Below are positions 1-64,000 of a DNA stretch of 64,000 nucleotides, piece by piece; the stretch's first letter is position 1; each line of letters starts with the position of its first letter. The notes beneath the pieces were generated by a model. The model saw only the letters and a list, made by a program, of their open reading frames with translations, ran no database searches and was not told where the DNA came from. Both the position numbers and the translations under genes were made by a program. This stretch comes from an uncultured Armatimonadia bacterium (lineage in GTDB: Bacteria; Armatimonadota; Zipacnadia; Zipacnadales; UBA11051), in the NCBI GenBank assembly GCA_964549395.1, contig CAZJVY010000006.1:6972-70971 (forward strand), read 5' to 3'.

Positions 1-4
1 CTGT

Positions 5-274
5 GTGAAGCAGATCAAAGCGGCGGACCGGCAGCTCGTCACCCCGACCGAAATGTGCCTCGCGCAGCCGGCAATGCATGTCGTCAATGAGGCGTTCGAG
101 CCGGTGGCCAAGCTCCTCGCGCTGGATGGGGGAATTCTGACACTGGACAGGGATTTCATGGCGGCACAGTTCCCCGACGCCGATGGTGACGGGGCGATTC
201 GGGCCTATATCATGGAGTTCGGCCCCGGCGATACAGTCTTGGTACCCAGCTCCATACGCTACCAGAGACACTAG
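5..274 (+). CDS. hypothetical protein; possibly the 3' part of a gene that begins upstream of the window (the ORF opens with GTG at the window edge)
   Basis: Open frame from position 5 to a stop at 274 with protein-like composition. No recognisable motif. Confidence 0.25.
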   Translation: MKQIKAADRQLVTPTEMCLAQPAMHVVNEAFEPVAKLLALDGGILTLDRDFMAAQFPDADGDGAIRAYIMEFGPGDTVLVPSSIRYQRH

Positions 275-335
275 CCGGACCGACGACACCGTATCCGGAT
301 CGCTGTGGACTGATGGCGCGGCCACCGTTGCGACG

Positions 336-1778
336 TTACGTGGGGTTGCGGTTGCGGATTTGCCTCAGGATGTCCCAGTAAGCGCCGCGCGCTCCGGCGG
401 CGACGGCATCCACCAGTGGCTGGTTGTCATCGTAATCGTAGTCACGGTCATCGCCGCTGCCGCCGAAGAAGAAGCGCTGGTCACCGGCGATAACGTCCGA
501 CAGGAAGCCTGCCGCCTCAGCCGGCGCGCCCAGTGCCGGCGCGATGTAGAACACGGGGGCCAGCAGGTCCTCGTTCCCCTCTGTCTCCCCCCAGAGCGCC
601 GGGTTATCCTCCAGAGGGCCCTCGCTCGCGACGAAGTGGGCCATTCCTGTGCCCGCATAGACCCTCACTCCCAGAGAGATGCCCATGCAGGACGGACCGG
701 CGGCCTTCGCCCCCTCGATGGTCTCCCTGGCGGTCTCTTTCGTCTCGCCCGGCGCGCCGATGAGCAAGTCGAGCATTACCACAATCCCCTGCTCGTGGCA
801 TAGACTGACGGCTTCCGATATGGCGTCATGTGAGAAATCGCGTCCCAGACGCGCCAGCATCTCGTCATTCCCGCTGTCTGCTCCGAAGTTGATCCCCGCG
901 CAGCCCGCACGCCGCATCGCCTCGGCAAGCTCTCCCGAGAACGGATGTGGCGCGAGATATGCATACCACCGCGTCTTCTCTCCCAATCCCCGGCCGGCGA
1001 GTTCCTCGCAGACGGCCAGGGCATGATCCTCGGGAATGTTGAATTCGCTGTCGCACAGGTGATAGACGTCAATCCCTTGACTAAGCAGGTTCTGGACCTC
1101 GTCCGCGACGGCCACCGGCGAGCGCCGCCTCACGCGGTGGCCTTTGCCCAACGGGTCCGCGCAGAAAATGCACTTCCGGTCGCATCCGCGCTTGGTCTCC
1201 AGTCCCATCTGCCCGCCCTCGTTGAAGTAGCGGCGGTTATCTATCATATCGCGCTGCAGAGCGGGGCCGTCCGCGATGTCCGGCCAGGCCGGGGCGTTAC
1301 CTTCGATCCCATCGCCATCGTGCCACAGCAGCCCGGGCACATCCTGCGGGCTCATCTCGCCTCGCAGGGCTTGCAGCAGAAGCGGCACTGCTTCCTCGCC
1401 GTCGCCGAGCACACCGTAGTCAATTCCGGCTGCCCTCATGATGGCTTCCGGTGCCACGCAGAACCCCGCACCTCCTGCCACGACGGGCGCATCGGTGGAC
1501 TGCCGAATGGCGGCCACGACCTGCTGCAGTTCAGGCACGAATGAGTGCGAGCTGAGCAGCATGCAGTTGTCGGTGTTGCGGAATGTGATCCCGACCAACT
1601 GCGGGTCCGTCTCTGTGACGCGCCGCTGCAGCGCACCTGTCGGGTCGGCCTCAAGACACAGGTCCACGATTTCGACTTCCATGCCCCGGCGGCGGCAGGC
1701 CTCGCCCACGTACTCCAGCCCCAGCGGCGCAATCGGCGGCTTGGTCACATTTGAGTTCACCAGCACAATGCGAGACAT
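336..1778 (-). CDS. B12-binding domain / radical SAM protein (class B radical SAM)
   Basis: CDRKCIFC (CX3CX2C) radical SAM cluster motif. N-terminal MSRIVLVNSN...PPIAPLGLEY Rossmann-like B12-binding-type start. Start moved to the ATG at 1778, preceded by a GAGGTGAAG RBS. Confidence 0.7.
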   Translation of the reverse strand: MSRIVLVNSNVTKPPIAPLGLEYVGEACRRRGMEVEIVDLCLEADPTGALQRRVTETDPQLVGITFRNTDNCMLLSSHSFVPELQQVVAAIRQSTDAPVVAGGAGFCVAPEAIMRAAGIDYGVLGDGEEAVPLLLQALRGEMSPQDVPGLLWHDGDGIEGNAPAWPDIADGPALQRDMIDNRRYFNEGGQMGLETKRGCDRKCIFCADPLGKGHRVRRRSPVAVADEVQNLLSQGIDVYHLCDSEFNIPEDHALAVCEELAGRGLGEKTRWYAYLAPHPFSGELAEAMRRAGCAGINFGADSGNDEMLARLGRDFSHDAISEAVSLCHEQGIVVMLDLLIGAPGETKETARETIEGAKAAGPSCMGISLGVRVYAGTGMAHFVASEGPLEDNPALWGETEGNEDLLAPVFYIAPALGAPAEAAGFLSDVIAGDQRFFFGGSGDDRDYDYDDNQPLVDAVAAGARGAYWDILRQIRNRNPT

Positions 1779-2078
1779 TAACCGCTTCACCTCAAGCTTC
1801 GTGCGGCCGTGGAACATCACGCCTACGCCGCACGTCCAACCTGACAGTATGAAGATTTGGTGTCGTCACGGTAACACAGTGGCCGCGTAGGGCCGGACTG
1901 CTGCCTATCCCATTGGTTTGCCGCCGAGCGCCGGCGTACCTGCTTCCGTAGAGGCGCGTCCACAGAGTTCAGGGCGTCAGGCCCCCGGCAGTGCAGACCG
2001 GCGGCATAGAAACGGGATTGCAGGCCCGCAGTCATTGCAGTAAACTGGACTGCAGAAAACGCCAGGGAGATATGACAG

Positions 2079-2501
2079 ATGAAGCACACGGTGCTATTGG
2101 TCGCACTAGTGTTGACCGCATGTGTGGCAGGCTGTGGTGGTGGCGGCGGTGGCGGCGGCTCGACCAATGCTGCGCCCACGGTCACCAGCTTGTCGGTCGT
2201 GCCGAGCCAGTTGGGGTACACGGGCGGCACGGTCACGATCACGGCTCAGGCCACGGACGACAGTCAGGTGGCATCGGTGTCCGCGAGCGTTGCCGGGCCC
2301 TCGGGCACGGAGACGGTAGCTCTGACCGCAGCCGGCAACGACTATGCAGGCACCTATACGGCTGCTGGGAATCTCGGCCCTGGCGCTGCCGCGTATAGTG
2401 TCAGTGTCACAGCTACGGACGACGATGGAGCGACCAGCGATGCGGCCACTGCCGGCTTCACGGTGGCCTCCATCTCCCCCCCCCCCCCCCGGCCCACCTG
2501 A
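2079..2501 (+). CDS. small secreted lipoprotein with poly-Gly linker and Ig-like Thr/Ala-rich domain, C-terminus PPPPRPT
   Basis: Signal peptide with lipobox LTAC, followed by CGGGGGGGG. GGGAGA RBS 8 nt upstream. Ends in a poly-Pro tail encoded by a C15 tract. Confidence 0.55.
   Translation: MKHTVLLVALVLTACVAGCGGGGGGGGSTNAAPTVTSLSVVPSQLGYTGGTVTITAQATDDSQVASVSASVAGPSGTETVALTAAGNDYAGTYTAAGNLGPGAAAYSVSVTATDDDGATSDAATAGFTVASISPPPPRPT
2476..2490 (+). repeat. homopolymeric C15 tract inside the 3' end of the lipoprotein CDS (encodes PPPP)
   Basis: 15 consecutive C counted directly in the sequence (2476-2490). Confidence 0.9.
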
Positions 2502-2702
2502 TATCTGAACGGTTGCATCCCCCTTTGAGGGCCTCCTTTGGCGCACGAGAGCCTGCGTTCTTCCTCGGATCGCGCCTGAACTTGCATGAGCGGTATGCTT
2601 GCGCAACAAAGCGGAGCCATTGGAGTATTCCAACAGGGAAATCACCCACCCCTGACGAACAGTAGCCGGTGAACCGAATCTTGTCCCATCGGAGGAACGT
2701 AG

Positions 2703-5700
2703 ATGCTGGAAAGGTGCGTCGTGAGTTTGCTGGTGGGTTTGCTACTTGTCATGGCAGCTTCCACAGCGGGTGCCAAGAAGTGCAGTCGCTTCGTCACCGC
2801 GCAGATGCGTGCGAACGCGCTGAAGAACATCGAAACACTTGACTGGGCCGCCGGTCAGCAGAAGAGCGCCATTGCCGGAGCCCAAAGCTGGCTGCAGATG
2901 AGTGACGATCAGCTTTGGGAGATGGTACCCTCCCAGGAATTGCCACGCGCCGACATTACCAACAAGGGGGTCCTGTACGAGGGCAAGCGGCCCGGCTGCC
3001 CCAACTGCGGTGAGGCGGCGCTGAAGTATGGCATGAGGTGGTGGAAGTACGACGCGAACAATGCACCGTGGAAGGCGAAATGTCCCAACTGCGGCCAGGT
3101 CTATCCCAAGAACGATTTCTGGGCGTTCTACCAGACGGCGCTGGACGAACACGGCATGTTCCGGCGCGAACTGGGCGACCGTTCTCTGCTTTTCAACGCC
3201 GAGCACCCCGACCCAAACGACCCCTTGCACAAGCTCTATGTGGACGACGGCTACGGAATGGTGGACGAGAAGGGGGATACGCATCACATCATTGCTGCTT
3301 ACTGCCAGTGGGTGCAGTGGCCCAGAATCTACGGGGCCATATCGGCTCTGGCGCAGGCCTACACGCTCACCGGCGACAAGGCGTATGCCCACAAGGCGGC
3401 CGTGCTTCTGGACCGCGTCGCCGACGTGTACCCCGAGATGGATTATCTGCCCCTGCACAAGTTGGGCTTCCAGCACAGCCAGGGCGGCACCGGAGAGGGC
3501 CGCATTGAGGGATGCATCTGGGAGACCGGCGCGGGGCAGAGGTTCGCCCGCACCTACGACCTGATCTACGATGGCATCCAGGACGATGGAGAGCTGGTGG
3601 CGTTCTGCTCGCGGAAGGCGGAGCAGCACAAACTGGGTGATAAGAGCAGCATCGCCGCAATCTGCCGGCACATTGAGGACCATCTGCTGATGGAGATACT
3701 GGCTTCGTGCAGGGATGGCCGCATCAGGGGCAATACCGGCATGACACACGCCTGCCTGGCGAATAGTGCGATAGCCCTGGACAGAGAGAAGATCACGGAG
3801 GAATGGCTGAACTGGCTATTCGATCCATGCTATCCGGGTGAGTATAACCAAAGCAAGGATCCGGTGCCCTGGGTGTTGGTCGAAGGCCTGGACCGTGACG
3901 GAATGGGCGGCGAATGTGGGGGATATGGCTTCATCTGGACCCGCTACATGCAGCAGCTCGTCGAGATCATGTCATCCTACCCGGACTACAAGGCACATGA
4001 CATGGTGGCCGAGTTCCCGAAGCTGAAGCAGAGCTTCCTGGTAGAAGCACGTCTCAACGTGCTGGATTCCACCGTCCCGAACATCGGCGATAGCGGCGCG
4101 ACCGGCACATGGGGCCGGGCGGGTAACGCGGCCACCTTCATGCGGGCCTACAAGCTCTACAGGGACCCTCGCTTCGCCCAAATGGCCTGGCGCGAGCACG
4201 CGGAGTACAAGTCATCACTGCGGCTCCCGGATGACATCTTCGCTCCGGACCCCGATGCTCTCATCCGCGAGGCGGAGAAGGTCGCTCTGGCCGAACCATT
4301 CAAGCTCAAGTGCGACCATCTTGGGCGCTACGGCCAGGCGGTGTTGCAGACTGAGCAGCCTGCAGGCGGCCGTGCCCTGTGGATCCATTACGGCTACAGC
4401 AAGGGGCACTCGCACTGCGACTGCCTCAACATTGGTCTCTACGCAGAGAACATGGACATGCTTCCCGAGCTGGGCTATCCGGAGTACACAGGCTCCTGGC
4501 CCAAGCGGGGAGCCTGGACATCCAATACCATCAGCCACAATACGCTGGTGGTGAATGACACGAGGTCCGGCTACAGCCCCGGCGGCAGAATCAGCCTATT
4601 TGCAGTACAGCCGCCGCTGCGGGTGATGGATGTCAGCTCCCTGACGGCCTATCCCGATATGCAAACCTACCGGCGGACGGTGGCGCTGGTGGACGTCTCG
4701 GACACCGACAGCTACGTGTTCGACGTTTTCCGGGCCCGTGGCGGCAAGAATCATCGTCTCTCCTACCATGGCCCTGCGGAGAATGCGACTGTTGCCGGTC
4801 TGTCGCTGGTCAAGCAGCCGACGGGCACCTTTGCCAGTCCGGACGTGGAGTTCGCCACCCTCGATGGTGAGCAGGCCGATTTCTACAAGAGCAGCGGCTT
4901 CACATACCTGTACGATGTCGAACGCTCGCCTGGCGCTGTGGCTGGCGGGTACACGGTGGACTGGAAGGCCGAGGACCTGCGCGGCCGCATCAAGGAGGGC
5001 ACGGAGCCGCACCTGCGGCTGCACGGCCTGACGGCCTGCGATGCAGTGGCCCTTGCCAGCGGCGACCCGCCCCAGAACAAGTCCGGGAATCCCCGCCGCC
5101 TGCGCTACCTGATCCAGAGCCGCCTGGGTGAGAACATGGAGAGCCAGTTCGTGACCGTACTGGAGCCGTATGACACGACCCCGTTCATCAAACAGGTTCG
5201 CGTCCTGAAAGTCGAGCACGATGCGGACCATAATTCGGTCGCGGCGGTAGCGGTCGAGCTTGCGGACGGCACGACTGACATACTCATCAACTGTGAAGAG
5301 CCGACCCAGGTGACGGTCGAGGGCGGCATCGAGTTCAACGGCCGGATCGGCTTCCTGAGGCTCGTGAATGGGCAGATGAAGCTCATGCGCATGAGCAATG
5401 CCACACTGCTTAGCTACGGCGGCGTCACGCTGGCCGCGGATCAGGCCGCCTACAAGGGCAAGGTCGTCAAGATTGACGCTTCCGACGCGGAGAACAACCT
5501 TGTCTTCCTCGACCCGCCGCTTCCGCAGAAGGCCGATCTCGTAGGCGGGACGATACATTTCGGCAATGCGCTGCCTCTGGACACCAGTTATGAGATACGA
5601 GCCGTGACGCCCGAGGGCATTTCCACGGGCGACATCACGATCATCCACGGCTTCCAGGATAAGGGGGACTTCGCGGCCGGCCATAAGTACCTGGTCAATG

Positions 5701-5747
5701 TCGGGGATGACTACATGGTCCCATGCAGCGTCGGCCTGGACCGCTAG
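2703..5747 (+). CDS. large secreted heparinase II/III-like (polysaccharide lyase-like) protein, paralog 1, with embedded double CPxCG zinc ribbon
   Basis: N-terminal signal peptide. GHSHCDCLNIGLY...LPELGYPEY motif resembling the GHxHxD motif of the heparinase II/III family (from memory). CPNCG-x26-KCPNCGQVYPKNDF zinc ribbon at aa 99-139. GGAGGA RBS. Confidence 0.6.
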   Translation: MLERCVVSLLVGLLLVMAASTAGAKKCSRFVTAQMRANALKNIETLDWAAGQQKSAIAGAQSWLQMSDDQLWEMVPSQELPRADITNKGVLYEGKRPGCPNCGEAALKYGMRWWKYDANNAPWKAKCPNCGQVYPKNDFWAFYQTALDEHGMFRRELGDRSLLFNAEHPDPNDPLHKLYVDDGYGMVDEKGDTHHIIAAYCQWVQWPRIYGAISALAQAYTLTGDKAYAHKAAVLLDRVADVYPEMDYLPLHKLGFQHSQGGTGEGRIEGCIWETGAGQRFARTYDLIYDGIQDDGELVAFCSRKAEQHKLGDKSSIAAICRHIEDHLLMEILASCRDGRIRGNTGMTHACLANSAIALDREKITEEWLNWLFDPCYPGEYNQSKDPVPWVLVEGLDRDGMGGECGGYGFIWTRYMQQLVEIMSSYPDYKAHDMVAEFPKLKQSFLVEARLNVLDSTVPNIGDSGATGTWGRAGNAATFMRAYKLYRDPRFAQMAWREHAEYKSSLRLPDDIFAPDPDALIREAEKVALAEPFKLKCDHLGRYGQAVLQTEQPAGGRALWIHYGYSKGHSHCDCLNIGLYAENMDMLPELGYPEYTGSWPKRGAWTSNTISHNTLVVNDTRSGYSPGGRISLFAVQPPLRVMDVSSLTAYPDMQTYRRTVALVDVSDTDSYVFDVFRARGGKNHRLSYHGPAENATVAGLSLVKQPTGTFASPDVEFATLDGEQADFYKSSGFTYLYDVERSPGAVAGGYTVDWKAEDLRGRIKEGTEPHLRLHGLTACDAVALASGDPPQNKSGNPRRLRYLIQSRLGENMESQFVTVLEPYDTTPFIKQVRVLKVEHDADHNSVAAVAVELADGTTDILINCEEPTQVTVEGGIEFNGRIGFLRLVNGQMKLMRMSNATLLSYGGVTLAADQAAYKGKVVKIDASDAENNLVFLDPPLPQKADLVGGTIHFGNALPLDTSYEIRAVTPEGISTGDITIIHGFQDKGDFAAGHKYLVNVGDDYMVPCSVGLDR

Positions 5748-5782
5748 CACCGCACTTTGCAGTCCTAACGCGATGTTGTCTC

Positions 5783-5817
5783 TTGCCTGTCGAGCAATCG
5801 GCAGGCAATTTGTTTTG
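5783..5817 (+). terminator. candidate intrinsic terminator after heparinase-like gene 1
   Basis: Stem TTGCCTG / CAGGCAA (7 bp, 12-nt loop) followed by TTTGTTTTG. Confidence 0.35.
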
Positions 5818-5961
5818 CGCTGTTAGACAAAAACCGCACGCGAGAACACACTAAGACACAGGTATGTGTGTGTCGTCGAGGCGCAGTACCACGCGCAACG
5901 TATTCCGTGAGAGTCATGCCGCACTCGCCGGCATTGGCATTCGGGAAAGGGGCTTCTGTCT

Positions 5962-7167
5962 ATGGGCCTTTATCGGTACTCAGCGGATGACGGAGATATC
6001 CTGAGAAGTGGCGAGGTCTCAGCGGCCAGCTTGCCGCAGGCCATCAGGAACTTGCAGTGCCGTGGCCTGCGCCTGAATGAAGTCGCCGCAATGAGCCGCG
6101 CAGGCGAGATGTGGGGGCGTCGGCATGAGATCGAGCGGGTGTGGCTGTACCGTCATCTGGCCGATCTGCTGGCCTCCGGCGTGACGCTGTCGGCAGCGCT
6201 GGAGGTGCTCGCCCAGGATGCGCCATGTTCGGCAGACGCAGTTCGCTTGCGCACCATGTCCCAGCTTGTCGCCGGCCAGGGCCTCACGCTGTCGGAGGCG
6301 ATGGAGCAGCACCCAACCCTCATCGGCAGCTACGGAATCGCCGTGGTGCGCTCCGCTGAGCAAGCCAACCGCCTTCCCGAGAGCCTGCGCATGCTCGCCG
6401 CACACCTCGACAACAGCAACCGCATCCGCGAGCGCTCCATGACGCCTATCGTTTACCCCGCCATCATCCTGATATGGATGGGTGTGGTGTTCGTGTTCCT
6501 GACGACCTTCATACTGCCCAAGTTCATGGACCTATTCCTTGAGTTGGGCATGACCCAAGACAAGTTCCCGCTTCCTACGCTCATGGCCATCAGAGTGAGC
6601 AACGCGGCCCCCTTCTTTCTGTTCTGGCTCGTAGTGTTGCTGCTGGCGTTCGCGCTTTTGCGGGTGTTCTTGCGGCGATCGAAGCGGGTACAGCTCGATC
6701 TGGCGATGTGGTCGCTGTGGATGCCCATTTTCGGGCGGCTGAATCGGGACTGTGCAACGGCACGCGTACTTGGCGTGCTGGCCTTGGCACTGGAAGCCGG
6801 AATGCCGCTGGACCGAGCGCTTGAGGCGGCCGGCCCTGCTGCTGAAAACGAACTGATGAATCTAGCGATGCGCAGGGCGGTGGATCGTGCCCGCCGTGGA
6901 TATTCGGCCGGCAAATCAATCGCCGGTGCCGGAATTCTGCCGCCGGCACTTGTCTGGCATTTGCAGACGGCCGAGAAGTCCGGACATCTGGCGGCGACCT
7001 GCCAGGCCGCCGCGGAGACCTACATCGCCCGTGTCGAGATGCACACCGTCCGCACGGCGGCAGTTCTCGAGCCGCTTCTCATCATATTCGTTGGCATATG
7101 CGTCGGCTTCGTCGGCCTCAGCATGTTCCTGCCGTTGGCCGGGATTATCGGAGAGCTGTCATCATAG
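5962..7167 (+). CDS. gspF: type II secretion / type IV pilus platform protein (GspF/PilC family)
   Basis: About 400 aa with three TM segments and two repeated cytoplasmic domains, the typical GspF layout. Immediately upstream of the GspE ATPase. Confidence 0.8.
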   Translation: MGLYRYSADDGDILRSGEVSAASLPQAIRNLQCRGLRLNEVAAMSRAGEMWGRRHEIERVWLYRHLADLLASGVTLSAALEVLAQDAPCSADAVRLRTMSQLVAGQGLTLSEAMEQHPTLIGSYGIAVVRSAEQANRLPESLRMLAAHLDNSNRIRERSMTPIVYPAIILIWMGVVFVFLTTFILPKFMDLFLELGMTQDKFPLPTLMAIRVSNAAPFFLFWLVVLLLAFALLRVFLRRSKRVQLDLAMWSLWMPIFGRLNRDCATARVLGVLALALEAGMPLDRALEAAGPAAENELMNLAMRRAVDRARRGYSAGKSIAGAGILPPALVWHLQTAEKSGHLAATCQAAAETYIARVEMHTVRTAAVLEPLLIIFVGICVGFVGLSMFLPLAGIIGELSS

Positions 7168-7217
7168 ACCAGCACAGATGTCTTCGCGGTAGGTAGCTGC
7201 CGAAGGGAGAAGCTGAA

Positions 7218-8732
7218 ATGTGGTTATTCGAGCCGCTGACATGTGAGCAAACCGTCCCGGGTGACAGGAGGTGGCTGCATCTCTCACCTGACGGTCTGGC
7301 GTTGAGCGAGGCCGGTAAGGTGGCTGGCGACACATCATATGCCCTCGCGGACTACGGCGCAATCTCCGAGGTCCTTCTGCGCGGCGGCCGCCGGGCCAGT
7401 CTGCGGCTCGCCTTCGCCGATCACCGCAACCCGTGGGTAGTGCGTGGAGTGCCGCGACCACATGCAGAATGGGCGCTGCACACGATAAGCGGATATCGTA
7501 AGCTGACACGCTGGGCGCTGAGCGAGGAGGCGAAGGCACCCCTGACGTTTGACAAGATAGCGGCTCGCGTGAACATGTACGCCGATGACATGCCCCTGCT
7601 CGGCAATTTGCTTATCGCCCAGGCGATAGCTCATGCGGCCAGCGACATGGATCTGGAGCCGACGGGAGACGCCTACGCCCTCCGCTACCGCGTTGACGGT
7701 GCGGTGTTCTCCGTGGCCGGGATGCCCAGGACTGCTGCCGAGCGCCTGCTGCGAATGCTGAAGAACCAGGCGAATCTGCAGGCGCACCGCTCCGACATCA
7801 CCCAGGAGGGCCGCATCCGGCTCGCGGCGCAGACCGGTCCGGTTGACCTGCGCGTAACCATCATGCCGGGCATAGCGGGGGAGAAGGTCAACGTCCGTCT
7901 GCTCAACCCCGCTACACAGCTCTTCGGCCTGGATGAGCTGGGCATGAGCGGCCCGCAAGTGGCGCGGATGAAAACGCTCCTGTCTGCACCGACCGGCGCG
8001 GTGGTGCTGTGCGGGCCGGGTGGCGCCGGCAAGACGACAACGATCTACGCCGCACTCACCTACCTGGCGGGCCTGGGGCCCGGACGCGCCATCTCCAGCA
8101 TCGAAGACCCGGTGGAATTCGATCTGGAGGGCGTTTCTCAGACACAGGTCGGTGCCGGGCTGGACTTCGCGAAGGCGCTTGCGGTGTTGCTGCGCCAGGA
8201 TCCGGGGGTGGTGATGGTCGGCGAAATCCGCGACCCCGAAACCGCACAAATCGCCATGCGCGCGGGGATGACCGGCCAGCTGCTGCTCACAACCATGCAT
8301 GCCAGCGGGCCGGAGCTCGTGATCCCGCGCCTGTTCGACCTGGCGGTCGAGCCGTACATGATCAGCTCGGCGTTGGCGGCCATTGTTTCCCAACGGCTGC
8401 TACGCAAGGTGTGCGAAAGCTGCGCTGCAACCTGCACTCCGAGCGCGGAGGAACTGGCCGCTGCAGGGATCACTTCGGAAATGGCCGCGGGCGCTACGTT
8501 CAAGACCGGCAAAGGGTGCCCCGCATGTCATGAGACCGGCTACAAGGGGCGCATCGGCATATTCGACCTGACGGCGATTGACGAAGACACGGCCAATCTG
8601 ATAATGGCGCGCAACATGGCTGCCCTGCGCATGAAGCTGACAAGTGACGGGTTGCGGGCCGCGGCGTTTGAGAAGGTCAAGGCCGGCGTCACCGACATCG
8701 CCGAGGTCATCCGCGTGCTGGGAGTGAGGTAG
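7218..8732 (+). CDS. gspE: GspE/PilB-family secretion ATPase with atypical N-terminal domain
   Basis: Walker A GPGGAGKTTT, Asp box IEDPVEF, Walker B VMVGEIRD, His box LLLTTMHASG, C-terminal tetracysteine CESC...CPACHETGYKGR. Confidence 0.85.
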   Translation: MWLFEPLTCEQTVPGDRRWLHLSPDGLALSEAGKVAGDTSYALADYGAISEVLLRGGRRASLRLAFADHRNPWVVRGVPRPHAEWALHTISGYRKLTRWALSEEAKAPLTFDKIAARVNMYADDMPLLGNLLIAQAIAHAASDMDLEPTGDAYALRYRVDGAVFSVAGMPRTAAERLLRMLKNQANLQAHRSDITQEGRIRLAAQTGPVDLRVTIMPGIAGEKVNVRLLNPATQLFGLDELGMSGPQVARMKTLLSAPTGAVVLCGPGGAGKTTTIYAALTYLAGLGPGRAISSIEDPVEFDLEGVSQTQVGAGLDFAKALAVLLRQDPGVVMVGEIRDPETAQIAMRAGMTGQLLLTTMHASGPELVIPRLFDLAVEPYMISSALAAIVSQRLLRKVCESCAATCTPSAEELAAAGITSEMAAGATFKTGKGCPACHETGYKGRIGIFDLTAIDEDTANLIMARNMAALRMKLTSDGLRAAAFEKVKAGVTDIAEVIRVLGVR

Positions 8733-8734
8733 TA

Positions 8735-8992
8735 ATGCGCCGGATCGCGTCAGACATCTACTGGGGCCTGTACGGCCTTGCTCACTACGTGCAGTTCCTC
8801 GTTCTCGCAGCACTGGTGTTGCTGCCGGTTGCGGCGTTCACCGTAACGACAATGCACATCGGCGCCCCCATGCTGCATGTGCCACTGCTGGTCGCAGCCG
8901 GCCATTTCTTGGTCCTGGGGCTGTTGGGTTACGGCATATACTACCTGCCCGCGCAGCTCGAGAGTAGAGTCGCTTCTCCCGAGGATGAATAG
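8735..8992 (+). CDS. small 2-TM membrane protein of unknown function
   Basis: ATG 3 nt after the gspE stop with a GGGAGTGAGG RBS. Two hydrophobic helices. Confidence 0.4.
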   Translation: MRRIASDIYWGLYGLAHYVQFLVLAALVLLPVAAFTVTTMHIGAPMLHVPLLVAAGHFLVLGLLGYGIYYLPAQLESRVASPEDE

Positions 8993-8994
8993 CA

Positions 8995-9351
8995 ATGCGC
9001 TCTGCCCCTGACGCACCGACAACCTGGGACAAGCTGGCCGACGCGATGCCGACATTCGCGCATTGGTGGGCGGTGCTGGCTGACCTGCCCGGCTATCTGG
9101 TCGAGTGGTGGCCCGTCGGGAGCATGTGGCTGCGCTTTGTTTGCGTGCTTGTGCTGGCCATCGTATTTGTGGCATTGTTCCTGTTATGCGGCATTGGAGG
9201 GCTGGCATGGGCGGGTGCGCCGGTGATATTCCTTGGAATGGGGATGTGGCTCTGGCAGCGCAACGCCCGCACCAGAGCTGACCGCTTCTGGTACTACAGG
9301 TCGGCCCCGCTGAGAAGTGACATAGCCTTCCCGGAGGCCGATGACGAATGA
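8995..9351 (+). CDS. small 2-TM membrane protein of unknown function
   Basis: Starts 3 nt after the previous stop. Trp-rich with two hydrophobic helices. Its stop overlaps the next start (ATGA). Confidence 0.4.
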   Translation: MRSAPDAPTTWDKLADAMPTFAHWWAVLADLPGYLVEWWPVGSMWLRFVCVLVLAIVFVALFLLCGIGGLAWAGAPVIFLGMGMWLWQRNARTRADRFWYYRSAPLRSDIAFPEADDE

Positions 9352-9737
9352 GACGGGGAGCGACACTCATCTCGACATTGGTGGGAATGGCCATCCTGGC
9401 CGCGGTGCTGGGGGCCACGGTACACATCTACTCTCTCGGCAGCCTCGCCGCCGGCGTCGCCGAGAGCCGCAGCATCGCTCTAATGGTTGCTGAGACACAA
9501 CTGGAGACCATGCAGGCGGAAGGATATGCAGCGCTTCCTGCAATCGGCGAGTATCCTCTGCACGTGCCGATGCTTGGCAAACTGCCGGGAGCAGCGGGAA
9601 CGCTCACGGTCGCTCAAGGGCCGGACCCGCAAAGCCGCACGGTCAGTGTGAAGATAGCGTGGCAGCAGCGCCCCGGACGCCCCACTTCAGCCGTCACCCT
9701 CAGCCGCATTATCGCCGCCGGGGGGATGAGCCGATGA
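9348..9737 (+). CDS. minor pseudopilin-like protein (GspI-like; non-canonical N-terminus lacking Glu+5)
   Basis: RRG|ATLISTLVGMAILAAV hydrophobic N-terminal helix. Translationally coupled within the operon. Confidence 0.45.
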   Translation: MRRGATLISTLVGMAILAAVLGATVHIYSLGSLAAGVAESRSIALMVAETQLETMQAEGYAALPAIGEYPLHVPMLGKLPGAAGTLTVAQGPDPQSRTVSVKIAWQQRPGRPTSAVTLSRIIAAGGMSR

Positions 9738-10165
9738 ACCGCAGGGGCATCACGCTGCTGGAGACACTCATCGCAATCGCGGTCTTCACCGTGCTCATCT
9801 CGTTGGTGCTGAGAATGTTCTTTCTCGGTGACAGGGCCATGATGCGCAGCGAGGCCGGGCTGAAAGCGACGTTGGGCCGCGTCGCCCTGCAATCCCAGTT
9901 GCGCAATGATATCTGGATGGCAACGCAGTTCCAGAGTGCCGCCGATGACATGGCAACATTCATCATGCCTGACGGGACTGTTGCGATCTATGCGCCTGCT
10001 GCAGGTGGCAAGGTATCGCGCACCTGCAGCGGCGAGGAGACTCTGTACAAAGGCACCTTGGTGTTCTCGGAGGGCAAGCACGGTCTGATAGCAGTGCTCG
10101 GCCAGGACACCGCCGAGTGGGGCTTCGCAGCCCGGATGCGCAATAAGGCGCGTGAGCGGCGATGA
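9734..10165 (+). CDS. pseudopilin with prepilin-type N-terminal cleavage/methylation motif (GspH/J-like)
   Basis: MNRRG|ITLLETLIAIAVFTVL with Glu at +5. Start placed at ATG 9734, overlapping the previous stop (ATGA). Confidence 0.6.
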   Translation: MNRRGITLLETLIAIAVFTVLISLVLRMFFLGDRAMMRSEAGLKATLGRVALQSQLRNDIWMATQFQSAADDMATFIMPDGTVAIYAPAAGGKVSRTCSGEETLYKGTLVFSEGKHGLIAVLGQDTAEWGFAARMRNKARERR

Positions 10166-10623
10166 GATGCAGCAGGCGAAGAGGAGCGGCATTGCTGCTA
10201 GCGGTGATTCTCGTAGGCACCGCGGCGATGCTGGGCATGGCCGCATACGTGACGACCGTGGCCGTCGGCGCCGCCCGCGTGCAACACCAGCGCGATACGC
10301 TGCAGTGCGTCTATGCGGCGGAGAGCGGCATCGAACTGGCCATGGCGCGCGCCAACCGGGGTGTCATCGCTGATGGGCCGATAGCCGGCAGCGTCGGCAC
10401 CGCGCTCTTCACCGCCCGCGCCGTGCAGACAGACGGCAAGCTGACCATCACCTCCGACGGCATCCAACAGCGCCCCGGACGCGCGCAACTGGTACGCCGC
10501 ATCGAGGTGGTATGCCGCCGTTCGAACGGCACGTACCAGATCAGCCGGTGGCGGACGTTGCCGCCGCCCGAACCCGAAGCGATTGAGCCGGCACCGATTG
10601 GCCCGCAGGAGGAGAACCGATGA
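10162..10623 (+). CDS. minor pseudopilin-like protein (GspK-like, no Glu+5)
   Basis: RRRG|AALLLAVILVGTAAML N-terminal hydrophobic segment. ATGA overlap with neighbours. Confidence 0.45.
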   Translation: MRCSRRRGAALLLAVILVGTAAMLGMAAYVTTVAVGAARVQHQRDTLQCVYAAESGIELAMARANRGVIADGPIAGSVGTALFTARAVQTDGKLTITSDGIQQRPGRAQLVRRIEVVCRRSNGTYQISRWRTLPPPEPEAIEPAPIGPQEENR

Positions 10624-11180
10624 CCTACCGGCGCGGCTTCATGTATGCGGATGTGCTCTGCACGCTGGCCGTCATCGGCCTCATGTACGCCCTGGTGATG
10701 GGCTACGCAACGCGCGCGGTGACGCATACCCGGACTGCGGCATGTGCACACAACATGCACGAAATCGGGGTGGCACTACGCGCGTATGCATTGGACTATG
10801 GCGGCGCCTTTCCGGCGCAGCAATGTGGCCTGGAAGCCCTTTGGGACAAGTATGCGGCAGACAAGGGGATTCTAGTGTGCCCGCAGGTGGAGGTTCTTGC
10901 GAAAACGCAGAAGGACGACGTGCCGCCATCGCGGGTGGCGGGCCGCACTGATTTACTGGTGGACTATGTCTATCGCGGCGGCCTCTATGGCGATGACCTG
11001 CCGTCTCTCCCCGTTGCGATGGACTACCTGGCCCGACAGCACCAGGGCGGCGCGAACGTGTTGTATCTGGATGGGCATGTGCAGTGGCGCGCCTTCCCCG
11101 AGACGCACATCTTCAGCAGGCAAATGCTCACCTCCGGGGCGCTGGACGGAACCCCGCCGCTACGGGGGGATAAGCCATGA
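10620..11180 (+). CDS. prepilin-type N-terminal domain protein, DUF1559 family (H-X9-DG type)
   Basis: RRG|FMYADVL N-terminus. Characteristic C-terminal LYLDGHVQW (DGH) motif. Confidence 0.65.
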   Translation: MTYRRGFMYADVLCTLAVIGLMYALVMGYATRAVTHTRTAACAHNMHEIGVALRAYALDYGGAFPAQQCGLEALWDKYAADKGILVCPQVEVLAKTQKDDVPPSRVAGRTDLLVDYVYRGGLYGDDLPSLPVAMDYLARQHQGGANVLYLDGHVQWRAFPETHIFSRQMLTSGALDGTPPLRGDKP

Positions 11181-11692
11181 AACGCGGCTTCATACTTGTT
11201 GAATTTGCGAGTGCCGTGGCGATCATTGCTATTCTGGCGGCCATCCTGTTTCCGGTCTTCGCGCGAGCCAGGGAGAAGGCCCGCCAATCGAACTGCCTCA
11301 CCAACATGCTGAACGTCGGAGTGAGCCTGCGCCAGTATGCCGCCGACTACTGCGGTGGCTTTCCGCCGAACGATCTCGATTTCACACCCCTACTCCACAA
11401 GTACCTGCCCGACGAGCGGGTGCTCGACTGCCCCAGCACGACTCGCACGTTCGATGGCACCGAAGGCGACTACTCCTACAAGGGCGGCTATCGCGACGAC
11501 GACCGTGGCGACCTGGTTCTGATGATGGAGCGAATCCTCAATGCCCACAACGAGGGCTGCAACTATCTTTGCATAGATGGTCACGCGAGGTGGTTCAAAG
11601 CTTCCTCTCAGTGTGTCCCGTCCGATGTAAAGTCAATGCCCGGGGTTGACACAAGCCCCTTGGGCAATTCATTCGGAGAGTTCACGCCATGA
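11177..11692 (+). CDS. prepilin-type N-terminal cleavage/methylation domain protein, DUF1559 family
   Basis: MKRG|FILVEF...IAILAAILFPVFARAREKARQSNC hallmark N-terminus. C-terminal CIDGHARW. Confidence 0.75.
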   Translation: MKRGFILVEFASAVAIIAILAAILFPVFARAREKARQSNCLTNMLNVGVSLRQYAADYCGGFPPNDLDFTPLLHKYLPDERVLDCPSTTRTFDGTEGDYSYKGGYRDDDRGDLVLMMERILNAHNEGCNYLCIDGHARWFKASSQCVPSDVKSMPGVDTSPLGNSFGEFTP

Positions 11693-12348
11693 AACGGCAG
11701 CATATCATAAGAATAGTCGGCAAGCGCGCATTCTGTCTCGCGGACTTGCTGATAACCATAGCAATGATCGCGATCCTCGCCGCGATTCTGTTTCCGGTAT
11801 TCGCCCGCGCCCGCGAGAAGGCGCGAGCCGCGACGTGCACGAGCAACCTGGTGAATATCGCGCTCGCCCTGCGCAACTATGCCGCAGACAACGACATGCG
11901 CTATCCGCCGCGTGACAATGACCTGTCCCCGCTGTGGCCGGTGTATGTCAACACCCGCCTGACCTTTGCCTGCCCCAGCATATCGGCCGGCAAGCCGATG
12001 GGAATGATGCCGGCGGACGAGCCTCCGCAGCCTCCCACTGGTGGACCGCCACCTCCTCCGGATGTTTCGACTACGCCGCCGCCCGGACCGCCTGTACAGC
12101 AGCCGCCACCAGCGGCCATGCCTCCGCCGGAGGACGCACCTGAGGTGACGCTGGAAACGGGCTATTTCTACGTCAGCGGCTACCGCTACGACCAGTTCAT
12201 ACGCCGGATGCCGCTGTCGGGAGACTCAGGCGCAAGCCGGCACAATGACAGGGCCAATGTGCTCTTCACGGACGGCTCGCTTGGACTGTGGACAAGAGCG
12301 GACTACCTCCGGGCAGGGCTGCAACGCTATGCATGGATGGATGATTGA
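11689..12348 (+). CDS. DUF1559-family prepilin-type protein with proline-rich linker
   Basis: IAILAAILFPVFARAREKARAATC. Pro-rich insert PPQPPTGGPPPPPD...PPPGPP. C-terminal FTDGSLGLW. Confidence 0.7.
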   Translation: MKRQHIIRIVGKRAFCLADLLITIAMIAILAAILFPVFARAREKARAATCTSNLVNIALALRNYAADNDMRYPPRDNDLSPLWPVYVNTRLTFACPSISAGKPMGMMPADEPPQPPTGGPPPPPDVSTTPPPGPPVQQPPPAAMPPPEDAPEVTLETGYFYVSGYRYDQFIRRMPLSGDSGASRHNDRANVLFTDGSLGLWTRADYLRAGLQRYAWMDD

Positions 12349-12914
12349 TGCGAACCGGACGGGCCGCAAACAGGGGATTCAGCGGACTTGAGCTGCTCAT
12401 GGTCATGTTGATACTGACCGGCCTGACGGCGTTCGTTGTGCTGATTGGAGCACAGGCACGCTCCAAGGCGCGTGAGAACAACTGCCTGAGCAATCTGAAG
12501 CAGCTCGCGCACGCTGCGGCGATGTACGCCGCAGATTACGGCGGCCGCTACCCCCGCGACAGCTTCGCCAACGGACTGATGCCTTACATCAAGAATGAGC
12601 AGGTACTGCGCTGCCCCACGCAAGGCGTCTGGCGTGGCTCCTTTGACACTCAAGCCGAGTTGCGCGAAGCCGGGGAGAACTTCAGTTGGTATCGGGACGA
12701 GCAGGGCAAGCTGACGGTCATTGACTATTACTTCGTACCCGGTCTGTGCAGCGATGACCGGCCTGACACGATACTAGCATACGATGACATCCCGGACCGC
12801 CACCCGCACAAGTCCTTCAACATGGTGCGGCTTGACGGCGCGGGCTGGAAGCTGCCGGCCGGACGATGGCCCGGCGTTCCTGCTCAGGTCAAGGAGGTTG
12901 CTGGCAATGAATAG
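12345..12914 (+). CDS. DUF1559-family prepilin-type protein
   Basis: RG|FSGLELLMVMLILTGL...ARSKARENNCLSNLKQL. C-terminal RLDGAGW. Confidence 0.6.
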   Translation: MMRTGRAANRGFSGLELLMVMLILTGLTAFVVLIGAQARSKARENNCLSNLKQLAHAAAMYAADYGGRYPRDSFANGLMPYIKNEQVLRCPTQGVWRGSFDTQAELREAGENFSWYRDEQGKLTVIDYYFVPGLCSDDRPDTILAYDDIPDRHPHKSFNMVRLDGAGWKLPAGRWPGVPAQVKEVAGNE

Positions 12915-13446
12915 ATGTGGATTTACGCTGATAGAACTGCTGGTGGTAATCGCGATTATCGCGATCCTGTCCGCCATGCTGATGCCGTCGTACTCGACCA
13001 CCAATGACCGCAGCCGCGTGGCGGAATGCAACACGAATCTGACCTCGATCTACCTGGGTATCCAGATGTGGGTGGAGGATCACGGGACGCGCCCCGAGAG
13101 TCTGCAGCAGCTCTATGAGAAGGGATACGTGACCGACGAGTCCATCCTGCGCTGTACAAAGACCGGCGCGGAGTACTACTACAATCCGGCCGCGGGGAAG
13201 GACGAGATACTGGCCGCCTGCGTGCATCCCCATACTGAGAGTGGCAAGCGCCCGCACTCGTTCAGGCAATCGTATGCTGCGCTGCTGGGCGGCGGCAGGC
13301 TGGTCGAGATCGGTCGCAAGACCTACTCCTTGCCTGACTACGGCGTTAAGGAAACGCCCGAGGAAGAGGAGAACAGGACACGGATTCCGCCGCCTGGTCC
13401 TCCTCCATCCGCTCCTCCTCCGCCACCCCCACCCCCATCCCCATAG
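12907..13446 (+). CDS. prepilin-type N-terminal cleavage/methylation protein (DUF1559-like) with poly-Pro C-terminus
   Basis: MNRCG|FTLIELLVVIAIIAILSAML. Start at ATG 12907, overlapping the previous stop. Ends PPPGPPPSAPPPPPPPPSP. Confidence 0.6.
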   Translation: MNRCGFTLIELLVVIAIIAILSAMLMPSYSTTNDRSRVAECNTNLTSIYLGIQMWVEDHGTRPESLQQLYEKGYVTDESILRCTKTGAEYYYNPAAGKDEILAACVHPHTESGKRPHSFRQSYAALLGGGRLVEIGRKTYSLPDYGVKETPEEEENRTRIPPPGPPPSAPPPPPPPPSP

Positions 13447-13599
13447 TGCTGTTCTCTTGCAGATGGACAAACGCCGGCCGCTCGCGTGGCCGGCGTTTGC
13501 GTTTGGTGTTTTCCCAATCGTGGAGGCCAAGGCCGCTTGGCCGGCGAAATTGAGCCATCGCGGAAGTCCGATGTACCAGCCGCAGAAGGGGGCAGTCAC

Positions 13600-16500
13600 A
13601 TGCGCATCTGTAGTCTGATCTGTCTGATTATGGGAGGAATACTCATCATGAGCGGACTTGTCTTGGGCGGCGCGGTTGAGGATGAACCGTTGGTGGACTG
13701 GTCACTGTGGGAGAAGTACCGCAAGACGGTCCAGCACCCGGCCGGCTATATCAATGCACAAGACCTGGAAAACGCGCGGGAAAACATCAAACGTTATGAT
13801 TGGGCGCGCGATTTCGCCAAGTCCGCCGAAGACACCGTGCTCCCGCACCTGCAGCGGCTGACGCCGGAGTTCATCGAGAGCATGATACCGACCACGACGT
13901 GCATTCCGTGCTACCAGTGCCCGGCGTGTCACGACAAGGGACTGCCCGGTCACCCCGGTGGGGAATGGAGTTGGTCGCTGGACAACCCCGACGTCATAAC
14001 GTGTCGGCGCTGCGGCACCGTATTCCCCAATGACGAGTACCCGGAGACTATCGTGTTGGAGTGCAAGTCGGAAGCCGGCAAGGGCCAGAAGTTCAGCTTC
14101 TATGGCGCTAAGACTTTCAGGCAGTGGGGCTATCCCAACTACCGCCCCAGCTTCTCTAGCGGCATCAGGGCCCAGAAGATAGGCTGGTGCAAGAGCATGG
14201 TCTACCGCCTCGCGCGAGCCTACGCGCTGACCGGCAAGCCCGAGTACGCCGAGCCCACCAGGCTGCTGCTTCTGCGCTTTGCGGAGGTGTATCCCAACTG
14301 GCTGCTGGTGTCCACGTACGGCGAGATTGCCGACATGGACCCGCACGTGGCGGCCTTCAGCATGGACAGCCTTCCCGAGGATGAACTGGTGCACCCGCCC
14401 AACAAGCCCGACCGCAAGCTCTACAACGGCTCGTGGGCGGGCTGCAGATGCGGCGGCGGAGGCCAGGAGGGCTATGCGACCGGCATGTTCCTATCGGCGT
14501 ACGAGTTGACCTACGACGCCAGGAAGGCCGATGGCACGCCGCTGTACAGCGAGGAGGAACGCATCAAGATCGAGCACGACCTGATCCTGGAAAGCTGTGT
14601 GCACCTCGTCGCCGAGAAGCGGATTAACAACAAATCGGTCGGCAACCGCATCGCAGTGGCGAATGTCGGCATCGCTCTGGGGCATCCCGGCTTCGTGCGC
14701 TTCGGCCTCGAAGGCTGGGACCTGACCATGAATAACTGGTTCCTGGCTGACGGCTGCACGCCCGAATCGCCGGCATACGCGCTGATGAGCCTGGGGGGAG
14801 TATACTCACTAGGACAGTCAATCCGTGGCTACTCCGATCCACCCGGCTACACGGATGAAAACGGCAAGCACATCGAGGGGCTGAACCTCTACGAAGGCAG
14901 GTACAAGCTGGTCTGGCAGCGGATGCTGGAGGGTCTACAGGGCAATCTGGTCTATCCCCCGTATGCCGATTCCTATCGCACCTCGGGCATCGGTACGCGC
15001 TTCGCCGAGTTGCTGGCGGCCAATTACCCCGACAACCCGCAATGCCTGGCACTGCTGAAGGCGTATGCCGGCGATGACCTGGGCAAATGCGACCAGGAAA
15101 CGGCCATCTTCTTCAGGAGGCCGGGCCTGGAAGAGAAGCAAGCCCCACCGCTTCATTTTGACGACAACTTCTTCCCGATACTCTGTCTGGGGCAGGTGCG
15201 CACCGGTGAGGATGGCCGCACATCTCTGGCGCTGTTGAGCGCCACTCACTCGGGCGGACATCATCATGTTGACAGCCTCAACCTGTACTACTGGAAGGAC
15301 GGGCAGGAACTGCTGACAGACCTCGGCTACCTCTGGGATCACCCGAAGGCAGGCATGACCCGTCGCACCTTCTCCCACAACACCGGGATGGTTGACCTCA
15401 AAGAGCAGAAGATGAAGGGACGCGGCGGGCAATTCCACCTCTTCCATACCGGTGACAGCGTCAAGGTGATGGAAGCGTCCTCCAACGCATACGACGGTGC
15501 CGATGTCTACCGCCGCACGGTCGTGCAGATTGACCATGCGCCTGGGAACTCCTACATTGCCGACATCTTCAGGCTGCGTGCCGATGGCTCGCGCGACCTG
15601 GTCTATCACGGGCCTAACAGCGATTACGAAGTCTCCGGCATCCAGTTGCAGCAGGGCGACATAGTCCTCGCCGCCGAGAAGCAGATGCGCTTCGGCGTGC
15701 GCTTCCACGTCACCGGCAAGACGGATGAGATCTACGTGGACGATGTGAGTATCAAGCTTGCCGACGGGCGGGAGCTGGCAGCCAATCCCTCCGCCTCGGA
15801 GTTGAGTGCGAAGGGGCAGCTTGTCGGCTGGGGCCGCTACGGTGGCAGCGGAACGGCGCAATCAGGCCCGAATTCACCCGGACGCACTGACGAGCGCTGC
15901 GCCTACCTGAAAATCACCGGCGGAGAGGATGTCAACCAGGCGCTGATACAGGGCGACACCAACGGCTATACGGGTCCGAACGCCCTGGAAATGCCCCTCG
16001 GCAGCGAGGGAAAAGTGAGCTTCTGGATTCGCGGCAATGCCGCCACCTGCAGTGTCGGATTTGTGACCTGGCCCAACGACCCCAATGACCCCGGTGACCG
16101 TGCCCACATCGGCCTCGCTTCAGTGCCTGTCACCGACCAGTGGGTTCAGCACACATTGGACTTCTCGCTCAAGCGCAGCGGCATGGACCTTGGGAATGTG
16201 AAATCGGCGCACAGTCCGGATAGTTGGAGCGCTGTCTGGAAAGTGGGGGATGCCCTGCTGTTCTCGGCGCACCATTGCGGCCAGCGCGGCGAACTGACAT
16301 ACATCGGCGACGGCTGGGGCCAACGCGACTGGCGCAACACCGACATCGGCGCCACCATTCCGTACATCGTCCGTCGCCACAGGCCCGACAGCGGCGTCTC
16401 AGCCTTCGCTACCGTCTATGAGGCCCACCCGCCGGACGCGGCGCTTGTTAAATCGGCCTATCGTCTCGCAGTGCCGGAAGAGCAGCGCGACAATCTGGTT

Positions 16501-16749
16501 GCGCTTGCAGTCGAGACCGCCACGGGCACGGATATCGTCATAAGCCAATTGGACCCGGCGGAGACTGAGCTGGATACGCCTGCAGGAAGGGTGCAGACGG
16601 ATGCCGCTGTAGCCGTCATTGCCCTGCAGAACGGTCGTGTCGTTTTCAGCGCGGTTGCCGAGGGAGCTGCGTTGCGCCTCAACGGGGCGGACCTTGCGGC
16701 CCAGAGACTGCGCGCGGGTGAAGCCCTGGCGGAGCAAGTAAGCGAATAG
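13600..16749 (+). CDS. large secreted heparinase II/III-like protein, paralog 2, with double zinc ribbon
   Basis: Signal peptide MRICSLICLIMGGILIMSGLVLG with a GAAGGGGG RBS. CPACH...TCRRCGTVFPNDEY ribbon. GGHHHVDSLNLYYW...LTDLGY motif. Confidence 0.6.
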   Translation: MRICSLICLIMGGILIMSGLVLGGAVEDEPLVDWSLWEKYRKTVQHPAGYINAQDLENARENIKRYDWARDFAKSAEDTVLPHLQRLTPEFIESMIPTTTCIPCYQCPACHDKGLPGHPGGEWSWSLDNPDVITCRRCGTVFPNDEYPETIVLECKSEAGKGQKFSFYGAKTFRQWGYPNYRPSFSSGIRAQKIGWCKSMVYRLARAYALTGKPEYAEPTRLLLLRFAEVYPNWLLVSTYGEIADMDPHVAAFSMDSLPEDELVHPPNKPDRKLYNGSWAGCRCGGGGQEGYATGMFLSAYELTYDARKADGTPLYSEEERIKIEHDLILESCVHLVAEKRINNKSVGNRIAVANVGIALGHPGFVRFGLEGWDLTMNNWFLADGCTPESPAYALMSLGGVYSLGQSIRGYSDPPGYTDENGKHIEGLNLYEGRYKLVWQRMLEGLQGNLVYPPYADSYRTSGIGTRFAELLAANYPDNPQCLALLKAYAGDDLGKCDQETAIFFRRPGLEEKQAPPLHFDDNFFPILCLGQVRTGEDGRTSLALLSATHSGGHHHVDSLNLYYWKDGQELLTDLGYLWDHPKAGMTRRTFSHNTGMVDLKEQKMKGRGGQFHLFHTGDSVKVMEASSNAYDGADVYRRTVVQIDHAPGNSYIADIFRLRADGSRDLVYHGPNSDYEVSGIQLQQGDIVLAAEKQMRFGVRFHVTGKTDEIYVDDVSIKLADGRELAANPSASELSAKGQLVGWGRYGGSGTAQSGPNSPGRTDERCAYLKITGGEDVNQALIQGDTNGYTGPNALEMPLGSEGKVSFWIRGNAATCSVGFVTWPNDPNDPGDRAHIGLASVPVTDQWVQHTLDFSLKRSGMDLGNVKSAHSPDSWSAVWKVGDALLFSAHHCGQRGELTYIGDGWGQRDWRNTDIGATIPYIVRRHRPDSGVSAFATVYEAHPPDAALVKSAYRLAVPEEQRDNLVALAVETATGTDIVISQLDPAETELDTPAGRVQTDAAVAVIALQNGRVVFSAVAEGAALRLNGADLAAQRLRAGEALAEQVSE

Positions 16750-16760
16750 CCTTCGCAAAG

Positions 16761-17234
16761 GTGGTCCGGAGATTGGCCGAACAGTACCTGCCCGAATTGC
16801 ATGTTCCGACGCTACGGCTCATGGAGGGCGTAGCACGGGCACATGCCGCCGGCTCGGGGACGATCAGCCTACTTGAGGTGATCGAGCTTTTCCAGCTCGG
16901 CCTCAGCCGAGATGACCAGGCACGGCTCCGGCGTCGAGGCGGCCTGGCCATTACGAAAACGGGCGAACGCGGGGGCACATTCGAGAGCCGTGGAGATGAG
17001 CTAAGGCTAGATGTAGGGGGCCAGGCAATCACGGTGCCTGCCGTGCTCCAGGGCACGTATTGCTCCGATGCCGATGGCACCGAATTAGTCTTTCACACCG
17101 GCGCTACGGTGTATGTCGCCAAGCTTTTGTTTATCGAGATCGGCCTGGCATCTATCCGCGCTGACAGCACGCATATAGACATCCACCTCAGGCCGGGGAT
17201 TCATCAACGCTACCGCCACGCTCCGCCGGAGTAG
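16761..17234 (+). CDS. hypothetical small protein (GTG start), uncertain
   Basis: Non-low-complexity ORF in a convergent intergenic gap. Its stop is followed directly by a terminator-like hairpin with a T4 tail. No RBS and no recognisable motif. Confidence 0.3.
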   Translation: MVRRLAEQYLPELHVPTLRLMEGVARAHAAGSGTISLLEVIELFQLGLSRDDQARLRRRGGLAITKTGERGGTFESRGDELRLDVGGQAITVPAVLQGTYCSDADGTELVFHTGATVYVAKLLFIEIGLASIRADSTHIDIHLRPGIHQRYRHAPPE

Positions 17235-17236
17235 AC

Positions 17237-17262
17237 CCGCAAGTGGGGCGCCTCGCGGTTTT
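17237..17262 (+). terminator. candidate intrinsic terminator between convergent genes
   Basis: CCGCAAG-tggggcgc-CTCGCGG (7-bp stem with one mismatch) followed by TTTT. Confidence 0.35.
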
Positions 17263-17270
17263 GACGGCCG

Positions 17271-18494
17271 CTACATCAAGTCAAGGCAGGCCATGGCTTG
17301 CTTGTTGCGGACGATCAGCTTGCCGTTCGCGATGACCGGTGCCGTCCAACTCTGGCCGCCGAGCGGCTTGATGCGTCCCAGCTCCTGATAGCCGTCGGTT
17401 GACGCATTGACCATTACGACATCTCCCTGCTTGTCGTCCATAACGATCAGCACACCGTCAACTGCGACGAGGCCACCTTTCTGGAAGCCGGCTTGCCTCC
17501 ACATCACCTTCGGATCTCTCGTGTTCAGGCAGACCAGATGCCCCGAATCGCCCGTGCCGTAGACAAAGCGGTTGTAGAACACCGGCGAGCTGAAGTGGGA
17601 GACGATGAACTTCTCGGCCCAGTACTGGTCCGGGCCCTGGGGCGTTATCTCGAATAGTGCGCAGCCGTGATTGTAGCCGCTGGTGATGAAGACGAAGTTG
17701 CCGACCACGATCGGCATCGCGGCGTTCACGTCGTAGTTCGTCTGCCAGGGAACGCTCCACAGCAGCTTGCCATGGGCCGCATCAACGCCGATGAGCGACG
17801 TTGCCATGAATGCCACGTACTGCTTGCGGTCCAATATTGTGGCCACCACCGGCGTGGAGTACCCTGAGCCGTCGCTGCCGCCGCCCGTCCAAATCGTTTC
17901 TCCCGTAGCCTTGTTGAGAACGGCCACGGCCGCATTGGAGCCGCCCGGCAGGATTACCAGCCTGTCACCGTCAACCACCGGCGACCATGCGTAGTCCCAC
18001 TTCGGCCGCTTGCCGCCGAATTCGTTCACCATGTTACGGGACCACAGCTTCGTGCCGTTCTCGGCATTCAGACAGTGGAGAAGGCCGAGACGGCTGAGGG
18101 CGTAGATGCGGCCGTCTGAGAATACCGGCGTGGAACGCGCAAACCCGTAGTTGGGCTTATCGGTATCTTGATAGCTGTATCGCCAGACCTCCTTACCATC
18201 TTCTAGATTGAAGGCCTTGACGATGTCCTGGTCCCCCGCATGGTCTGTGATGAAGACCTTACCCCCGGCCACCGACGGACCCGCGAAGCCGTCGTCACCA
18301 AGTGACACGCGCCACAGGACCTGTGGCGGCCTCTGCCCCCAGTTCTTGTTGATCCCCGTGTCCGGAGCCAGGAAGTTGGCCGTCGGCCCGCCGAATTGAG
18401 GCCAGTCGGCCCCGAGAGCATCAAGGGCCGACAGTACCAGAATGGGTATGATGACCAGCTTGACCCCGCGAATCATCGCAACACCCCTGCGCAA
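17271..18494 (-). CDS. secreted PQQ-like / BamB-like beta-propeller repeat protein
   Basis: Signal peptide then DWPQFGG. Repeated ...G-x-V(Y/F)...DG-x-L-x-A-x-D-x-x-TG-x-x-x-W blades. About 370-aa propeller. Confidence 0.7.
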   Translation of the reverse strand: MRRGVAMIRGVKLVIIPILVLSALDALGADWPQFGGPTANFLAPDTGINKNWGQRPPQVLWRVSLGDDGFAGPSVAGGKVFITDHAGDQDIVKAFNLEDGKEVWRYSYQDTDKPNYGFARSTPVFSDGRIYALSRLGLLHCLNAENGTKLWSRNMVNEFGGKRPKWDYAWSPVVDGDRLVILPGGSNAAVAVLNKATGETIWTGGGSDGSGYSTPVVATILDRKQYVAFMATSLIGVDAAHGKLLWSVPWQTNYDVNAAMPIVVGNFVFITSGYNHGCALFEITPQGPDQYWAEKFIVSHFSSPVFYNRFVYGTGDSGHLVCLNTRDPKVMWRQAGFQKGGLVAVDGVLIVMDDKQGDVVMVNASTDGYQELGRIKPLGGQSWTAPVIANGKLIVRNKQAMACLDLM

Positions 18495-18588
18495 TGATGT
18501 TCAGTTTGCCTGCTTCACCGCTGCAACCATCTTCTGCATAGACGACAGAGCGCCCCCTGATGTTGCAGGAGTTTTCACCCCTGCCGCC

Positions 18589-19794
18589 CTAACGCCCGAA
18601 GCAGTATATGGCGCCGTCGGAGCTTCCAATCACAAGCCTGCCGTCGGCAATGGCCGGACTGGCGGCGATCCTGGCGCCGGCGTTGAACTGCCAGACCTTG
18701 TGCCCCGTCGCCAGATCCAGAGCGTACAGCTTGCCGTCATCGCAGCCGAAGAAAACCCTATTGTCGGCAATTATAGGTGAGGAATCCACCTCATCACCGG
18801 CAGTGAAAACCCATCGCGTAGCGCCGGTGCCACGGTGTAACCTGAAGACCGTGTGATTGCGGGACGAGAAGATGACCGCATCGCCGGCCACTGCGGCCGA
18901 TGAATAGCTTGCGCCACGGTTCCTCGTCACCATTACTTTCCAGATGATCCTCCCATCTGCCAGCCGTACCGAGGCATACTCGCCCCCCATGCCCCCGACG
19001 AACACGCAGCCCGAGCCGTAGGCCGGTGAGGCCGCGAAGTTCGGGCCGATGTCGGCGGCGGTCCTCTGCCTGCCGGTGGCCAGGTCAATCATTCGCACCG
19101 CGCCGTCACATCCGGCGATGACTACGGTGTCGGACACAACGCAGGGGGAGCAGTGAACTTGGGCCTCGGACTTGAAGCTCCAGATCTTGCGACCCGTGGC
19201 CGCAGCCAGCTTGTACAGGTAGTTGTCGTAGGACCCGACCAGCACCGCCCCTGGGGCCGCCGTCGCAGATGACATGATCTTGTCACCTGTCCCGAACTTC
19301 CACACCAGCCGCCCGTTGCTGGCGTCAACTGCATAGAACGTTCCGCCCTCATCACCGATGTACACGCTATCTTCGGCCCGGCACGGTGAGGCACTGATCC
19401 TGTCGTCGGCTAGGAACTTCCACTTCAGCGTCCCATCTGTCACGCGCAATGCCAGCAGGGCGTTGGTCATGGTGCCCACGTAGGCGGTGTCGCCCACAAT
19501 CGCCGCAGTCGACTCGATGGACGAGCCTGTCTCATACGTCCACTGCAACCGCAGCGGGACAGACAGACTCTCCGATGTGTATCCCGACATCCGTGGCCCG
19601 CCACGGAACGAGGCCCAATCCATCGCCGGGGCAGCAATCGCCGCACCGCCGAGCGCCAGGAACAGGGCCAGCACCCCGATCTTACACACCACACGCACGC
19701 TGGACTGTCGTGTCTTCACATACAACGGCCCTACTCCTGCCTGAGAGCCGCGACGAGATTCCCTCGCACGGCGCTGTGTACGGCAATGGCGCAA
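18589..19794 (-). CDS. secreted PQQ-like / BamB-like beta-propeller repeat protein
   Basis: Signal peptide IGVLALFLALGGAAIAAPA then DWASFRGG. Repeated propeller blades. The true start is probably the GTG at 19719, because the Arg-rich N-terminus of the long ORF overlaps the upstream gene. Confidence 0.7.
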   Translation of the reverse strand: MRHCRTQRRARESRRGSQAGVGPLYVKTRQSSVRVVCKIGVLALFLALGGAAIAAPAMDWASFRGGPRMSGYTSESLSVPLRLQWTYETGSSIESTAAIVGDTAYVGTMTNALLALRVTDGTLKWKFLADDRISASPCRAEDSVYIGDEGGTFYAVDASNGRLVWKFGTGDKIMSSATAAPGAVLVGSYDNYLYKLAAATGRKIWSFKSEAQVHCSPCVVSDTVVIAGCDGAVRMIDLATGRQRTAADIGPNFAASPAYGSGCVFVGGMGGEYASVRLADGRIIWKVMVTRNRGASYSSAAVAGDAVIFSSRNHTVFRLHRGTGATRWVFTAGDEVDSSPIIADNRVFFGCDDGKLYALDLATGHKVWQFNAGARIAASPAIADGRLVIGSSDGAIYCFGR

Positions 19795-22700
19795 CTTACT
19801 AACCCGAATAGTAGTATACCCAGCAACACCCCGCTCAGAACATGCCAGTTCACGTGAGCCTGTGCCGACGCCAGGTGCGGCGCAACAGCGAGCAGTGCCA
19901 TGCCCGTACCCAGGAGCAATCCGGCCACCAGCAGGCCGCCGTTCTCCAGCAGCAGTACGCGAACCACTTTCGGGCGGTGGAAGCCCACTGCCAGCATCAG
20001 CGCCAGCTCCGACCTGCGCTCCAGAGCACTGCGCAGCAGCACGGTCACAAGGCCGGCAGTACCCAGCAACAGACCGAGGCCGCCCAGAGCCAGGAACATG
20101 GACAGATACGTGTTCTGTACCCCAATGAACTCGTTGAGTACCTCCCGTGTGGTTCGCACCCGCACTCCCATGTCTCCCAGATTCGTGCGCAGGATTGCGG
20201 CGATGTTGTCCTCACGCCCCGGCGGGACATCAAGCAGGAAGTAGCTTGGAGCACTCACCGACGGGAAGAGCGTGTGGAAACTGTCCTCGGATACCAGGAC
20301 CTCCCGCTGGAAGATGCTCCCTGGAAGCACTCCCACGAATCGCAGACTGACGGGCCTCAAGGTATCCGTCGGGATCTGATACGTCTTGCCCAGCCCCGAA
20401 TGCAGTGTCCACTGCACGCTGGCTGCGTCGCCGAAAGCCGGAATGGTGTCATCCGCTGCAGGCTGCTCCAGGAGGCTCCAGGGCTGGTCGGCGAAGCTGT
20501 CGCTCACAGTGCCCGGTGAGAAACCACCGCGTTGTATCATGGTGTGGGGGACGCCAAGGATGCGCGGGTGACTGGGGCGCGCGATGTTCAGGCAACTGAT
20601 GTCCTCTCCCTGGCTTGCCAGGAAAGACACGACCTTGACATCCGCGAAAGCCGCTTCGTCATCAGCCGAGAAGCCCAGGTTGCTCCGTCCTGCCGGCGTG
20701 CCCAGGTCGAAGGACAATGGGACCGATGAGGTGGCCTGCAGTTCGAAGCCTCCGGTGCCGGAACTCCGGTCCGTGGGGTCCATCCGCGAGAAATCGCGGG
20801 AATTGGCGGCGACGGCCACGATGACGAAGGTGGCGGCGGCGAGCAGGCCTATCACCAGCAGACTGCGGCTTGCGCTTGCCGCGGCGTTCCGTGCCGAGAA
20901 AGCCGGCAAGGAGCGGGTAGCACCCCTCAGGCGCAGTGTGCGGGACAGCAGCAGAGCGGATGCCGCCAGTGCTGCCAGCAGGAGTGCGAAGCCGATTCCG
21001 AAGAAAGCCACCTGCGGCGCGAGCACTCCCACAACCGCTAGCAGGCCCAGAGCAGGCGCTGCAGTCAATGTCAATATGAGTAGGAACACCACCCGTCTGC
21101 TGCTTGGTCGCACCACAGATACGGCCATTCCACGCCACCCGCCAAGGAGTTCCAGAACCTCCAGACGACCGAGGTGCCGTGCACTCCAAAACGTAGTGAG
21201 CAGCCCGATAACCAGACCTGAGACGGCGCCGGTAACGATGCTGCCAGCCGTCACGTGCAGCCACAGGGATGGAGCCGCACCCAGAGCCCCGCTCCACCAG
21301 CTAGTGAGGGCGTGTATGATGCCGGCCGCATACAGCAGCCCTGCCGGGACCCCGGCCGCCATCCCCAGCACGGTCAGGATTGCACCTTCGGCGAAGATTG
21401 CTCTCTTGACGAGAGCAGGGGGCACGCCGGTGGCCAACATGATCCCGACCTGTGACGCCCGCCGGTCAATTGAGAGGCGCAGCAGCATTCCCCCGAGACC
21501 GGCACCGGATAGCACCAGGAACATGCTCAGGCCCAGGAGAAGCTGGCCGAAATCCGAGGTGCCCTGTGCCGCCCTCAGCGCCAGCTTACGCACCGGACGG
21601 AAGACAAGCCCTTCAGCAGGCGGGGGCGTGCGTTTCATCAGCATCTTGGTGAACAGCTTGCCGAACTTGCCCAGTGTGGTATCCGGCGGTGGCACCATGC
21701 GGATTGAGGTCACCCAGTCGGCTTCGGATCCCTGCGGGCCGCTCTGCCACATCGCGCGTGCCGTATCGGGGCTTACAAAGCCTCTGGGAGTTGCCCTGTA
21801 CCTGTCCCAGTACTCCTCATCGCGGTCGGTGATGCGGCTGAAATCCACCGGGAATGGCGGGTCCCATTCGCCGATGCGAGCCGCATCGGTAATGCCCTCG
21901 AAGTCGGGCACCAGGGTGGGATCGGCGGCCGGCCCCGCCATCTCCACTATGCCCGTTACGGTGAGCTCCGTGTGCGCGGTCGGGTATGTGCCATCCTCCG
22001 TCGGGACCATGTATGTCAGGCGCAGGCGGTCGCCTACTGCGGCCTGGAGGTCTTCAGCCGCCCACGTATTGAGCCAGATGCCGCCCGGCTGCGGCCGCTT
22101 GCCGCTCCCGGCGCGCAATGTGAACGGCTGCAGCGGCTTCAGGCCTGCGATCATCGCATAGGCCGACTCCCTGCCACCGACTCCGTCAGCCCTGGTGATG
22201 GCCGTCGCCAGATAGACTGAAGCAGGAGTACTGCGTGCGTCGCAGCCGGCAGCCGCGCGGATTGCCGACTCGACCTGTCCTTCGGAAAGCAGGATGCCGT
22301 CGCCTACGAGTGATATGCAGTTGTGTCGAGCGTCGGGAACCAGCTTCAGTCCGAGGTCGGCGAGCGTGCGACCGCCTACTACCGCGTCAATCAGATCCCT
22401 CGCTGCTTCGGGTTGCGCCTCCGGTGCCACTGACGCGACGAGGACATTCATGGAATCTTGTTTGCCGAGGCGGTCGGCGAGCCACTGCCTGCCAATGAAT
22501 ACATTGCGCGGCGCTGCACTTTGGGCGTCCAGGCGGAAGTCACCCGCTCCTCCTGCAGGCAATATGTACTCGACCTGCACCCTCATCATCGGTGCAACGT
22601 GCTGTTTGTCGCGGCGGGCAAAGAGCGTTTCAGTTGATATCGCGCTCCGCTTGTGCACGGTCAGGAGAAGATAGTCGCCTTCGCGCAGACTGAGATCCCT

Positions 22701-23126
22701 GGCGAGGGCGGCGTTGACGGCACAGGCCCGACCGGAGAGCTCGGGCGTCTGGGGGAGATCGTAGAAGCTCCAGAAGCTGTCCTCTACGCCCCACACACTC
22801 ACATCGGGGACCGTGGCCTCCGTAGCGGGGTTGCGTGCCGCGCCGTTTGATGTGAGTAGAGCGGACAGGTTGCGAATGGACGCCGCTGCCGGTTGCGCGC
22901 GTATGTCATCCGCGAACTGCCGGCGGAGGTACCGGGGTGCCGTCATAGCATAGTCAATCCTACCGAGTCGCGCCAGAGCCGTATCGCGCAGGCTGCCACG
23001 CACCGAATCGCCGATGAGTAGCGAGCCGGTGATGACCGCAGTGGCCACACCGAGCCCGAAGACGACCACAATGCCTGTCTGCCAGTAGTACGCAAGGCTG
23101 CGGGAGATGAGGCTTCTCAGATTCAC
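19731..23126 (-). CDS. ABC transporter permease, MacB/FtsX-like with duplicated FtsX domains and large extracytoplasmic domains
   Basis: 1131 aa with multiple TM clusters. Translationally coupled to the upstream ABC ATPase gene. Confidence 0.65.
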   Translation of the reverse strand: MNLRSLISRSLAYYWQTGIVVVFGLGVATAVITGSLLIGDSVRGSLRDTALARLGRIDYAMTAPRYLRRQFADDIRAQPAAASIRNLSALLTSNGAARNPATEATVPDVSVWGVEDSFWSFYDLPQTPELSGRACAVNAALARDLSLREGDYLLLTVHKRSAISTETLFARRDKQHVAPMMRVQVEYILPAGGAGDFRLDAQSAAPRNVFIGRQWLADRLGKQDSMNVLVASVAPEAQPEAARDLIDAVVGGRTLADLGLKLVPDARHNCISLVGDGILLSEGQVESAIRAAAGCDARSTPASVYLATAITRADGVGGRESAYAMIAGLKPLQPFTLRAGSGKRPQPGGIWLNTWAAEDLQAAVGDRLRLTYMVPTEDGTYPTAHTELTVTGIVEMAGPAADPTLVPDFEGITDAARIGEWDPPFPVDFSRITDRDEEYWDRYRATPRGFVSPDTARAMWQSGPQGSEADWVTSIRMVPPPDTTLGKFGKLFTKMLMKRTPPPAEGLVFRPVRKLALRAAQGTSDFGQLLLGLSMFLVLSGAGLGGMLLRLSIDRRASQVGIMLATGVPPALVKRAIFAEGAILTVLGMAAGVPAGLLYAAGIIHALTSWWSGALGAAPSLWLHVTAGSIVTGAVSGLVIGLLTTFWSARHLGRLEVLELLGGWRGMAVSVVRPSSRRVVFLLILTLTAAPALGLLAVVGVLAPQVAFFGIGFALLLAALAASALLLSRTLRLRGATRSLPAFSARNAAASASRSLLVIGLLAAATFVIVAVAANSRDFSRMDPTDRSSGTGGFELQATSSVPLSFDLGTPAGRSNLGFSADDEAAFADVKVVSFLASQGEDISCLNIARPSHPRILGVPHTMIQRGGFSPGTVSDSFADQPWSLLEQPAADDTIPAFGDAASVQWTLHSGLGKTYQIPTDTLRPVSLRFVGVLPGSIFQREVLVSEDSFHTLFPSVSAPSYFLLDVPPGREDNIAAILRTNLGDMGVRVRTTREVLNEFIGVQNTYLSMFLALGGLGLLLGTAGLVTVLLRSALERRSELALMLAVGFHRPKVVRVLLLENGGLLVAGLLLGTGMALLAVAPHLASAQAHVNWHVLSGVLLGILLFGLVSCAIAVHSAVRGNLVAALRQE

Positions 23127-23839
23127 TGCCGTCCGACCTCTGTCTCTGCGGTATCCACGGGTGCAAGGCTGCCGTCACGCAGTTGCAGGCAGCGGCCGAA
23201 CCGCGACGCCTGCTCCAGGTTGTGGGTGACCATCAGCACTGTAACGCCCTGCTGCTCGGCCAGCTCCAGCAGCAGAGACACGACCGTCTGCCCGGTGTGG
23301 CGGTCGAGGTTGCCCGTCGGTTCATCACACAACAGCAGGTGGGCATCGTTTATCAACGCTCTGGCGACGGCAACTCTCTGGCGCTCCCCTCCCGAAAGCT
23401 GTGCGGGGAAGGCGTCTTGCCGGTCTGCAAGGCCGACGCGCTCGATCAGCCGCGTGGCCCTCGCATCGGCCTCCTTGCCTCCGGCATTCGCCAGCGTGGG
23501 CAGCAACACGTTCTCAACGGCCGTCAACTGGGGCAGCAGATGATGATCCTGGAAGACAAACCCCACTTGCGATGCGCGGAATGAAGCCAGTGCCTTGCCG
23601 TGCAGAGCGGTTACCTCGGTGTCACCGAGGCGTACCCGTCCTGATGTCGGTTTGTCCAGTGCTCCGGTAATGTTGAGTAGCGTGCTCTTGCCTGAACCTG
23701 AGGGCCCCACGACGGCCACGGTCTCACCAACACTGATCTGGCAGGAAACACCGTCCAGCACCGTGAGATCCGGCCCTCCCGCAATCGGGAACCGTTTCGT
23801 GATTTCCTGCAGAACGAGACCCTCTGCCGGACCTGTCAT
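23123..23839 (-). CDS. ABC transporter ATP-binding protein (LolD/MacB-type)
   Basis: Walker A GPSGSGKST, signature LSGGERQRVAVARAL, Walker B LLLCDEPTGNLD. Start placed at MTGPAEG (23839). Confidence 0.85.
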   Translation of the reverse strand: MTGPAEGLVLQEITKRFPIAGGPDLTVLDGVSCQISVGETVAVVGPSGSGKSTLLNITGALDKPTSGRVRLGDTEVTALHGKALASFRASQVGFVFQDHHLLPQLTAVENVLLPTLANAGGKEADARATRLIERVGLADRQDAFPAQLSGGERQRVAVARALINDAHLLLCDEPTGNLDRHTGQTVVSLLLELAEQQGVTVLMVTHNLEQASRFGRCLQLRDGSLAPVDTAETEVGRQ

Positions 23840-25407
23840 AGTAGCTCCTTGCGCAGGGCGAGTGCGGCCGTGGGGCAGGCCTCGGCACATTCGCGGGCCA
23901 CCTTCTCCAGCCCTGCTGCCAGTGTTTCGTTGAACGGTACTCCCACCACTATGTCGAATCCCCTGCCAACGAATGTGAGGCCCAGTCGCTCACGGGCGCT
24001 TTCTGCAATCTGCACGCACAGGCCGCAGGCGATACACTTGCCCGGCTCGTACACCAGGATGGGGTGAGTTGTCTCGCGCTGGAACGTCCGCCGGCCTTCC
24101 TTGTAGCGGGTAACGCTGGCATCGTAGGCGGTTGCCCACTTGCGCAGCTTACAGTCATCCTGCCCTACGCAATCGCAGTGCAGACAGCGCCTTGCCTCGT
24201 GTCCCGCTTCAGCATCGGAGAAGCCTGCTTGCTCGCCGCCAACGGGCGCAACCCGGTCATGCTCGGGAATGCCGGACGCAAACGCGCGCAATTCGTGCTC
24301 CTCTAACCGCCCAATGTGGACGGTATAGGGCCGCCCTGCGCCCCTGGCCTCCTCACCGGCCAGATAGCGGCAGATGGCAACTGCCGCCGACCTGCCGCTG
24401 CCAACAGCGCGCACGGCGTGCCGCGAAGGCGACAGCGCCGAGCCCGCCGCGAACACCTCCGGCGTCTCGGCCATGTGCGAATTGCGGTCAGCCTGCAGGC
24501 CTCTGCCGGACATGCTCAGGCCCAGGTCACCTGCAGCATCCCGCGACATCTCACCCGTTGCTACCAGAATGGCATCGGATTCCCCGCGCAGATCGTCTAT
24601 CGAGACATGCCGACCGACATGGACGCCGGTGCGGAGCTCCGCACCTAGTTGCAGAACGCGCTCTATCTCCGCGCCAAGGACATCGCGCGGCAGGACGTCC
24701 TCGGGAACGCCGTAGCGCAGCATGCCGCCCGGCTCCTCGTGGTCGTCAATGATCGTGCAGCCGTGTCCTGCCTGCATCAAGTAGTATGCAGCCGTGAGAC
24801 CCGCCGGACCGGCGCCGATTATGCCCACGTGCTTGCCGGTCGGCGGGCGGCACTCCGGCCGGTAGGGCTGTGCCGCAGCCAGATCCCAGTCGCCCACGTA
24901 CCGCTTCACCAGGCGTATGCCGACCGGACTATCCAGGTCTCCGCGCCGGCAGCCCTTCTCGCACAGCTCCGGACAGATCCGCCCCAAGGTAGCGGGAAAG
25001 GGAATGTGCTGCTTCACGGTCGCAGCTGCCTCCGCGATGCGCCCTGCGGCAACGAGTCTCAGCATCCTCGGGATGTCCATGTGTGCAGGGCAGATGCTTT
25101 GACAGGGACCTATGCAGTCACCCAGGTGATTCCCCAGCAGCAGCTCCAGCGCGTTGCGTCGTGCCGCCTTGACCTTTTCGCTCTCGCTTTCCACCACCAT
25201 GCCGTCGGTGGCCTCCGTGGCGCAGGCCGGCACCAGCCGCTCAGCCCCGTTCACTCTCACCACACATACCATGCAGGATGTCGGCGGCTTGCAGCCTTGC
25301 ACAAAGCACAGCGTGGGTATCTCGATGCCTAGCTTCCGGGCCGCGTCCAGAACGGTCGCACCCGCTTCGACTTCTACCTCCCGGCCATCTATGGTAAGCT
25401 TCGGCAT
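23836..25407 (-). CDS. FeS-flavoprotein: NuoG-N-terminal-type [2Fe-2S]/[4Fe-4S] domains fused to a GltD-like FAD/NAD(P)-binding domain plus C-terminal ferredoxin (StnA-like)
   Basis: MPKLTIDGREVEV...TLCF [2Fe-2S] start. HLGDCIGPCQSICP His-ligated cluster motif. GIIGAGPAGLTAAYYL dinucleotide fold. C-terminal CIACGLCVQIA. Confidence 0.65.
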   Translation of the reverse strand: MPKLTIDGREVEVEAGATVLDAARKLGIEIPTLCFVQGCKPPTSCMVCVVRVNGAERLVPACATEATDGMVVESESEKVKAARRNALELLLGNHLGDCIGPCQSICPAHMDIPRMLRLVAAGRIAEAAATVKQHIPFPATLGRICPELCEKGCRRGDLDSPVGIRLVKRYVGDWDLAAAQPYRPECRPPTGKHVGIIGAGPAGLTAAYYLMQAGHGCTIIDDHEEPGGMLRYGVPEDVLPRDVLGAEIERVLQLGAELRTGVHVGRHVSIDDLRGESDAILVATGEMSRDAAGDLGLSMSGRGLQADRNSHMAETPEVFAAGSALSPSRHAVRAVGSGRSAAVAICRYLAGEEARGAGRPYTVHIGRLEEHELRAFASGIPEHDRVAPVGGEQAGFSDAEAGHEARRCLHCDCVGQDDCKLRKWATAYDASVTRYKEGRRTFQRETTHPILVYEPGKCIACGLCVQIAESARERLGLTFVGRGFDIVVGVPFNETLAAGLEKVARECAEACPTAALALRKELL

Positions 25408-25410
25408 AGG

Positions 25411-27900
25411 CTATTCAACCATTACCGCATCAACCGGACAGACCTGCCGGCAGGTGTCGCAGCGGATGCACTTCTCGGCATCAATTTCGTGTTGCTGGTA
25501 CGGTTCCATTGCGATGGCCTGCGCCGGGCAGTGCTGGGCACACCTGGTGCAGCCGATGCACTTATCGGTGATGCGATAGGTGATGAGCGCCCGGCATCTC
25601 CCGGCCGGACATCTGCCCTCCAGATGCGCCTCGTACTCATCCCGGAAATAGCGCAGCGTCGTGAGAACGGGGTTCGGCGCGGTCTGACCGAGGCCGCACA
25701 AGCTCGTCGTCTTGACCATCAGCGCCAGTTCTTCCAGCTTCTCGAGGTCGTCCTGTTTGCCCTGGCCGGTGCAGATCCTCTCCATGATGTCCAGCATCCT
25801 GCGCGTGCCCACTCGACAGGGGGTGCACTTGCCGCACGATTCCCGCTGCGTGAACTCCAGGAAGTAGCGGGCGACATCGAGCATGCAGTCGCTGTCATCG
25901 AGGACCACTAGCCCGCCGGATCCCATGATGGCGCCGGCACCCACCAGTTCCTCATAGTCAACAGGCATGCCGGCCAGCTCGGCGGGTATGCAACCGCCGG
26001 AGGGGCCGCCGATCTGCACCGCCTTGAAGCGGCGGCCCTCACCGACACCTCCGCCGATCCGCTCCACAATCTCGCGGATCGTGATGCCCATAGGCACCTC
26101 GATGAGGCCGCCTCGCTTCACTTTTCCCGTTAGGGAGAAGACCTTCGTGCCCTTGCTGTGTCGGGTGCCGAATTCGGTAAATGCCTCCGGGCCGTTGCGG
26201 ATGATGAATGGCACCAGGGCGAGGGTCTCCACGTTATTCACGCATGTGGGGCGGCCCCACAAGCCGCTCTGAGCGGGGTAGGGAGGACGCAGATGTGGGC
26301 TGCCCCGGCGGCCCTCTATCGAGGCTATCAGCCCGGTCTCCTCCCCGCAAACGAACGCCCCCGCACCCTCCATGATGCTCAGACGAAGCCCGAAGTCGCT
26401 GCCGAAGGGATCATCCCCCAGCAGCCCCTGCTCCTCGCATATCTGGATCGCTTCCCATACCCGCCTTACAGCCAGGGCGTACTCGGTTCGTATGTACAGC
26501 AGGCCCTCGCGCGCTCCCACGGCATAGGCCGCGATTGCCATGCCCTCCAGCACCCGGAACGGATACGACTCCAGCAGCATCCGGTCCATGAAGGCCCCGG
26601 GATCGCCCTCGTCCCCGTTGCAGATGATGTACTTCACGTCTCCGGGCGCATCAGCCACCGCTCGCCACTTGGGGCCGGTCGGGAAGCCTGCCCCACCACG
26701 TCCGCGCAGGCCGGATGCGGCCACAGTCTCGATCACCTGGTCCCGCGTCAACTCCGATACGCACGTGCGCAGCGCCTCAAAGCCGTTGTGGTGAAGATAC
26801 TCCCCGATGTCCAGTGGGCCGGCCGTGCCGTGCAGTTCTGTAGCAATGTGCTTCTGCGCGTTCAGAAATGCCGACACGCTGTCGCCGTGTACATCCAGTG
26901 CCTGGCGCGTCACCGGCTTCCAGGACTGGTCGGTGAGAATCTGTTCGAGCGCCTGGTCAACCGTTGTCCTTATCTTGCGAAGCAGCCCGCGCGGCCGGAA
27001 GTGGTGGCGAATGACGGCCTCCGCATCCTCAGGCTGGACGCGTGCATAGAGTGCGGGCGCCTCTCCAGGCACCAGCACCTCGACAAGCGGCGTCTGATGG
27101 CACATGCCCACACATCCGACCGGCTTGACCACGGCCGGCGCTCCCAGTGCGTCCAGCGCCTCCTGCATCGCGACTAGCACATCCATGCTGCCACTGGCAA
27201 TGCAGCACGAGCCCACGCCGATGCGGACTTCCGCCACGCCCTCTGCCGGCGCGTCTGCTGATGCCGGGTGGCGCTCCAGGGCGCCGCGCCGCCGCAGTTC
27301 CAGAAAGTCCGTGACCATCTGCGGGACGCCGTCTGGCGTCAGATGGCCGTATGTCACGCCGTCAATCTGGACCACTGGCGCAAGAGTGCAGCAACCCAGG
27401 CAGTCCACCCGCTGAACGGTGAACAGGCCGTCCTGCGTCGTGTCGGCTCCCTCGTCGAGGCCGAGGTGTCTGCTCAGCGCCTCGCTTATCAGAGACGCGC
27501 CCTTGACGTGGCAGGCCGTGCCGTGGCACACGCTGATCAGATGCCGGCCGACGGGACTGTGCCGGAAGCGCGAATAGAAAGTGGAAACGCCGGTGATGGC
27601 CGCGGGGGTAATCTCCGTAATCTCACAGACGCGGCGCAGGGCTTCCTGCGGCAAGTAGCGATAGTGACCTTGCAGGGCCTGGAGAATGGGGATGACGGCG
27701 TCCAGCTCGCGCCCCAGTTCCTCGACGATCTCATCAACGAAGTCCAGATCGAGCGCTTCCTCGTCAGGGGGTGCATTATCATCGCATGGTACGGGGGCGC
27801 TGTCGAAACCGGCAGGGGCTGAGGTGGACGTATCCGAACACTCGGTAGTCCCTTCAACTGTGTAGCCGTCTGATGCCTCTGGTGGCACGCTTCCATTCAT
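25411..27900 (-). CDS. NuoE-like [2Fe-2S] thioredoxin-like domain fused to NuoF-like FMN/NADH-binding 51-kDa domain with two C-terminal [4Fe-4S] ferredoxin motifs (HydB/StnC/FdhB-like)
   Basis: CHGTAC...CLGCC NuoE motif. Second thioredoxin-like SCCIASGS...GCVGMC. GRGGAGFPTG...CNGDEGDPGAF NuoF signature. SCGKCTPCRVG cluster. CIGCTRCAQHCP and CIRCDTCRQVCP. Confidence 0.75.
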   Translation of the reverse strand: MNGSVPPEASDGYTVEGTTECSDTSTSAPAGFDSAPVPCDDNAPPDEEALDLDFVDEIVEELGRELDAVIPILQALQGHYRYLPQEALRRVCEITEITPAAITGVSTFYSRFRHSPVGRHLISVCHGTACHVKGASLISEALSRHLGLDEGADTTQDGLFTVQRVDCLGCCTLAPVVQIDGVTYGHLTPDGVPQMVTDFLELRRRGALERHPASADAPAEGVAEVRIGVGSCCIASGSMDVLVAMQEALDALGAPAVVKPVGCVGMCHQTPLVEVLVPGEAPALYARVQPEDAEAVIRHHFRPRGLLRKIRTTVDQALEQILTDQSWKPVTRQALDVHGDSVSAFLNAQKHIATELHGTAGPLDIGEYLHHNGFEALRTCVSELTRDQVIETVAASGLRGRGGAGFPTGPKWRAVADAPGDVKYIICNGDEGDPGAFMDRMLLESYPFRVLEGMAIAAYAVGAREGLLYIRTEYALAVRRVWEAIQICEEQGLLGDDPFGSDFGLRLSIMEGAGAFVCGEETGLIASIEGRRGSPHLRPPYPAQSGLWGRPTCVNNVETLALVPFIIRNGPEAFTEFGTRHSKGTKVFSLTGKVKRGGLIEVPMGITIREIVERIGGGVGEGRRFKAVQIGGPSGGCIPAELAGMPVDYEELVGAGAIMGSGGLVVLDDSDCMLDVARYFLEFTQRESCGKCTPCRVGTRRMLDIMERICTGQGKQDDLEKLEELALMVKTTSLCGLGQTAPNPVLTTLRYFRDEYEAHLEGRCPAGRCRALITYRITDKCIGCTRCAQHCPAQAIAMEPYQQHEIDAEKCIRCDTCRQVCPVDAVMVE

Positions 27901-29915
27901 TCGCTGGTTGCTCGGCTGCCTATGCAGTAGAGATGCTTCTCGCCCCGGATGTAGATCCTGCCGTCCACGTAGGCGGGCGTAGCGCGTATCGCCTCAGTGA
28001 TTTTGCCCGTAGAGACGGCCTTGAACTTGCGCGCGGCCTCGAAGATGTGCATGACCCCGCGCGTGTCGGCGATGTAAACATGCTCGCCCACCACGGTCGG
28101 AGACGACACCAAAGACGCCTTCAAGTCCTGCTGCCACAGCTTCTTGCCGTCCTTTGCGTCATAGCACGTAATCAGGCCGTAGCTGGCCGCCACAAACACC
28201 AGCTCACCGTTGCTGACCGGACTGGTGGTATCCGGCAGTCCCTCGCTGGCCGACCAGACTACCTCACCTTTGGTGCCCTTGCCCGGCGCCGGAGGGCGAA
28301 TGGCGAACAGGCCGGCACTCTCGCTACAGGCGAACACCAAGCCGCCCGCATAGCATGGCGTCGAAGCGATATCGCCGCTCAGACATTCGGCGCGCCAGAG
28401 CTCCTCGCCAGTGGCAGCATTGTAGGAGATGACCCAGGGGTCGGCGCTGGTGATGATCTCGTCGCGCTCGGCGGTGTTGACGACAATCGGGCTGGCCCAC
28501 GAGTTGGGGACCGGCCGCTTCGTCCGCCACACGGCCTTCCCATCGCCGGCATCGAGCGCAATCAGCGCCGACAGGCCATCTGCTGCGCTATATCCCTGAT
28601 CGAGCTGTATGATGACAATGTTGCGGTACGTCGCCAGCGAAGACGCATGACCGTACACGTTGTCCGGAGTGCCCAACGTCTTCGCCCACACCTGCTTGCC
28701 TTCCAGATCGAAAGCCGCCACGTCGCCGTTGGCGAATATCGCGAAGACTCGTTGCCCGTCGCACGCCATCGTAGGAGCGGCGAAGCCCGTATCTTCCGAG
28801 ACCTCGGGCGCCTCGTCGTTGGCACTCGCATCAATCAACACCTGGTGTTTCCAGGCCATTTCGCCCGTGTTTGCATCAATGCAGTACACGCCACGGCGCT
28901 TCTCATCGGCGCCGGTCACAAACACTTTCCCATCCCAGAAGGCGGGGGAGCTGTGGCCGGGCAGGGGTATGTCCGCCTTCCACAGCACCCCTTCGCTCTT
29001 GGCACCATCCCAGCGCGTCGGATACCCGCCCGCAGCGATGATGCCTGATGCGGACCCCCGAAATGACGGCCAGTTCCTGGCGCGTTCTTCTGCCGTCGGG
29101 TATGTCCCCTCCAGGTCCGCAGTGCCGCCGGCGGCAGGCGACTGGTCGCCCTTGGGCGGCTTATCCTTCTTCTCGGGCGCCGGCTTCTCGGCAGGTGGAC
29201 TAGGGGGCCCCGGCTCCCCGCGAGGGCCACGGGGACCCGAAATGCCTGCGGGCCCGGGAGGTCCTGGAGGACCCGGAACCGCAGCCGGCGGCGCAGCCTC
29301 GGGGGCCGGTGGTTGCTGCGTCTCTTCCTCAGGAGGCCTGGTGCCGTCGAGTGGCTTCTCACCCGTGTCGGATGCCGCCGCCAGACGTGCAGCCTTGACG
29401 TATTCCGAGGATGCATCATGCCGGGCGAGGACGGCTACAGTAAGAAGGACCCCCGCCATGACAATGCCCAGGATGGCAACCGACCGCCGTGCCAGAGCGG
29501 CCTCAACCCAGAACTCCCGAGCGCGCGAGGGCTGCGGCGCTGGGGCCTTGGCCCGGAATCGCGCAACCACGTGCAGGGATGCCAGCAACACGGCCAGACC
29601 TCCCAGCAGCAGATAGACGCCGGTGATGGCCCGTGCCCGGGTGGTGAAGTACGTGCTGCGTATGTATTCATCCAGTGCACGGATATGCTGCCTGAGCTGG
29701 TCGTTATCCGGCTGCCTGGCCAGCTCCGCCTTAAGCGCATCTATCCGCGCCGGCTGCAAGGGGTCGGCCGCCCGCCCCTGCGCCAGGTTTGCCACCAGCA
29801 AACCGAGCACCACCAGGCAGAAAACGAACGCCAGTGCCGCAGTTGCCAGCGCAGCCTGGTAGTAAAGGTTGTGGCGAGCGATTTCCTCGGCTTCCCCGAG
29901 CGGCTCTTCGCTCAT
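27897..29915 (-). CDS. membrane-anchored (3 TM) PQQ/BamB-like beta-propeller protein with collagen-like GXY linker
   Basis: Three N-terminal hydrophobic helices. GPPGPPGPAGISGPRGPRGEPGPP. NWPSFRGSASG then propeller blades. Confidence 0.65.
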   Translation of the reverse strand: MSEEPLGEAEEIARHNLYYQAALATAALAFVFCLVVLGLLVANLAQGRAADPLQPARIDALKAELARQPDNDQLRQHIRALDEYIRSTYFTTRARAITGVYLLLGGLAVLLASLHVVARFRAKAPAPQPSRAREFWVEAALARRSVAILGIVMAGVLLTVAVLARHDASSEYVKAARLAAASDTGEKPLDGTRPPEEETQQPPAPEAAPPAAVPGPPGPPGPAGISGPRGPRGEPGPPSPPAEKPAPEKKDKPPKGDQSPAAGGTADLEGTYPTAEERARNWPSFRGSASGIIAAGGYPTRWDGAKSEGVLWKADIPLPGHSSPAFWDGKVFVTGADEKRRGVYCIDANTGEMAWKHQVLIDASANDEAPEVSEDTGFAAPTMACDGQRVFAIFANGDVAAFDLEGKQVWAKTLGTPDNVYGHASSLATYRNIVIIQLDQGYSAADGLSALIALDAGDGKAVWRTKRPVPNSWASPIVVNTAERDEIITSADPWVISYNAATGEELWRAECLSGDIASTPCYAGGLVFACSESAGLFAIRPPAPGKGTKGEVVWSASEGLPDTTSPVSNGELVFVAASYGLITCYDAKDGKKLWQQDLKASLVSSPTVVGEHVYIADTRGVMHIFEAARKFKAVSTGKITEAIRATPAYVDGRIYIRGEKHLYCIGSRATSE
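29205..29276 (-). repeat. collagen-like Gly-X-Y triplet repeat (8 triplets) within CDS 27897-29915
   Basis: GPP GPP GPA GIS GPR GPR GEP GPP read directly from the translation (aa 214-237). Confidence 0.8.
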
Positions 29916-31207
29916 GGCGCCTCCTCCGTCAATCCCACGTCGGCCTCTTGACTCCCCGCACGCTCAACGGGACACGACGCATAACAGCGGGCGCAGGCAA
30001 CGCACGTCGCGGGATCGGCCTGGTACTCATCACGACGACGGCGGATTGATGCCCCAACCGTCTTCAGCCCGAGCACCAGCCCAATCCAGGCTCCCAGTAG
30101 CCAGGAGCCGGTGTTGAAACTGCCTCTGATTGCAGCAGCCTCCCGGTAGGCATCCATCGGCGGCGTCGCCTGAATGTGAAATGCCTCGGTGGCCTCCGTC
30201 TTGCCCTCCACAAGCCCCTGTTCCTCCAGCCACAGCCGGTCCGCCAGGCGCACGGCCGGATGAACCTGTGCCAGCAGGGGACTGCCCAGTCGCACCAGCC
30301 CCGCGCCCGCTGCAATGAGCACCGGCAGCAGTAGCAGTGCCGTCGCCAGGCGTGCCTTTGCCGGTTTTCGGTTCACGCTCTCCCCTTGCGGAGTGGGCGG
30401 CCTGATGGCTCCATAGGGGCACGCATCAGCGCACAGATGGCAGTTCACGCACTCAGCCGGGCTGATACTGGCTCGCCAGCGGGCAAGCGGCGACACGATC
30501 TGCAGCAGCGCTCCATAGGGGCACGCATACCGGCAGTACGGCCGCCCCACGACCGTGGCCAACAGCAGCACCGCGACCCCGACGATCAGCATTGCAGCGC
30601 TGCCGCCTAGCCGGAAGAACAGCACGAACGGGTCAAACTGGCAGATGATGAACGCACTGCCCGTCGCAGCGAAGAGCACCGCCGCACCCAGGTAGAGATA
30701 GGGCACGGTAGCCAGCGCGCTATCCAGCCAGCTCGGTACTCTCACAGGCCGGAAGAGCACTACTTCCTGGGCGGCCCCCAGCGGGCACACGGCGGCGCAG
30801 AACACCCGCCCGAAGAAGAGCGCGAACAGCAATGGCAAGAGAAAGAACACGCCCGCCGCCAGGGGCAGCACGTAATCGGCGTTCGAGAGCGCGAGAGACA
30901 CGTTCTGGATCGCGCCTATCGGGCATACGCAGCCGCGGCGGTAGAAGCCGAAGTACAACAGCGAAAACAGCACCAGCACGACCAGTTCGCGCCGCGAACG
31001 TCTTTTCAGAGACAGATAGGCCGCCAGCGCCAGCGCCACGAACAGCACCGCGACGTCCATGTATGACAGGATATCGGGGCGTGGCGACGGCGTGGTGACA
31101 TCGGGAAACCAGTAGCCCTTGCTGAATTCCGGCGGCGGGAATCTCTCAATGGCAAAAACCGCCACCGGAAGACAAAGCAGCAACAGCACCTGGCAGGCAG
31201 CTCTCAA
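29912..31207 (-). CDS. NapH/MauN-like integral-membrane polyferredoxin (4Fe-4S binding)
   Basis: Several TM helices with CX3CP motifs (FCAAVCP, YCRYACP) and two C-terminal CxxCxxCxxxCP ferredoxin motifs. Confidence 0.7.
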   Translation of the reverse strand: MRAACQVLLLLCLPVAVFAIERFPPPEFSKGYWFPDVTTPSPRPDILSYMDVAVLFVALALAAYLSLKRRSRRELVVLVLFSLLYFGFYRRGCVCPIGAIQNVSLALSNADYVLPLAAGVFFLLPLLFALFFGRVFCAAVCPLGAAQEVVLFRPVRVPSWLDSALATVPYLYLGAAVLFAATGSAFIICQFDPFVLFFRLGGSAAMLIVGVAVLLLATVVGRPYCRYACPYGALLQIVSPLARWRASISPAECVNCHLCADACPYGAIRPPTPQGESVNRKPAKARLATALLLLPVLIAAGAGLVRLGSPLLAQVHPAVRLADRLWLEEQGLVEGKTEATEAFHIQATPPMDAYREAAAIRGSFNTGSWLLGAWIGLVLGLKTVGASIRRRRDEYQADPATCVACARCYASCPVERAGSQEADVGLTEEAP

Positions 31208-31222
31208 TATCCGTCTCCCGGT

Positions 31223-31798
31223 CTATTCCTTGGTTCGCAGCAGATACGGCTTGTTTGCCGGCACGCGAACGATGGCATCCGATGGGCATACGTTCGCGAT
31301 GGCGCACTGATTGCAGTTGATGCAGCGGTCATGCCGAATCTGCAGGATGAGCGAGCCGTTCCCGTAATCCCGGCACCCCTTCACGCAGGCTCCGCAGCCG
31401 ATGCACTTGGACTCGTCTATCACGTACTGGTAATAGGGATCCTCAATGAAGCTGCGGCTGATCGCATTGGTGGGGCATCGCTGGTTCTCGGCGCCTTCGG
31501 TGTCATCCGCGCGCTTCTCGGCTAGATAGCCGAAGCAGAGGTCGCAGTACCCGCACATTGCGTACTCGTGCACGCACTTGACTGCCGAGGGGTTCAACAC
31601 ACATGCCGTGGCGCACTTCCCGCATTGCGTGCATTTGGCGGGGTCCACCTGCCACACGTACTCATTGGCGTTCCCCCGAGACACCAGCGCCCCGAGCAAC
31701 CCACCGGTGAACAGCAGACCGGCGCCTCGCGCGGCCTGGGTCAGGAACTCGCGCCGGGTCATCGTCTCGCGCTCGTCTGTGGAAGGCTCTAGGGACAT
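31223..31798 (-). CDS. Tat-exported NapG/MauM-like ferredoxin with four [4Fe-4S] motifs
   Basis: Twin-arginine motif TRREFL. CTQCGKCATAC, CGYCDLC...CP, CIGCGACVKGC, CINCNQCAIANVCP. Confidence 0.7.
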   Translation of the reverse strand: MSLEPSTDERETMTRREFLTQAARGAGLLFTGGLLGALVSRGNANEYVWQVDPAKCTQCGKCATACVLNPSAVKCVHEYAMCGYCDLCFGYLAEKRADDTEGAENQRCPTNAISRSFIEDPYYQYVIDESKCIGCGACVKGCRDYGNGSLILQIRHDRCINCNQCAIANVCPSDAIVRVPANKPYLLRTKE

Positions 31799-32019
31799 TG
31801 CTCTCCTTCGCTTGCGCCAGCCCGTTTCGCCGATAGTGCCTGCGGCAGATGGCAGGCCTCAAAAGCGCCACAACCCCGGCAGATGCCCTGGTTGATGCAT
31901 TCTTCGCTGTTGCGGGTCATCAGCGCGCCGACGCCGCCGCCCAACAGCAACGCAACGCCATACCTGCCGATATCGCGCAGGAATTCACGCCTGGTCATTC
32001 TGCCCGGCTTCTCCAGCAT
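31789..32019 (-). CDS. tiny Tat-signal Cys-rich periplasmic protein (mature part about 40 aa, 6 Cys)
   Basis: MTRREFL Tat motif then CINQGICRGCGAFEACH...EQCP. Overlaps the next gene start by 10 nt. Confidence 0.45.
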   Translation of the reverse strand: MLEKPGRMTRREFLRDIGRYGVALLLGGGVGALMTRNSEECINQGICRGCGAFEACHLPQALSAKRAGASEGEQCP

Positions 32020-32045
32020 CGCGACCTTTCTCCTGGGAACGCCTG

Positions 32046-33062
32046 CTACTTTCGGGCAAACACCTTCACGGTACCCGCCGCCGGGTCCATCACGTAAATG
32101 CGCCCCTCACCGTCCACGGCCAGATCCAGGCCCGCCGCTTTCGGCGAGAAATCGTCCGGCACGGCGACTACACTCTCGAGCGTGCCGTCGCGGTTATGTA
32201 CCTTCACGCGCGGCAGGCCCTTCTCGCTGGTGACTATCCTGCCGTCCGCCAAAACCGCGATATCAGTGGGGTTACAGCAGCCGCAGAAGCCGTCAATCTC
32301 CTGTGATGGCTTGCCCCATGTTGACTTGAGAGTCCCATCCGCCGCGTATGTCCCGACCGCGTGGCGGCCGGGATTGTTGACGATGAGCGTCTGCTCCGGC
32401 CCCAAGGCCACATCGAGATGCGGACTGGGCAGCAGCAGGCCCGGCACACCCTTGCCCTCATCCTTCTCGCCGATCCTGCCCAGCAAGTCGCCGGACTTGC
32501 TGTAGTGCAATACGACGCGGTTTCCGGCATCCCCGACCCAGACATCCTCACCTGAGACAACCAGGCTGGTCAGGTAGGCGTTCTCACCCGGCAGTGTCCA
32601 GCCGGCCTGCACATTGCCCTTGGTGTCGTATGCGACTATCCCCGTGCGCAGGCCGATCCACTCAGTCTCGTCTTCGCCCAGCGCAATTGCGTACGGCGGC
32701 TCAGGCAGTTGACGCTGATAGTTGCAGTGGCCCTGTGCATCGAACACGCGGAGGCCGCTGTCGCCGACCGCATAGAGACTTGCCGCCTCACCGAATGTCA
32801 CCGCGATCCCGCGCGGCTCGTCAAAGCCGGTCGCGATTTGGCTGACTTGCTGGTACTTGACGAGCGCCGGGTCAACCTGCCGCAGTGCGCTCATGTCATC
32901 ATTCGACTGCCGCACGGCGCTTTCGGTATGAGAGCGGATTTCGGAGCGGCTGAGTTCGTAGCAGCCACTGACGGCCACTAGCAGCGATAGAAGAGCGACA
33001 CGCCCAGGCTTCAGGGCCGGGCCGGACTTACTGGCGAGTTGTGAGCCGGTACGCCTGCTCAT
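32046..33062 (-). CDS. NHL-repeat (6-bladed beta-propeller) lipoprotein
   Basis: Lipobox LLVAVSGC. Repeated DG-x-x-Y/V-x-D blades with a CGCCNPTD motif. Confidence 0.5.
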   Translation of the reverse strand: MSRRTGSQLASKSGPALKPGRVALLSLLVAVSGCYELSRSEIRSHTESAVRQSNDDMSALRQVDPALVKYQQVSQIATGFDEPRGIAVTFGEAASLYAVGDSGLRVFDAQGHCNYQRQLPEPPYAIALGEDETEWIGLRTGIVAYDTKGNVQAGWTLPGENAYLTSLVVSGEDVWVGDAGNRVVLHYSKSGDLLGRIGEKDEGKGVPGLLLPSPHLDVALGPEQTLIVNNPGRHAVGTYAADGTLKSTWGKPSQEIDGFCGCCNPTDIAVLADGRIVTSEKGLPRVKVHNRDGTLESVVAVPDDFSPKAAGLDLAVDGEGRIYVMDPAAGTVKVFARK

Positions 33063-33063
33063 A

Positions 33064-34638
33064 TCAGGTTCCCGTCACGTCAACACAGACCATGCTGGTC
33101 AAATCGCGGGCCAGCAACCGGCCGCCAACGATGACCAGCGGGCCCCATGGCTCCGACCCGCTGAGTATCTTCGCCCTCCCGAGCTCCTTATACCCGCCCG
33201 GGCCGGCCTCCACCATCACCAGCTCGCCGGCGTCGCTCATCACGTAGATCTTGCCGTCGGCGATGATGTACGGATTGATGCCGAAACGAGCCGTGCCGCT
33301 TCGCCAGATCGTCTTGCCGCTCAGGTCAATGCAGGAGAGTTCCTTGCTGGGTATGACCCCGTAGATGTGGTCATTGTACAGGATCGGCGTTTGCTGGTGC
33401 GAGCCGAACACTTCAGCGGAAAGCCGCTGCGCGATGGATGCATTGGAGCCGCTGATGCGGATGAATGCCGCCCCCGCGCCGTAGCCGCCGCAGACGAAGA
33501 TGCGGCCGTCGCCGATCGGTACGGCTGACGGGACGTTGGCCGTCTTGACGGTCCACTCGCTGGTCTCCCATGCTAGCGAGCCGTCGCCTGCCGAGACCCC
33601 CACAACGCCGCCGCTGGCCGGATAGACGTACGTCTTCTTGCCGCCAAGGCTGATCGGTACAATCGAGGAATGGGTCATCTGCCAGCCGCGCGGATTGGGC
33701 GTTCGCCAGACTTCCTTGCCCGTCGCCAGGTCCACAGCGACCATCAGCGCGCTGCCGCCCGGCGCGAGAATGACCCGATTGCCGTCAATCAGCGGACACT
33801 GCCCGGCATACCAGGAGGGCACCTGGGCGCCGTACTGGCTGACCATGTCAATCTTCCACTGCACGCTGCCGCCGGCCGTGTCGCAGCACATCACGTGGCA
33901 TTTCGGCCCCAGGCTTACAACATACTTGCCGGTAACCGCAGGGACTGTGCGCGACATGCCATGGTTGCGCTTAACCTCAACCGGATACGACTGCGACCAG
34001 ATCTGTTTGCCGTCAGACAGGGACAGGCAGAGCAGTTCGTCGGCCCCGTTGGCGTGGTCGTAGTCCAGCAGATACACGCGTCCATCGAGCACCGCTGGTG
34101 CCGCATATCCCTCACCAAGCTGGCGCGACCACAGCTTGCGCGGCCGGCCTGCACCCCAGCTATCGGCCAGCGAGATGCGTTCTTTGCTTATGTTGTCGAA
34201 ATCGGCGCCCCTGAAGCGCAGCCAGGCACCAGTAGGAGCGCCGGCACCGGCGGAAGGCGTCGAACCTGCCGTCCCCGCCGCAGATGCCGCTGTGGTTGCC
34301 GCCGCACCCGCACCGGACACAGCAGGCCCCGACGTGGCGGTAGCGGGACCGGCAGCAGGTTGTGATGATGTCGCCTGTCCCGTGACTGCTGCGCGGTCTG
34401 GCAGCCGAGGCAGGACATCGCTTACCTGCGGGGCAGTCCTCAGCCACAACACAACGGCCGCTATCCCGATTGCGGCGACAACCGCCGGTATGCCGACCGT
34501 CACCAACAGATTCGCGCGTCTCCGCCCCTTCTTGCGCCGCACAGGCGCCAGGGATGCCGTATCTGCGGTCCGGCGGCTGCTGCCAAGACGTACAGATGAA
34601 GGTGTGCGACGACTCAACGACCCCGGCCGCTTCTCCAT
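33064..34638 (-). CDS. single-TM-anchored PQQ/BamB-like beta-propeller protein with Ala/Thr/Ser-rich linker
   Basis: TM helix LLVTVGIPAVVAAIGIAAVVLWL. Low-complexity linker. AWLRFRGADFDN then propeller blades. Confidence 0.65.
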   Translation of the reverse strand: MEKRPGSLSRRTPSSVRLGSSRRTADTASLAPVRRKKGRRRANLLVTVGIPAVVAAIGIAAVVLWLRTAPQVSDVLPRLPDRAAVTGQATSSQPAAGPATATSGPAVSGAGAAATTAASAAGTAGSTPSAGAGAPTGAWLRFRGADFDNISKERISLADSWGAGRPRKLWSRQLGEGYAAPAVLDGRVYLLDYDHANGADELLCLSLSDGKQIWSQSYPVEVKRNHGMSRTVPAVTGKYVVSLGPKCHVMCCDTAGGSVQWKIDMVSQYGAQVPSWYAGQCPLIDGNRVILAPGGSALMVAVDLATGKEVWRTPNPRGWQMTHSSIVPISLGGKKTYVYPASGGVVGVSAGDGSLAWETSEWTVKTANVPSAVPIGDGRIFVCGGYGAGAAFIRISGSNASIAQRLSAEVFGSHQQTPILYNDHIYGVIPSKELSCIDLSGKTIWRSGTARFGINPYIIADGKIYVMSDAGELVMVEAGPGGYKELGRAKILSGSEPWGPLVIVGGRLLARDLTSMVCVDVTGT

Positions 34639-34884
34639 TTGTGCCCCACAATGCAGGGCAGCCCCGTTGGCTGACTGCCCTCGAGTTGGCTACTGTGTAC
34701 AGATATGCTATGCAATGTCTGCCATGGTGTCAAGCTCAAGGCACCTTGGCGGCCCTTCAGTCGGAAGCTACCCTCCCCTCTTAGGCAAGAAGGTGCGCCA
34801 GATAGGTCTCTAAGGGGGGCCCACTGGGTCAAATGACGCCCCATTTACCGCCCAGGTTCACACCCTTAACGGCTCAAGACGGAT

Positions 34885-34902
34885 ATGTTTCACGTGAAAC
34901 AT
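34885..34902. promoter_or_regulatory. perfect 18-bp palindrome ATGTTTCACGTGAAACAT in a divergent intergenic region (candidate operator)
   Basis: The left half is the exact reverse complement of the right half. Sits in an AT-richer stretch and is followed by a TTGAC-like hexamer. Confidence 0.4.
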
Positions 34903-35057
34903 TTATTGACCGAACCGCTGCAAGCAGCCTATCAACCGCTCACAGAGGAAAGGCAGGCCCCAAAGGCGAAGAAATGCGCGAACGTAAGCGACGGAACACG
35001 GGGCGGTGGCGAAGTCTGAAGAATGCCTCAACGGATCGTTCGGAGAGCGAAGAACCC

Positions 35058-35912
35058 ATGTATGCGACAGTGGTAATCGCCCGCAGCAGCGCCGGCACCT
35101 CCGAGCGCGCTGCCATCGAGGAGGAACTGGGCGGTCTGTGTGTCGCTCGCGGCCTCGACACGGTGCTGGTGCCGGACCTCTACCACGTGGCCGACCGGAG
35201 CCACATCTGGGAGGTGCTTGCAGCGCTACCCGGGCCGATTGTGGTTTTTGGCCGGCTGTATCCGCGCCCCCTGGAGTGGCTGCTGCGGTCTCACGGTGTC
35301 GGAGAGGACGGCCTGCGTGCATTTGACCTGGGGGCCTATGAGGATGCCCGTAGTGCCCTGAGGGCGGCTTTGCCGGGACAGCCGCAGGAGCCCGGTATCG
35401 CACCGGGCCGCCTTCAGGAGCTGCAGGAAGCTGTTGCGCCGCGCTGGTACCCGCTGGTGGATCGGTCGCGCTGCACCAACTGCCGGCACTGCCTCCAGTT
35501 CTGCATCTTCGGCGTCTATGAGCTTGATGAGGCGGGCCATGTCACGACGAAGAGCCCCGACAACTGCAAGCCGGGCTGTCCGGCGTGCGCTCGCGTTTGC
35601 CCCAACTCGGCGATCATGTTCCCCCTGCACGCGGATGACGAGGCAATCGCCGGCGCTCCTGGCAAGTTCGTAACCATGGACGCAGCGGCCCGCCGCATGT
35701 ACTACCTGCGCACCGGCGCGCGGTGCCCGAAGTGCGGCCTGGACGCAGCAGCGCCTCCAGCGGCGGGACGGGGAGGCGAGAAGTGCGCCGAATGCGGGCG
35801 GCGTCTGCCAGATTCCCACGCGACACCGGCGGAAGCGCCGCGTTCCGAGGTTCTGGACGAGATTGATGCTCTCATCAACGAGCTCGACAATCTCGCCCAT
35901 GGGAGTCAGTAG
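35058..35912 (+). CDS. 4Fe-4S dicluster ferredoxin-domain protein with C-terminal CxxC...CxxC ribbon
   Basis: CTNCRHCLQFC and CKPGCPACARVCP, then CPKCG...CAECG. Start at ATG 35058 with a GGAGAG RBS. Upstream ORF extension is Arg-rich low complexity. Confidence 0.5.
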   Translation: MYATVVIARSSAGTSERAAIEEELGGLCVARGLDTVLVPDLYHVADRSHIWEVLAALPGPIVVFGRLYPRPLEWLLRSHGVGEDGLRAFDLGAYEDARSALRAALPGQPQEPGIAPGRLQELQEAVAPRWYPLVDRSRCTNCRHCLQFCIFGVYELDEAGHVTTKSPDNCKPGCPACARVCPNSAIMFPLHADDEAIAGAPGKFVTMDAAARRMYYLRTGARCPKCGLDAAAPPAAGRGGEKCAECGRRLPDSHATPAEAPRSEVLDEIDALINELDNLAHGSQ

Positions 35913-37427
35913 ATGCCAGGCACCGACGGTGTCCCGATCGTGCTCACCGCCGACCGCACGCTGATGGTCCACTACCGCGTTCTGTTGGACGGTATGGTCG
36001 CCTGCAGCCAGACCACCACAACCCCCTGGCAGATCATGGACAAGGTTCTGATGCCCAGAGCGCCGCACCCGGATGGCCGGGCCGCGTTCGCGCCTCTGGG
36101 GCTGCGGCGGATCGAGGCGGCACTGCTTGCCGGCGGCTTCCAGCACAGCGACGTGGCGGTCGTGGACGATAGCCATCTGTCGGATGTCATCGGGCCTGCC
36201 ACCAGGGCAGTAGCGGTCAGTTCGGGCGAGCCGACGGGGCTGGGCATGAGCAGCTCGACGATGGCGGCGGTCGCCGGCGGCACGATCCAGCCGCAGTTGA
36301 TGTTCGAGCGATTGCTCGGTCGCATCCGCGAGTTGGTGACTGCTCGTGCCCCGCAGGCGAAAGTCGTTCTCGGCGGCTCCGGCGCCTGGCAATTGGCCGA
36401 TGATGCACCTACGCGGCGGAAGCTGGGCATTGACCACGTCGTTGTCGGCTATGCAGAGGGCAACGCGCCGGACGTGTTCGAGTCACTGCTCGAGGGCGAT
36501 GACCTGCCTGAGGTGATGGCGGGCGAGGGCGTGCGGGGAGACGCCATACCTGCAATCCGGGGGGCGAGCGCGATGGGAGCGGTCGAGATCAGTCGCGGCT
36601 GCGGCCTCGGGTGTGACTTCTGCACCATCGCACAGACGCCGATGATGCATCTGCCGCCCGAAACCATCATCGCCGACGCGGAGACTAACGTTGTAGCCGG
36701 AATGACAAGCATCGCGGCGCTCAGCGAGGACTTCTTCAGATACGGCGGCAGCGGCACGCACTGCGATCCCGAGGCCGTCCTGGACCTACTCAGACGGCTG
36801 AGGAAGATTGAGGGATTGCGCCTGATCCAGATTGACCACGCCAACATCTCGAGCATCGCGCAGTATGGTGATGTGGAGTTGGCGCTGGTGCATCGGCTCC
36901 TGGTAGGCGAGAAAGCGCGCAGATCCGCGTGGGTGAATGTGGGAGTCGAGACGGCGTCCGGGGCGCTTCTGGAGGCCAACGGCGGCAGGCCGAAGATGAT
37001 GGGCATACAGCTTGATGAATGGGGTGATATGTGCGCCCGGCAGTTGCGGCGGCTGTGCAGGGCAGGATTCATCCCCATGGCAAGCCTGGTTGTCGGCCTG
37101 CCGGGCGAGACCGATGATGACGTGCAGCGGACGCACGCCTGGGTGCGATCACTGCTGGGGGAGCGTCTGGCGGTGTTCCCGGTGCTTCATGCGCCGATTC
37201 GGGGCCAACCGCGGCGTACCTTGACGGACTTGAGCCGGGCCCAGTGGGCGCTGATCCGGGAGTGTTACCGGCTCAACTTCAAGTGGGTGCCGCGCATGTA
37301 CTGGGACAGCCAGACGGGTGCGGGTGTGCCCCTCAGGAAGCGTCTCCTGCTGCAATTGTTGGCCAACGTTCAGGCGGCACAGTGGCGGGTGCTGCTGGCT
37401 CGCCACGAGCGGAGGGCCGCGACGTGA
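35913..37427 (+). CDS. radical SAM protein with N-terminal B12-binding-like domain (hopanoid-associated HpnJ-like candidate)
   Basis: GCGLGCDFC CX3CX2C motif. Stop overlaps the shc start. Lies in a hopanoid gene context. Confidence 0.6.
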   Translation: MPGTDGVPIVLTADRTLMVHYRVLLDGMVACSQTTTTPWQIMDKVLMPRAPHPDGRAAFAPLGLRRIEAALLAGGFQHSDVAVVDDSHLSDVIGPATRAVAVSSGEPTGLGMSSSTMAAVAGGTIQPQLMFERLLGRIRELVTARAPQAKVVLGGSGAWQLADDAPTRRKLGIDHVVVGYAEGNAPDVFESLLEGDDLPEVMAGEGVRGDAIPAIRGASAMGAVEISRGCGLGCDFCTIAQTPMMHLPPETIIADAETNVVAGMTSIAALSEDFFRYGGSGTHCDPEAVLDLLRRLRKIEGLRLIQIDHANISSIAQYGDVELALVHRLLVGEKARRSAWVNVGVETASGALLEANGGRPKMMGIQLDEWGDMCARQLRRLCRAGFIPMASLVVGLPGETDDDVQRTHAWVRSLLGERLAVFPVLHAPIRGQPRRTLTDLSRAQWALIRECYRLNFKWVPRMYWDSQTGAGVPLRKRLLLQLLANVQAAQWRVLLARHERRAAT

Positions 37428-39307
37428 TCGAGCGACAGAAGCTTGAGGATGCCTTGCGCCTGGCCCGCGAACGCCTCCTGGCGGCCCGTCTTGGCGACGG
37501 CTACTGGGAAGGCCGCCTTTGCTCCTCCGCACTGGCCACCGCAACCGCGATCAGCGCCCTTGCACTGGCGGGAGAGCCGCAGGATGAGGCGATAGTGGCG
37601 CGGGGCATCCGCTGGCTGGAGGCAACACAGAACGCTGACGGCGGTTGGGGGGATACGCCGGACAGTCCCAGCAACCTGGCGACATCCCTGCTGGCGGTTT
37701 CTGCTCTTCGTATCGCCGCAGACATCGCGCAGTCGGACAGTGCGCTTGCGAAGGCAAACAGGTATGTTTCCGGAATGGCAGGAGAAGGGCCGAGTGAACG
37801 AGTAGCCGGAATCAAGGCGGCATACGGGTCGGATCGCACGTTCGCCGTGCCGATTCTAGTCAACTGCGCACTGGCCGGCCTGGTGCCCTGGGACGGCATA
37901 CCCGCGCTGCCGTTTGAGTTGGCCGCACTGCCACAGGGCCTCTACCGCTTTGCAGGGCTGTCGGTGGTCAGCTATGCCCTGCCTGCCTTAATCGCGGTCG
38001 GCCTGGCACTGGACCATTTCACGCCGCCGACAGGCCCACTGGTTCGCCTCATTCGGCGGCTGGTCAACACCGGCATAAGGCGCAAGCTGGAGGCGCTACA
38101 GCCAGAGCATGGGGGATTTCTGGAGGCAACACCGCTTACAGCCTTCGTGGCCATGAGCATCACGGCCGCGTATGGAGCGCAGGAGCCGGTCGTACGGAAA
38201 TGCCTGGAGTTCCTGCGTGCTTCGGTGCGAGCCGACGGCAGTTGGCCGATTGACACGAACCTGTCCGTGTGGGTAACGACGGCCGCCCTGAACGCTTTGG
38301 CTAAGTCAGGCGGCTTGTCGCCGGATGAAGTGGAGCGGACTTGCGCCTGGATTCGGACCGGGCAGTATGGGCACGTCCACCCTTTCACAGGAGCACGACC
38401 CGGCGGATGGGGATGGACGCATCTTGCCGGCGGCGTGCCGGATGCCGACGATACCTCCGCCGCAATCCTGGCGCTGGTGAAGACAGGCGATATGGCCGCA
38501 GTGCCGGCTGGTGTCACATGGCTGGCGAGGTTGCAGAACCCGGACGGCGGCTGGCCGACGTTCTGCCGGGGCTGGGGGCGGCTGCCGTTCGACCGGAGCT
38601 GTCCGGACATAACGGCTCATGCACTGCGCGCACTGCACGCGGCGGCTAGTATGGAGCCGCTTCCCGAGCTGGTAACCTGTGTGGCGCGGGGGATGCGATA
38701 CCTGCTGCGGCAGCAACAGGCTGACGGGTCGTGGCTGCCGTTGTGGTTCGGGAATCAGGCCGCTCCCGGCCGGGCGAATCCCGTACTGGGCACTGCGCGG
38801 GTGCTGATGGCACTTGCGGAATGGGACCCGACAGGCGACCTCGCGACGCGTGGGCTGGAGCACCTGGGGGATATGGAGAGCCAAGACGCGGCACCTGCAG
38901 CGTCCCGGAGAATCGCCGCTTGGACGCGAACGGGTGCAGGAGGCCTGCCGTTTGTGTTGCGGAGGGGGCCTCAATTGCGGACGGCGCTGGCGGAGGCGAT
39001 TACCTACCTGGGGCAGGCCCAGAACCCCGACGGGGGATGGGGAGGCGCGGCCGGGGTGGCTTCCTCGGTCGAGGAGACTGCACTTGCGGTATCAGCATTG
39101 TCGGCTTGGCCACAGGAGACGCGCCAGTCGCTCACCAATGGCGTTTCGTATTTGCTAACGCGGATCGAGAATGGAACCTGGACGCAAGCCACGCCGATCG
39201 GCGTGTACTTCGCCAGACTTTGGTATTCGGAGGAGCTATACCCGGTTATCTGGACAGTGGAGGCGCTCGGGCGGGCCCTGCGGGCGTCTGAACAACTCGG
39301 GTCATAG
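37424..39307 (+). CDS. shc: squalene-hopene cyclase
   Basis: DADDTSAA (DxDDTA catalytic motif), multiple QW/DGGWG repeats. About 628 aa from the GTG at 37424, which overlaps the previous stop (GTGA). Confidence 0.85.
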   Translation: MIERQKLEDALRLARERLLAARLGDGYWEGRLCSSALATATAISALALAGEPQDEAIVARGIRWLEATQNADGGWGDTPDSPSNLATSLLAVSALRIAADIAQSDSALAKANRYVSGMAGEGPSERVAGIKAAYGSDRTFAVPILVNCALAGLVPWDGIPALPFELAALPQGLYRFAGLSVVSYALPALIAVGLALDHFTPPTGPLVRLIRRLVNTGIRRKLEALQPEHGGFLEATPLTAFVAMSITAAYGAQEPVVRKCLEFLRASVRADGSWPIDTNLSVWVTTAALNALAKSGGLSPDEVERTCAWIRTGQYGHVHPFTGARPGGWGWTHLAGGVPDADDTSAAILALVKTGDMAAVPAGVTWLARLQNPDGGWPTFCRGWGRLPFDRSCPDITAHALRALHAAASMEPLPELVTCVARGMRYLLRQQQADGSWLPLWFGNQAAPGRANPVLGTARVLMALAEWDPTGDLATRGLEHLGDMESQDAAPAASRRIAAWTRTGAGGLPFVLRRGPQLRTALAEAITYLGQAQNPDGGWGGAAGVASSVEETALAVSALSAWPQETRQSLTNGVSYLLTRIENGTWTQATPIGVYFARLWYSEELYPVIWTVEALGRALRASEQLGS

Positions 39308-39538
39308 ATGAGTCATAGAGCAAGCCCAGAGATGCCTACAAGATGGGTGCGATGATGGAGATCTGGCGGACTGGCACGCACCTGCAGTCAGACCGTCGCA
39401 TCCAGCGCAATTGACACCGCGGCCGGACAGGTTGTCCGTGGGCAGTTGTTGAACATGGGGCAGGGGACGTGCTACCCTAGTATGAGGACGGCCAATAGTA
39501 GCCGTGAGCATACCGTTGAGGGAGTATAACTTGAGATT

Positions 39539-41299
39539 ATGAGCACTAAGCCCGGCGCCGGGCCGCTACTTATCAGTGACGGCGCGGAAGACATCAAGTC
39601 GGTGCCACAGGATGCCGCCACGCGCGCGGCCATCCGCCGGCGTGCTTGCGATTTGGCCGGCAGCCCTGGACCGAACGGGCCGCCGGTATTTGATGCTCTG
39701 CAGTCCGTGGGGCGGCAGATACTGCAAGGTCTGTCATTGCCGGACAGGTTCCTGGGTTTCGCGATGGTCGCTGCGGATAACGCCGCCTGGGCTGGGGCGT
39801 TCCGAGCGGTGCCGTTTCAGCGCCGGCTGCTGCTGTTGCCGAAGTGTCTGAGCGACCGGGCCCATTGCGAGGGCTGGTATGACTCCGTCGGGCTGCACTG
39901 CGCCGGATGTGGCAGGTGCGTCATATCGGGTCTGAAGCAGCAGGCCGAGGAACTCGGGTACGATGTGGTTGTGGCCGAAGGCACCTCATCGGTGCTGATG
40001 AAGGTGGTGGAGGGCGAGGCGGACGCGATCGTGGGAGTGGCGTGCCTGGACTCACTGCAGCAGTCATTCCAGAGCATTGCGGAGCTCGGCATTCCTCATC
40101 AGGCCATCCCCCTGCTCAATGATGGGTGCAAGGATACGACCGCGGAAGTGGAACTTGTCGCAGAGATGATTGCAGCCCAAGCCGATGAGGGGCCGACAGT
40201 CCAACGCAGCTATCTGCCACTTCTGCGCGAGACGGGCAGCATCTTTGACATGGAGGCATTGACGGATGCGCTTGCTTCCTGCGTCTGTGCGCCGAGCGGG
40301 GACGGGGCTGACCAGGGCCAGTTGGCGGCGACGGACGCGATAGCCCGTGATTGGCTGCAGCGCGGCGGCAAGCGTTTGCGTCCGTTCATCACTTTGTCTG
40401 CCTATGCGGTGGGCAAGCACGGTATGGCCGCATTGTCTCCGGATGCTGAACTGCCGGCCCTGATTCCTCCCGCGATCCGGCGCATCGCGGTGGCGATAGA
40501 GGCACTGCACAAAGCGTCTCTGGTGCACGACGACATCGAGGACGATGATCCCTACCGCTACGGGCAGCCGACGCTGCACCGCACGCATGGGATCGGTCAG
40601 GCAATCAATATCGGGGATTATCTGGTGGGTCTTGGGTACCGTCTGATCTGCGCCCAGGCGTCGGAGTTGGGCGCCGAGTGCATCGCCGACATTCTGGGAC
40701 ATCTGTCGGCTGCGCACCTGCAGTTGTGCTGCGGTCAGGGCGCGGAGCTAATGTGGAGTCGCCGTCGGGGCGGAGAGTTGCGCCCGCTTCACGCCCTGCA
40801 GATCGGCCGCCTGAAGACCGCGCCGGCGTTCGAAGTGGCCTTGTACGCGGGCTTGCGCGCGGCCGAGGCCGGCATTGACGACAGCGTTGTACGCAGTTTC
40901 TCGACATACATCGGTGAGGGCTACCAGATTCGCAACGACTTGAGCGACTGGGATGCCGACGGGGGCAACAAGGTGTCGCTGGGCCAGGACGTGCTCGCCT
41001 CGCGTCCGACCGTGCTGCGCGCATTCGCGCTGGAGGCCGGCGCGGGGAACACGCTCGCGGCACTGCTGGATGCGTCCCCGAACGGGGATGAGGAGAGCGG
41101 TGTTGTTGACCAGGCGCGGAGGCTCTATACGGACACCGGCGCTTTCGAGAAGGCCGAGTTGTTGTATGTGCGGCTGCGGGAGCGGTCGCTGGCGCTGGCC
41201 GACACCGTATCAGATCCTCCGCTGCAGGACCTGCTGCGCTTGCTGGCGCGTATTGTCCTGCCGGAGCGGAACCCGACCCTTGGGGCTGAGCGCCCGTGA
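39539..41299 (+). CDS. polyprenyl synthetase (trans-isoprenyl diphosphate synthase) fused to about 260-aa N-terminal Cys-containing domain of unknown function
   Basis: First aspartate-rich motif LVHDDIEDDD, second RNDLSDWD. N-domain has CEGW...CAGCGRC. Confidence 0.7.
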   Translation: MSTKPGAGPLLISDGAEDIKSVPQDAATRAAIRRRACDLAGSPGPNGPPVFDALQSVGRQILQGLSLPDRFLGFAMVAADNAAWAGAFRAVPFQRRLLLLPKCLSDRAHCEGWYDSVGLHCAGCGRCVISGLKQQAEELGYDVVVAEGTSSVLMKVVEGEADAIVGVACLDSLQQSFQSIAELGIPHQAIPLLNDGCKDTTAEVELVAEMIAAQADEGPTVQRSYLPLLRETGSIFDMEALTDALASCVCAPSGDGADQGQLAATDAIARDWLQRGGKRLRPFITLSAYAVGKHGMAALSPDAELPALIPPAIRRIAVAIEALHKASLVHDDIEDDDPYRYGQPTLHRTHGIGQAINIGDYLVGLGYRLICAQASELGAECIADILGHLSAAHLQLCCGQGAELMWSRRRGGELRPLHALQIGRLKTAPAFEVALYAGLRAAEAGIDDSVVRSFSTYIGEGYQIRNDLSDWDADGGNKVSLGQDVLASRPTVLRAFALEAGAGNTLAALLDASPNGDEESGVVDQARRLYTDTGAFEKAELLYVRLRERSLALADTVSDPPLQDLLRLLARIVLPERNPTLGAERP

Positions 41300-42219
41300 C
41301 GGCGGGCTACCTGCAGTGGCTGGATGCGCTGCTGGAGAGAGGGGCGCAGTCCCTCAGCGAAGCGTTCCGGCAGGTTCAGGTCGGCTACGTCACATCCCCG
41401 CAGTTGCCGGACGGCGGATTCCCCGGACGTGATGGCGGCCCCGACATCTATTACACCGATTTCGGCCTGCGCGTGGTGAGCCTTTTAGATCCGAGTAACG
41501 AGGCCGTGCGCCGGGCGGCTCCATTCGTGCGCGCTGCAGCCGACGGGGTGCAGAACATTGTTGAGTGCTTCTGCCTGCTCAATTGCAGCCGCATGTTGGC
41601 GCGATGCGGGGTCCGAGTGGGCCTCGATACAGAGAGCATTTCACGTATCATCAACGGGCAGCGGCTGGCGGCGGGCGGCTTCGCGCGACCCGGTGGCACC
41701 GGCATCAGCGCCTATAACACCTATATCGGCGGTCTCTGCTATGAGGTGCTGTGTGAAGACACGCGCCAAGTCGCAGCGGCCGCTTCAGCCCTTGGCAGCC
41801 TGCAGGGGGCAGGCGGAGGCTTCAAAGAGCAGCCTGGTGAAGGCTGCGAGCAGACCAGCGCCACGGCAGCGGCCATCGGGTTCCTGCAGATGACGGGGCG
41901 CTGTTCGCGCCAACAGGCGGCGGCAGCGACGGGCTTCCTTCAACTCATGCAATGTGCCGACGGCGGTTTCCTGGCCCACGAACACGCGCCCTGCAGCGAT
42001 CTTCTGTCCACCTTCACGGGCCTGGTCACGCTGGCAGCCCTGGATGCGCTGGAGCGTGTTGACCTGCCCGCTGCAGCCCGGTTCGTCAGAGACGCAGCGC
42101 GTCCGGACGGCGGATTCGCGGCATTCCCGTCTGACGATGTCGGCGATATTGAGTACACGTATTACGGCTTGGCCTGCCTGGCGATATTGCGGTCTGCAGG
42201 CGGCTCGAAGGCGGATTAG
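41296..42219 (+). CDS. prenyltransferase / squalene oxidase (SQCY) repeat protein, half-size alpha/alpha-toroid
   Basis: Repeated G/DGGF(A/P) motifs spaced about 48 aa apart (PDGGFPG, AAGGFAR, AGGGFKE, ADGGFLA, PDGGFAA). GTG start overlapping the previous stop. Confidence 0.55.
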   Translation: MTAGYLQWLDALLERGAQSLSEAFRQVQVGYVTSPQLPDGGFPGRDGGPDIYYTDFGLRVVSLLDPSNEAVRRAAPFVRAAADGVQNIVECFCLLNCSRMLARCGVRVGLDTESISRIINGQRLAAGGFARPGGTGISAYNTYIGGLCYEVLCEDTRQVAAAASALGSLQGAGGGFKEQPGEGCEQTSATAAAIGFLQMTGRCSRQQAAAATGFLQLMQCADGGFLAHEHAPCSDLLSTFTGLVTLAALDALERVDLPAAARFVRDAARPDGGFAAFPSDDVGDIEYTYYGLACLAILRSAGGSKAD

Positions 42220-42310
42220 ATGGTCGGAGAGAATAGTGCCTGCAGGAAGTCATGAGCGTCAGACACGGCATTCTCCGGGGGTCGCCGCCGGCGTTGCGGC
42301 TTGAGCACTC

Positions 42311-43603
42311 ATGAGGATCATCCACTTTGCTGCGGGAGCGGGGCAGATGTACTGCGGGGCTTGCACCCGCGACTTCGTGCTGGCCCGCGGCCTGATCTCC
42401 CGTGGGCACGATGTGTCAGTCCTGCCGCTCTACACGCCACTGCGCACGGATAGCGCCGAGCCATTCGTGGCAGGTCGCGTGTTCCTCGGCGGCATCAACG
42501 CGTGGCTACAGCAGCAGTCGGCGCTGTTCCGCTATACTCCGGCCTGGCTGGACCGTATCTTTGACTCCCCCGGACTATTGTGGCTGGCATCCGGGTTGGC
42601 CGTCAAGACCAGGCCTCGTGACTTGGGAGCGATGACAGTGTCGGTGCTGGCCGGCACGGAGGGTCGTCAGGTCAAGGAATTCCGCAAGCTCATCAGTCAT
42701 CTGCAGGCCATGCCGCCGCCGGACCTGTTCATCATCACCAACACATTGCTGTCAGGCTTCGCCCAGGAGCTGAAGCGACATTTTGCCGTACCTCTGATCT
42801 GCGGAGTGCAAGGCGAGGATGCCTTCCTTACGGCAATGCCGGAGCCGCACCGGGACAGAGCGCGCGAACTGATGCAGCGCAACTCCGCGTTTATTGACCT
42901 TTTCATCTCGCCGACGCCAGACTACGCGCGGGAAATGGCCGCTTACCTGAGCGTCCCACACGACCGGATGCGGGTGGTGCGCACCGGCATAGTGGCGGAG
43001 GACTATGCCCTCGACGTTCCCCGCGTACGCGAGCCGTTCACCATCGGCTATCTGTCCGTCATTACGCCGGCGAAAGGGCTGGACATCCTGGTGGAGGCAT
43101 GGCGGCTGTTGGCACAGAAAGGCGATAGAGACATAAGGTTGCGCGTCGCCGGCCGCGTGCTGGATAGGGGCCATTGGCGAGGGATACTGAACGCAGTCCG
43201 GAGGGCGACTCTAGCGGCCAGATTCGAATACTGTGGTGAGGTGGACTTCGCCGGCAAGGTGGACTTCCTGCGGCGCTGCAGTGCCTTCTCGGTGCCCGGC
43301 AGGTGCATAGAGCATCGGGGACTGGCGACTATGGAGGCGCTAGCGTGCGGCGTTCCCGTAGTTGTGCCCGATGCGGGTGTCTTCCCGGAGATGATATCGC
43401 GGACGGGCGGCGGTCTGTTGGTGCCGCCGGACGACGCACGGGCGCTGGCTGAGAAGATGATGCTGCTCATGAGTGACCCGGAGAACGCCGACCGTATGGG
43501 GCGCGAGGGAGCTCGAGGGATAGCGGCCCACTACCACGCCGAGCGGTCCGTGGAAGACATGCTGGGGGCGATTGAGGCGGCAATGGATCAGCGGCAGATG
43601 TAG
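42311..43603 (+). CDS. glycosyltransferase family 4 (GT-B, group 1)
   Basis: C-terminal EALACGVPVVVPDAGVFPEMI (E-x7-E). Rossmann GT-B layout. Confidence 0.75.
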   Translation: MRIIHFAAGAGQMYCGACTRDFVLARGLISRGHDVSVLPLYTPLRTDSAEPFVAGRVFLGGINAWLQQQSALFRYTPAWLDRIFDSPGLLWLASGLAVKTRPRDLGAMTVSVLAGTEGRQVKEFRKLISHLQAMPPPDLFIITNTLLSGFAQELKRHFAVPLICGVQGEDAFLTAMPEPHRDRARELMQRNSAFIDLFISPTPDYAREMAAYLSVPHDRMRVVRTGIVAEDYALDVPRVREPFTIGYLSVITPAKGLDILVEAWRLLAQKGDRDIRLRVAGRVLDRGHWRGILNAVRRATLAARFEYCGEVDFAGKVDFLRRCSAFSVPGRCIEHRGLATMEALACGVPVVVPDAGVFPEMISRTGGGLLVPPDDARALAEKMMLLMSDPENADRMGREGARGIAAHYHAERSVEDMLGAIEAAMDQRQM

Positions 43604-43627
43604 TCCAGCGGGCGGCGCGCCACCTGG

Positions 43628-44881
43628 CTACAGGCCGATGGCTACAGCGCTGATCTTGTGCAGGGCGCGGTAGAAGCCATCGAAGACCTCCACGACGCGC
43701 CTCGCAGTCGCAACTTCCTGACCTTTCCTCCACGTGCCGGAAAGTTGGCCGGCGGCCAAGGTGGCTTCCACCTCCTCCGTCGTCAAGATGTCGGGGGCCA
43801 ATCTGGGAACGATATCGAGAGGATCCTCGATCTTCTCGTGTTGGAGAAGCTCCCAGAATGCGGCCAGTGGTTGGCGGAAGAAGGTGTTCCTGACCCGGTT
43901 CAGTTCCCACGGGATGAGGATTGACGTGTCGAAGTAGGACGGCGCGTTGGCCAGGAAGTAGATACGACCCTTGGTCAGTCGCGCGTACTTGGCGCCGTCG
44001 AAGACCGTCATCGCCAGGTCAACAGGCTGTCGGCTCAATGCCTGCTGCCATTGCGCCGGTGAGGTGCAGGCGGCACCAGGTATGATGGTGATGGCGTCGG
44101 CCAGACGGAGGCCGACTGTCCTTACTGCATCAAAGAGACGCTCCTCGAAATCCGACAGCGCCGGGTCGGAATACAACTCAGGAATCTCGTAGTGCCGCTC
44201 AACTATGTCAAGAGCCTCTGCGAACACGCTTACGTTCGGGAACATGACGGCGGCTCGGCGTAGGGCGTCTATCTTGCCGACGAGAGTTTGATGCCCGAGA
44301 ATGGCAAGGGCCGATTGGACCGGCGGGGGGAAGTAGTGCATCAGGCGACTGTGAAGCGGATATTTGTTTTCGTAAGCGCCGAGGTTAATGGCCGGGTCAA
44401 TCGCGCGGTTGTACGGGCCGTAGTATGCCAGGAACTTCGACAGATTGTACCGTTCATCTTTCGCGTCCCAGGGCCGGCTCGCCAGGGCTTGCGTGACGCG
44501 TGCCAGTCTTTCGGGCTGCGCGGTGTCGTAGAATGTCCACTGCTTGTACTCGGGATGATAGAGCTGGGGCAGCGTGAGTTCGCTCCACGTCAGGCTGACG
44601 CCGGGAAGGTGTTCGAGCCTGCGCGTCCATTCGGGGTGTGCCCTGCAAAGCTCCAAATGCATTTCGCCTACTGCGGCGGAGACGCGGCACCAGTCGTCTG
44701 CCGTCATGCCGTCGGCGCAGATCAGCCGGTAGTCGAAATCGCTCATGCCGGGGATGAGATCCTCAAAGGCCCATTTCCCGGCGATACCCTCCACTTCAGG
44801 AGCCACTGAACGGCATCGCTCGTAGTAGAGCGTGATGAACTCGGCAAAGTCGTTGCGGGGAGCAGGCTCGAAGATCATCAC
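43628..44881 (-). CDS. hypothetical protein with possible nucleotidyltransferase-fold motif
   Basis: IPGMSDFDYRLI matches the hG[GS]...DhD minimal nucleotidyltransferase pattern. Last gene of the minus-strand sugar-modification operon. Confidence 0.4.
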   Translation of the reverse strand: MMIFEPAPRNDFAEFITLYYERCRSVAPEVEGIAGKWAFEDLIPGMSDFDYRLICADGMTADDWCRVSAAVGEMHLELCRAHPEWTRRLEHLPGVSLTWSELTLPQLYHPEYKQWTFYDTAQPERLARVTQALASRPWDAKDERYNLSKFLAYYGPYNRAIDPAINLGAYENKYPLHSRLMHYFPPPVQSALAILGHQTLVGKIDALRRAAVMFPNVSVFAEALDIVERHYEIPELYSDPALSDFEERLFDAVRTVGLRLADAITIIPGAACTSPAQWQQALSRQPVDLAMTVFDGAKYARLTKGRIYFLANAPSYFDTSILIPWELNRVRNTFFRQPLAAFWELLQHEKIEDPLDIVPRLAPDILTTEEVEATLAAGQLSGTWRKGQEVATARRVVEVFDGFYRALHKISAVAIGL

Positions 44882-44938
44882 CGTTCCCAGTTTCGTATGG
44901 TGGACTGACCGCAGAACGGCCCTGTCAAAGTGACATCT

Positions 44939-46099
44939 CTACTTCAGCGCGGCTATCGCTTCTCTCAGCGCCCAGGCGACGTATTCCAGGTCCTCGTACG
45001 GCGTGTCGGGGAAGATGGGGAGTTGGAAGACCTGCTCGCACGCCTTCTCCGCAATCGGGCAGTCGCTCTTGTCGTAGTCAATCTTCTCGAAGGCCTCCCA
45101 GCTCCAGGCAAGCGGATAGCACTTGGAGGTGCCGACCTGATAGGTTTCCTGGAGGTGCTTGCGCAGGTCCGCCTCCGAGCAGCCGACCTTGTCGGTATCC
45201 AGCCGGACGGCATACATGTGGCTGGCGTGATTCGGGCCGTGGCCGACCGGCCTGATGATTTCGTCAATATCGCTGAGCAGATCGTTCATCTTCAGCATCC
45301 GCTCGCGGCGCTCGGCGACAACCCTATCGAGCTTGGCCAGTTGGGTTAGGCCGACGGCGTACTGCGGCTTGGTCATGCGGTAGTTGAAGCCGACGGTGAC
45401 GACGCGTAGCGTAGGACCGTACACATAGCCGAAAGTCTTGCGCTGGCGCACCTGCTCGGCGAAGTCGGGGTCATCGGTGGTGACCGCGCCACCCTCGCCG
45501 AGAGTGGTCATGTTCTTATTGCTCTGGAAGCTGTAGCAGGACGCCTTGCCCCGTCCGCCGACCGGTTTCCCCTCGTATAGTCCGCCCGGCATGTGGGCGG
45601 CATCATAGATGATGGGGATGCCCGTCTCCCTGCTGATCTCGTCAAATGCGTCGAGGTCACAGGCCAGGCCGGTATAGTGGACGGGGATGATGGCCCGGGT
45701 CCGGTCGGTGATTTTGGCTCTCACCTTCTCCGGGTGGAGGTTCATGGTAGCCTGGTCAATGTCGGCGAAGACCACCTTCGCGCCGCGTGCCGCTGCACAG
45801 GTCGCCGAGCAGACGAAGGTGAGGGGGGTGGTGATGACCTCGTCGCCCGGCCCGATGCCGAGGACCATCATGCACAGGTCCAGGCCCGTGCCGCAGCTAT
45901 TGACGGCCACGGCATGTTTGGCGCCCTCATGCTGTGCGAAGGCATTCTGGAAATCCGTCTCCTCGGGGAGAGGAAAGAATGTGCCCTCCGGCGTGGCGGC
46001 GCTGCTTATCACCCGCATGGCGGCGTCAACGTCGTCCTGCTCATACAGACCACCCATCGCCTTGAATGGAACCGGGTGGATGTTCATGTCATCGCACAC
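44939..46099 (-). CDS. DegT/DnrJ/EryC1/StrS-family PLP-dependent sugar aminotransferase
   Basis: Typical family layout including the SFQSNKNMTTLGEGG lysine region. Confidence 0.8.
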   Translation of the reverse strand: MCDDMNIHPVPFKAMGGLYEQDDVDAAMRVISSAATPEGTFFPLPEETDFQNAFAQHEGAKHAVAVNSCGTGLDLCMMVLGIGPGDEVITTPLTFVCSATCAAARGAKVVFADIDQATMNLHPEKVRAKITDRTRAIIPVHYTGLACDLDAFDEISRETGIPIIYDAAHMPGGLYEGKPVGGRGKASCYSFQSNKNMTTLGEGGAVTTDDPDFAEQVRQRKTFGYVYGPTLRVVTVGFNYRMTKPQYAVGLTQLAKLDRVVAERRERMLKMNDLLSDIDEIIRPVGHGPNHASHMYAVRLDTDKVGCSEADLRKHLQETYQVGTSKCYPLAWSWEAFEKIDYDKSDCPIAEKACEQVFQLPIFPDTPYEDLEYVAWALREAIAALK

Positions 46100-46120
46100 T
46101 CCTTGAGGTGACCATTTCGC

Positions 46121-47329
46121 CTACGCCGACGTCTGAGGCAGCTCGCCGGCCTTGCGTGTCTCATTGGGCCGAAAATCGGGCACCTCGATTTGCTCACCGG
46201 TTTCCGCCGAAGCGCCCGCCAGTATGCCCGGTGCCTGTACCTCGGCGGCGCGGTAGATATTGTTGAACGGCTCGGTATCGTTGATGATGCAGTTGACGAA
46301 GTCCTCTGCGGGGTAGTAGTCCAGGCCCCCGTGTCCGCTGGCGAGCGCGGCGGCAGGCACCGGCTGGAAGGCGGTGTGTCCCCACATCACCGGCACGCGG
46401 GTCTGCATGTAGCGCCCGGCCAGCCACCATGCGCCGGGGTCATCACGGGCGCCCGTACCGGTGCGCGCGGTCTCCATGTCGCCGCCGGTGCCCACCAGAT
46501 GGTACCAGTGCGCCGGTTGCGCGGTCGGGAAGTTGAAGCCACATACCAGGCGGATGACGGTATCCTTCTCGGTGTGCATGAGCGCCACCTGAAGATCCGA
46601 GCCGGACAGGAACTCGTGGTAGTAGCTGGCTTCGCGCCTCGTGCCCATGCAGAACACCCGCTTGACGCGATCATCCAGCACGCGCAGCAGGGGGCTGAGG
46701 TCGTGGGTGTGGTACTTGATGGGTGAGCCGAGGTTACAGTAGCGGCTCCTGACCGCCTTCGGGTTGCCTTTGGCTTCTTCCGAACCCATCTTGCGGCCGG
46801 TTTCACTGTCCACCCACAGGACGTAGTCGGGCATGCCGTGCAGGTACTGGCCTTCGGCAAGGAGCACCTTGCCGAGCTCCCCTCGCTCGATCATGTCGCG
46901 CCATGCGAACACCCAGGGCGACCAGGCGACCTGTTCGGCAAGCTCGAACTTGAGGCCCGTCCGCTCGACGGTGGTTACCAGTCGCCACACGTCGTCCATT
47001 TCGTAGCACATGGGCACTTCGGCGATGGCGTGCTTGCCGGCCTCCAGCGCGCGGACGCTCAACTCCGCCAGGGCTTCCGGTTCGGCGATGACGGCGACTG
47101 CATCCATGTCGGCTTCGGCAAGCATCTCGTCATAGTCACGGAAGCCCCGCACGTCCGGATCCTCGGCGCGCTCCAGTCCCTGCTCCACCAGCGGCCCAAT
47201 TCTGTCACAGACGGCCGTCAGCCGACAGTATGGTACTAGCTTCAGCGTGTTGATCCAGCCCCGACCTCGTCCGCCCATACCGACTATGCCGATCTTAACC
47301 TCGTCCATCGTGTCCCTCGCTTCGCTCAT
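46121..47329 (-). CDS. Gfo/Idh/MocA-family NAD(P)-dependent oxidoreductase
   Basis: KIGIVGMGGRG Rossmann start. The family's EKP-like motif appears as EAGKHAIAEVPM. Confidence 0.75.
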   Translation of the reverse strand: MSEARDTMDEVKIGIVGMGGRGRGWINTLKLVPYCRLTAVCDRIGPLVEQGLERAEDPDVRGFRDYDEMLAEADMDAVAVIAEPEALAELSVRALEAGKHAIAEVPMCYEMDDVWRLVTTVERTGLKFELAEQVAWSPWVFAWRDMIERGELGKVLLAEGQYLHGMPDYVLWVDSETGRKMGSEEAKGNPKAVRSRYCNLGSPIKYHTHDLSPLLRVLDDRVKRVFCMGTRREASYYHEFLSGSDLQVALMHTEKDTVIRLVCGFNFPTAQPAHWYHLVGTGGDMETARTGTGARDDPGAWWLAGRYMQTRVPVMWGHTAFQPVPAAALASGHGGLDYYPAEDFVNCIINDTEPFNNIYRAAEVQAPGILAGASAETGEQIEVPDFRPNETRKAGELPQTSA

Positions 47330-48246
47330 TTGTCCTTGAGATAACCGCGCATGTCCAATCCGAGTTCTCTCGCCTGTCTGGGTGCCCTGTCCCGATACAT
47401 CTCGACTATTTCGTGAACCGTCGCCCCTGCTACCTCATATCCCAGGTCGGTGACGATCTTCTTGTAGTGGGTGATGATCCCCTCGAGCGTCTGGCGTCTG
47501 AAGTCGGCCGGGTCGCCGTACTCAAAGATATTGTGTGTCACGGTATGGATGAGTTTGACCGGGACATCCTCCGCAATCTGCCTGCGGGCCGACTTGTCTA
47601 TGGTGTAGAAGTGGTTCTTGGCGTCAACAAGCTCCACGCGCAGGTCCTGGGGGTGTTTGCCTCCCCACATCCTGCTCTCCCAGTCTATCGTACCCGGTAC
47701 CTCAACGAAGTCCATGTCGCCGACCAGGCAGCGGTGATATGGATGCGTGTAGTGCATGAACAGCGGTGCTCCGGCCCATATTGAGGCACATTCGGGCAGA
47801 ATACGACCCGGAATAGAGCAGGTGCCGTGGGTGAAGCCGTTGCTGACCAGGATGGAATATGTGTAGTCGTTGGCGGAACCGTAGCCCATGCAGAGCGCTT
47901 GCGGACGCGTTCCCATGACCTGCGCAAAGCGGTCCGCGGCTTCTGCTATGATTTCCTCTTGCACGTCCGGGCCATAGATGCCAAGGAATGGGGAGTAGCC
48001 CTGAGCGGCGGCGTGAAGGTGTAGGCCGACCTCGTGTCCAGCCTCGCGCAGTTCATTATACAAACGCGGATGGGCCTCTAGGTCGGTCGCGATGACATAG
48101 AATGTCCCCCGCCAGCCCTCCGCCTCAAGCACATCGCGCAGGCCGCAGGTGGCGCGCTCTCCGAGAGCAGCGTCGTTGAGGGCCGGATCGGTGGCCTCAC
48201 AGTCGGTACTCAGGTTGAAGTAGATGGTGTGGTCCGTATTCGCCAT
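47326..48246 (-). CDS. polysaccharide deacetylase-like (CE4-like) protein
   Basis: GHEVGLHLH His motif and an Asp-rich N-terminal motif. Divergent from the canonical family. Confidence 0.45.
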   Translation of the reverse strand: MANTDHTIYFNLSTDCEATDPALNDAALGERATCGLRDVLEAEGWRGTFYVIATDLEAHPRLYNELREAGHEVGLHLHAAAQGYSPFLGIYGPDVQEEIIAEAADRFAQVMGTRPQALCMGYGSANDYTYSILVSNGFTHGTCSIPGRILPECASIWAGAPLFMHYTHPYHRCLVGDMDFVEVPGTIDWESRMWGGKHPQDLRVELVDAKNHFYTIDKSARRQIAEDVPVKLIHTVTHNIFEYGDPADFRRQTLEGIITHYKKIVTDLGYEVAGATVHEIVEMYRDRAPRQARELGLDMRGYLKDK

Positions 48247-48275
48247 GGCTGTCCCCTTCCGTCGTGGATTGTAGC

Positions 48276-49466
48276 CTAGTCATGCGCCTCGCCGCGCAGG
48301 ACCTTCTGCACCGCCGCAAACACCTCGTCCACCTCGATCTGCTGCATGCAGATATTGCTCCCATGTACGCAGCGGGCGTGTTTCTGATTGAAGACGGTAA
48401 GACACGGACTGCAGGGCAGGTGCCTGCAGACGACAACATTCCTGTGACCGACCGGTTTGTGCGTCCATGCTGTCGGCCCCAGCAGGACGACTACAGGAGC
48501 GCCGGCGATAGAGGCCAGGATCATCGGGCCGGTATCGCAACTGACCATGCAACTGACCAGCCGGCTGACGGCGGCCAGCTCGGCCAGCGTTGTCTGGCCT
48601 GCGAGGCTCACGACCGTGCCGCCGTTGCCGTCAACGCTCTCGACTATGGAGGCGACATATTCCACATCGCCGGGGCCGCCGGTGATCGCCACCTGTGCGC
48701 CCAATTCCCGCACGCAACGCTGGGCCAGAAGGGCGAACTTGTCCTTGTTCCATCGTCGCGGCGGCGCGCTGAAGGCACTGACATTGGGGTTCAATAGGAT
48801 GATGGGCCTGGTCTCGTCCAGGCCGTTCCTGCTCAGTACTTCGTGTCCCCGGCGCATGTCGTCTTCGGAAAGCTGTACCCCCGGGATAGGTCTTTCGGGC
48901 TGGGCACCGCACACCTTGGCGATGCCGTCGTAGAACATGTCAATCATCTGCAAGTGGATTGAGTAGTGCATTCGATCCGTGAGCAGGTTGCCCCGGTACA
49001 TGGAGGGGCTGTGGAAACCGGCGCGGCGTGGGGCACCGGTCAGATAGCTGAGGATCATGGTGAAGCGGGCGAAGTAATCGAGGTCCACCACCAGATCGTA
49101 GCGGTTGGCCCGCAGCTTCCTGAGAATGCGGATGGCAGAGACAACAAATGCCCACGCGGAGCGCCCGGACACGAGGCACAACTCATCAACATGGCCGGCT
49201 AGCTCGACGGCCGGCTTGAACTGCTCGAAGGTCAGGAAGTCCACCTGCACGCCGGGCAGGAGCTGCTTCAGCGACCTGGTGACCGCGGAGGTGAGCAGTA
49301 TCGTGCCGAGGCCGAGCAGCTTGATGACCAAGACGCGCCTGGGTGGCGTGCCATCATTGGGGCGTCCCCTGCGCAGAAGCGACTTCACAGAGTTCACCAC
49401 TGAGAGCAGCCAACACCCGGCCACACCCAGGGTGTTGTCAAGCAGACGCATCGCGGTGACGTTCAT
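48276..49466 (-). CDS. glycosyltransferase family 9 (heptosyltransferase-like)
   Basis: VLVIKLLGLGTILLTSAV N-terminal motif. GT-B fold with a C-terminal G-x-D-T/S-G-P-M-I-L-A region. Confidence 0.65.
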   Translation of the reverse strand: MNVTAMRLLDNTLGVAGCWLLSVVNSVKSLLRRGRPNDGTPPRRVLVIKLLGLGTILLTSAVTRSLKQLLPGVQVDFLTFEQFKPAVELAGHVDELCLVSGRSAWAFVVSAIRILRKLRANRYDLVVDLDYFARFTMILSYLTGAPRRAGFHSPSMYRGNLLTDRMHYSIHLQMIDMFYDGIAKVCGAQPERPIPGVQLSEDDMRRGHEVLSRNGLDETRPIILLNPNVSAFSAPPRRWNKDKFALLAQRCVRELGAQVAITGGPGDVEYVASIVESVDGNGGTVVSLAGQTTLAELAAVSRLVSCMVSCDTGPMILASIAGAPVVVLLGPTAWTHKPVGHRNVVVCRHLPCSPCLTVFNQKHARCVHGSNICMQQIEVDEVFAAVQKVLRGEAHD

Positions 49467-49484
49467 GCCGCTGCTGTCCCCACC

Positions 49485-49973
49485 TCACTGCGGTGATTCC
49501 TCATCGTCGCGTGCCCTGATGACCTCCAGCAGCCGTGACGTTGAATTCCCGCTCAGGTACGGCCCGATCACGACTTCGCCTCCGAGCGCTTCGACGACGG
49601 CGGTCTCCTTCATGTCTTCTTTTTGATAGTCGCCGCCCTTGACGTGGATGTGGGGCCGGACCGCCTCGATGGTCTTCACCGGGTCGAGCTCGTCGAAGAT
49701 GATGACGAAATCCACGGCGGGCAAGGCGGCGATTATGCGCGCTCGCTCGTCCTCGGGTATAACCGGCCGGCCAGCGCCCTTGAGCTTGCGCACGGAGGCG
49801 TCGCTGTTGATACCGACGACCAGCGCATCCCCGAGACTGCGCGAGAAGTTCAGCAGGCTGATATGCCCCAGGTGCAGCAGGTCGAAGCAGCCATTGGTGA
49901 ACACGATGCGCGTCGCGTCGTCGAGACTGTCCCGTAATGCCCCGAATGTCTCCCGGCCAACGATCAGGCCCAT
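49485..49973 (-). CDS. D-glycero-beta-D-manno-heptose-1-phosphate adenylyltransferase (RfaE domain II / cytidylyltransferase-like)
   Basis: VFTNGCFDLLHLGHISLL (HxGH nucleotidyltransferase motif). Start chosen at MGLIVGRE, giving about 163 aa. Confidence 0.7.
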   Translation of the reverse strand: MGLIVGRETFGALRDSLDDATRIVFTNGCFDLLHLGHISLLNFSRSLGDALVVGINSDASVRKLKGAGRPVIPEDERARIIAALPAVDFVIIFDELDPVKTIEAVRPHIHVKGGDYQKEDMKETAVVEALGGEVVIGPYLSGNSTSRLLEVIRARDDEESPQ

Positions 49974-50165
49974 GCCGTCACACCCGCTCTCAGCAAACCC
50001 ACCAGTTGTCCGCACAGCCCTATTCCACGCCATGGCTGCACTGACCTGCCGCTCGCGAGGGGCCTGGAAGCATGCGGAGGCAGGTGCTCTGTGTACCTGC
50101 AGGGAAGTTCGCTAGGAGAACTAAGGGCAACCCATCGAAGAGCAGCCATAGGAGGTTTCTCCCCG

Positions 50166-53100
50166 ATGAAGAATGTGGCCAGTGCCCTGATGGTCAGCGT
50201 CCTGCTCTCGCTCGTCACTGCGGCGACGGATGCTGCGGGAGAGCTGAAGTGCATCCAGCAGCCGACTTTTTGGATTGTCGGGCAGTGGACGCGGATCATG
50301 ATTGAGACGCCCGCGGACAGCGGTCAGCTTGAGGTCACACACCCGCAGGAGTTGCAGCTCATTGACCGCCGGCCTTACAAGCCCGGCGACACGATGCAGC
50401 GTTTCTACTTTAGGGCTATTGAGCCGTTGTCGGCAGGGGAGGTAACGTTCCGGTCGGGGCAATACGCTCTATCGCTGCCCATCCGTGTAATGGCGTGGAA
50501 AGAGGTGCTGACCGAGCGCTGCGAACGGGAAGTGAACCCCGGTTACACTTGGGCCGGCACGATAAAGCTGCCGCGGCTGTTCCCGATTGAGAGCGAGGAT
50601 GAGCCAAAGAGCGGCCTGAGCTACCTGACACGTGAGGAGTTGAATAACCAACGAGAGGGGTTCGCCCACGACCAGAAAGCGGAGGCCCAGCGGCGGGTGG
50701 GGGAGGTGGAGGACCTACACAAGCTGTTCTACTCCCTGCCGGAGAGCACCATCCCCCGTGCCGTGTACGTCAACAACCCCGTGTACCGGCCGGAGGATGC
50801 TGAGCCGGCGAAGGGTTGCCCGATATGCGGCACCAAGGTCTTCGAGGGCCGCTCGGCATTCTATCCGTGGGTGCTGGACCGTGAGAACCATCCGTTTAAG
50901 CTGCAATGCCCGGAGTGCGGGCGGTGGTTCCCTAGCAATGACTTCGGCGCGGGCGACATGACCGGCGGGGAGTTCCCGGATGATGGTTGGGGGTACTTCG
51001 ACGAGAAGGGGCGGCCGTACTCATTTGTCGGCTATTACGTGTTACAGAACTATCGCGGCGGGGAGCGCCGCACCGAGCTGTTCTCGCGTTACTACCTGGC
51101 CTGTGGTGACCGGCGCTGGGCGCGCGCGACGGCGGTCCTGCTGTTTCGCGTTGCCGAGCAGTACCTGAACCTGGCGCTCAACATCAACCAGCGGGAGAGG
51201 TACATGCGCGACAACCTGTGGCGGGGTGCAATCCCGCCACAGGGCACGCCACCGCCCAGCTATTCCTCATACTTCTCCCCCGGCTTCTACCTGGATGCCG
51301 TGTGGTCCATCGGGCTTGAGAGGTTCTACGCCGAGGCGTTCGAGAGAATCTGGGACTACTTCGATGAGGAAGACCCGGAGTTGCTGAAGTTTCTGCAGGA
51401 CAACTACCATCCCGAGATGCAGACCATGCAGGATGTGAAAAGCTTCATCGAGACGGGCTACTTCCGCACCGTAGCGCAGGGCGTTCTGGATTATAGCGTG
51501 GCCGGCAACGGGCCGACGGAGCATGCCATGGCCATGAGGCTGGCGCGCTTCCTGAATACTCCGCACTCCATCGAGCTTGTTGACTGGGTCTTCAACAACC
51601 CCAGGCACGGCATGCGCTACTACCTGTCCAACAACTTCTTCATTGATGGTTCGGGCTACGAATCGCCCGGCTACAACAACGCTCACTACGGGAGCACGGT
51701 GGACCTTGCCGACATGCTAACGCGACTGACTGAGTTGCGGCCGCAGCAGTACGCGCAGGCAGGCTTCCCGCTGTTGGCTGATAGCCCCAAGTTCAAGTAC
51801 ATGTTCGACCACAACATCGACCTCAGCCTCATCAGCCGCACCTATGCCAATGTGGGTGATGATGGCGATCTCGCCTACACCGATCCCCTGCCTTTGAAGT
51901 CGGGGGCTTCGTTAGTGACCAACAAGTGGGTGAATGCCTTCGAGAGATGGCCGGAGGAAGTCAACTATGCGAGGGCTTTGTGGGACAGCACGACCAATGC
52001 TCCCAGCAGGTATCTGACCGACCCGGAATTGCGTGCCAAGGTGACCGAGATAGTGGAGCGCGAGGGGCCATATCTCAATCTACCCAGCCAGGTGCTGGAC
52101 GGATATGGGCATGTCATCCTGCGCAGCGGCGAAGGCGACGACCAACGGGCGCTGTGGATGAGATACGGGACGATGTACGGACATGCCCACCACGATTGCT
52201 TGACCATCGGCTTCGAGGCCCTGCAGCGCACTTTGCTGCCTGAACAGGGCTACAACCGGGGGCCGGACTACCGCACTGAGTGGGACATGAACTGGGCGAT
52301 TCACTACTGCGGCAGGATTGTGGGTGCGGCAGGAGAGCCGGCCAATGAGTGGGGCCGGCAGGGACGAGGTGGCGGCAGCTTGCGGCTGTTCGGTGACGGT
52401 GGCTGGGTGAAGATGGCGACGGCCGGACGCCGGCTCTGCAATGAGCTTGACCCGCCGGAACTGATGGAGCTGACCGACGATCTGGCCCTGGAGCGGACCA
52501 TCGCGCTGGTGGATGTGGATGCCCAGCACTCGTATGCGGTAAGCATGTTCCGTCTCACCGGCGGGACCGATCACTATTGGAGCTTCCACGGCCCGCGCGG
52601 CGCCGCCGAGGCAAGCGGCCTGCAGTTGACCGCGCAGAACGGCGGCACGCTCGCCGGGCCGGACGTGCCGTACGGGCAGAAGTGGAACTCGGAATGGAGC
52701 CAGCAGCACTTCCATCTGCTGACCTTCCCCTTCCTCTACGATGTGCGGCGAGCACGGCCTGTTGAGCCGTGGAGCGTGCGCTGGGACCTGGAGAACTACC
52801 CGGACGTGCACCTGCACCTGCATTCACTGCAGCCTGCCGGTGCGGAGGTGTCGCTATCCAAGGGCAAGCCCCCTGGGGGTGGCAAGCCGTACGAGTTGGT
52901 GTGGGTGGTGCAGCACAATTCTGGCACTGAGCCGCTGGACAGCGTGTTTGTCGAAGTTATGGAAGCGTATGAAGGAGAGCCGGTCATCTCCGAAGTGCGG
53001 CGTCTCGAGGTGAGCGGCAACAAGGGCGGTCAACCACCCGTCGCGTTCCAGGTTATGTGCGGTGGCCGGACGGACACGATCATCCATTCAGCCGACCCGG

Positions 53101-53768
53101 CAGGGACGGTGATAACCGGCAACGGCATCGCGATGCAGGGGTCGTTCGGCGTGTGGTCGGAAGAAGGCGGCACAGTGAAGCGGGCGTTCCTAGTTGGCGG
53201 CACGCGGATAGCGAAGGGTGAGACGGAACATGCGACTGCAGCGCCGGCATGGAGCGGCAAGATCGTGGCGGCCGACTTCGCGGCGTGCAAGATCCAGGTA
53301 TCACCTGCACCTGATGAGCCGGTGAAGCTGGTGGGGCGGTACGCGCGGATTACCAATGAGGTCGGCAGTGACACCACGCACCTCATCAAGGGGGCCAAGC
53401 CGGTAGCGGGTGGCGTCGAACTGGTGCTCGAGCTGGACCCGAGGATCGGGGAAGGGCCGGTCGGCGCAGTACATGCAGATGGCGTGCAGTCGGCGGTGCG
53501 TTTGCAGTTCGGCGGTCTCTACTACAGGGGCAAGACACTGAGCAATGAGGACCATTCCGCGCTCTACAAGCTCAGTGGGGTGAAGGATTCCCGGGCTTAC
53601 GTCAGCATTTCGACGGACCCGCAGGCGACAGAGGACGGCCTACGCCGGCAATTCGCCGACAGGGATGGGGATGGCACGCCCCGGTTCCTGATCTACGACT
53701 ACGGACCAGGCGATGTGGTGACAGTGCCCAGTATCATTTCCATATCCCACGGTGGCACTGAGGGGTAG
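50166..53768 (+). CDS. large secreted heparinase II/III-like protein, paralog 3, with double zinc ribbon
   Basis: Signal peptide MKNVASALMVSVLLSLVTAATDAAG with an AGGAGG RBS. GCPICGTK...QCPECGRWFPSNDF ribbon. GHAHHDCLTIGFE...LPEQGY motif. Confidence 0.6.
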   Translation: MKNVASALMVSVLLSLVTAATDAAGELKCIQQPTFWIVGQWTRIMIETPADSGQLEVTHPQELQLIDRRPYKPGDTMQRFYFRAIEPLSAGEVTFRSGQYALSLPIRVMAWKEVLTERCEREVNPGYTWAGTIKLPRLFPIESEDEPKSGLSYLTREELNNQREGFAHDQKAEAQRRVGEVEDLHKLFYSLPESTIPRAVYVNNPVYRPEDAEPAKGCPICGTKVFEGRSAFYPWVLDRENHPFKLQCPECGRWFPSNDFGAGDMTGGEFPDDGWGYFDEKGRPYSFVGYYVLQNYRGGERRTELFSRYYLACGDRRWARATAVLLFRVAEQYLNLALNINQRERYMRDNLWRGAIPPQGTPPPSYSSYFSPGFYLDAVWSIGLERFYAEAFERIWDYFDEEDPELLKFLQDNYHPEMQTMQDVKSFIETGYFRTVAQGVLDYSVAGNGPTEHAMAMRLARFLNTPHSIELVDWVFNNPRHGMRYYLSNNFFIDGSGYESPGYNNAHYGSTVDLADMLTRLTELRPQQYAQAGFPLLADSPKFKYMFDHNIDLSLISRTYANVGDDGDLAYTDPLPLKSGASLVTNKWVNAFERWPEEVNYARALWDSTTNAPSRYLTDPELRAKVTEIVEREGPYLNLPSQVLDGYGHVILRSGEGDDQRALWMRYGTMYGHAHHDCLTIGFEALQRTLLPEQGYNRGPDYRTEWDMNWAIHYCGRIVGAAGEPANEWGRQGRGGGSLRLFGDGGWVKMATAGRRLCNELDPPELMELTDDLALERTIALVDVDAQHSYAVSMFRLTGGTDHYWSFHGPRGAAEASGLQLTAQNGGTLAGPDVPYGQKWNSEWSQQHFHLLTFPFLYDVRRARPVEPWSVRWDLENYPDVHLHLHSLQPAGAEVSLSKGKPPGGGKPYELVWVVQHNSGTEPLDSVFVEVMEAYEGEPVISEVRRLEVSGNKGGQPPVAFQVMCGGRTDTIIHSADPAGTVITGNGIAMQGSFGVWSEEGGTVKRAFLVGGTRIAKGETEHATAAPAWSGKIVAADFAACKIQVSPAPDEPVKLVGRYARITNEVGSDTTHLIKGAKPVAGGVELVLELDPRIGEGPVGAVHADGVQSAVRLQFGGLYYRGKTLSNEDHSALYKLSGVKDSRAYVSISTDPQATEDGLRRQFADRDGDGTPRFLIYDYGPGDVVTVPSIISISHGGTEG

Positions 53769-53797
53769 TGCGGTGAAGCGGAAGATGGGCACGCCGG

Positions 53798-55903
53798 ATG
53801 TCTACAATCGGAAAGGCGATGGGAAGCATGTTTGAGGAGCTCTACAAGCTGTTACGGGCGGAGATATCCGGCGAGAACGCCAAGAACATGGCGACGGATA
53901 TCTGGCTGCACGACTGCACCTGCTCATTCGCCGAGTACGCCAAGTCGGCGCGATACTGCGTGGACAGACTAAGAGAAGCCAGTGCCAGCGAGGCCGAGAT
54001 AATCGCTTTTCCTGCAACCGGCAAGGCGAAGTACGGAGCCTACAGGCTGCAGAGAGCATGGGACGGCCATGACGCAGAACTGCACATAGTGCAGCCGGGC
54101 GCTCAGGCCAGGCGACTGCTGTCATACCGCGACAACCCGTACGTGCTCTGCCGGGGCAGCGCCGCCACTGCGAGGGGGGGCATTGGGGCCGAGGTCGTCA
54201 TCCTGGAGGGAGGCGCCAAGGATGCCGATTACAAGCGCACCAACGTAAAGGGCAAGATTATCTTGACGGGCAGCGCACCTCGCGCCATCCAGAAGCTGGC
54301 AGCCAAGCACGGGGCCATTGGCATTGTCACCGACATCATGGCGACCAATCCGCTTGTGCGCCCTACCCCGATGGACCTGCCTGATGCGCACCTGTGGCAG
54401 ACGATGGAGCCGGATGGGAAGCTGTTCGCGTTCGTGCTTTCGCCGCGTGAGGGCAAGCAGCTTCGCGACATGGTGGCCGCACAGCAGAAGAAGAACCGGC
54501 CGGTGACGCTACGCGCATTTGTTGATACGAGAATATACGATGGCAAGTACGAGATGGTGAGTGCCAGCATCAAGGGGCGGCGCACGGACCAGGAGGTCGC
54601 CTTGGTAGCCCACCTCTACGAGCCCGGATGCAATGACAATGCTTCGGGCGTGTCGGTGTGTCTGGAGATAGTCCGCGCGCTGAATGCCCTCATCAAGGCC
54701 GGCAAGCTGCCACGGCCCTACCGGACGATCCGCGTCTGGCTGGTACATGAATTCCAGTCCTTGCAGGCCCTGGCCTACGCGCGGCCCGAGGACATGGAGC
54801 GGGTCATCGCCGCCGCCAACGTGGACTTCGTGGGGCAGGAGCAGAGCCTGTGCGGCAGTCACCTGATGTATCAGACCTGTCCGGGCGCGCTGCCATCGTT
54901 CATTGACCACGTCCTGCTCGAACTCATTGAGGACTTCCGGGGCACCTTCTACACGTGGGGCAACGACGCGAGCACCGAGCGGTACTTTGCGACACTGCAA
55001 ACGCCGTTCTGGATGAACGACAACTTCATATCCGACCCCTCCATAGGCGTTCCCAGCGTTGCCTTGATCCAGTGGCCGGACAAGTTCTATCATACCGATC
55101 ATGACACACCGGACAAGGTGGTCCCCGATTCGCTGGCCCGCGTTGCCGCACTGGCGGGCAGCTTCGTTTATCGCATAGCCAACGCGCGCACGCCGCAGGT
55201 TCTGGATTTCGCGGAGGCCGTCGCCGACCGCACCGGCGAGTTCCTCCGAGCGGCCGTTGACAAGGAAATGGCGAACCTAGTGGCTCTCGTCAGCAGTACA
55301 GACAACGAAGCGCAGGGCGGGAAGAAGAAGGGCTCTGATGTTGCCAAGCAGTTCGCCGAGACGTGGCGCGAGGTGCATGAGAAGATTGACTACGAGCGCG
55401 ACCGGCAGCTTGCCGCGTTGGACTCCCTGAGTGTGCTGCTGTCGGAACGGGAAATGAAGGCGGCAGGGGACAGCATGGCAGAGGCTAGGGCCGAGATTGA
55501 CGGAGCCGCCCGGACATGGCACCAGCGGGCGGAGCGGAGAGTGGCAGCGGTGGCCAAAGAGCGCGGTCTGGCGGTCGCCGGGCCGGCGGAGAAGAAGCCA
55601 CTCACCGCCGCGGAGAAGCGTGCAGCCGCCATTGTGCCGTACCGCAAGCTGCGCGGCATTGTCTCGAACGCCGAACTGCCGAAGAAGGCCCAGGAGGCGA
55701 TCCAGAAGGCAAGCAAGGGCGGCATCCCGCGTTTGATGCTCTACTGGGTGGACGGCAAGCGGTCGGTGCTCGACATCTGCCGCCTGACCAGGCTCGAAGG
55801 CGACGGCAAGCCGGTTGAGCCGGCACGGGCCATTCGTTGGGCGGAGGCGATGAAGCAGGCAGGGGTCGTGGGTCTGAGACGGCGTCCTGCATCCCGAGCT
55901 TGA
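53798..55903 (+). CDS. M28-family peptidase-like protein with PA-domain insertion and Ala/Lys-rich C-terminal extension
   Basis: CNDNASG (compare M28 GADDNASG). PA-like segment VKGKIILTGSAPRA...GAIGIV. Conserved HTDHDTPDKV motif. Confidence 0.5.
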   Translation: MSTIGKAMGSMFEELYKLLRAEISGENAKNMATDIWLHDCTCSFAEYAKSARYCVDRLREASASEAEIIAFPATGKAKYGAYRLQRAWDGHDAELHIVQPGAQARRLLSYRDNPYVLCRGSAATARGGIGAEVVILEGGAKDADYKRTNVKGKIILTGSAPRAIQKLAAKHGAIGIVTDIMATNPLVRPTPMDLPDAHLWQTMEPDGKLFAFVLSPREGKQLRDMVAAQQKKNRPVTLRAFVDTRIYDGKYEMVSASIKGRRTDQEVALVAHLYEPGCNDNASGVSVCLEIVRALNALIKAGKLPRPYRTIRVWLVHEFQSLQALAYARPEDMERVIAAANVDFVGQEQSLCGSHLMYQTCPGALPSFIDHVLLELIEDFRGTFYTWGNDASTERYFATLQTPFWMNDNFISDPSIGVPSVALIQWPDKFYHTDHDTPDKVVPDSLARVAALAGSFVYRIANARTPQVLDFAEAVADRTGEFLRAAVDKEMANLVALVSSTDNEAQGGKKKGSDVAKQFAETWREVHEKIDYERDRQLAALDSLSVLLSEREMKAAGDSMAEARAEIDGAARTWHQRAERRVAAVAKERGLAVAGPAEKKPLTAAEKRAAAIVPYRKLRGIVSNAELPKKAQEAIQKASKGGIPRLMLYWVDGKRSVLDICRLTRLEGDGKPVEPARAIRWAEAMKQAGVVGLRRRPASRA

Positions 55904-55909
55904 GGCAGC

Positions 55910-56818
55910 TTGAACGATGGGCTCCGACCAGGAAGCAAGGCGGATAGCATGGGAGGGTCGCGTCGGTCAGAGGTGAGAGCGCTGGACATAGACATGAGCA
56001 TCGGCGGCATGGTATGGACGCTTGGGGAGATGACCGGGCTCTACGAGCAGATCGCCTGGTTCGCCGAGCGCGATTTCACCGGGATCAGCTTTCACACACA
56101 GCCGGACCTCAGCCAGGAATGGGCGACTTTTGATGTCCGCAAGGCGTCACGTGACGACAGGGAGAGGCTAGATGACGCCTTGGCGCCATTCAAGGAAGCC
56201 AGCATTCACGGCGAGTCGTTCGTGTGTGACATATTGCTGGAGAGCCCGAATGATCTGGTGCGCCGCGCGTCGGTGGAGTCTCTGCGGCAGACGATCGAGT
56301 TGGCTGCGGAAGTCGGTGTGGCCGTTGTGACTTTGCACAAGGGCAAGGCTGGTGCGCAATGGGCCCCGCAGGCGCTTCGAGATGCGTTCGCCCGCACGCT
56401 GGACGAGTTGGGGCAGATGACGGCAGGAACGGGGGTGACGGCCGCCATCGAGAACGAACCCGGCGTCAAGCCGGACTACGACCTGATCATGCAGGCCGAT
56501 GCGTCGGTCGGCGTCACCATTGACGTTGGCCACATCTGCATGAATGACGGGGAAGGCTACCGCGAGTTCGGGACGATCGGGAACCTGATACGGCATCTGG
56601 GGGATCGGGTGGCGCACGTCCATGTGCACGACTACGACGGTAAGCAGGATCACCTCGCCGTCGGCAGCGGCCTTGTGGATTGGCGCGACGTGTTGGGGGC
56701 GCTGGTTGACACCGGCTACAGCGGCATGCTGTGCATGGAGTACAGTCCTACGCTTACCACGCCGCAGGACTATGTGGATGGCCGTAAACGGCTGCAGGAT
56801 ACTCTGGGGGGCCTGTAA
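55910..56818 (+). CDS. sugar phosphate isomerase/epimerase (xylose-isomerase-like TIM barrel)
   Basis: AIENEPG...DVGH...HVHVHD metal-binding pattern typical of the family. Confidence 0.7.
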   Translation: MNDGLRPGSKADSMGGSRRSEVRALDIDMSIGGMVWTLGEMTGLYEQIAWFAERDFTGISFHTQPDLSQEWATFDVRKASRDDRERLDDALAPFKEASIHGESFVCDILLESPNDLVRRASVESLRQTIELAAEVGVAVVTLHKGKAGAQWAPQALRDAFARTLDELGQMTAGTGVTAAIENEPGVKPDYDLIMQADASVGVTIDVGHICMNDGEGYREFGTIGNLIRHLGDRVAHVHVHDYDGKQDHLAVGSGLVDWRDVLGALVDTGYSGMLCMEYSPTLTTPQDYVDGRKRLQDTLGGL

Positions 56819-56823
56819 GCCCT

Positions 56824-57549
56824 ATGCAGAGGATACTGGTTGCGGCGGACATCCATGCGAATCTGCCGGCCTTTGAGGCGGTGGTGGATGGGGCAGGGCG
56901 TGTGGATGCGTGCATTGTCCTGGGTGATGTTGTGGGCTACGGGCCGCATCCTGCGGAGTGTATCAGTTTACTGAGCGAACTCGTTCACGAACTGCCTACA
57001 TGGGCGATTCTCGGCAACCACGACACGTGTGCACTGGAATATGCCGGCTCGTGGCAAGGCGGCGTAGTGGGGAATGGTGCGGAATGGGATGCATGGACTG
57101 CAGCGCAACTGGATGACGCCGCCGCTACCTTTCTCCGGCAACAGCCGCCGGACATTGCGGCGACCTTCCATGGAACCCCTACATACCTGTGCCACCACCA
57201 GTCGCCCCTCAGCAGCCACGTTGACGATGCCACAGTCGCCGAGGAATTGGAGACGTGGGAGCACGCGGAGGGCACGGCGTTGGTTCTGTTCGGCCATTTT
57301 CACCGACAGATTGACTGGCTGGTAGGGGACACGCGCATGGTCAACTCCGGAAGCGTCGGTCAACCGCGGGGGAATGACCCGACGGCGGCGTTCGCCATCT
57401 GGGAGCCGGCCGGGATCAGGTTCCAACGGGTGGCCTATGACGTTGACCGCACGGTAGCCGCACTGGCCGATATGCCCATGGCACCGCGCTATCGAGAGAC
57501 GTGGGAGATCAACTACCGCCGGGGCATAGTGGACCTCAGCAGGGAATGA
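56824..57549 (+). CDS. metallophosphoesterase (calcineurin-like)
   Basis: AADIHAN, LGDVVGYG, GNHD and LFGHFH motifs. Confidence 0.75.
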   Translation: MQRILVAADIHANLPAFEAVVDGAGRVDACIVLGDVVGYGPHPAECISLLSELVHELPTWAILGNHDTCALEYAGSWQGGVVGNGAEWDAWTAAQLDDAAATFLRQQPPDIAATFHGTPTYLCHHQSPLSSHVDDATVAEELETWEHAEGTALVLFGHFHRQIDWLVGDTRMVNSGSVGQPRGNDPTAAFAIWEPAGIRFQRVAYDVDRTVAALADMPMAPRYRETWEINYRRGIVDLSRE

Positions 57550-57641
57550 GCGACAGCAGAATGGGCATGTGCGCGGGCCGTTATGACCTTGCCTTCCACT
57601 GATGCCCAATCCATCCGCGCCATCTCCTGTGTGCTCTGTGC

Positions 57642-58703
57642 TCAGAAATCATTGAATGCCTGTACGACCTGCCCCGTCTTTATTGACTCCCATGCGGCAG
57701 AAGCAACCGCGATGGATTTTGCGCTGTCCAGGACGCTGGCGTATGGTTCGAGGTCATTGTCGAGGCAGTCCTGGAAGTGGCGCATATAGCGGATGACGCT
57801 GGCGCCCAGCCCGTAGGCGCTGAGATCGGTCTCCGGCTCGATATCAGCTACGAAGGGCTTGTGATCCGCGAGCTTGTCGAATACCACGCGCACCTGCCCC
57901 GGTTCATTGTCAGTGAAGCCGGTCTGCAGGCTGCCTTTGCTGGCGTAGATGCCGATCTGCATCATCGGCATGGGGGGATGGACGATGCCGTACAGCCCCG
58001 ACACCCGCCCGATGACGCCCGACTTGAACTTGACGTTGATGAAGAAGTTGTCCTCGAGCGGATAGCCCTCGGTAAGGTTGCCCTTGATGGCGTTGGCATG
58101 TACCGTATCCACATCTCCGGCGAAGGCGCGAATGGCCGCTATCGAGTGGACGCAGCCGCCATACAGGAAGTCCTGCGGCACGGTCAGCCGCCACGGGGTG
58201 AACTCGAAGACTGCACGCAGGTCGTGTACGTAGTGGCTCTCGACGGCGATAAGCTCGCCCAGGTCGCCGTCGTCGAAGAGCTTCTTGGCCATGCGGAATT
58301 GCCGGTCGAAGAGCATCGTCTCCCCGACGAGGAACTTGACGCCCTTCTCGCGCACGAGTTGGACAAGCTTCTGCGCATCTTGCAGGGATGCCACCATCGG
58401 CTTGGTGCAGACGACGTGCTTACCGGCTTCCAGGGCGGCGACGCAGTGTTCGGCGTGCAGGTAGTCGGGTGTGAAAACACAGACCACGTCCACATCATCG
58501 CGCTGGGCAAGCTCGCGGTAATCGAGCGTTCCGAAGGGGATGCGGAATTGCTGAATGCATCTGTCCAGCACCTCCTGTCGGCGGGCGCAGACCGCGGTGA
58601 TGTCATAACGCAGATCGGGCTCGTCCTTGAGAAGGACGAAGGTCGAAGCCATGTTCGTCGGCGACATGCCGACGATGCCGAGACGAATGGTGTCCTTTGT
58701 CAC
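57642..58703 (-). CDS. Gfo/Idh/MocA-family oxidoreductase
   Basis: RLGIVGMS Rossmann N-terminus. EAGKHVVCTKPM motif. Confidence 0.75.
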   Translation of the reverse strand: MTKDTIRLGIVGMSPTNMASTFVLLKDEPDLRYDITAVCARRQEVLDRCIQQFRIPFGTLDYRELAQRDDVDVVCVFTPDYLHAEHCVAALEAGKHVVCTKPMVASLQDAQKLVQLVREKGVKFLVGETMLFDRQFRMAKKLFDDGDLGELIAVESHYVHDLRAVFEFTPWRLTVPQDFLYGGCVHSIAAIRAFAGDVDTVHANAIKGNLTEGYPLEDNFFINVKFKSGVIGRVSGLYGIVHPPMPMMQIGIYASKGSLQTGFTDNEPGQVRVVFDKLADHKPFVADIEPETDLSAYGLGASVIRYMRHFQDCLDNDLEPYASVLDSAKSIAVASAAWESIKTGQVVQAFNDF

Positions 58704-58743
58704 CGTGCTATTCCTTCCTTTCAGGGCATAGGCTCAGGTTGTA

Positions 58744-60027
58744 CTACTGGCGGCCTGCCATGTGAGCTTCCAGCTTGGCCTTCAGTTCGGCCGCCTTCGC
58801 CGGCTCCCGATCGAGGACGTTGTGCCGCTCGCCGGGGTCAACGGCGAGATTGTAAAGCTCGTAGCTTCGCGTTCCGGCTACCGGATTCAGGTTCATGATG
58901 AGCTTCCATTCGAGCGTGCGCACACACCAGATGCGGCGCTCGTCGCCGGTGATAGCCTGCCAGCCGGCCGGCATCGTTTCCGCGTAGGCCTCCTCACGGA
59001 AGACATCGGTATCGCCATCAATGAGCGGCAGCGTCGAGGTGCCGTCATGGGGCAGTGTCAGCTCCAGGCCGAGAATGTCAAACAGCGTCGGCATTACGTC
59101 AATCTGCGAGATTTGCTGCGTGACTACCTTGCCTGCCGGCAGGCGCTTCGGGTAGTGCATGATGAGCGGGACGCGCAGGCACTCGTCATAGAGGGTGCCC
59201 TTCAGGTTGCAGGAAGTGTGGCCGACGTGCCCGCGCTCCAGCAACTCCTCGCCATGGTCCGAGATGATGACGATCAGCGTGTCGTCGAGTTGGTCCAGCT
59301 CCTCCAGCTTGGCGATCCAGCGGCCGACCATGTCGTCGAATACCCGCAACTCTCCATCATATAGCGCACGTATTCCGGGGGCGTCCTCAGGCTCGAACTC
59401 GACGACGGCGGTAGTGCGCTTGTGGGCGTCGTCGCCATCGCCGATGGGATCCTTGCGGCCGGCTTCCATGGCGGATTGCACATCGGGAGGGTGCAGGATC
59501 ATGCGCGTCCTGACGGTGTCCATGCGCGCAAGTGTGTCCGCGCCTGGCTGGAAGCCGCCATCCACGAACAGATCGTAGTACTCCTGGGGCGGGTCATAGG
59601 GAAGATGCGTCGGATAGGGCTGGGCGAAGTAGAACCACTGCCTGTCGCGATTGTGCTCCATGTACTGCTCGAGCCCCTCAGCGTCGCGCTCAAACCCAAG
59701 CGGCCGCCACCGGGTGACCAGCTCTCCGTCTATGAGGAAGCCGTTGTCTTCCAGGACATGCAAGGGCGTGTGGTGGCCCTTCCACAGTTCTCCGCTTATC
59801 CAGGGGTCGTAGTGAGCGGGGCTCATCAGGCCGTGTGTTGCCGTGGTCTGTCCGGTGATGATGGACACTACGGGCGGAAACGTATGCGTGGACACGGCGA
59901 TGCAGTTTTCGAAGCGGACGCCCTCGCGGGCAAGGCGGTCGCAGTGGGGCGTGGTGGGCTTCGCATAGCCATAGCACGACATGTGCGCGGGTCGCACGGC
60001 GTCCTCAAGTATGACCAGAATGTTCAT
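58744..60027 (-). CDS. sulfatase-like hydrolase/transferase (alkaline-phosphatase superfamily)
   Basis: N-terminal NILVILED...CYGY...TPHCDRLA layout. The canonical CxPxR FGly motif is not obvious. Confidence 0.6.
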   Translation of the reverse strand: MNILVILEDAVRPAHMSCYGYAKPTTPHCDRLAREGVRFENCIAVSTHTFPPVVSIITGQTTATHGLMSPAHYDPWISGELWKGHHTPLHVLEDNGFLIDGELVTRWRPLGFERDAEGLEQYMEHNRDRQWFYFAQPYPTHLPYDPPQEYYDLFVDGGFQPGADTLARMDTVRTRMILHPPDVQSAMEAGRKDPIGDGDDAHKRTTAVVEFEPEDAPGIRALYDGELRVFDDMVGRWIAKLEELDQLDDTLIVIISDHGEELLERGHVGHTSCNLKGTLYDECLRVPLIMHYPKRLPAGKVVTQQISQIDVMPTLFDILGLELTLPHDGTSTLPLIDGDTDVFREEAYAETMPAGWQAITGDERRIWCVRTLEWKLIMNLNPVAGTRSYELYNLAVDPGERHNVLDREPAKAAELKAKLEAHMAGRQ

Positions 60028-60045
60028 TCCGCAATGCCTCCGTCA

Positions 60046-61062
60046 TCATCCCGCCGAAGGAGCACCGTCTTCTTCGTGCCGCCAGACATTGCTGGGTCTG
60101 TCTGCGTATTTCATCGCCTGGGCTACGATGTCCACTCCGACCTCATCGCTCCAGGCCTGCAGAAGCGCCCGTGTCAACGGGCCGGGCACATGCTTCATCG
60201 CAACGTGATTCACCCGCGACAGCGGCAACATGCAGTATGATGAGGTGGTCCAGAAGCCCTCGTCGGCACCATACACATCGTACAGCGTCAGGTCCCGCTC
60301 CACCACCGGGATGCCCAGCTTGCCGGCGAGGTCAATGACGACCCGGCGGCTGATGCCTTCGAGAATGTTGCGGCTCGTAGCCGTGTAGAGCACCCCATCG
60401 GACGCAACGAAGAAGTTGGCGCCCGTGCCCTCGGTCACGTAGCCTTCGGTATCCAGCAGCAGGGCGAAGGCGTTCGGGTCAACCATCTTGGCCTCGAGCT
60501 TGGCCATGAAGTAGTGCAGGCGGAACCGCGTCTTGCCGCGCGGGTCCACGCATCCCGGCGGCACGTTGCGGGTATTTGACACTATCGCAGCCTTGCCCTC
60601 AGTGTAGCAATGAGCGTACTCGTCATAGGGCAGAGGGCTGACGTAGGCAATCACCGTGGGCTTGCCCTGCTTGCCGCTCATGATCGGATGTGGGAAGCCA
60701 AGCCCGGGTGTCACCTCTGCGCATACCCAGCAGTCATCATCCTCAGGGAAGTTGGCGATGTTGGCCTCGATGACCTGGTTGATGACATCGGCCATCTCAT
60801 CCTGTGTGACAAGCGGCTCGATACCCACATAGCGCATGGACTTCTCCAGGCGCTGGAGATGGTCCTTGAGCCGGAAGACCTCGTGCTTGAAGGTGCGCAC
60901 GGCCTCCATGAACACCGCACTATACATGAACCCGATATCGAAGATGGAGACCCGCGCCTCCGCCTCGGGCACCAGTTTGCCGTTCAGATACACCAATGTC
61001 TCCATAGTTGTCATCCTCCATCCGAATCGTGAGTGAGGCGTGTCTATCGCACTTGCCGGCAC
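60046..61062 (-). CDS. class IV aminotransferase (branched-chain / D-amino-acid aminotransferase family)
   Basis: YLNGKLVPEAEARVSIFD start and a conserved class-IV layout. The true start may be the downstream Met (METLVYL). Confidence 0.75.
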   Translation of the reverse strand: MPASAIDTPHSRFGWRMTTMETLVYLNGKLVPEAEARVSIFDIGFMYSAVFMEAVRTFKHEVFRLKDHLQRLEKSMRYVGIEPLVTQDEMADVINQVIEANIANFPEDDDCWVCAEVTPGLGFPHPIMSGKQGKPTVIAYVSPLPYDEYAHCYTEGKAAIVSNTRNVPPGCVDPRGKTRFRLHYFMAKLEAKMVDPNAFALLLDTEGYVTEGTGANFFVASDGVLYTATSRNILEGISRRVVIDLAGKLGIPVVERDLTLYDVYGADEGFWTTSSYCMLPLSRVNHVAMKHVPGPLTRALLQAWSDEVGVDIVAQAMKYADRPSNVWRHEEDGAPSAG

Positions 61063-61065
61063 GAC

Positions 61066-61929
61066 TCACGTACTTCTCGGTGCTCCCTTCACGTCAGGCG
61101 GAGCGCTATCCACAAGGTCAATGATCTCCCTGGCCCAGATAGTCCGCCGCGTCGAGCAGTATTCCAACAGCTTCTCCAATGTCGTGAACTCGTCGGCCAG
61201 ATACATGCAGATGGGATGCGCCAGGATGGTCGCGAGGCCGCCGTGCTGCTCGATTGCCTGGGCCTGTTTGAGCACCAGCTCGCCCCACTGCTCTATCGTG
61301 TAGGAGACGGCCCCGAAGGCATCGGCTCCGTAGCTGCGCCGGTTGGCGGCCTCAACAAACTCCCTCGTGCGGTGAGCATGATAGAGGTGATCATGGTCGG
61401 GAATGACGTTCATGGGGTGTGAGATCAGTCCGTTTTGTATGCGTTCGGGCCAGAGATTGTCGGCGGATATCTCGTCGGAGATGAGCTTGAGCCCGTAGTG
61501 TGCCAGTAGCGGGTAGGTGTTGGGGTCCACCTTGTAGCTGTGCGCCCGCCAGGAGATGGGCCGGTAGCCGATCTTCTTCTCGCACACTCTGACATTCGTC
61601 CGAATGTCCCACGCCTGGTAGAAACGCGGCCCGTTCCAGTTGCCCGTGCGTTCGCCGTACCAGTCGAACCAGGGCCGAGGCTGCCGGGCGCGGTAGCCGT
61701 GGCCCCCGACTTCCACCAAAGGTGATCTGACAACCGGCTCCAGGTCCTTCCACTCCTCGACGAAGCATTTGCCGCAGACATAGAGGGTCGTCTTGACACC
61801 GTACTGCTCCAGCAAGGCGAGATAGCGCTGTGCCACCTTGACCTCGGTGTCTCCGGGCACCGTCAGGTAGCGTTGGTCGTTACAGCGCAGCGACATGTGA
61901 TGGACGTCGCCGGTCAGGCAGATCATCAC
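61066..61929 (-). CDS. polysaccharide deacetylase-like / hypothetical hydrolase
   Basis: LTGDVHH and VGGHGY His motifs are weakly CE4-like. Confidence 0.4.
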   Translation of the reverse strand: MMICLTGDVHHMSLRCNDQRYLTVPGDTEVKVAQRYLALLEQYGVKTTLYVCGKCFVEEWKDLEPVVRSPLVEVGGHGYRARQPRPWFDWYGERTGNWNGPRFYQAWDIRTNVRVCEKKIGYRPISWRAHSYKVDPNTYPLLAHYGLKLISDEISADNLWPERIQNGLISHPMNVIPDHDHLYHAHRTREFVEAANRRSYGADAFGAVSYTIEQWGELVLKQAQAIEQHGGLATILAHPICMYLADEFTTLEKLLEYCSTRRTIWAREIIDLVDSAPPDVKGAPRST

Positions 61930-62004
61930 GTCTCCTCCAGGTGGATATGCGACACGTTCGGCCGCGATGTTGCCGGTCGGGTGACCTAGATCCCTGTCTG
62001 TCGC

Positions 62005-63981
62005 CTACCCGCTGCCATACGTTTCGTATGCGAATCTGGTCACGAATACAGTGTCGTGGCCCTTCTCAAGGCGCGTTATGCCGATCTCGCCGCCTGGCTC
62101 GACCCCGGTGTAGTCGTCCGTCACCACCTGGTAGAAGCGTTGCATTGCCGTGCCCCATTCGTCGCATACCGGTACGGACTGCAGTTGCCGTAGCGGGCCG
62201 AGCATGTGAGGGCTGGCCGGGTCGCCGGCATACACCTTGAAGGCGGACCTCTTATGATCGAGTACGGGCGGTGGCTCCACGGTTATGCCGCTGCCGTCCA
62301 CGTGCCTGACGAGCAGCCAATTGTTCATCAGGTGGGGATGGCCGTCGAGTCGCAGCAAGTAGCGGCCGCCGCCGAGTGCCTCCACACTGCGGATCGTGAA
62401 AGATGAGCGGTCCTCACGATGCTGGACGATCAGCGTCTGGCCGGCCAGTACTTCCCCCTTGACCGTCTCCCAGCCGTCCGGCGACGAGGCGCCGGCCTCG
62501 ATGAGCATGGTGTCTGCAGTGTCGTCAAAGTCCAGCAGGCGGCCGGTCAGCGCCGGCGCGCCCTTCAGCTCCAGTTCGAACTTGTCAGCTTTCAGATAGC
62601 TGCCTCCGGCCAGGAGCAGACTCGCCTTGCCATCTCGCGGAAATGATACCACGGCGAGGTCCGTGTCAGTGGCAATCGTATGCCCGCTGTCCTGTACTTG
62701 AACCACCGGCGGCGTATCCGGCCCCCCGTAGGCGATGACATAGTCAGTGCCGTGGATTGTGTCCACAGCCAGCCCCACAACGTAATCGTCGTCGGTGTGC
62801 AAGTCGAGCCGACGGACGCTCCGGACAAATGCCTCCTTCTCATACGGCTCGATGACCGCGACAAACTTGTCAATGCGAGGCGTGTTGAGCCTGCGCACGC
62901 ACAGGACTTTCATGCGGCGGTTGAGGTCCAGGTTCCTGAAATCCCGCTGTGCCGGCGCATCGCCCACGAACACCTGACTACCCGGCTCGTCCGCCATCCA
63001 CAAGCGCATGAAAACGTCTTCGTGAATGAGCGGCTGTTGGGCCGGCTGGCCTCGGTAGTCGTCAATTCGGGACCACACGGCGCGCCAGGAGCCGGTTGAC
63101 GTTCCGGTCGCGAGCTGCTTGATGTTCTTAGCGCCGAACCCCTCGGCGCAGCGGAACGTCCAGCCGCTGTGGTCGTAGAGATTAGTCTCGGGATCGGCCA
63201 GTGACTTCAAGTTGATGCCGTCTGCCTCGAAACTCAGGCCGTGAGAGTGAAAATAGTAGTCGTGGATGTCGCCGCCTCGACCTCGCGCTATGTCAATAAC
63301 GTACTGATGCTCCTCGGATGGCAGCATCAGCAGCACCTGGCGGCTGAACTCGCCGTTCTGCGTCTCGCCGAAGCGCGCCCAGTCGGCCTGGTCATACTCC
63401 GCCGTGTCAGCGACCTGGCACGTAGGGCTGCAGATGAAGTTGCGGCGCAGATCGCCGCGAATCTCCCGCGTGCCGTTTGGGTCGCCGTTCACCTTCCGCA
63501 GAGTCAGGCAGTTGTGCGCGGGGAATGTCTGAATCCAGTTGATGGTGAGGAAATGCCCCGAGCTGAGATATCCCAGGTCGGATGCCAATTCCTGCCCGCA
63601 CGCATGTACCATCAAGGTCTGGGCCGGCGGGTGGTAATGCCCTGTCTTCTTGGTGAAATCGAGGCAAGCCACGGTTTGCTTGGCGACCTGCCCGCCACGT
63701 AGTATCGCCTTGCGGCGGTCGTGCAGCAGCATGGGCGGCAGCGGCACATTGCGGTTGAAGCTAATCGCGACCTCTCCGCCTTGCTGCCGCTCGATATTGT
63801 AGTACTTCCGCTCTTCCTCGGGAATGCCCCCGCCGTACTTCTCAATGAAGCGCAACTGCACCGTATTCCGGCTTGCGGCGTAGTAGTTGGAGTCCTCCCA
63901 CGGTATATACAGATCGTCCTCAGTAGTTGCGTAGTAGGGCATCTTGAGGGCGCACCACTGGTACACGGGCATGCGGAACAT
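62005..63981 (-). CDS. heparinase II/III-like protein, divergent paralog 4 (no zinc ribbon; may extend beyond the window at its 5' end)
   Basis: GHYHPP...ELASDLGYL region aligns with the GHxHxD...LxxLGY region of the other three paralogs. There is no in-frame stop between the first ATG and the window edge. Confidence 0.5.
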   Translation of the reverse strand: MFRMPVYQWCALKMPYYATTEDDLYIPWEDSNYYAASRNTVQLRFIEKYGGGIPEEERKYYNIERQQGGEVAISFNRNVPLPPMLLHDRRKAILRGGQVAKQTVACLDFTKKTGHYHPPAQTLMVHACGQELASDLGYLSSGHFLTINWIQTFPAHNCLTLRKVNGDPNGTREIRGDLRRNFICSPTCQVADTAEYDQADWARFGETQNGEFSRQVLLMLPSEEHQYVIDIARGRGGDIHDYYFHSHGLSFEADGINLKSLADPETNLYDHSGWTFRCAEGFGAKNIKQLATGTSTGSWRAVWSRIDDYRGQPAQQPLIHEDVFMRLWMADEPGSQVFVGDAPAQRDFRNLDLNRRMKVLCVRRLNTPRIDKFVAVIEPYEKEAFVRSVRRLDLHTDDDYVVGLAVDTIHGTDYVIAYGGPDTPPVVQVQDSGHTIATDTDLAVVSFPRDGKASLLLAGGSYLKADKFELELKGAPALTGRLLDFDDTADTMLIEAGASSPDGWETVKGEVLAGQTLIVQHREDRSSFTIRSVEALGGGRYLLRLDGHPHLMNNWLLVRHVDGSGITVEPPPVLDHKRSAFKVYAGDPASPHMLGPLRQLQSVPVCDEWGTAMQRFYQVVTDDYTGVEPGGEIGITRLEKGHDTVFVTRFAYETYGSG

Positions 63982-64000
63982 GTTGATTGAGCCGGCCGCT

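Follow-up and report, generated by a model that had tools for sequence, protein, structure and literature searches.

A widespread cassette pairing an SHC-like terpene cyclase with a DUF116-prenyl diphosphate synthase fusion in an uncultured Armatimonadia bacterium

The locus described here lies within a 64-kb stretch of DNA (the window, meaning the whole of the sequence analysed) from an uncultured Armatimonadia bacterium. Five tightly packed genes occupy positions 35058-42219, all on the plus strand. An earlier note on this DNA had reported a co-directional five-gene module at these positions, and we confirm all five open reading frames. Every domain of the set scores above its Pfam cut-off except that of the Fer4 protein. 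The module reaches well past these five genes. Its features and neighbours are as follows, those on the minus strand being assigned from Pfam and NCBIfam.

17271-18494, minus strand: BamB/PQQ_2-like beta-propeller
18589-19794, minus strand: BamB/PQQ_2-like beta-propeller
19731-23126, minus strand: duplicated FtsX-type permease, 1131 aa
23123-23890, minus strand: LolD/MacB-like ABC ATPase
17271-23890, minus strand: putative export block comprising the preceding four genes (two propellers, FtsX permease, ABC ATPase)
23836-25407, minus strand: NuoG/HoxU-type 2Fe-2S plus GltD-like flavoprotein
25411-27900, minus strand: NuoE+NuoF+ferredoxin fusion
27897-29915, minus strand: beta-propeller
29912-31207, minus strand: NapH/MauN-type membrane polyferredoxin
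31223-31798, minus strand: small ferredoxin
32046-33062, minus strand: NHL-repeat protein
33064-34638, minus strand: beta-propeller
35058-35912, plus strand: ferredoxin-type protein (mechanical ORF from 34833; start M76, nt 35058, backed by homologues and identical to the coordinate in the earlier note)
35913-37427, plus strand: radical SAM protein (rSAM), starting at the first base past the ferredoxin stop
37424-39307, plus strand: cyclase (mechanical ORF from 37244; homologues back GTG 37424, which overlaps the rSAM stop by 4 bp)
39539-41299, plus strand: DUF116-trans-prenyl diphosphate synthase fusion
41296-42219, plus strand: 307-aa barrel (toroid) protein, GTG start, 4-bp overlap with the fusion-gene stop
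42311-43603, plus strand: GT4-family glycosyltransferase (Pfam Glycos_transf_1 and Glyco_trans_4_4)

Judged by its sequence, the cyclase is a class II (protonation-type) beta-gamma terpene cyclase. Pfam SQHop_cyclase_N and SQHop_cyclase_C both score above cut-off. The DxDD motif is present as DADDTS (residues 340-345, nt 38441-38458), Q-x-x-DGGW occurs four times, and the sequence DITAH at nt 38606-38620 holds the equivalent of SHC His451. In the family profile the DxDD aligns with SHC D374-D377. In SHC numbering, the family also keeps the equivalents of W312, F365(W), Y420(F), D447, H451, W489, F601, F605(W) and Y612. With its DxDD, His451 equivalent and most cavity aromatics in place, the enzyme looks catalytically competent. 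It carries a 48-residue lineage-specific insertion (nt 38861-39004), and more than 8000 homologues align at about 50-63% identity.

The motifs that led the earlier note to call this gene shc are thus present, but the identity they were taken to imply is not. The cyclase scores 117.7 bits against the hopene-cyclase model TIGR01507 (cut-off 431.1) and 122.7 bits against the squalene-cyclase model TIGR01787 (cut-off 322.7), and matches A. acidocaldarius SHC in the PDB at just 67 bits; we therefore do not regard it as an SHC. A Pfam scan of 47 window proteins, covering nearly every ORF of at least 200 aa not nested in a larger gene on the other strand or in another frame, found no SQS_PSY/HpnC/HpnD or HpnE-type gene, in agreement with the claim that squalene synthase is absent in cis. 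Neither the window nor the set of conserved neighbours includes a squalene synthase or a flavin mono-oxygenase/epoxidase. With the cyclase far under the SHC cut-offs and no hpn gene in the window, the label 'hopanoid-type' lacks support, whereas a terpenoid-cyclase module with a non-canonical set of genes is upheld. We read the locus not as a hopanoid (squalene-hopene) operon but as a single example of a cassette that is widespread, conserved and biochemically uncharacterised.

The N-terminal domain of the prenyl synthase, previously described as unknown, is Pfam DUF116 (108.6 bits, cut-off 25; residues 62-211). Its seven cysteines (103, 110, 121, 124, 127, 169 and 197; nt 39845-40129) are invariant across 51 sequences, from which we infer a putative Fe-S domain. 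The fold is flavodoxin/Rossmann-like, agreeing with the flavodoxin-like fold and electron-transfer role predicted for DUF116 (PMC5898192); the same paper noted a DUF116-polyprenyl synthetase fusion in Pirellula staleyi (Psta_0175). The domain shares with DUF116 (PF01976, COG1852, arCOG02078) a full-length match, the CxxCxxC motif and further cysteines. Archaeal DUF116 proteins, by contrast, are stand-alone membrane proteins encoded beside sulfite/nitrite reductase or ArsA-type genes.

The synthase domain (residues ~267-574) carries GGKRLRP (nt 40364-40384), a DDIED FARM (nt 40529-40543) and an NDLSD SARM (nt 40934-40948), and its homologues retain FARM, GGKRxRP and KT. Positions -5/-4 are Ala/Ser in 159 of 171 sequences, small as in long-chain synthases, and the resulting deep pocket suggests an enzyme dedicated to an all-trans polyprenyl diphosphate, with a chain that probably exceeds C20. 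RRG is replaced by RYG (here from nt 40556) in all 171. In FPPS structures the altered position is the arginine that contacts the diphosphate of IPP, so that normal elongation with IPP is not assured. The SARM reads NDLxD instead of DDxxD in ~90% of close homologues. It is DDLLD within a complete cassette from Phycisphaerae (locus L085), and across the wider family DDxxD outnumbers NDxxD by 46 to 32 among full-length representatives with a readable SARM.

Upstream, the ferredoxin-type protein comprises an N-terminal alpha/beta domain, a 2x[4Fe-4S] domain and a C-terminal helix. The earlier note saw a 4Fe-4S protein here, and indeed eight cysteines (residues 214-256 in long-ORF numbering, nt 35472-35600) form the full dicluster pattern and are conserved in 21 homologues; Pfam and NCBIfam both give Fer4 dicluster matches, those of Pfam below the curated cut-offs.

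The rSAM matches PF04055 (35.7 bits), with CxxxCxxC at residues 230-237 (nt 36600-36623) contributing its only conserved cysteines. Its top NCBIfam match is TIGR04013 (B12/rSAM, MJ_1487 family; 74 bits, cut-off 251), and its closest PDB matches are RimO/TM_1862. The suggestion that it is B12-like survives in part: Pfam finds no B12-binding domain, yet the N-terminus is colinear with the B12 domain of a genuine B12-rSAM encoded at 336-1820 (E 8e-6). A class-B-like architecture, with an N-terminal Rossmann-type domain and rSAM core, is predicted. None of the NCBIfam models for HpnH/J/P/R matches, contrary to a hopanoid role.

The 307-aa protein is not half a toroid, as had been proposed, but one complete alpha/alpha barrel. 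Its fold is closest to protein-prenyltransferase beta subunits (FTase, GGTase-I/II/III), at just 15-18% identity. Neither DxDD nor a D/C/H zinc triad was found among its conserved residues, and no alpha-subunit gene was seen. The barrel is probably not a protein prenyltransferase but a putative prenyl-diphosphate-binding accessory (hand-over) subunit, translationally coupled to the synthase.

Species genomes with the cyclase family number at least 585 and come from Planctomycetota, Armatimonadota, Verrucomicrobiota and other groups. We counted linkage in retrieved loci (L numbers) with enough flank: 65 for the fusion, 62 for the upstream ferredoxin and rSAM, and 53 for the barrel. The fusion adjoins the cyclase in 49/65 loci; the other 16, mostly Gemmataceae, have a cyclase without an adjacent fusion gene. 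A dedicated ferredoxin is present in 40/62. The rSAM appears in 18/62, as an accessory and not a core part, and the barrel in 19/53. Minimal cassettes consist of cyclase and fusion in Anatilimnocola, and of ferredoxin, cyclase and fusion in Gimesia, where a ferredoxin orthologue with both domains adjoins the cyclase and the rSAM is absent. The core consists of cyclase and adjacent fusion, usually with the dedicated 2x[4Fe-4S] ferredoxin, and to it the rSAM (putatively a tailoring enzyme) and the barrel are accessories.

In another phylum the cassette is likewise accompanied by GT4, ABC/FtsX, propeller and NuoEF/GltD genes, there in rearranged order. GT4 orthologues (38-57% identity) lie beside it in Armatimonadota, and in Planctomycetota at other positions: between synthase and barrel in L040 and L071, and upstream in L013; in L019 a GT4 comes immediately after the cyclase. 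The GT4 is probably part of the module, with a putative role in head-group glycosylation. In the Planctomycetota MAG locus L005, all four export-block proteins are encoded 3' of the barrel gene at full length and 47-64% identity, and subsets follow the barrel in L013, L014, L029, L034 and L040, in an order unlike that of the window. The genes at 23836-27900 (minus strand) would form a putative NAD(P)H-linked electron-input module; orthologues (54-70% identity) adjoin the cassette in L005 and L013, arranged differently, and in Armatimonadota L002. The divergent block 27897-34638 is linked to the cassette in Armatimonadota only, in the same order in L001/L002, L006, L007, L009 and L052. Its membership of the module is uncertain, and its linkage could stem from shared ancestry and not function.

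Judged by taxon overlap and context, the cyclase almost certainly belongs to the 'SHC-like' clade, whose function and substrate are given as unknown by Santana-Molina et al. 2020 (PMC7306690) and McShea et al. 2025 (PMC12324236; function in both, substrate in the latter). The taxa (PVC group, Acidobacteriota), the 550-700 aa length class and the retained catalytic residues are shared, and so is a genomic context, described for planctomycete genes in PMC7306690, that hints at a non-squalene precursor. The two papers cover the cyclase and an unspecified context, and do not list Armatimonadota; the anatomy of the cassette, from the hallmarks of the Fe-S fusion to the ferredoxin, rSAM, PTase-beta-like barrel, GT4, ABC exporter and NAD(P)H module, was not found in their accessible text.

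According to PMC12324236, the sister clade holds the epoxy-polyprenyl cyclases (Lon15, AtoE, Bra4, PlaT2), which act on head-to-tail chains and not squalene, and this fits the polyprenyl synthase here. Those enzymes, from actinomycete natural-product clusters, use substrates epoxidised by an oxygen-dependent mono-oxygenase. The window cyclase, in contrast, keeps the full DxDD, has no linked epoxidase and sits among oxygen-sensitive Fe-S and rSAM neighbours, which together point to an alkenyl substrate. The Bacillus sesquarterpene pathway (HepS/HepT heptaprenyl-PP synthase, YtpB, SqhC) is the best functional analogy for a synthase paired with a cyclase: a dedicated long-chain trans synthase feeds a divergent SHC homologue that cyclises a C35 chain other than squalene. 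However, SqhC groups with SHC, outside the clade of the window cyclase; YtpB (a class IB terpene synthase) is absent here; and nothing in Bacillus corresponds to the Fe-S domain, the ferredoxin or the rSAM of the cassette. Hopanoid (hpn) clusters (SHC, HpnCDE, HpnH/G/I/J/K, HpnP/R, HpnN) share a class II cyclase of beta-gamma type that carries DxDD and QW repeats, and a seemingly parallel logic, in which an isoprenoid is cyclised, rSAM-tailored, glycosylated and exported to the outer membrane. Their parts differ: the window has a GT4 and not an HpnI-type glycosyltransferase, an unrelated rSAM, and an ABC/FtsX exporter in place of the RND protein HpnN, and hpn clusters contain nothing equivalent to the DUF116 fusion or the dedicated ferredoxin.

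The earlier proposal of a non-canonical polycyclic terpenoid remains the best reading, and we lean, by a modest degree, towards an SHC-like cassette making a polyprenyl-derived cyclic lipid. The product is most likely a cyclised, possibly glycosylated and exported lipid whose synthesis includes a ferredoxin-dependent step. Reasoning from gene content, motifs, folds and conserved linkage to chemistry, we infer the following course. The synthase domain would convert IPP and an allylic primer into the dedicated polyprenyl diphosphate, which the barrel may bind or hand over. The central Asp of DADDT would protonate the terminal double bond of this alkenyl, non-epoxidised chain, and the cyclase would fold it into a (poly)cyclic product. 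Electrons may pass from the NuoEF/GltD-like module through ferredoxin to the Fe-S domain of the fusion, where they would serve some reduction of the prenyl substrate or of the product. The rSAM could tailor the hydrocarbon skeleton by methylating it or by forming C-C bonds, GT4 could glycosylate the head group, and the LolD/MacB-like ABC system with its beta-propellers could move the lipid to the outer envelope. By way of this cassette, a cyclic isoprenoid membrane lipid is probably made in many uncultured bacteria.

Elongation followed by cyclisation leaves part of the chemistry missing, because the Fe-S domain has no obvious role in it. Redox-coupled, non-head-to-tail substrate synthesis is a reading that we consider unlikely though the strongest of the alternatives. 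Here the fusion would be no chain elongator but would ionise an allylic diphosphate, for example FPP or GGPP, and, with ferredoxin electrons delivered through the Fe-S domain, reductively couple two units or reductively eliminate diphosphate. Coupling would give a squalene-synthase-like outcome without HpnCDE/Sqs or NADPH; both routes would yield a hydrocarbon, to be cyclised by the SHC-like cyclase. Without exception the Fe-S domain shares one protein with the synthase, and the ferredoxin stays even where rSAM is missing, as in Gimesia, so the core holds a route for electrons to which no other acceptor can readily be assigned. The seven cysteines could supply a four-Cys cluster and a three-Cys cluster that leaves an iron site open, in the manner of IspH/IspG. 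RYG is invariant, squalene synthase is lacking in cis across the 64-kb window, and the first-Asp-to-Asn change seen in most SARMs of close homologues has been associated with irregular coupling (PMC10960109, bioRxiv 10.1101/169417). SHC-bearing lineages without a known squalene synthase are noted in PMC7306690, and in a Bipolaricaulota isolate the genes for SHC, HpnH, IspH and a polyprenyl synthetase have DUF116 as a neighbour (bioRxiv 10.1101/2025.11.21.689855). However, the SARM Asn is not essential, as L085 and the wider family attest, and the analogous D-to-N mutant abolished irregular coupling in the sole enzyme tested (PMC10960109). GGKRxRP, FARM and KT are all kept, as in ordinary elongating enzymes; a hydrocarbon product would leave the GT4 and the prenyl-diphosphate-type barrel without an obvious substrate; and Fe-S-dependent prenyl coupling has no known precedent.

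Less probable still is the view of the earlier note in slightly amended form, in which a divergent squalene cyclase draws on squalene from hpnCDE/sqs elsewhere in the genome, the fusion does no more than provide FPP, and a product resembling hopanoids is modified by rSAM and ferredoxin. In its favour, the cyclase retains DxDD, the QW repeats and most of the aromatic residues of the SHC cavity, the hpn search covered 64 kb of the genome, and cultured planctomycetes with the SHC-like clade also carry HpnCDE (PMC7306690). Yet the SHC and squalene-cyclase cut-offs are failed about three- to four-fold, the trees in PMC12324236 put the clade outside SHC/OSC and beside head-to-tail polyprenyl cyclases, the rSAM matches no Hpn family, no hpn gene lies in the window, and a mere supply of FPP would not require a long-pocket synthase so closely and consistently paired with the cyclase.

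A specialised-metabolite cluster (meroterpenoid or terpenoid glycoside) in place of a membrane-lipid pathway, with the prenyl chain joined to a scaffold other than lipid, or cyclised on it, and a secreted compound exported by the ABC system, is similarly improbable: the sister clade yields secondary metabolites (PMC12324236), natural-product clusters often hold a GT4 and an ABC exporter, and the barrel resembles prenyl-transferring enzymes, but no PKS, NRPS, aromatic pathway or UbiA-type transferase lies in the window or among conserved neighbours, the exporter is of LolD/MacB type with BamB-like propellers, and the wide cross-phylum spread, mostly colinear within phyla and with two-gene minimal forms, better fits a core function of the envelope.

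Five tightly packed genes lie on the forward strand between 35058 and 42219, as the earlier note had described, and the layout is supported by open reading frames, Pfam matches and motifs. The genes of this cassette are:

35058 onwards, + strand: ferredoxin-type protein; the open reading frame runs from 34833, and the homologue-supported start, M76, is nt 35058, equal to the start coordinate of the earlier note
35913-37427, + strand: radical SAM enzyme, starting 1 base past the ferredoxin stop
37424-39307, + strand: cyclase; the mechanical open reading frame runs from 37244, and alignment of homologues places the start at GTG 37424, giving a 4-bp overlap with the radical SAM stop
39539-41299, + strand: DUF116-polyprenyl synthase fusion of 586 aa, after a 231-bp gap
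41296-42219, + strand: 307-aa protein, overlapping the fusion gene by 4 bp

In Pfam, Fer4 dicluster families match the first protein below their curated cut-offs, with all eight Cys present. Radical_SAM matches the second protein, SQHop_cyclase_N and SQHop_cyclase_C the third, DUF116 and polyprenyl_synt the fourth, and Prenyltrans the fifth. The motifs located are DADDTS and four Q..DGGW repeats in the cyclase, CxxxCxxC in the radical SAM enzyme and DDIED in the synthase. The claim that squalene synthase is missing in cis also stands within the 64-kb window: among its 47 Pfam-scanned proteins (nearly every open reading frame of at least 200 aa that is not nested in a larger gene on another strand or frame) there is no squalene/phytoene synthase (SQS_PSY), HpnE-type amine oxidase or flavin mono-oxygenase. 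An Rfam scan of the 64 kb gave no matches, and promoter and terminator matches in the window are at chance level.

Although it had been labelled shc, the third gene does not encode a canonical squalene-hopene cyclase (SHC). Its product scores 117.7 bits against the NCBIfam SHC equivalog TIGR01507 (curated cut-off 431.1) and 122.7 bits against the squalene/oxidosqualene cyclase model TIGR01787 (cut-off 322.7). The Alicyclobacillus acidocaldarius SHC in the PDB is matched at 67 bits with the cyclase alone (phmmer) and at 135 bits with the family profile. A canonical SHC/hopanoid operon is ruled out by the HMM cut-offs, by the PDB similarity, by the lack of hpn genes in the window and by the kind of radical SAM enzyme present.

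The catalytic machinery is nevertheless in place. DADDTS (aa 340-345) and H399 vary little or not at all across 18 homologues and align with D374-D377 and H451 of SHC, in which D376 and H451 are the general acid and its paired His. The family profile keeps the equivalents of SHC D447, H451, W312, W489, F601 and Y612, and has conservative replacements of F365 by W, Y420 by F and F605 by W. SHC Y495 and Y609 are replaced, and the Y609 position is an invariant Glu. Arg382 and Asp390 of the cyclase are invariant as well. Because DADDT, H451 and most cavity residues align with those of SHC, the protein looks like a working protonation-type polycyclase of another family.

This family is large. A search of 5.8 billion proteins gave at least 8000 matches, of which the best 120 share 47-63% identity with the window cyclase and are mostly named as Armatimonadota, with some Verrucomicrobiae and Planctomycetes. 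Best hits and synteny point to a lineage near Armatimonadota for the window itself. Relatives occur in at least 585 genomes in a scan of one genome per species. Among the genomes listed, the cultured carriers include Thalassoglobus neptunius KOR42 and Anatilimnocola sp. NA78, and the metagenome-assembled carriers include Gemmata, Gimesia, Schlesneria, Pirellula, Brocadiia, Phycisphaerae, Pyrinomonadaceae, Sumerlaeota and Chthoniobacteraceae. Full-length homologues of 560-690 aa (42-55% identity) come from Gemmata, Gimesia, Schlesneria, Pirellula, Thalassoglobus, Verrucomicrobiia and Pyrinomonadaceae.

The cyclase clade is already known, and it is uncharacterised. Two papers describe SHC-like proteins of 550-700 aa from PVC, FCB, Spirochaetota and Acidobacteriota, which are beta-gamma cyclases outside the SHC and oxidosqualene cyclase (OSC) families with catalytic residues kept; they state that the function ‘has not been demonstrated’ and flag the substrate as an open question (PMC7306690, PMC12324236). 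In one of these, the genomic context of SHC-like genes is said to point to a non-squalene precursor (PMC7306690). The window cyclase shares the divergence, length class, catalytic residues and taxa of this clade, and it also shares the context, with a polyprenyl synthase fusion adjoining it. We infer that it belongs to the published SHC-like clade, a placement made by taxa and context.

The window cyclase carries a 48-aa in-frame insertion (HLGDMESQ...ALAEAIT; nt 38861-39004, aa 480-527) inside the helix before the last QW repeat. None of the 17 aligned homologues has this insertion, which is identical in independent JGI and NCBI/ENA assemblies and lacks flanking repeats.

Which genes travel with the cyclase? 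We compared the window proteins by tblastn with 85 fetched loci, counting for each gene only those loci with enough flank. The DUF116-synthase fusion lies beside the cyclase at 49 of 65 loci and the ferredoxin at 40 of 62; the radical SAM enzyme (18/62) and the 307-aa protein (19/53) complete the count. The gene directly downstream of the cyclase is nearly always the fusion. On complete or long contigs the cassette is reduced to ferredoxin, cyclase and fusion in Gimesia, and to cyclase and fusion in Anatilimnocola, with unrelated genes on its flanks. Across both its N-terminal and dicluster domains, the ferredoxin of Gimesia is truly orthologous to that of the window. On the basis of these counts and reduced cassettes, the core is the cyclase plus the fusion (plus ferredoxin), to which an extended version adds the radical SAM enzyme and the 307-aa protein as accessories. 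This version is present in Armatimonadota, Verrucomicrobiia, Brocadiia, Phycisphaerae, Pyrinomonadaceae and some other Planctomycetota.

In five Armatimonadota loci (L002, L006, L007, L009 and L052) an additional gene sits between the cyclase and fusion genes. The gene call for L002 (11746-13140) is a PQQ_2 beta-propeller of 464 aa. Its counterpart is missing from the window, which has the gap 39308-39538 instead.

The constant partner of the cyclase joins two recognisable domains. The N-terminal extension of the synthase had been noted as Cys-bearing and of unknown family; it is indeed Cys-rich, but it has a name, Pfam DUF116 (PF01976; 108.6 bits, cut-off 25; the match spans positions 7-155 of the 155 in the profile). 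Seven Cys are invariant across 51 genome-derived homologues: C103, C110, C121-x2-C124-x2-C127, C169 and C197. This pattern agrees with the prediction of Makarova et al. that DUF116 is a flavodoxin-like, metal-binding electron-transfer domain, which they found fused to polyprenyl synthetase in Pirellula (PMC5898192).

The synthase domain (PF00348; 121.1 bits against a cut-off of 27) resembles elongating enzymes, with DDIED in the first Asp-rich motif (FARM, HDDIEDDD), GGKRLRP (GGKRxRP) and LKT (KT) all conserved. Ala/Ser at positions -5/-4 before the FARM is like long-chain synthases (4lob, LHTATLVHDD) and unlike the Tyr/Phe of archaeal GGPPS. Two motifs depart from the norm. All 171 close homologues have RYG in place of the RRG that follows the FARM; in FPPS structures the second Arg of RRG contacts the IPP diphosphate. 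The second Asp-rich motif (SARM) is NDLSD in the window, its Asn aligning with the first Asp of the GGPPS SARM, so that the canonical DDxxD is lacking. About 90% of the close homologues have NDLxD at this motif and about one in ten has DDLxD, and the complete cassette of a Phycisphaerae locus (L085) has DDLLD. Among full-length readable representatives of the wider fusion family, DDxxD occurs in 46 versus NDxxD in 32, and RYG in 67 of the 73 read. Since L085 and many of the wider relatives have gone back to DDxxD at the SARM, it is RYG that is the constant deviation.

A SARM Asn has been tied to irregular coupling in a proposal for chrysanthemyl diphosphate synthase, and the near-invariance of NDxxD in our first 51 sequences was the initial basis for reading the fusion in the same way. 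The DDxxD motifs of L085, of a tenth of the close homologues and of the wider family undo NDxxD as proof of such coupling. The analogous D-to-N mutant lost irregular coupling in the only enzyme tested (PMC10960109).

A search with the DUF116 domain in a library of 1.84 billion proteins gave 766 clusters at 50% identity. The best 150 of these are mostly fusions of 500-690 aa, and the shorter ones are probably fragments. Within the same best 150 of 766 (P0363-P0511), the longer class of about 550-690 aa, to which the window protein belongs, has an NDxxD or DDxxD SARM; the shorter class of about 480-550 aa mostly has the canonical DDxxD; RYG is found in both.

The 307-aa protein had been taken for half a class II cyclase toroid. 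The structure model (pLDDT 96.7) instead predicts a single complete alpha/alpha barrel, with the predicted fold of the beta subunit of protein prenyltransferases. The barrel has no DxDD or DxD(D) acid motif of the kind expected in an MstE-like beta-only class II cyclase. A full barrel without this motif, nearer to prenyltransferase beta subunits, rules out both a half-cyclase and a beta-only cyclase. A true protein prenyltransferase is likewise ruled out, as no D-x-C...H zinc pattern is recognisable among the conserved residues (R45, D50, Y52, Y53, R59, D235, D284, E286 and Y290) and the cassette holds no prenyltransferase alpha-subunit-like gene. A prenyl-diphosphate-binding or hand-over role would fit the barrel best.

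Nor is the radical SAM enzyme a recognised hopanoid enzyme: none of the HpnH, HpnJ, HpnP and HpnR equivalogs of NCBIfam matches it at E<=0.01. Its closest NCBIfam model is TIGR04013 (archaeal B12/radical SAM), at 74 bits against a cut-off of 251. A PDB profile search recovered RimO/MiaB-type cores only, with no match to the lipid radical SAM enzymes of solved structure. CxxxCxxC is present, its Cys are the only conserved ones, and PF02310 gives no match at E<=0.001. However, the N-terminal 180 residues are colinear with the B12-binding domain of the protein encoded at 336-1820 (25% identity, E 8e-6). Because this domain is a genuine B12 domain, we call the architecture class-B-like, with putative cobalamin binding.

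The gene at 336-1820 (- strand) lies 33 kb from the cassette and encodes a B12-binding radical SAM enzyme unrelated to the one in the cassette (PF02310 62 bits, PF04055 67 bits). Its nearest families are TIGR04072 (‘lipid biosynthesis B12-binding/radical SAM’, of ladderane-type clusters), at 251 bits against a cut-off of 360, and Trp 2-C-methyltransferase, at 258 bits against a cut-off of 500; it also has weak HpnJ and HpnR matches.

The interval 35058-42219 holds its five genes, but it does not bound the module, as linked genes lie beyond both ends. Downstream is a GT4 gene (42311-43603), whose orthologues (38-57% identity) lie beside the cassette in several lineages. Its position varies: L040 and L071 have it between synthase and barrel, L013 has it upstream, and in L019 a GT4 gene comes straight after the cyclase. 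The other linked genes are:

Upstream, - strand: LolD/MacB-like ABC ATPase; 1131-aa duplicated FtsX-type permease; two BamB-like beta-propellers
Also upstream, - strand: NuoG/HoxU plus GltD-like flavoprotein; NuoE+NuoF+ferredoxin fusion

Orthologues of the exporter and redox genes (44-70% identity) adjoin the cassette in three Planctomycetota MAGs (L005, L013 and L014), with a full-length FtsX-type permease at L005 and L013. The ABC ATPase orthologue is also beside the cassette in L029 and L034; in L040 the permease (33%) and the ATPase (49%) are less closely related. In the Planctomycetota loci these genes come after the barrel gene, an order unlike that of the window. Such rearranged linkage across phyla argues for a link of function rather than inherited synteny. 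The genes of 27897-34638 (NapH-type polyferredoxin, small ferredoxin, NHL protein and two propellers) are linked to the cassette only within Armatimonadota and are candidate members of the module.

The window has unusually many BamB/PQQ_2-like propeller genes, all on the - strand (17271-18494, 18589-19794, 27897-29915 and 33064-34638), and an NHL-repeat protein gene (32046-33062, -). These genes are interleaved with ferredoxins and the ABC exporter, and L005, L013 and L002 likewise have propeller genes next to the cassette. The propellers may work with the exporter as its partners in the periplasm.

On balance we lean towards a pathway in which a dedicated polyprenyl diphosphate is made, cyclised at its omega end with the head group kept, and exported, with one ferredoxin-dependent reduction on the way. 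The chemistry is read throughout from gene content, motifs and linkage. The synthase domain would supply the polyprenyl diphosphate, the cyclase would close its omega end, and the DUF116 domain would perform the reduction. Retention of the head group would leave the GT4 enzyme and the prenyl-diphosphate-type barrel something to act on, and the cyclised lipid would then be exported. This proposal draws on a plausible alkene-protonating cyclase, on a constant partner that joins a synthase active site to a Cys-rich Fe-S-type domain, on a dedicated ferredoxin that persists with this pair even without the radical SAM enzyme, and on the GT4, ABC-exporter and NAD(P)H-flavoprotein neighbours that recur beside the cassette. 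No epoxidase or squalene synthase is linked to the cassette; the oxygen-sensitive Fe-S and radical SAM neighbours, with no linked epoxidase, argue for an alkenyl substrate.

The main rival is that the Fe-S domain turns the synthase into an enzyme of reductive coupling or reductive elimination. Both the obligatory DUF116 fusion and RYG would then be explained, but this reading leaves the GT4 gene unexplained and we consider it rather unlikely; we know of no precedent for Fe-S-dependent reductive prenyl coupling or elimination. The boldest reading, which we hold only tentatively, makes the core a self-contained, oxygen-independent route to a new class of polycyclic isoprenoid envelope lipid, possibly of tricyclopolyprenol type, through Fe-S-coupled reductive prenyl chemistry: either a coupling independent of squalene synthase or a reductive loss of diphosphate. 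A hopanoid product, despite the SHC-like catalytic residues, and a secondary metabolite are each quite improbable.

If, under the boldest reading, the substrate is a regular C30+ polyprenyl chain, the products would be tricyclopolyprenol-type lipids. Tricyclopolyprenols are the biological precursors long sought for ‘orphan’ tricyclic terpanes (cheilanthanes) in sediments and oils (PMC9247107). With at least 585 species genomes, the cyclase family abounds in Planctomycetota, Armatimonadota and Verrucomicrobiota and spans several poorly studied phyla, so an unrecognised abundant cyclic lipid would matter for envelope biology, and might also bear on the assignment of orphan terpane biomarkers (PMC9247107). 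According to PMC12324236 and PMC7306690, knowing the substrate and product of the SHC-like clade would constrain the evolution of alkenyl- versus epoxide-using cyclases and, with it, the oxygen history behind triterpenoid synthesis.

No study of the function of DUF116 or the bacterial SHC-like clade came up in literature searches, and in the searchable literature we found no description of the cassette anatomy, the RYG and seven-Cys hallmarks, the prenyltransferase-beta-like barrel or the linked exporter/redox module. The cassette gives DUF116, a family without known function, its first functional context. The minimal testable unit is two or three genes (cyclase, DUF116-synthase fusion and ferredoxin), and cultured hosts carry it: Gimesia, Thalassoglobus neptunius KOR42 and Anatilimnocola sp. 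NA78.

A sugar-modification block (44939-49466, -) follows shortly after the cassette on the opposite strand and consists of a DegT-type aminotransferase, a GFO/IDH/MocA oxidoreductase, a polysaccharide deacetylase and a GT9 heptosyltransferase. The last three have no orthologues in the other loci, bar one weak 22% GT9 match, and the aminotransferase has only 25-33% matches, in Planctomycetota loci. As good orthologues are lacking at other loci, linkage of the block to the cassette looks incidental. Three open reading frames of 1225, 417 and 658 aa (50091-53768, +; 43628-44881, -; 62005-63981, -) have no Pfam match, and that of 417 aa has no NCBIfam match either. At the other end of the window, 2703-16749 encodes a pair of giant heparinase II/III-like proteins of 1014 and 1087 aa, T2SS/T4P proteins (T2SSF, T2SSE) and DUF1559/N-methyl pseudopilin-type proteins, a gene set that fits the inferred taxonomy, being typical of PVC and related lineages.
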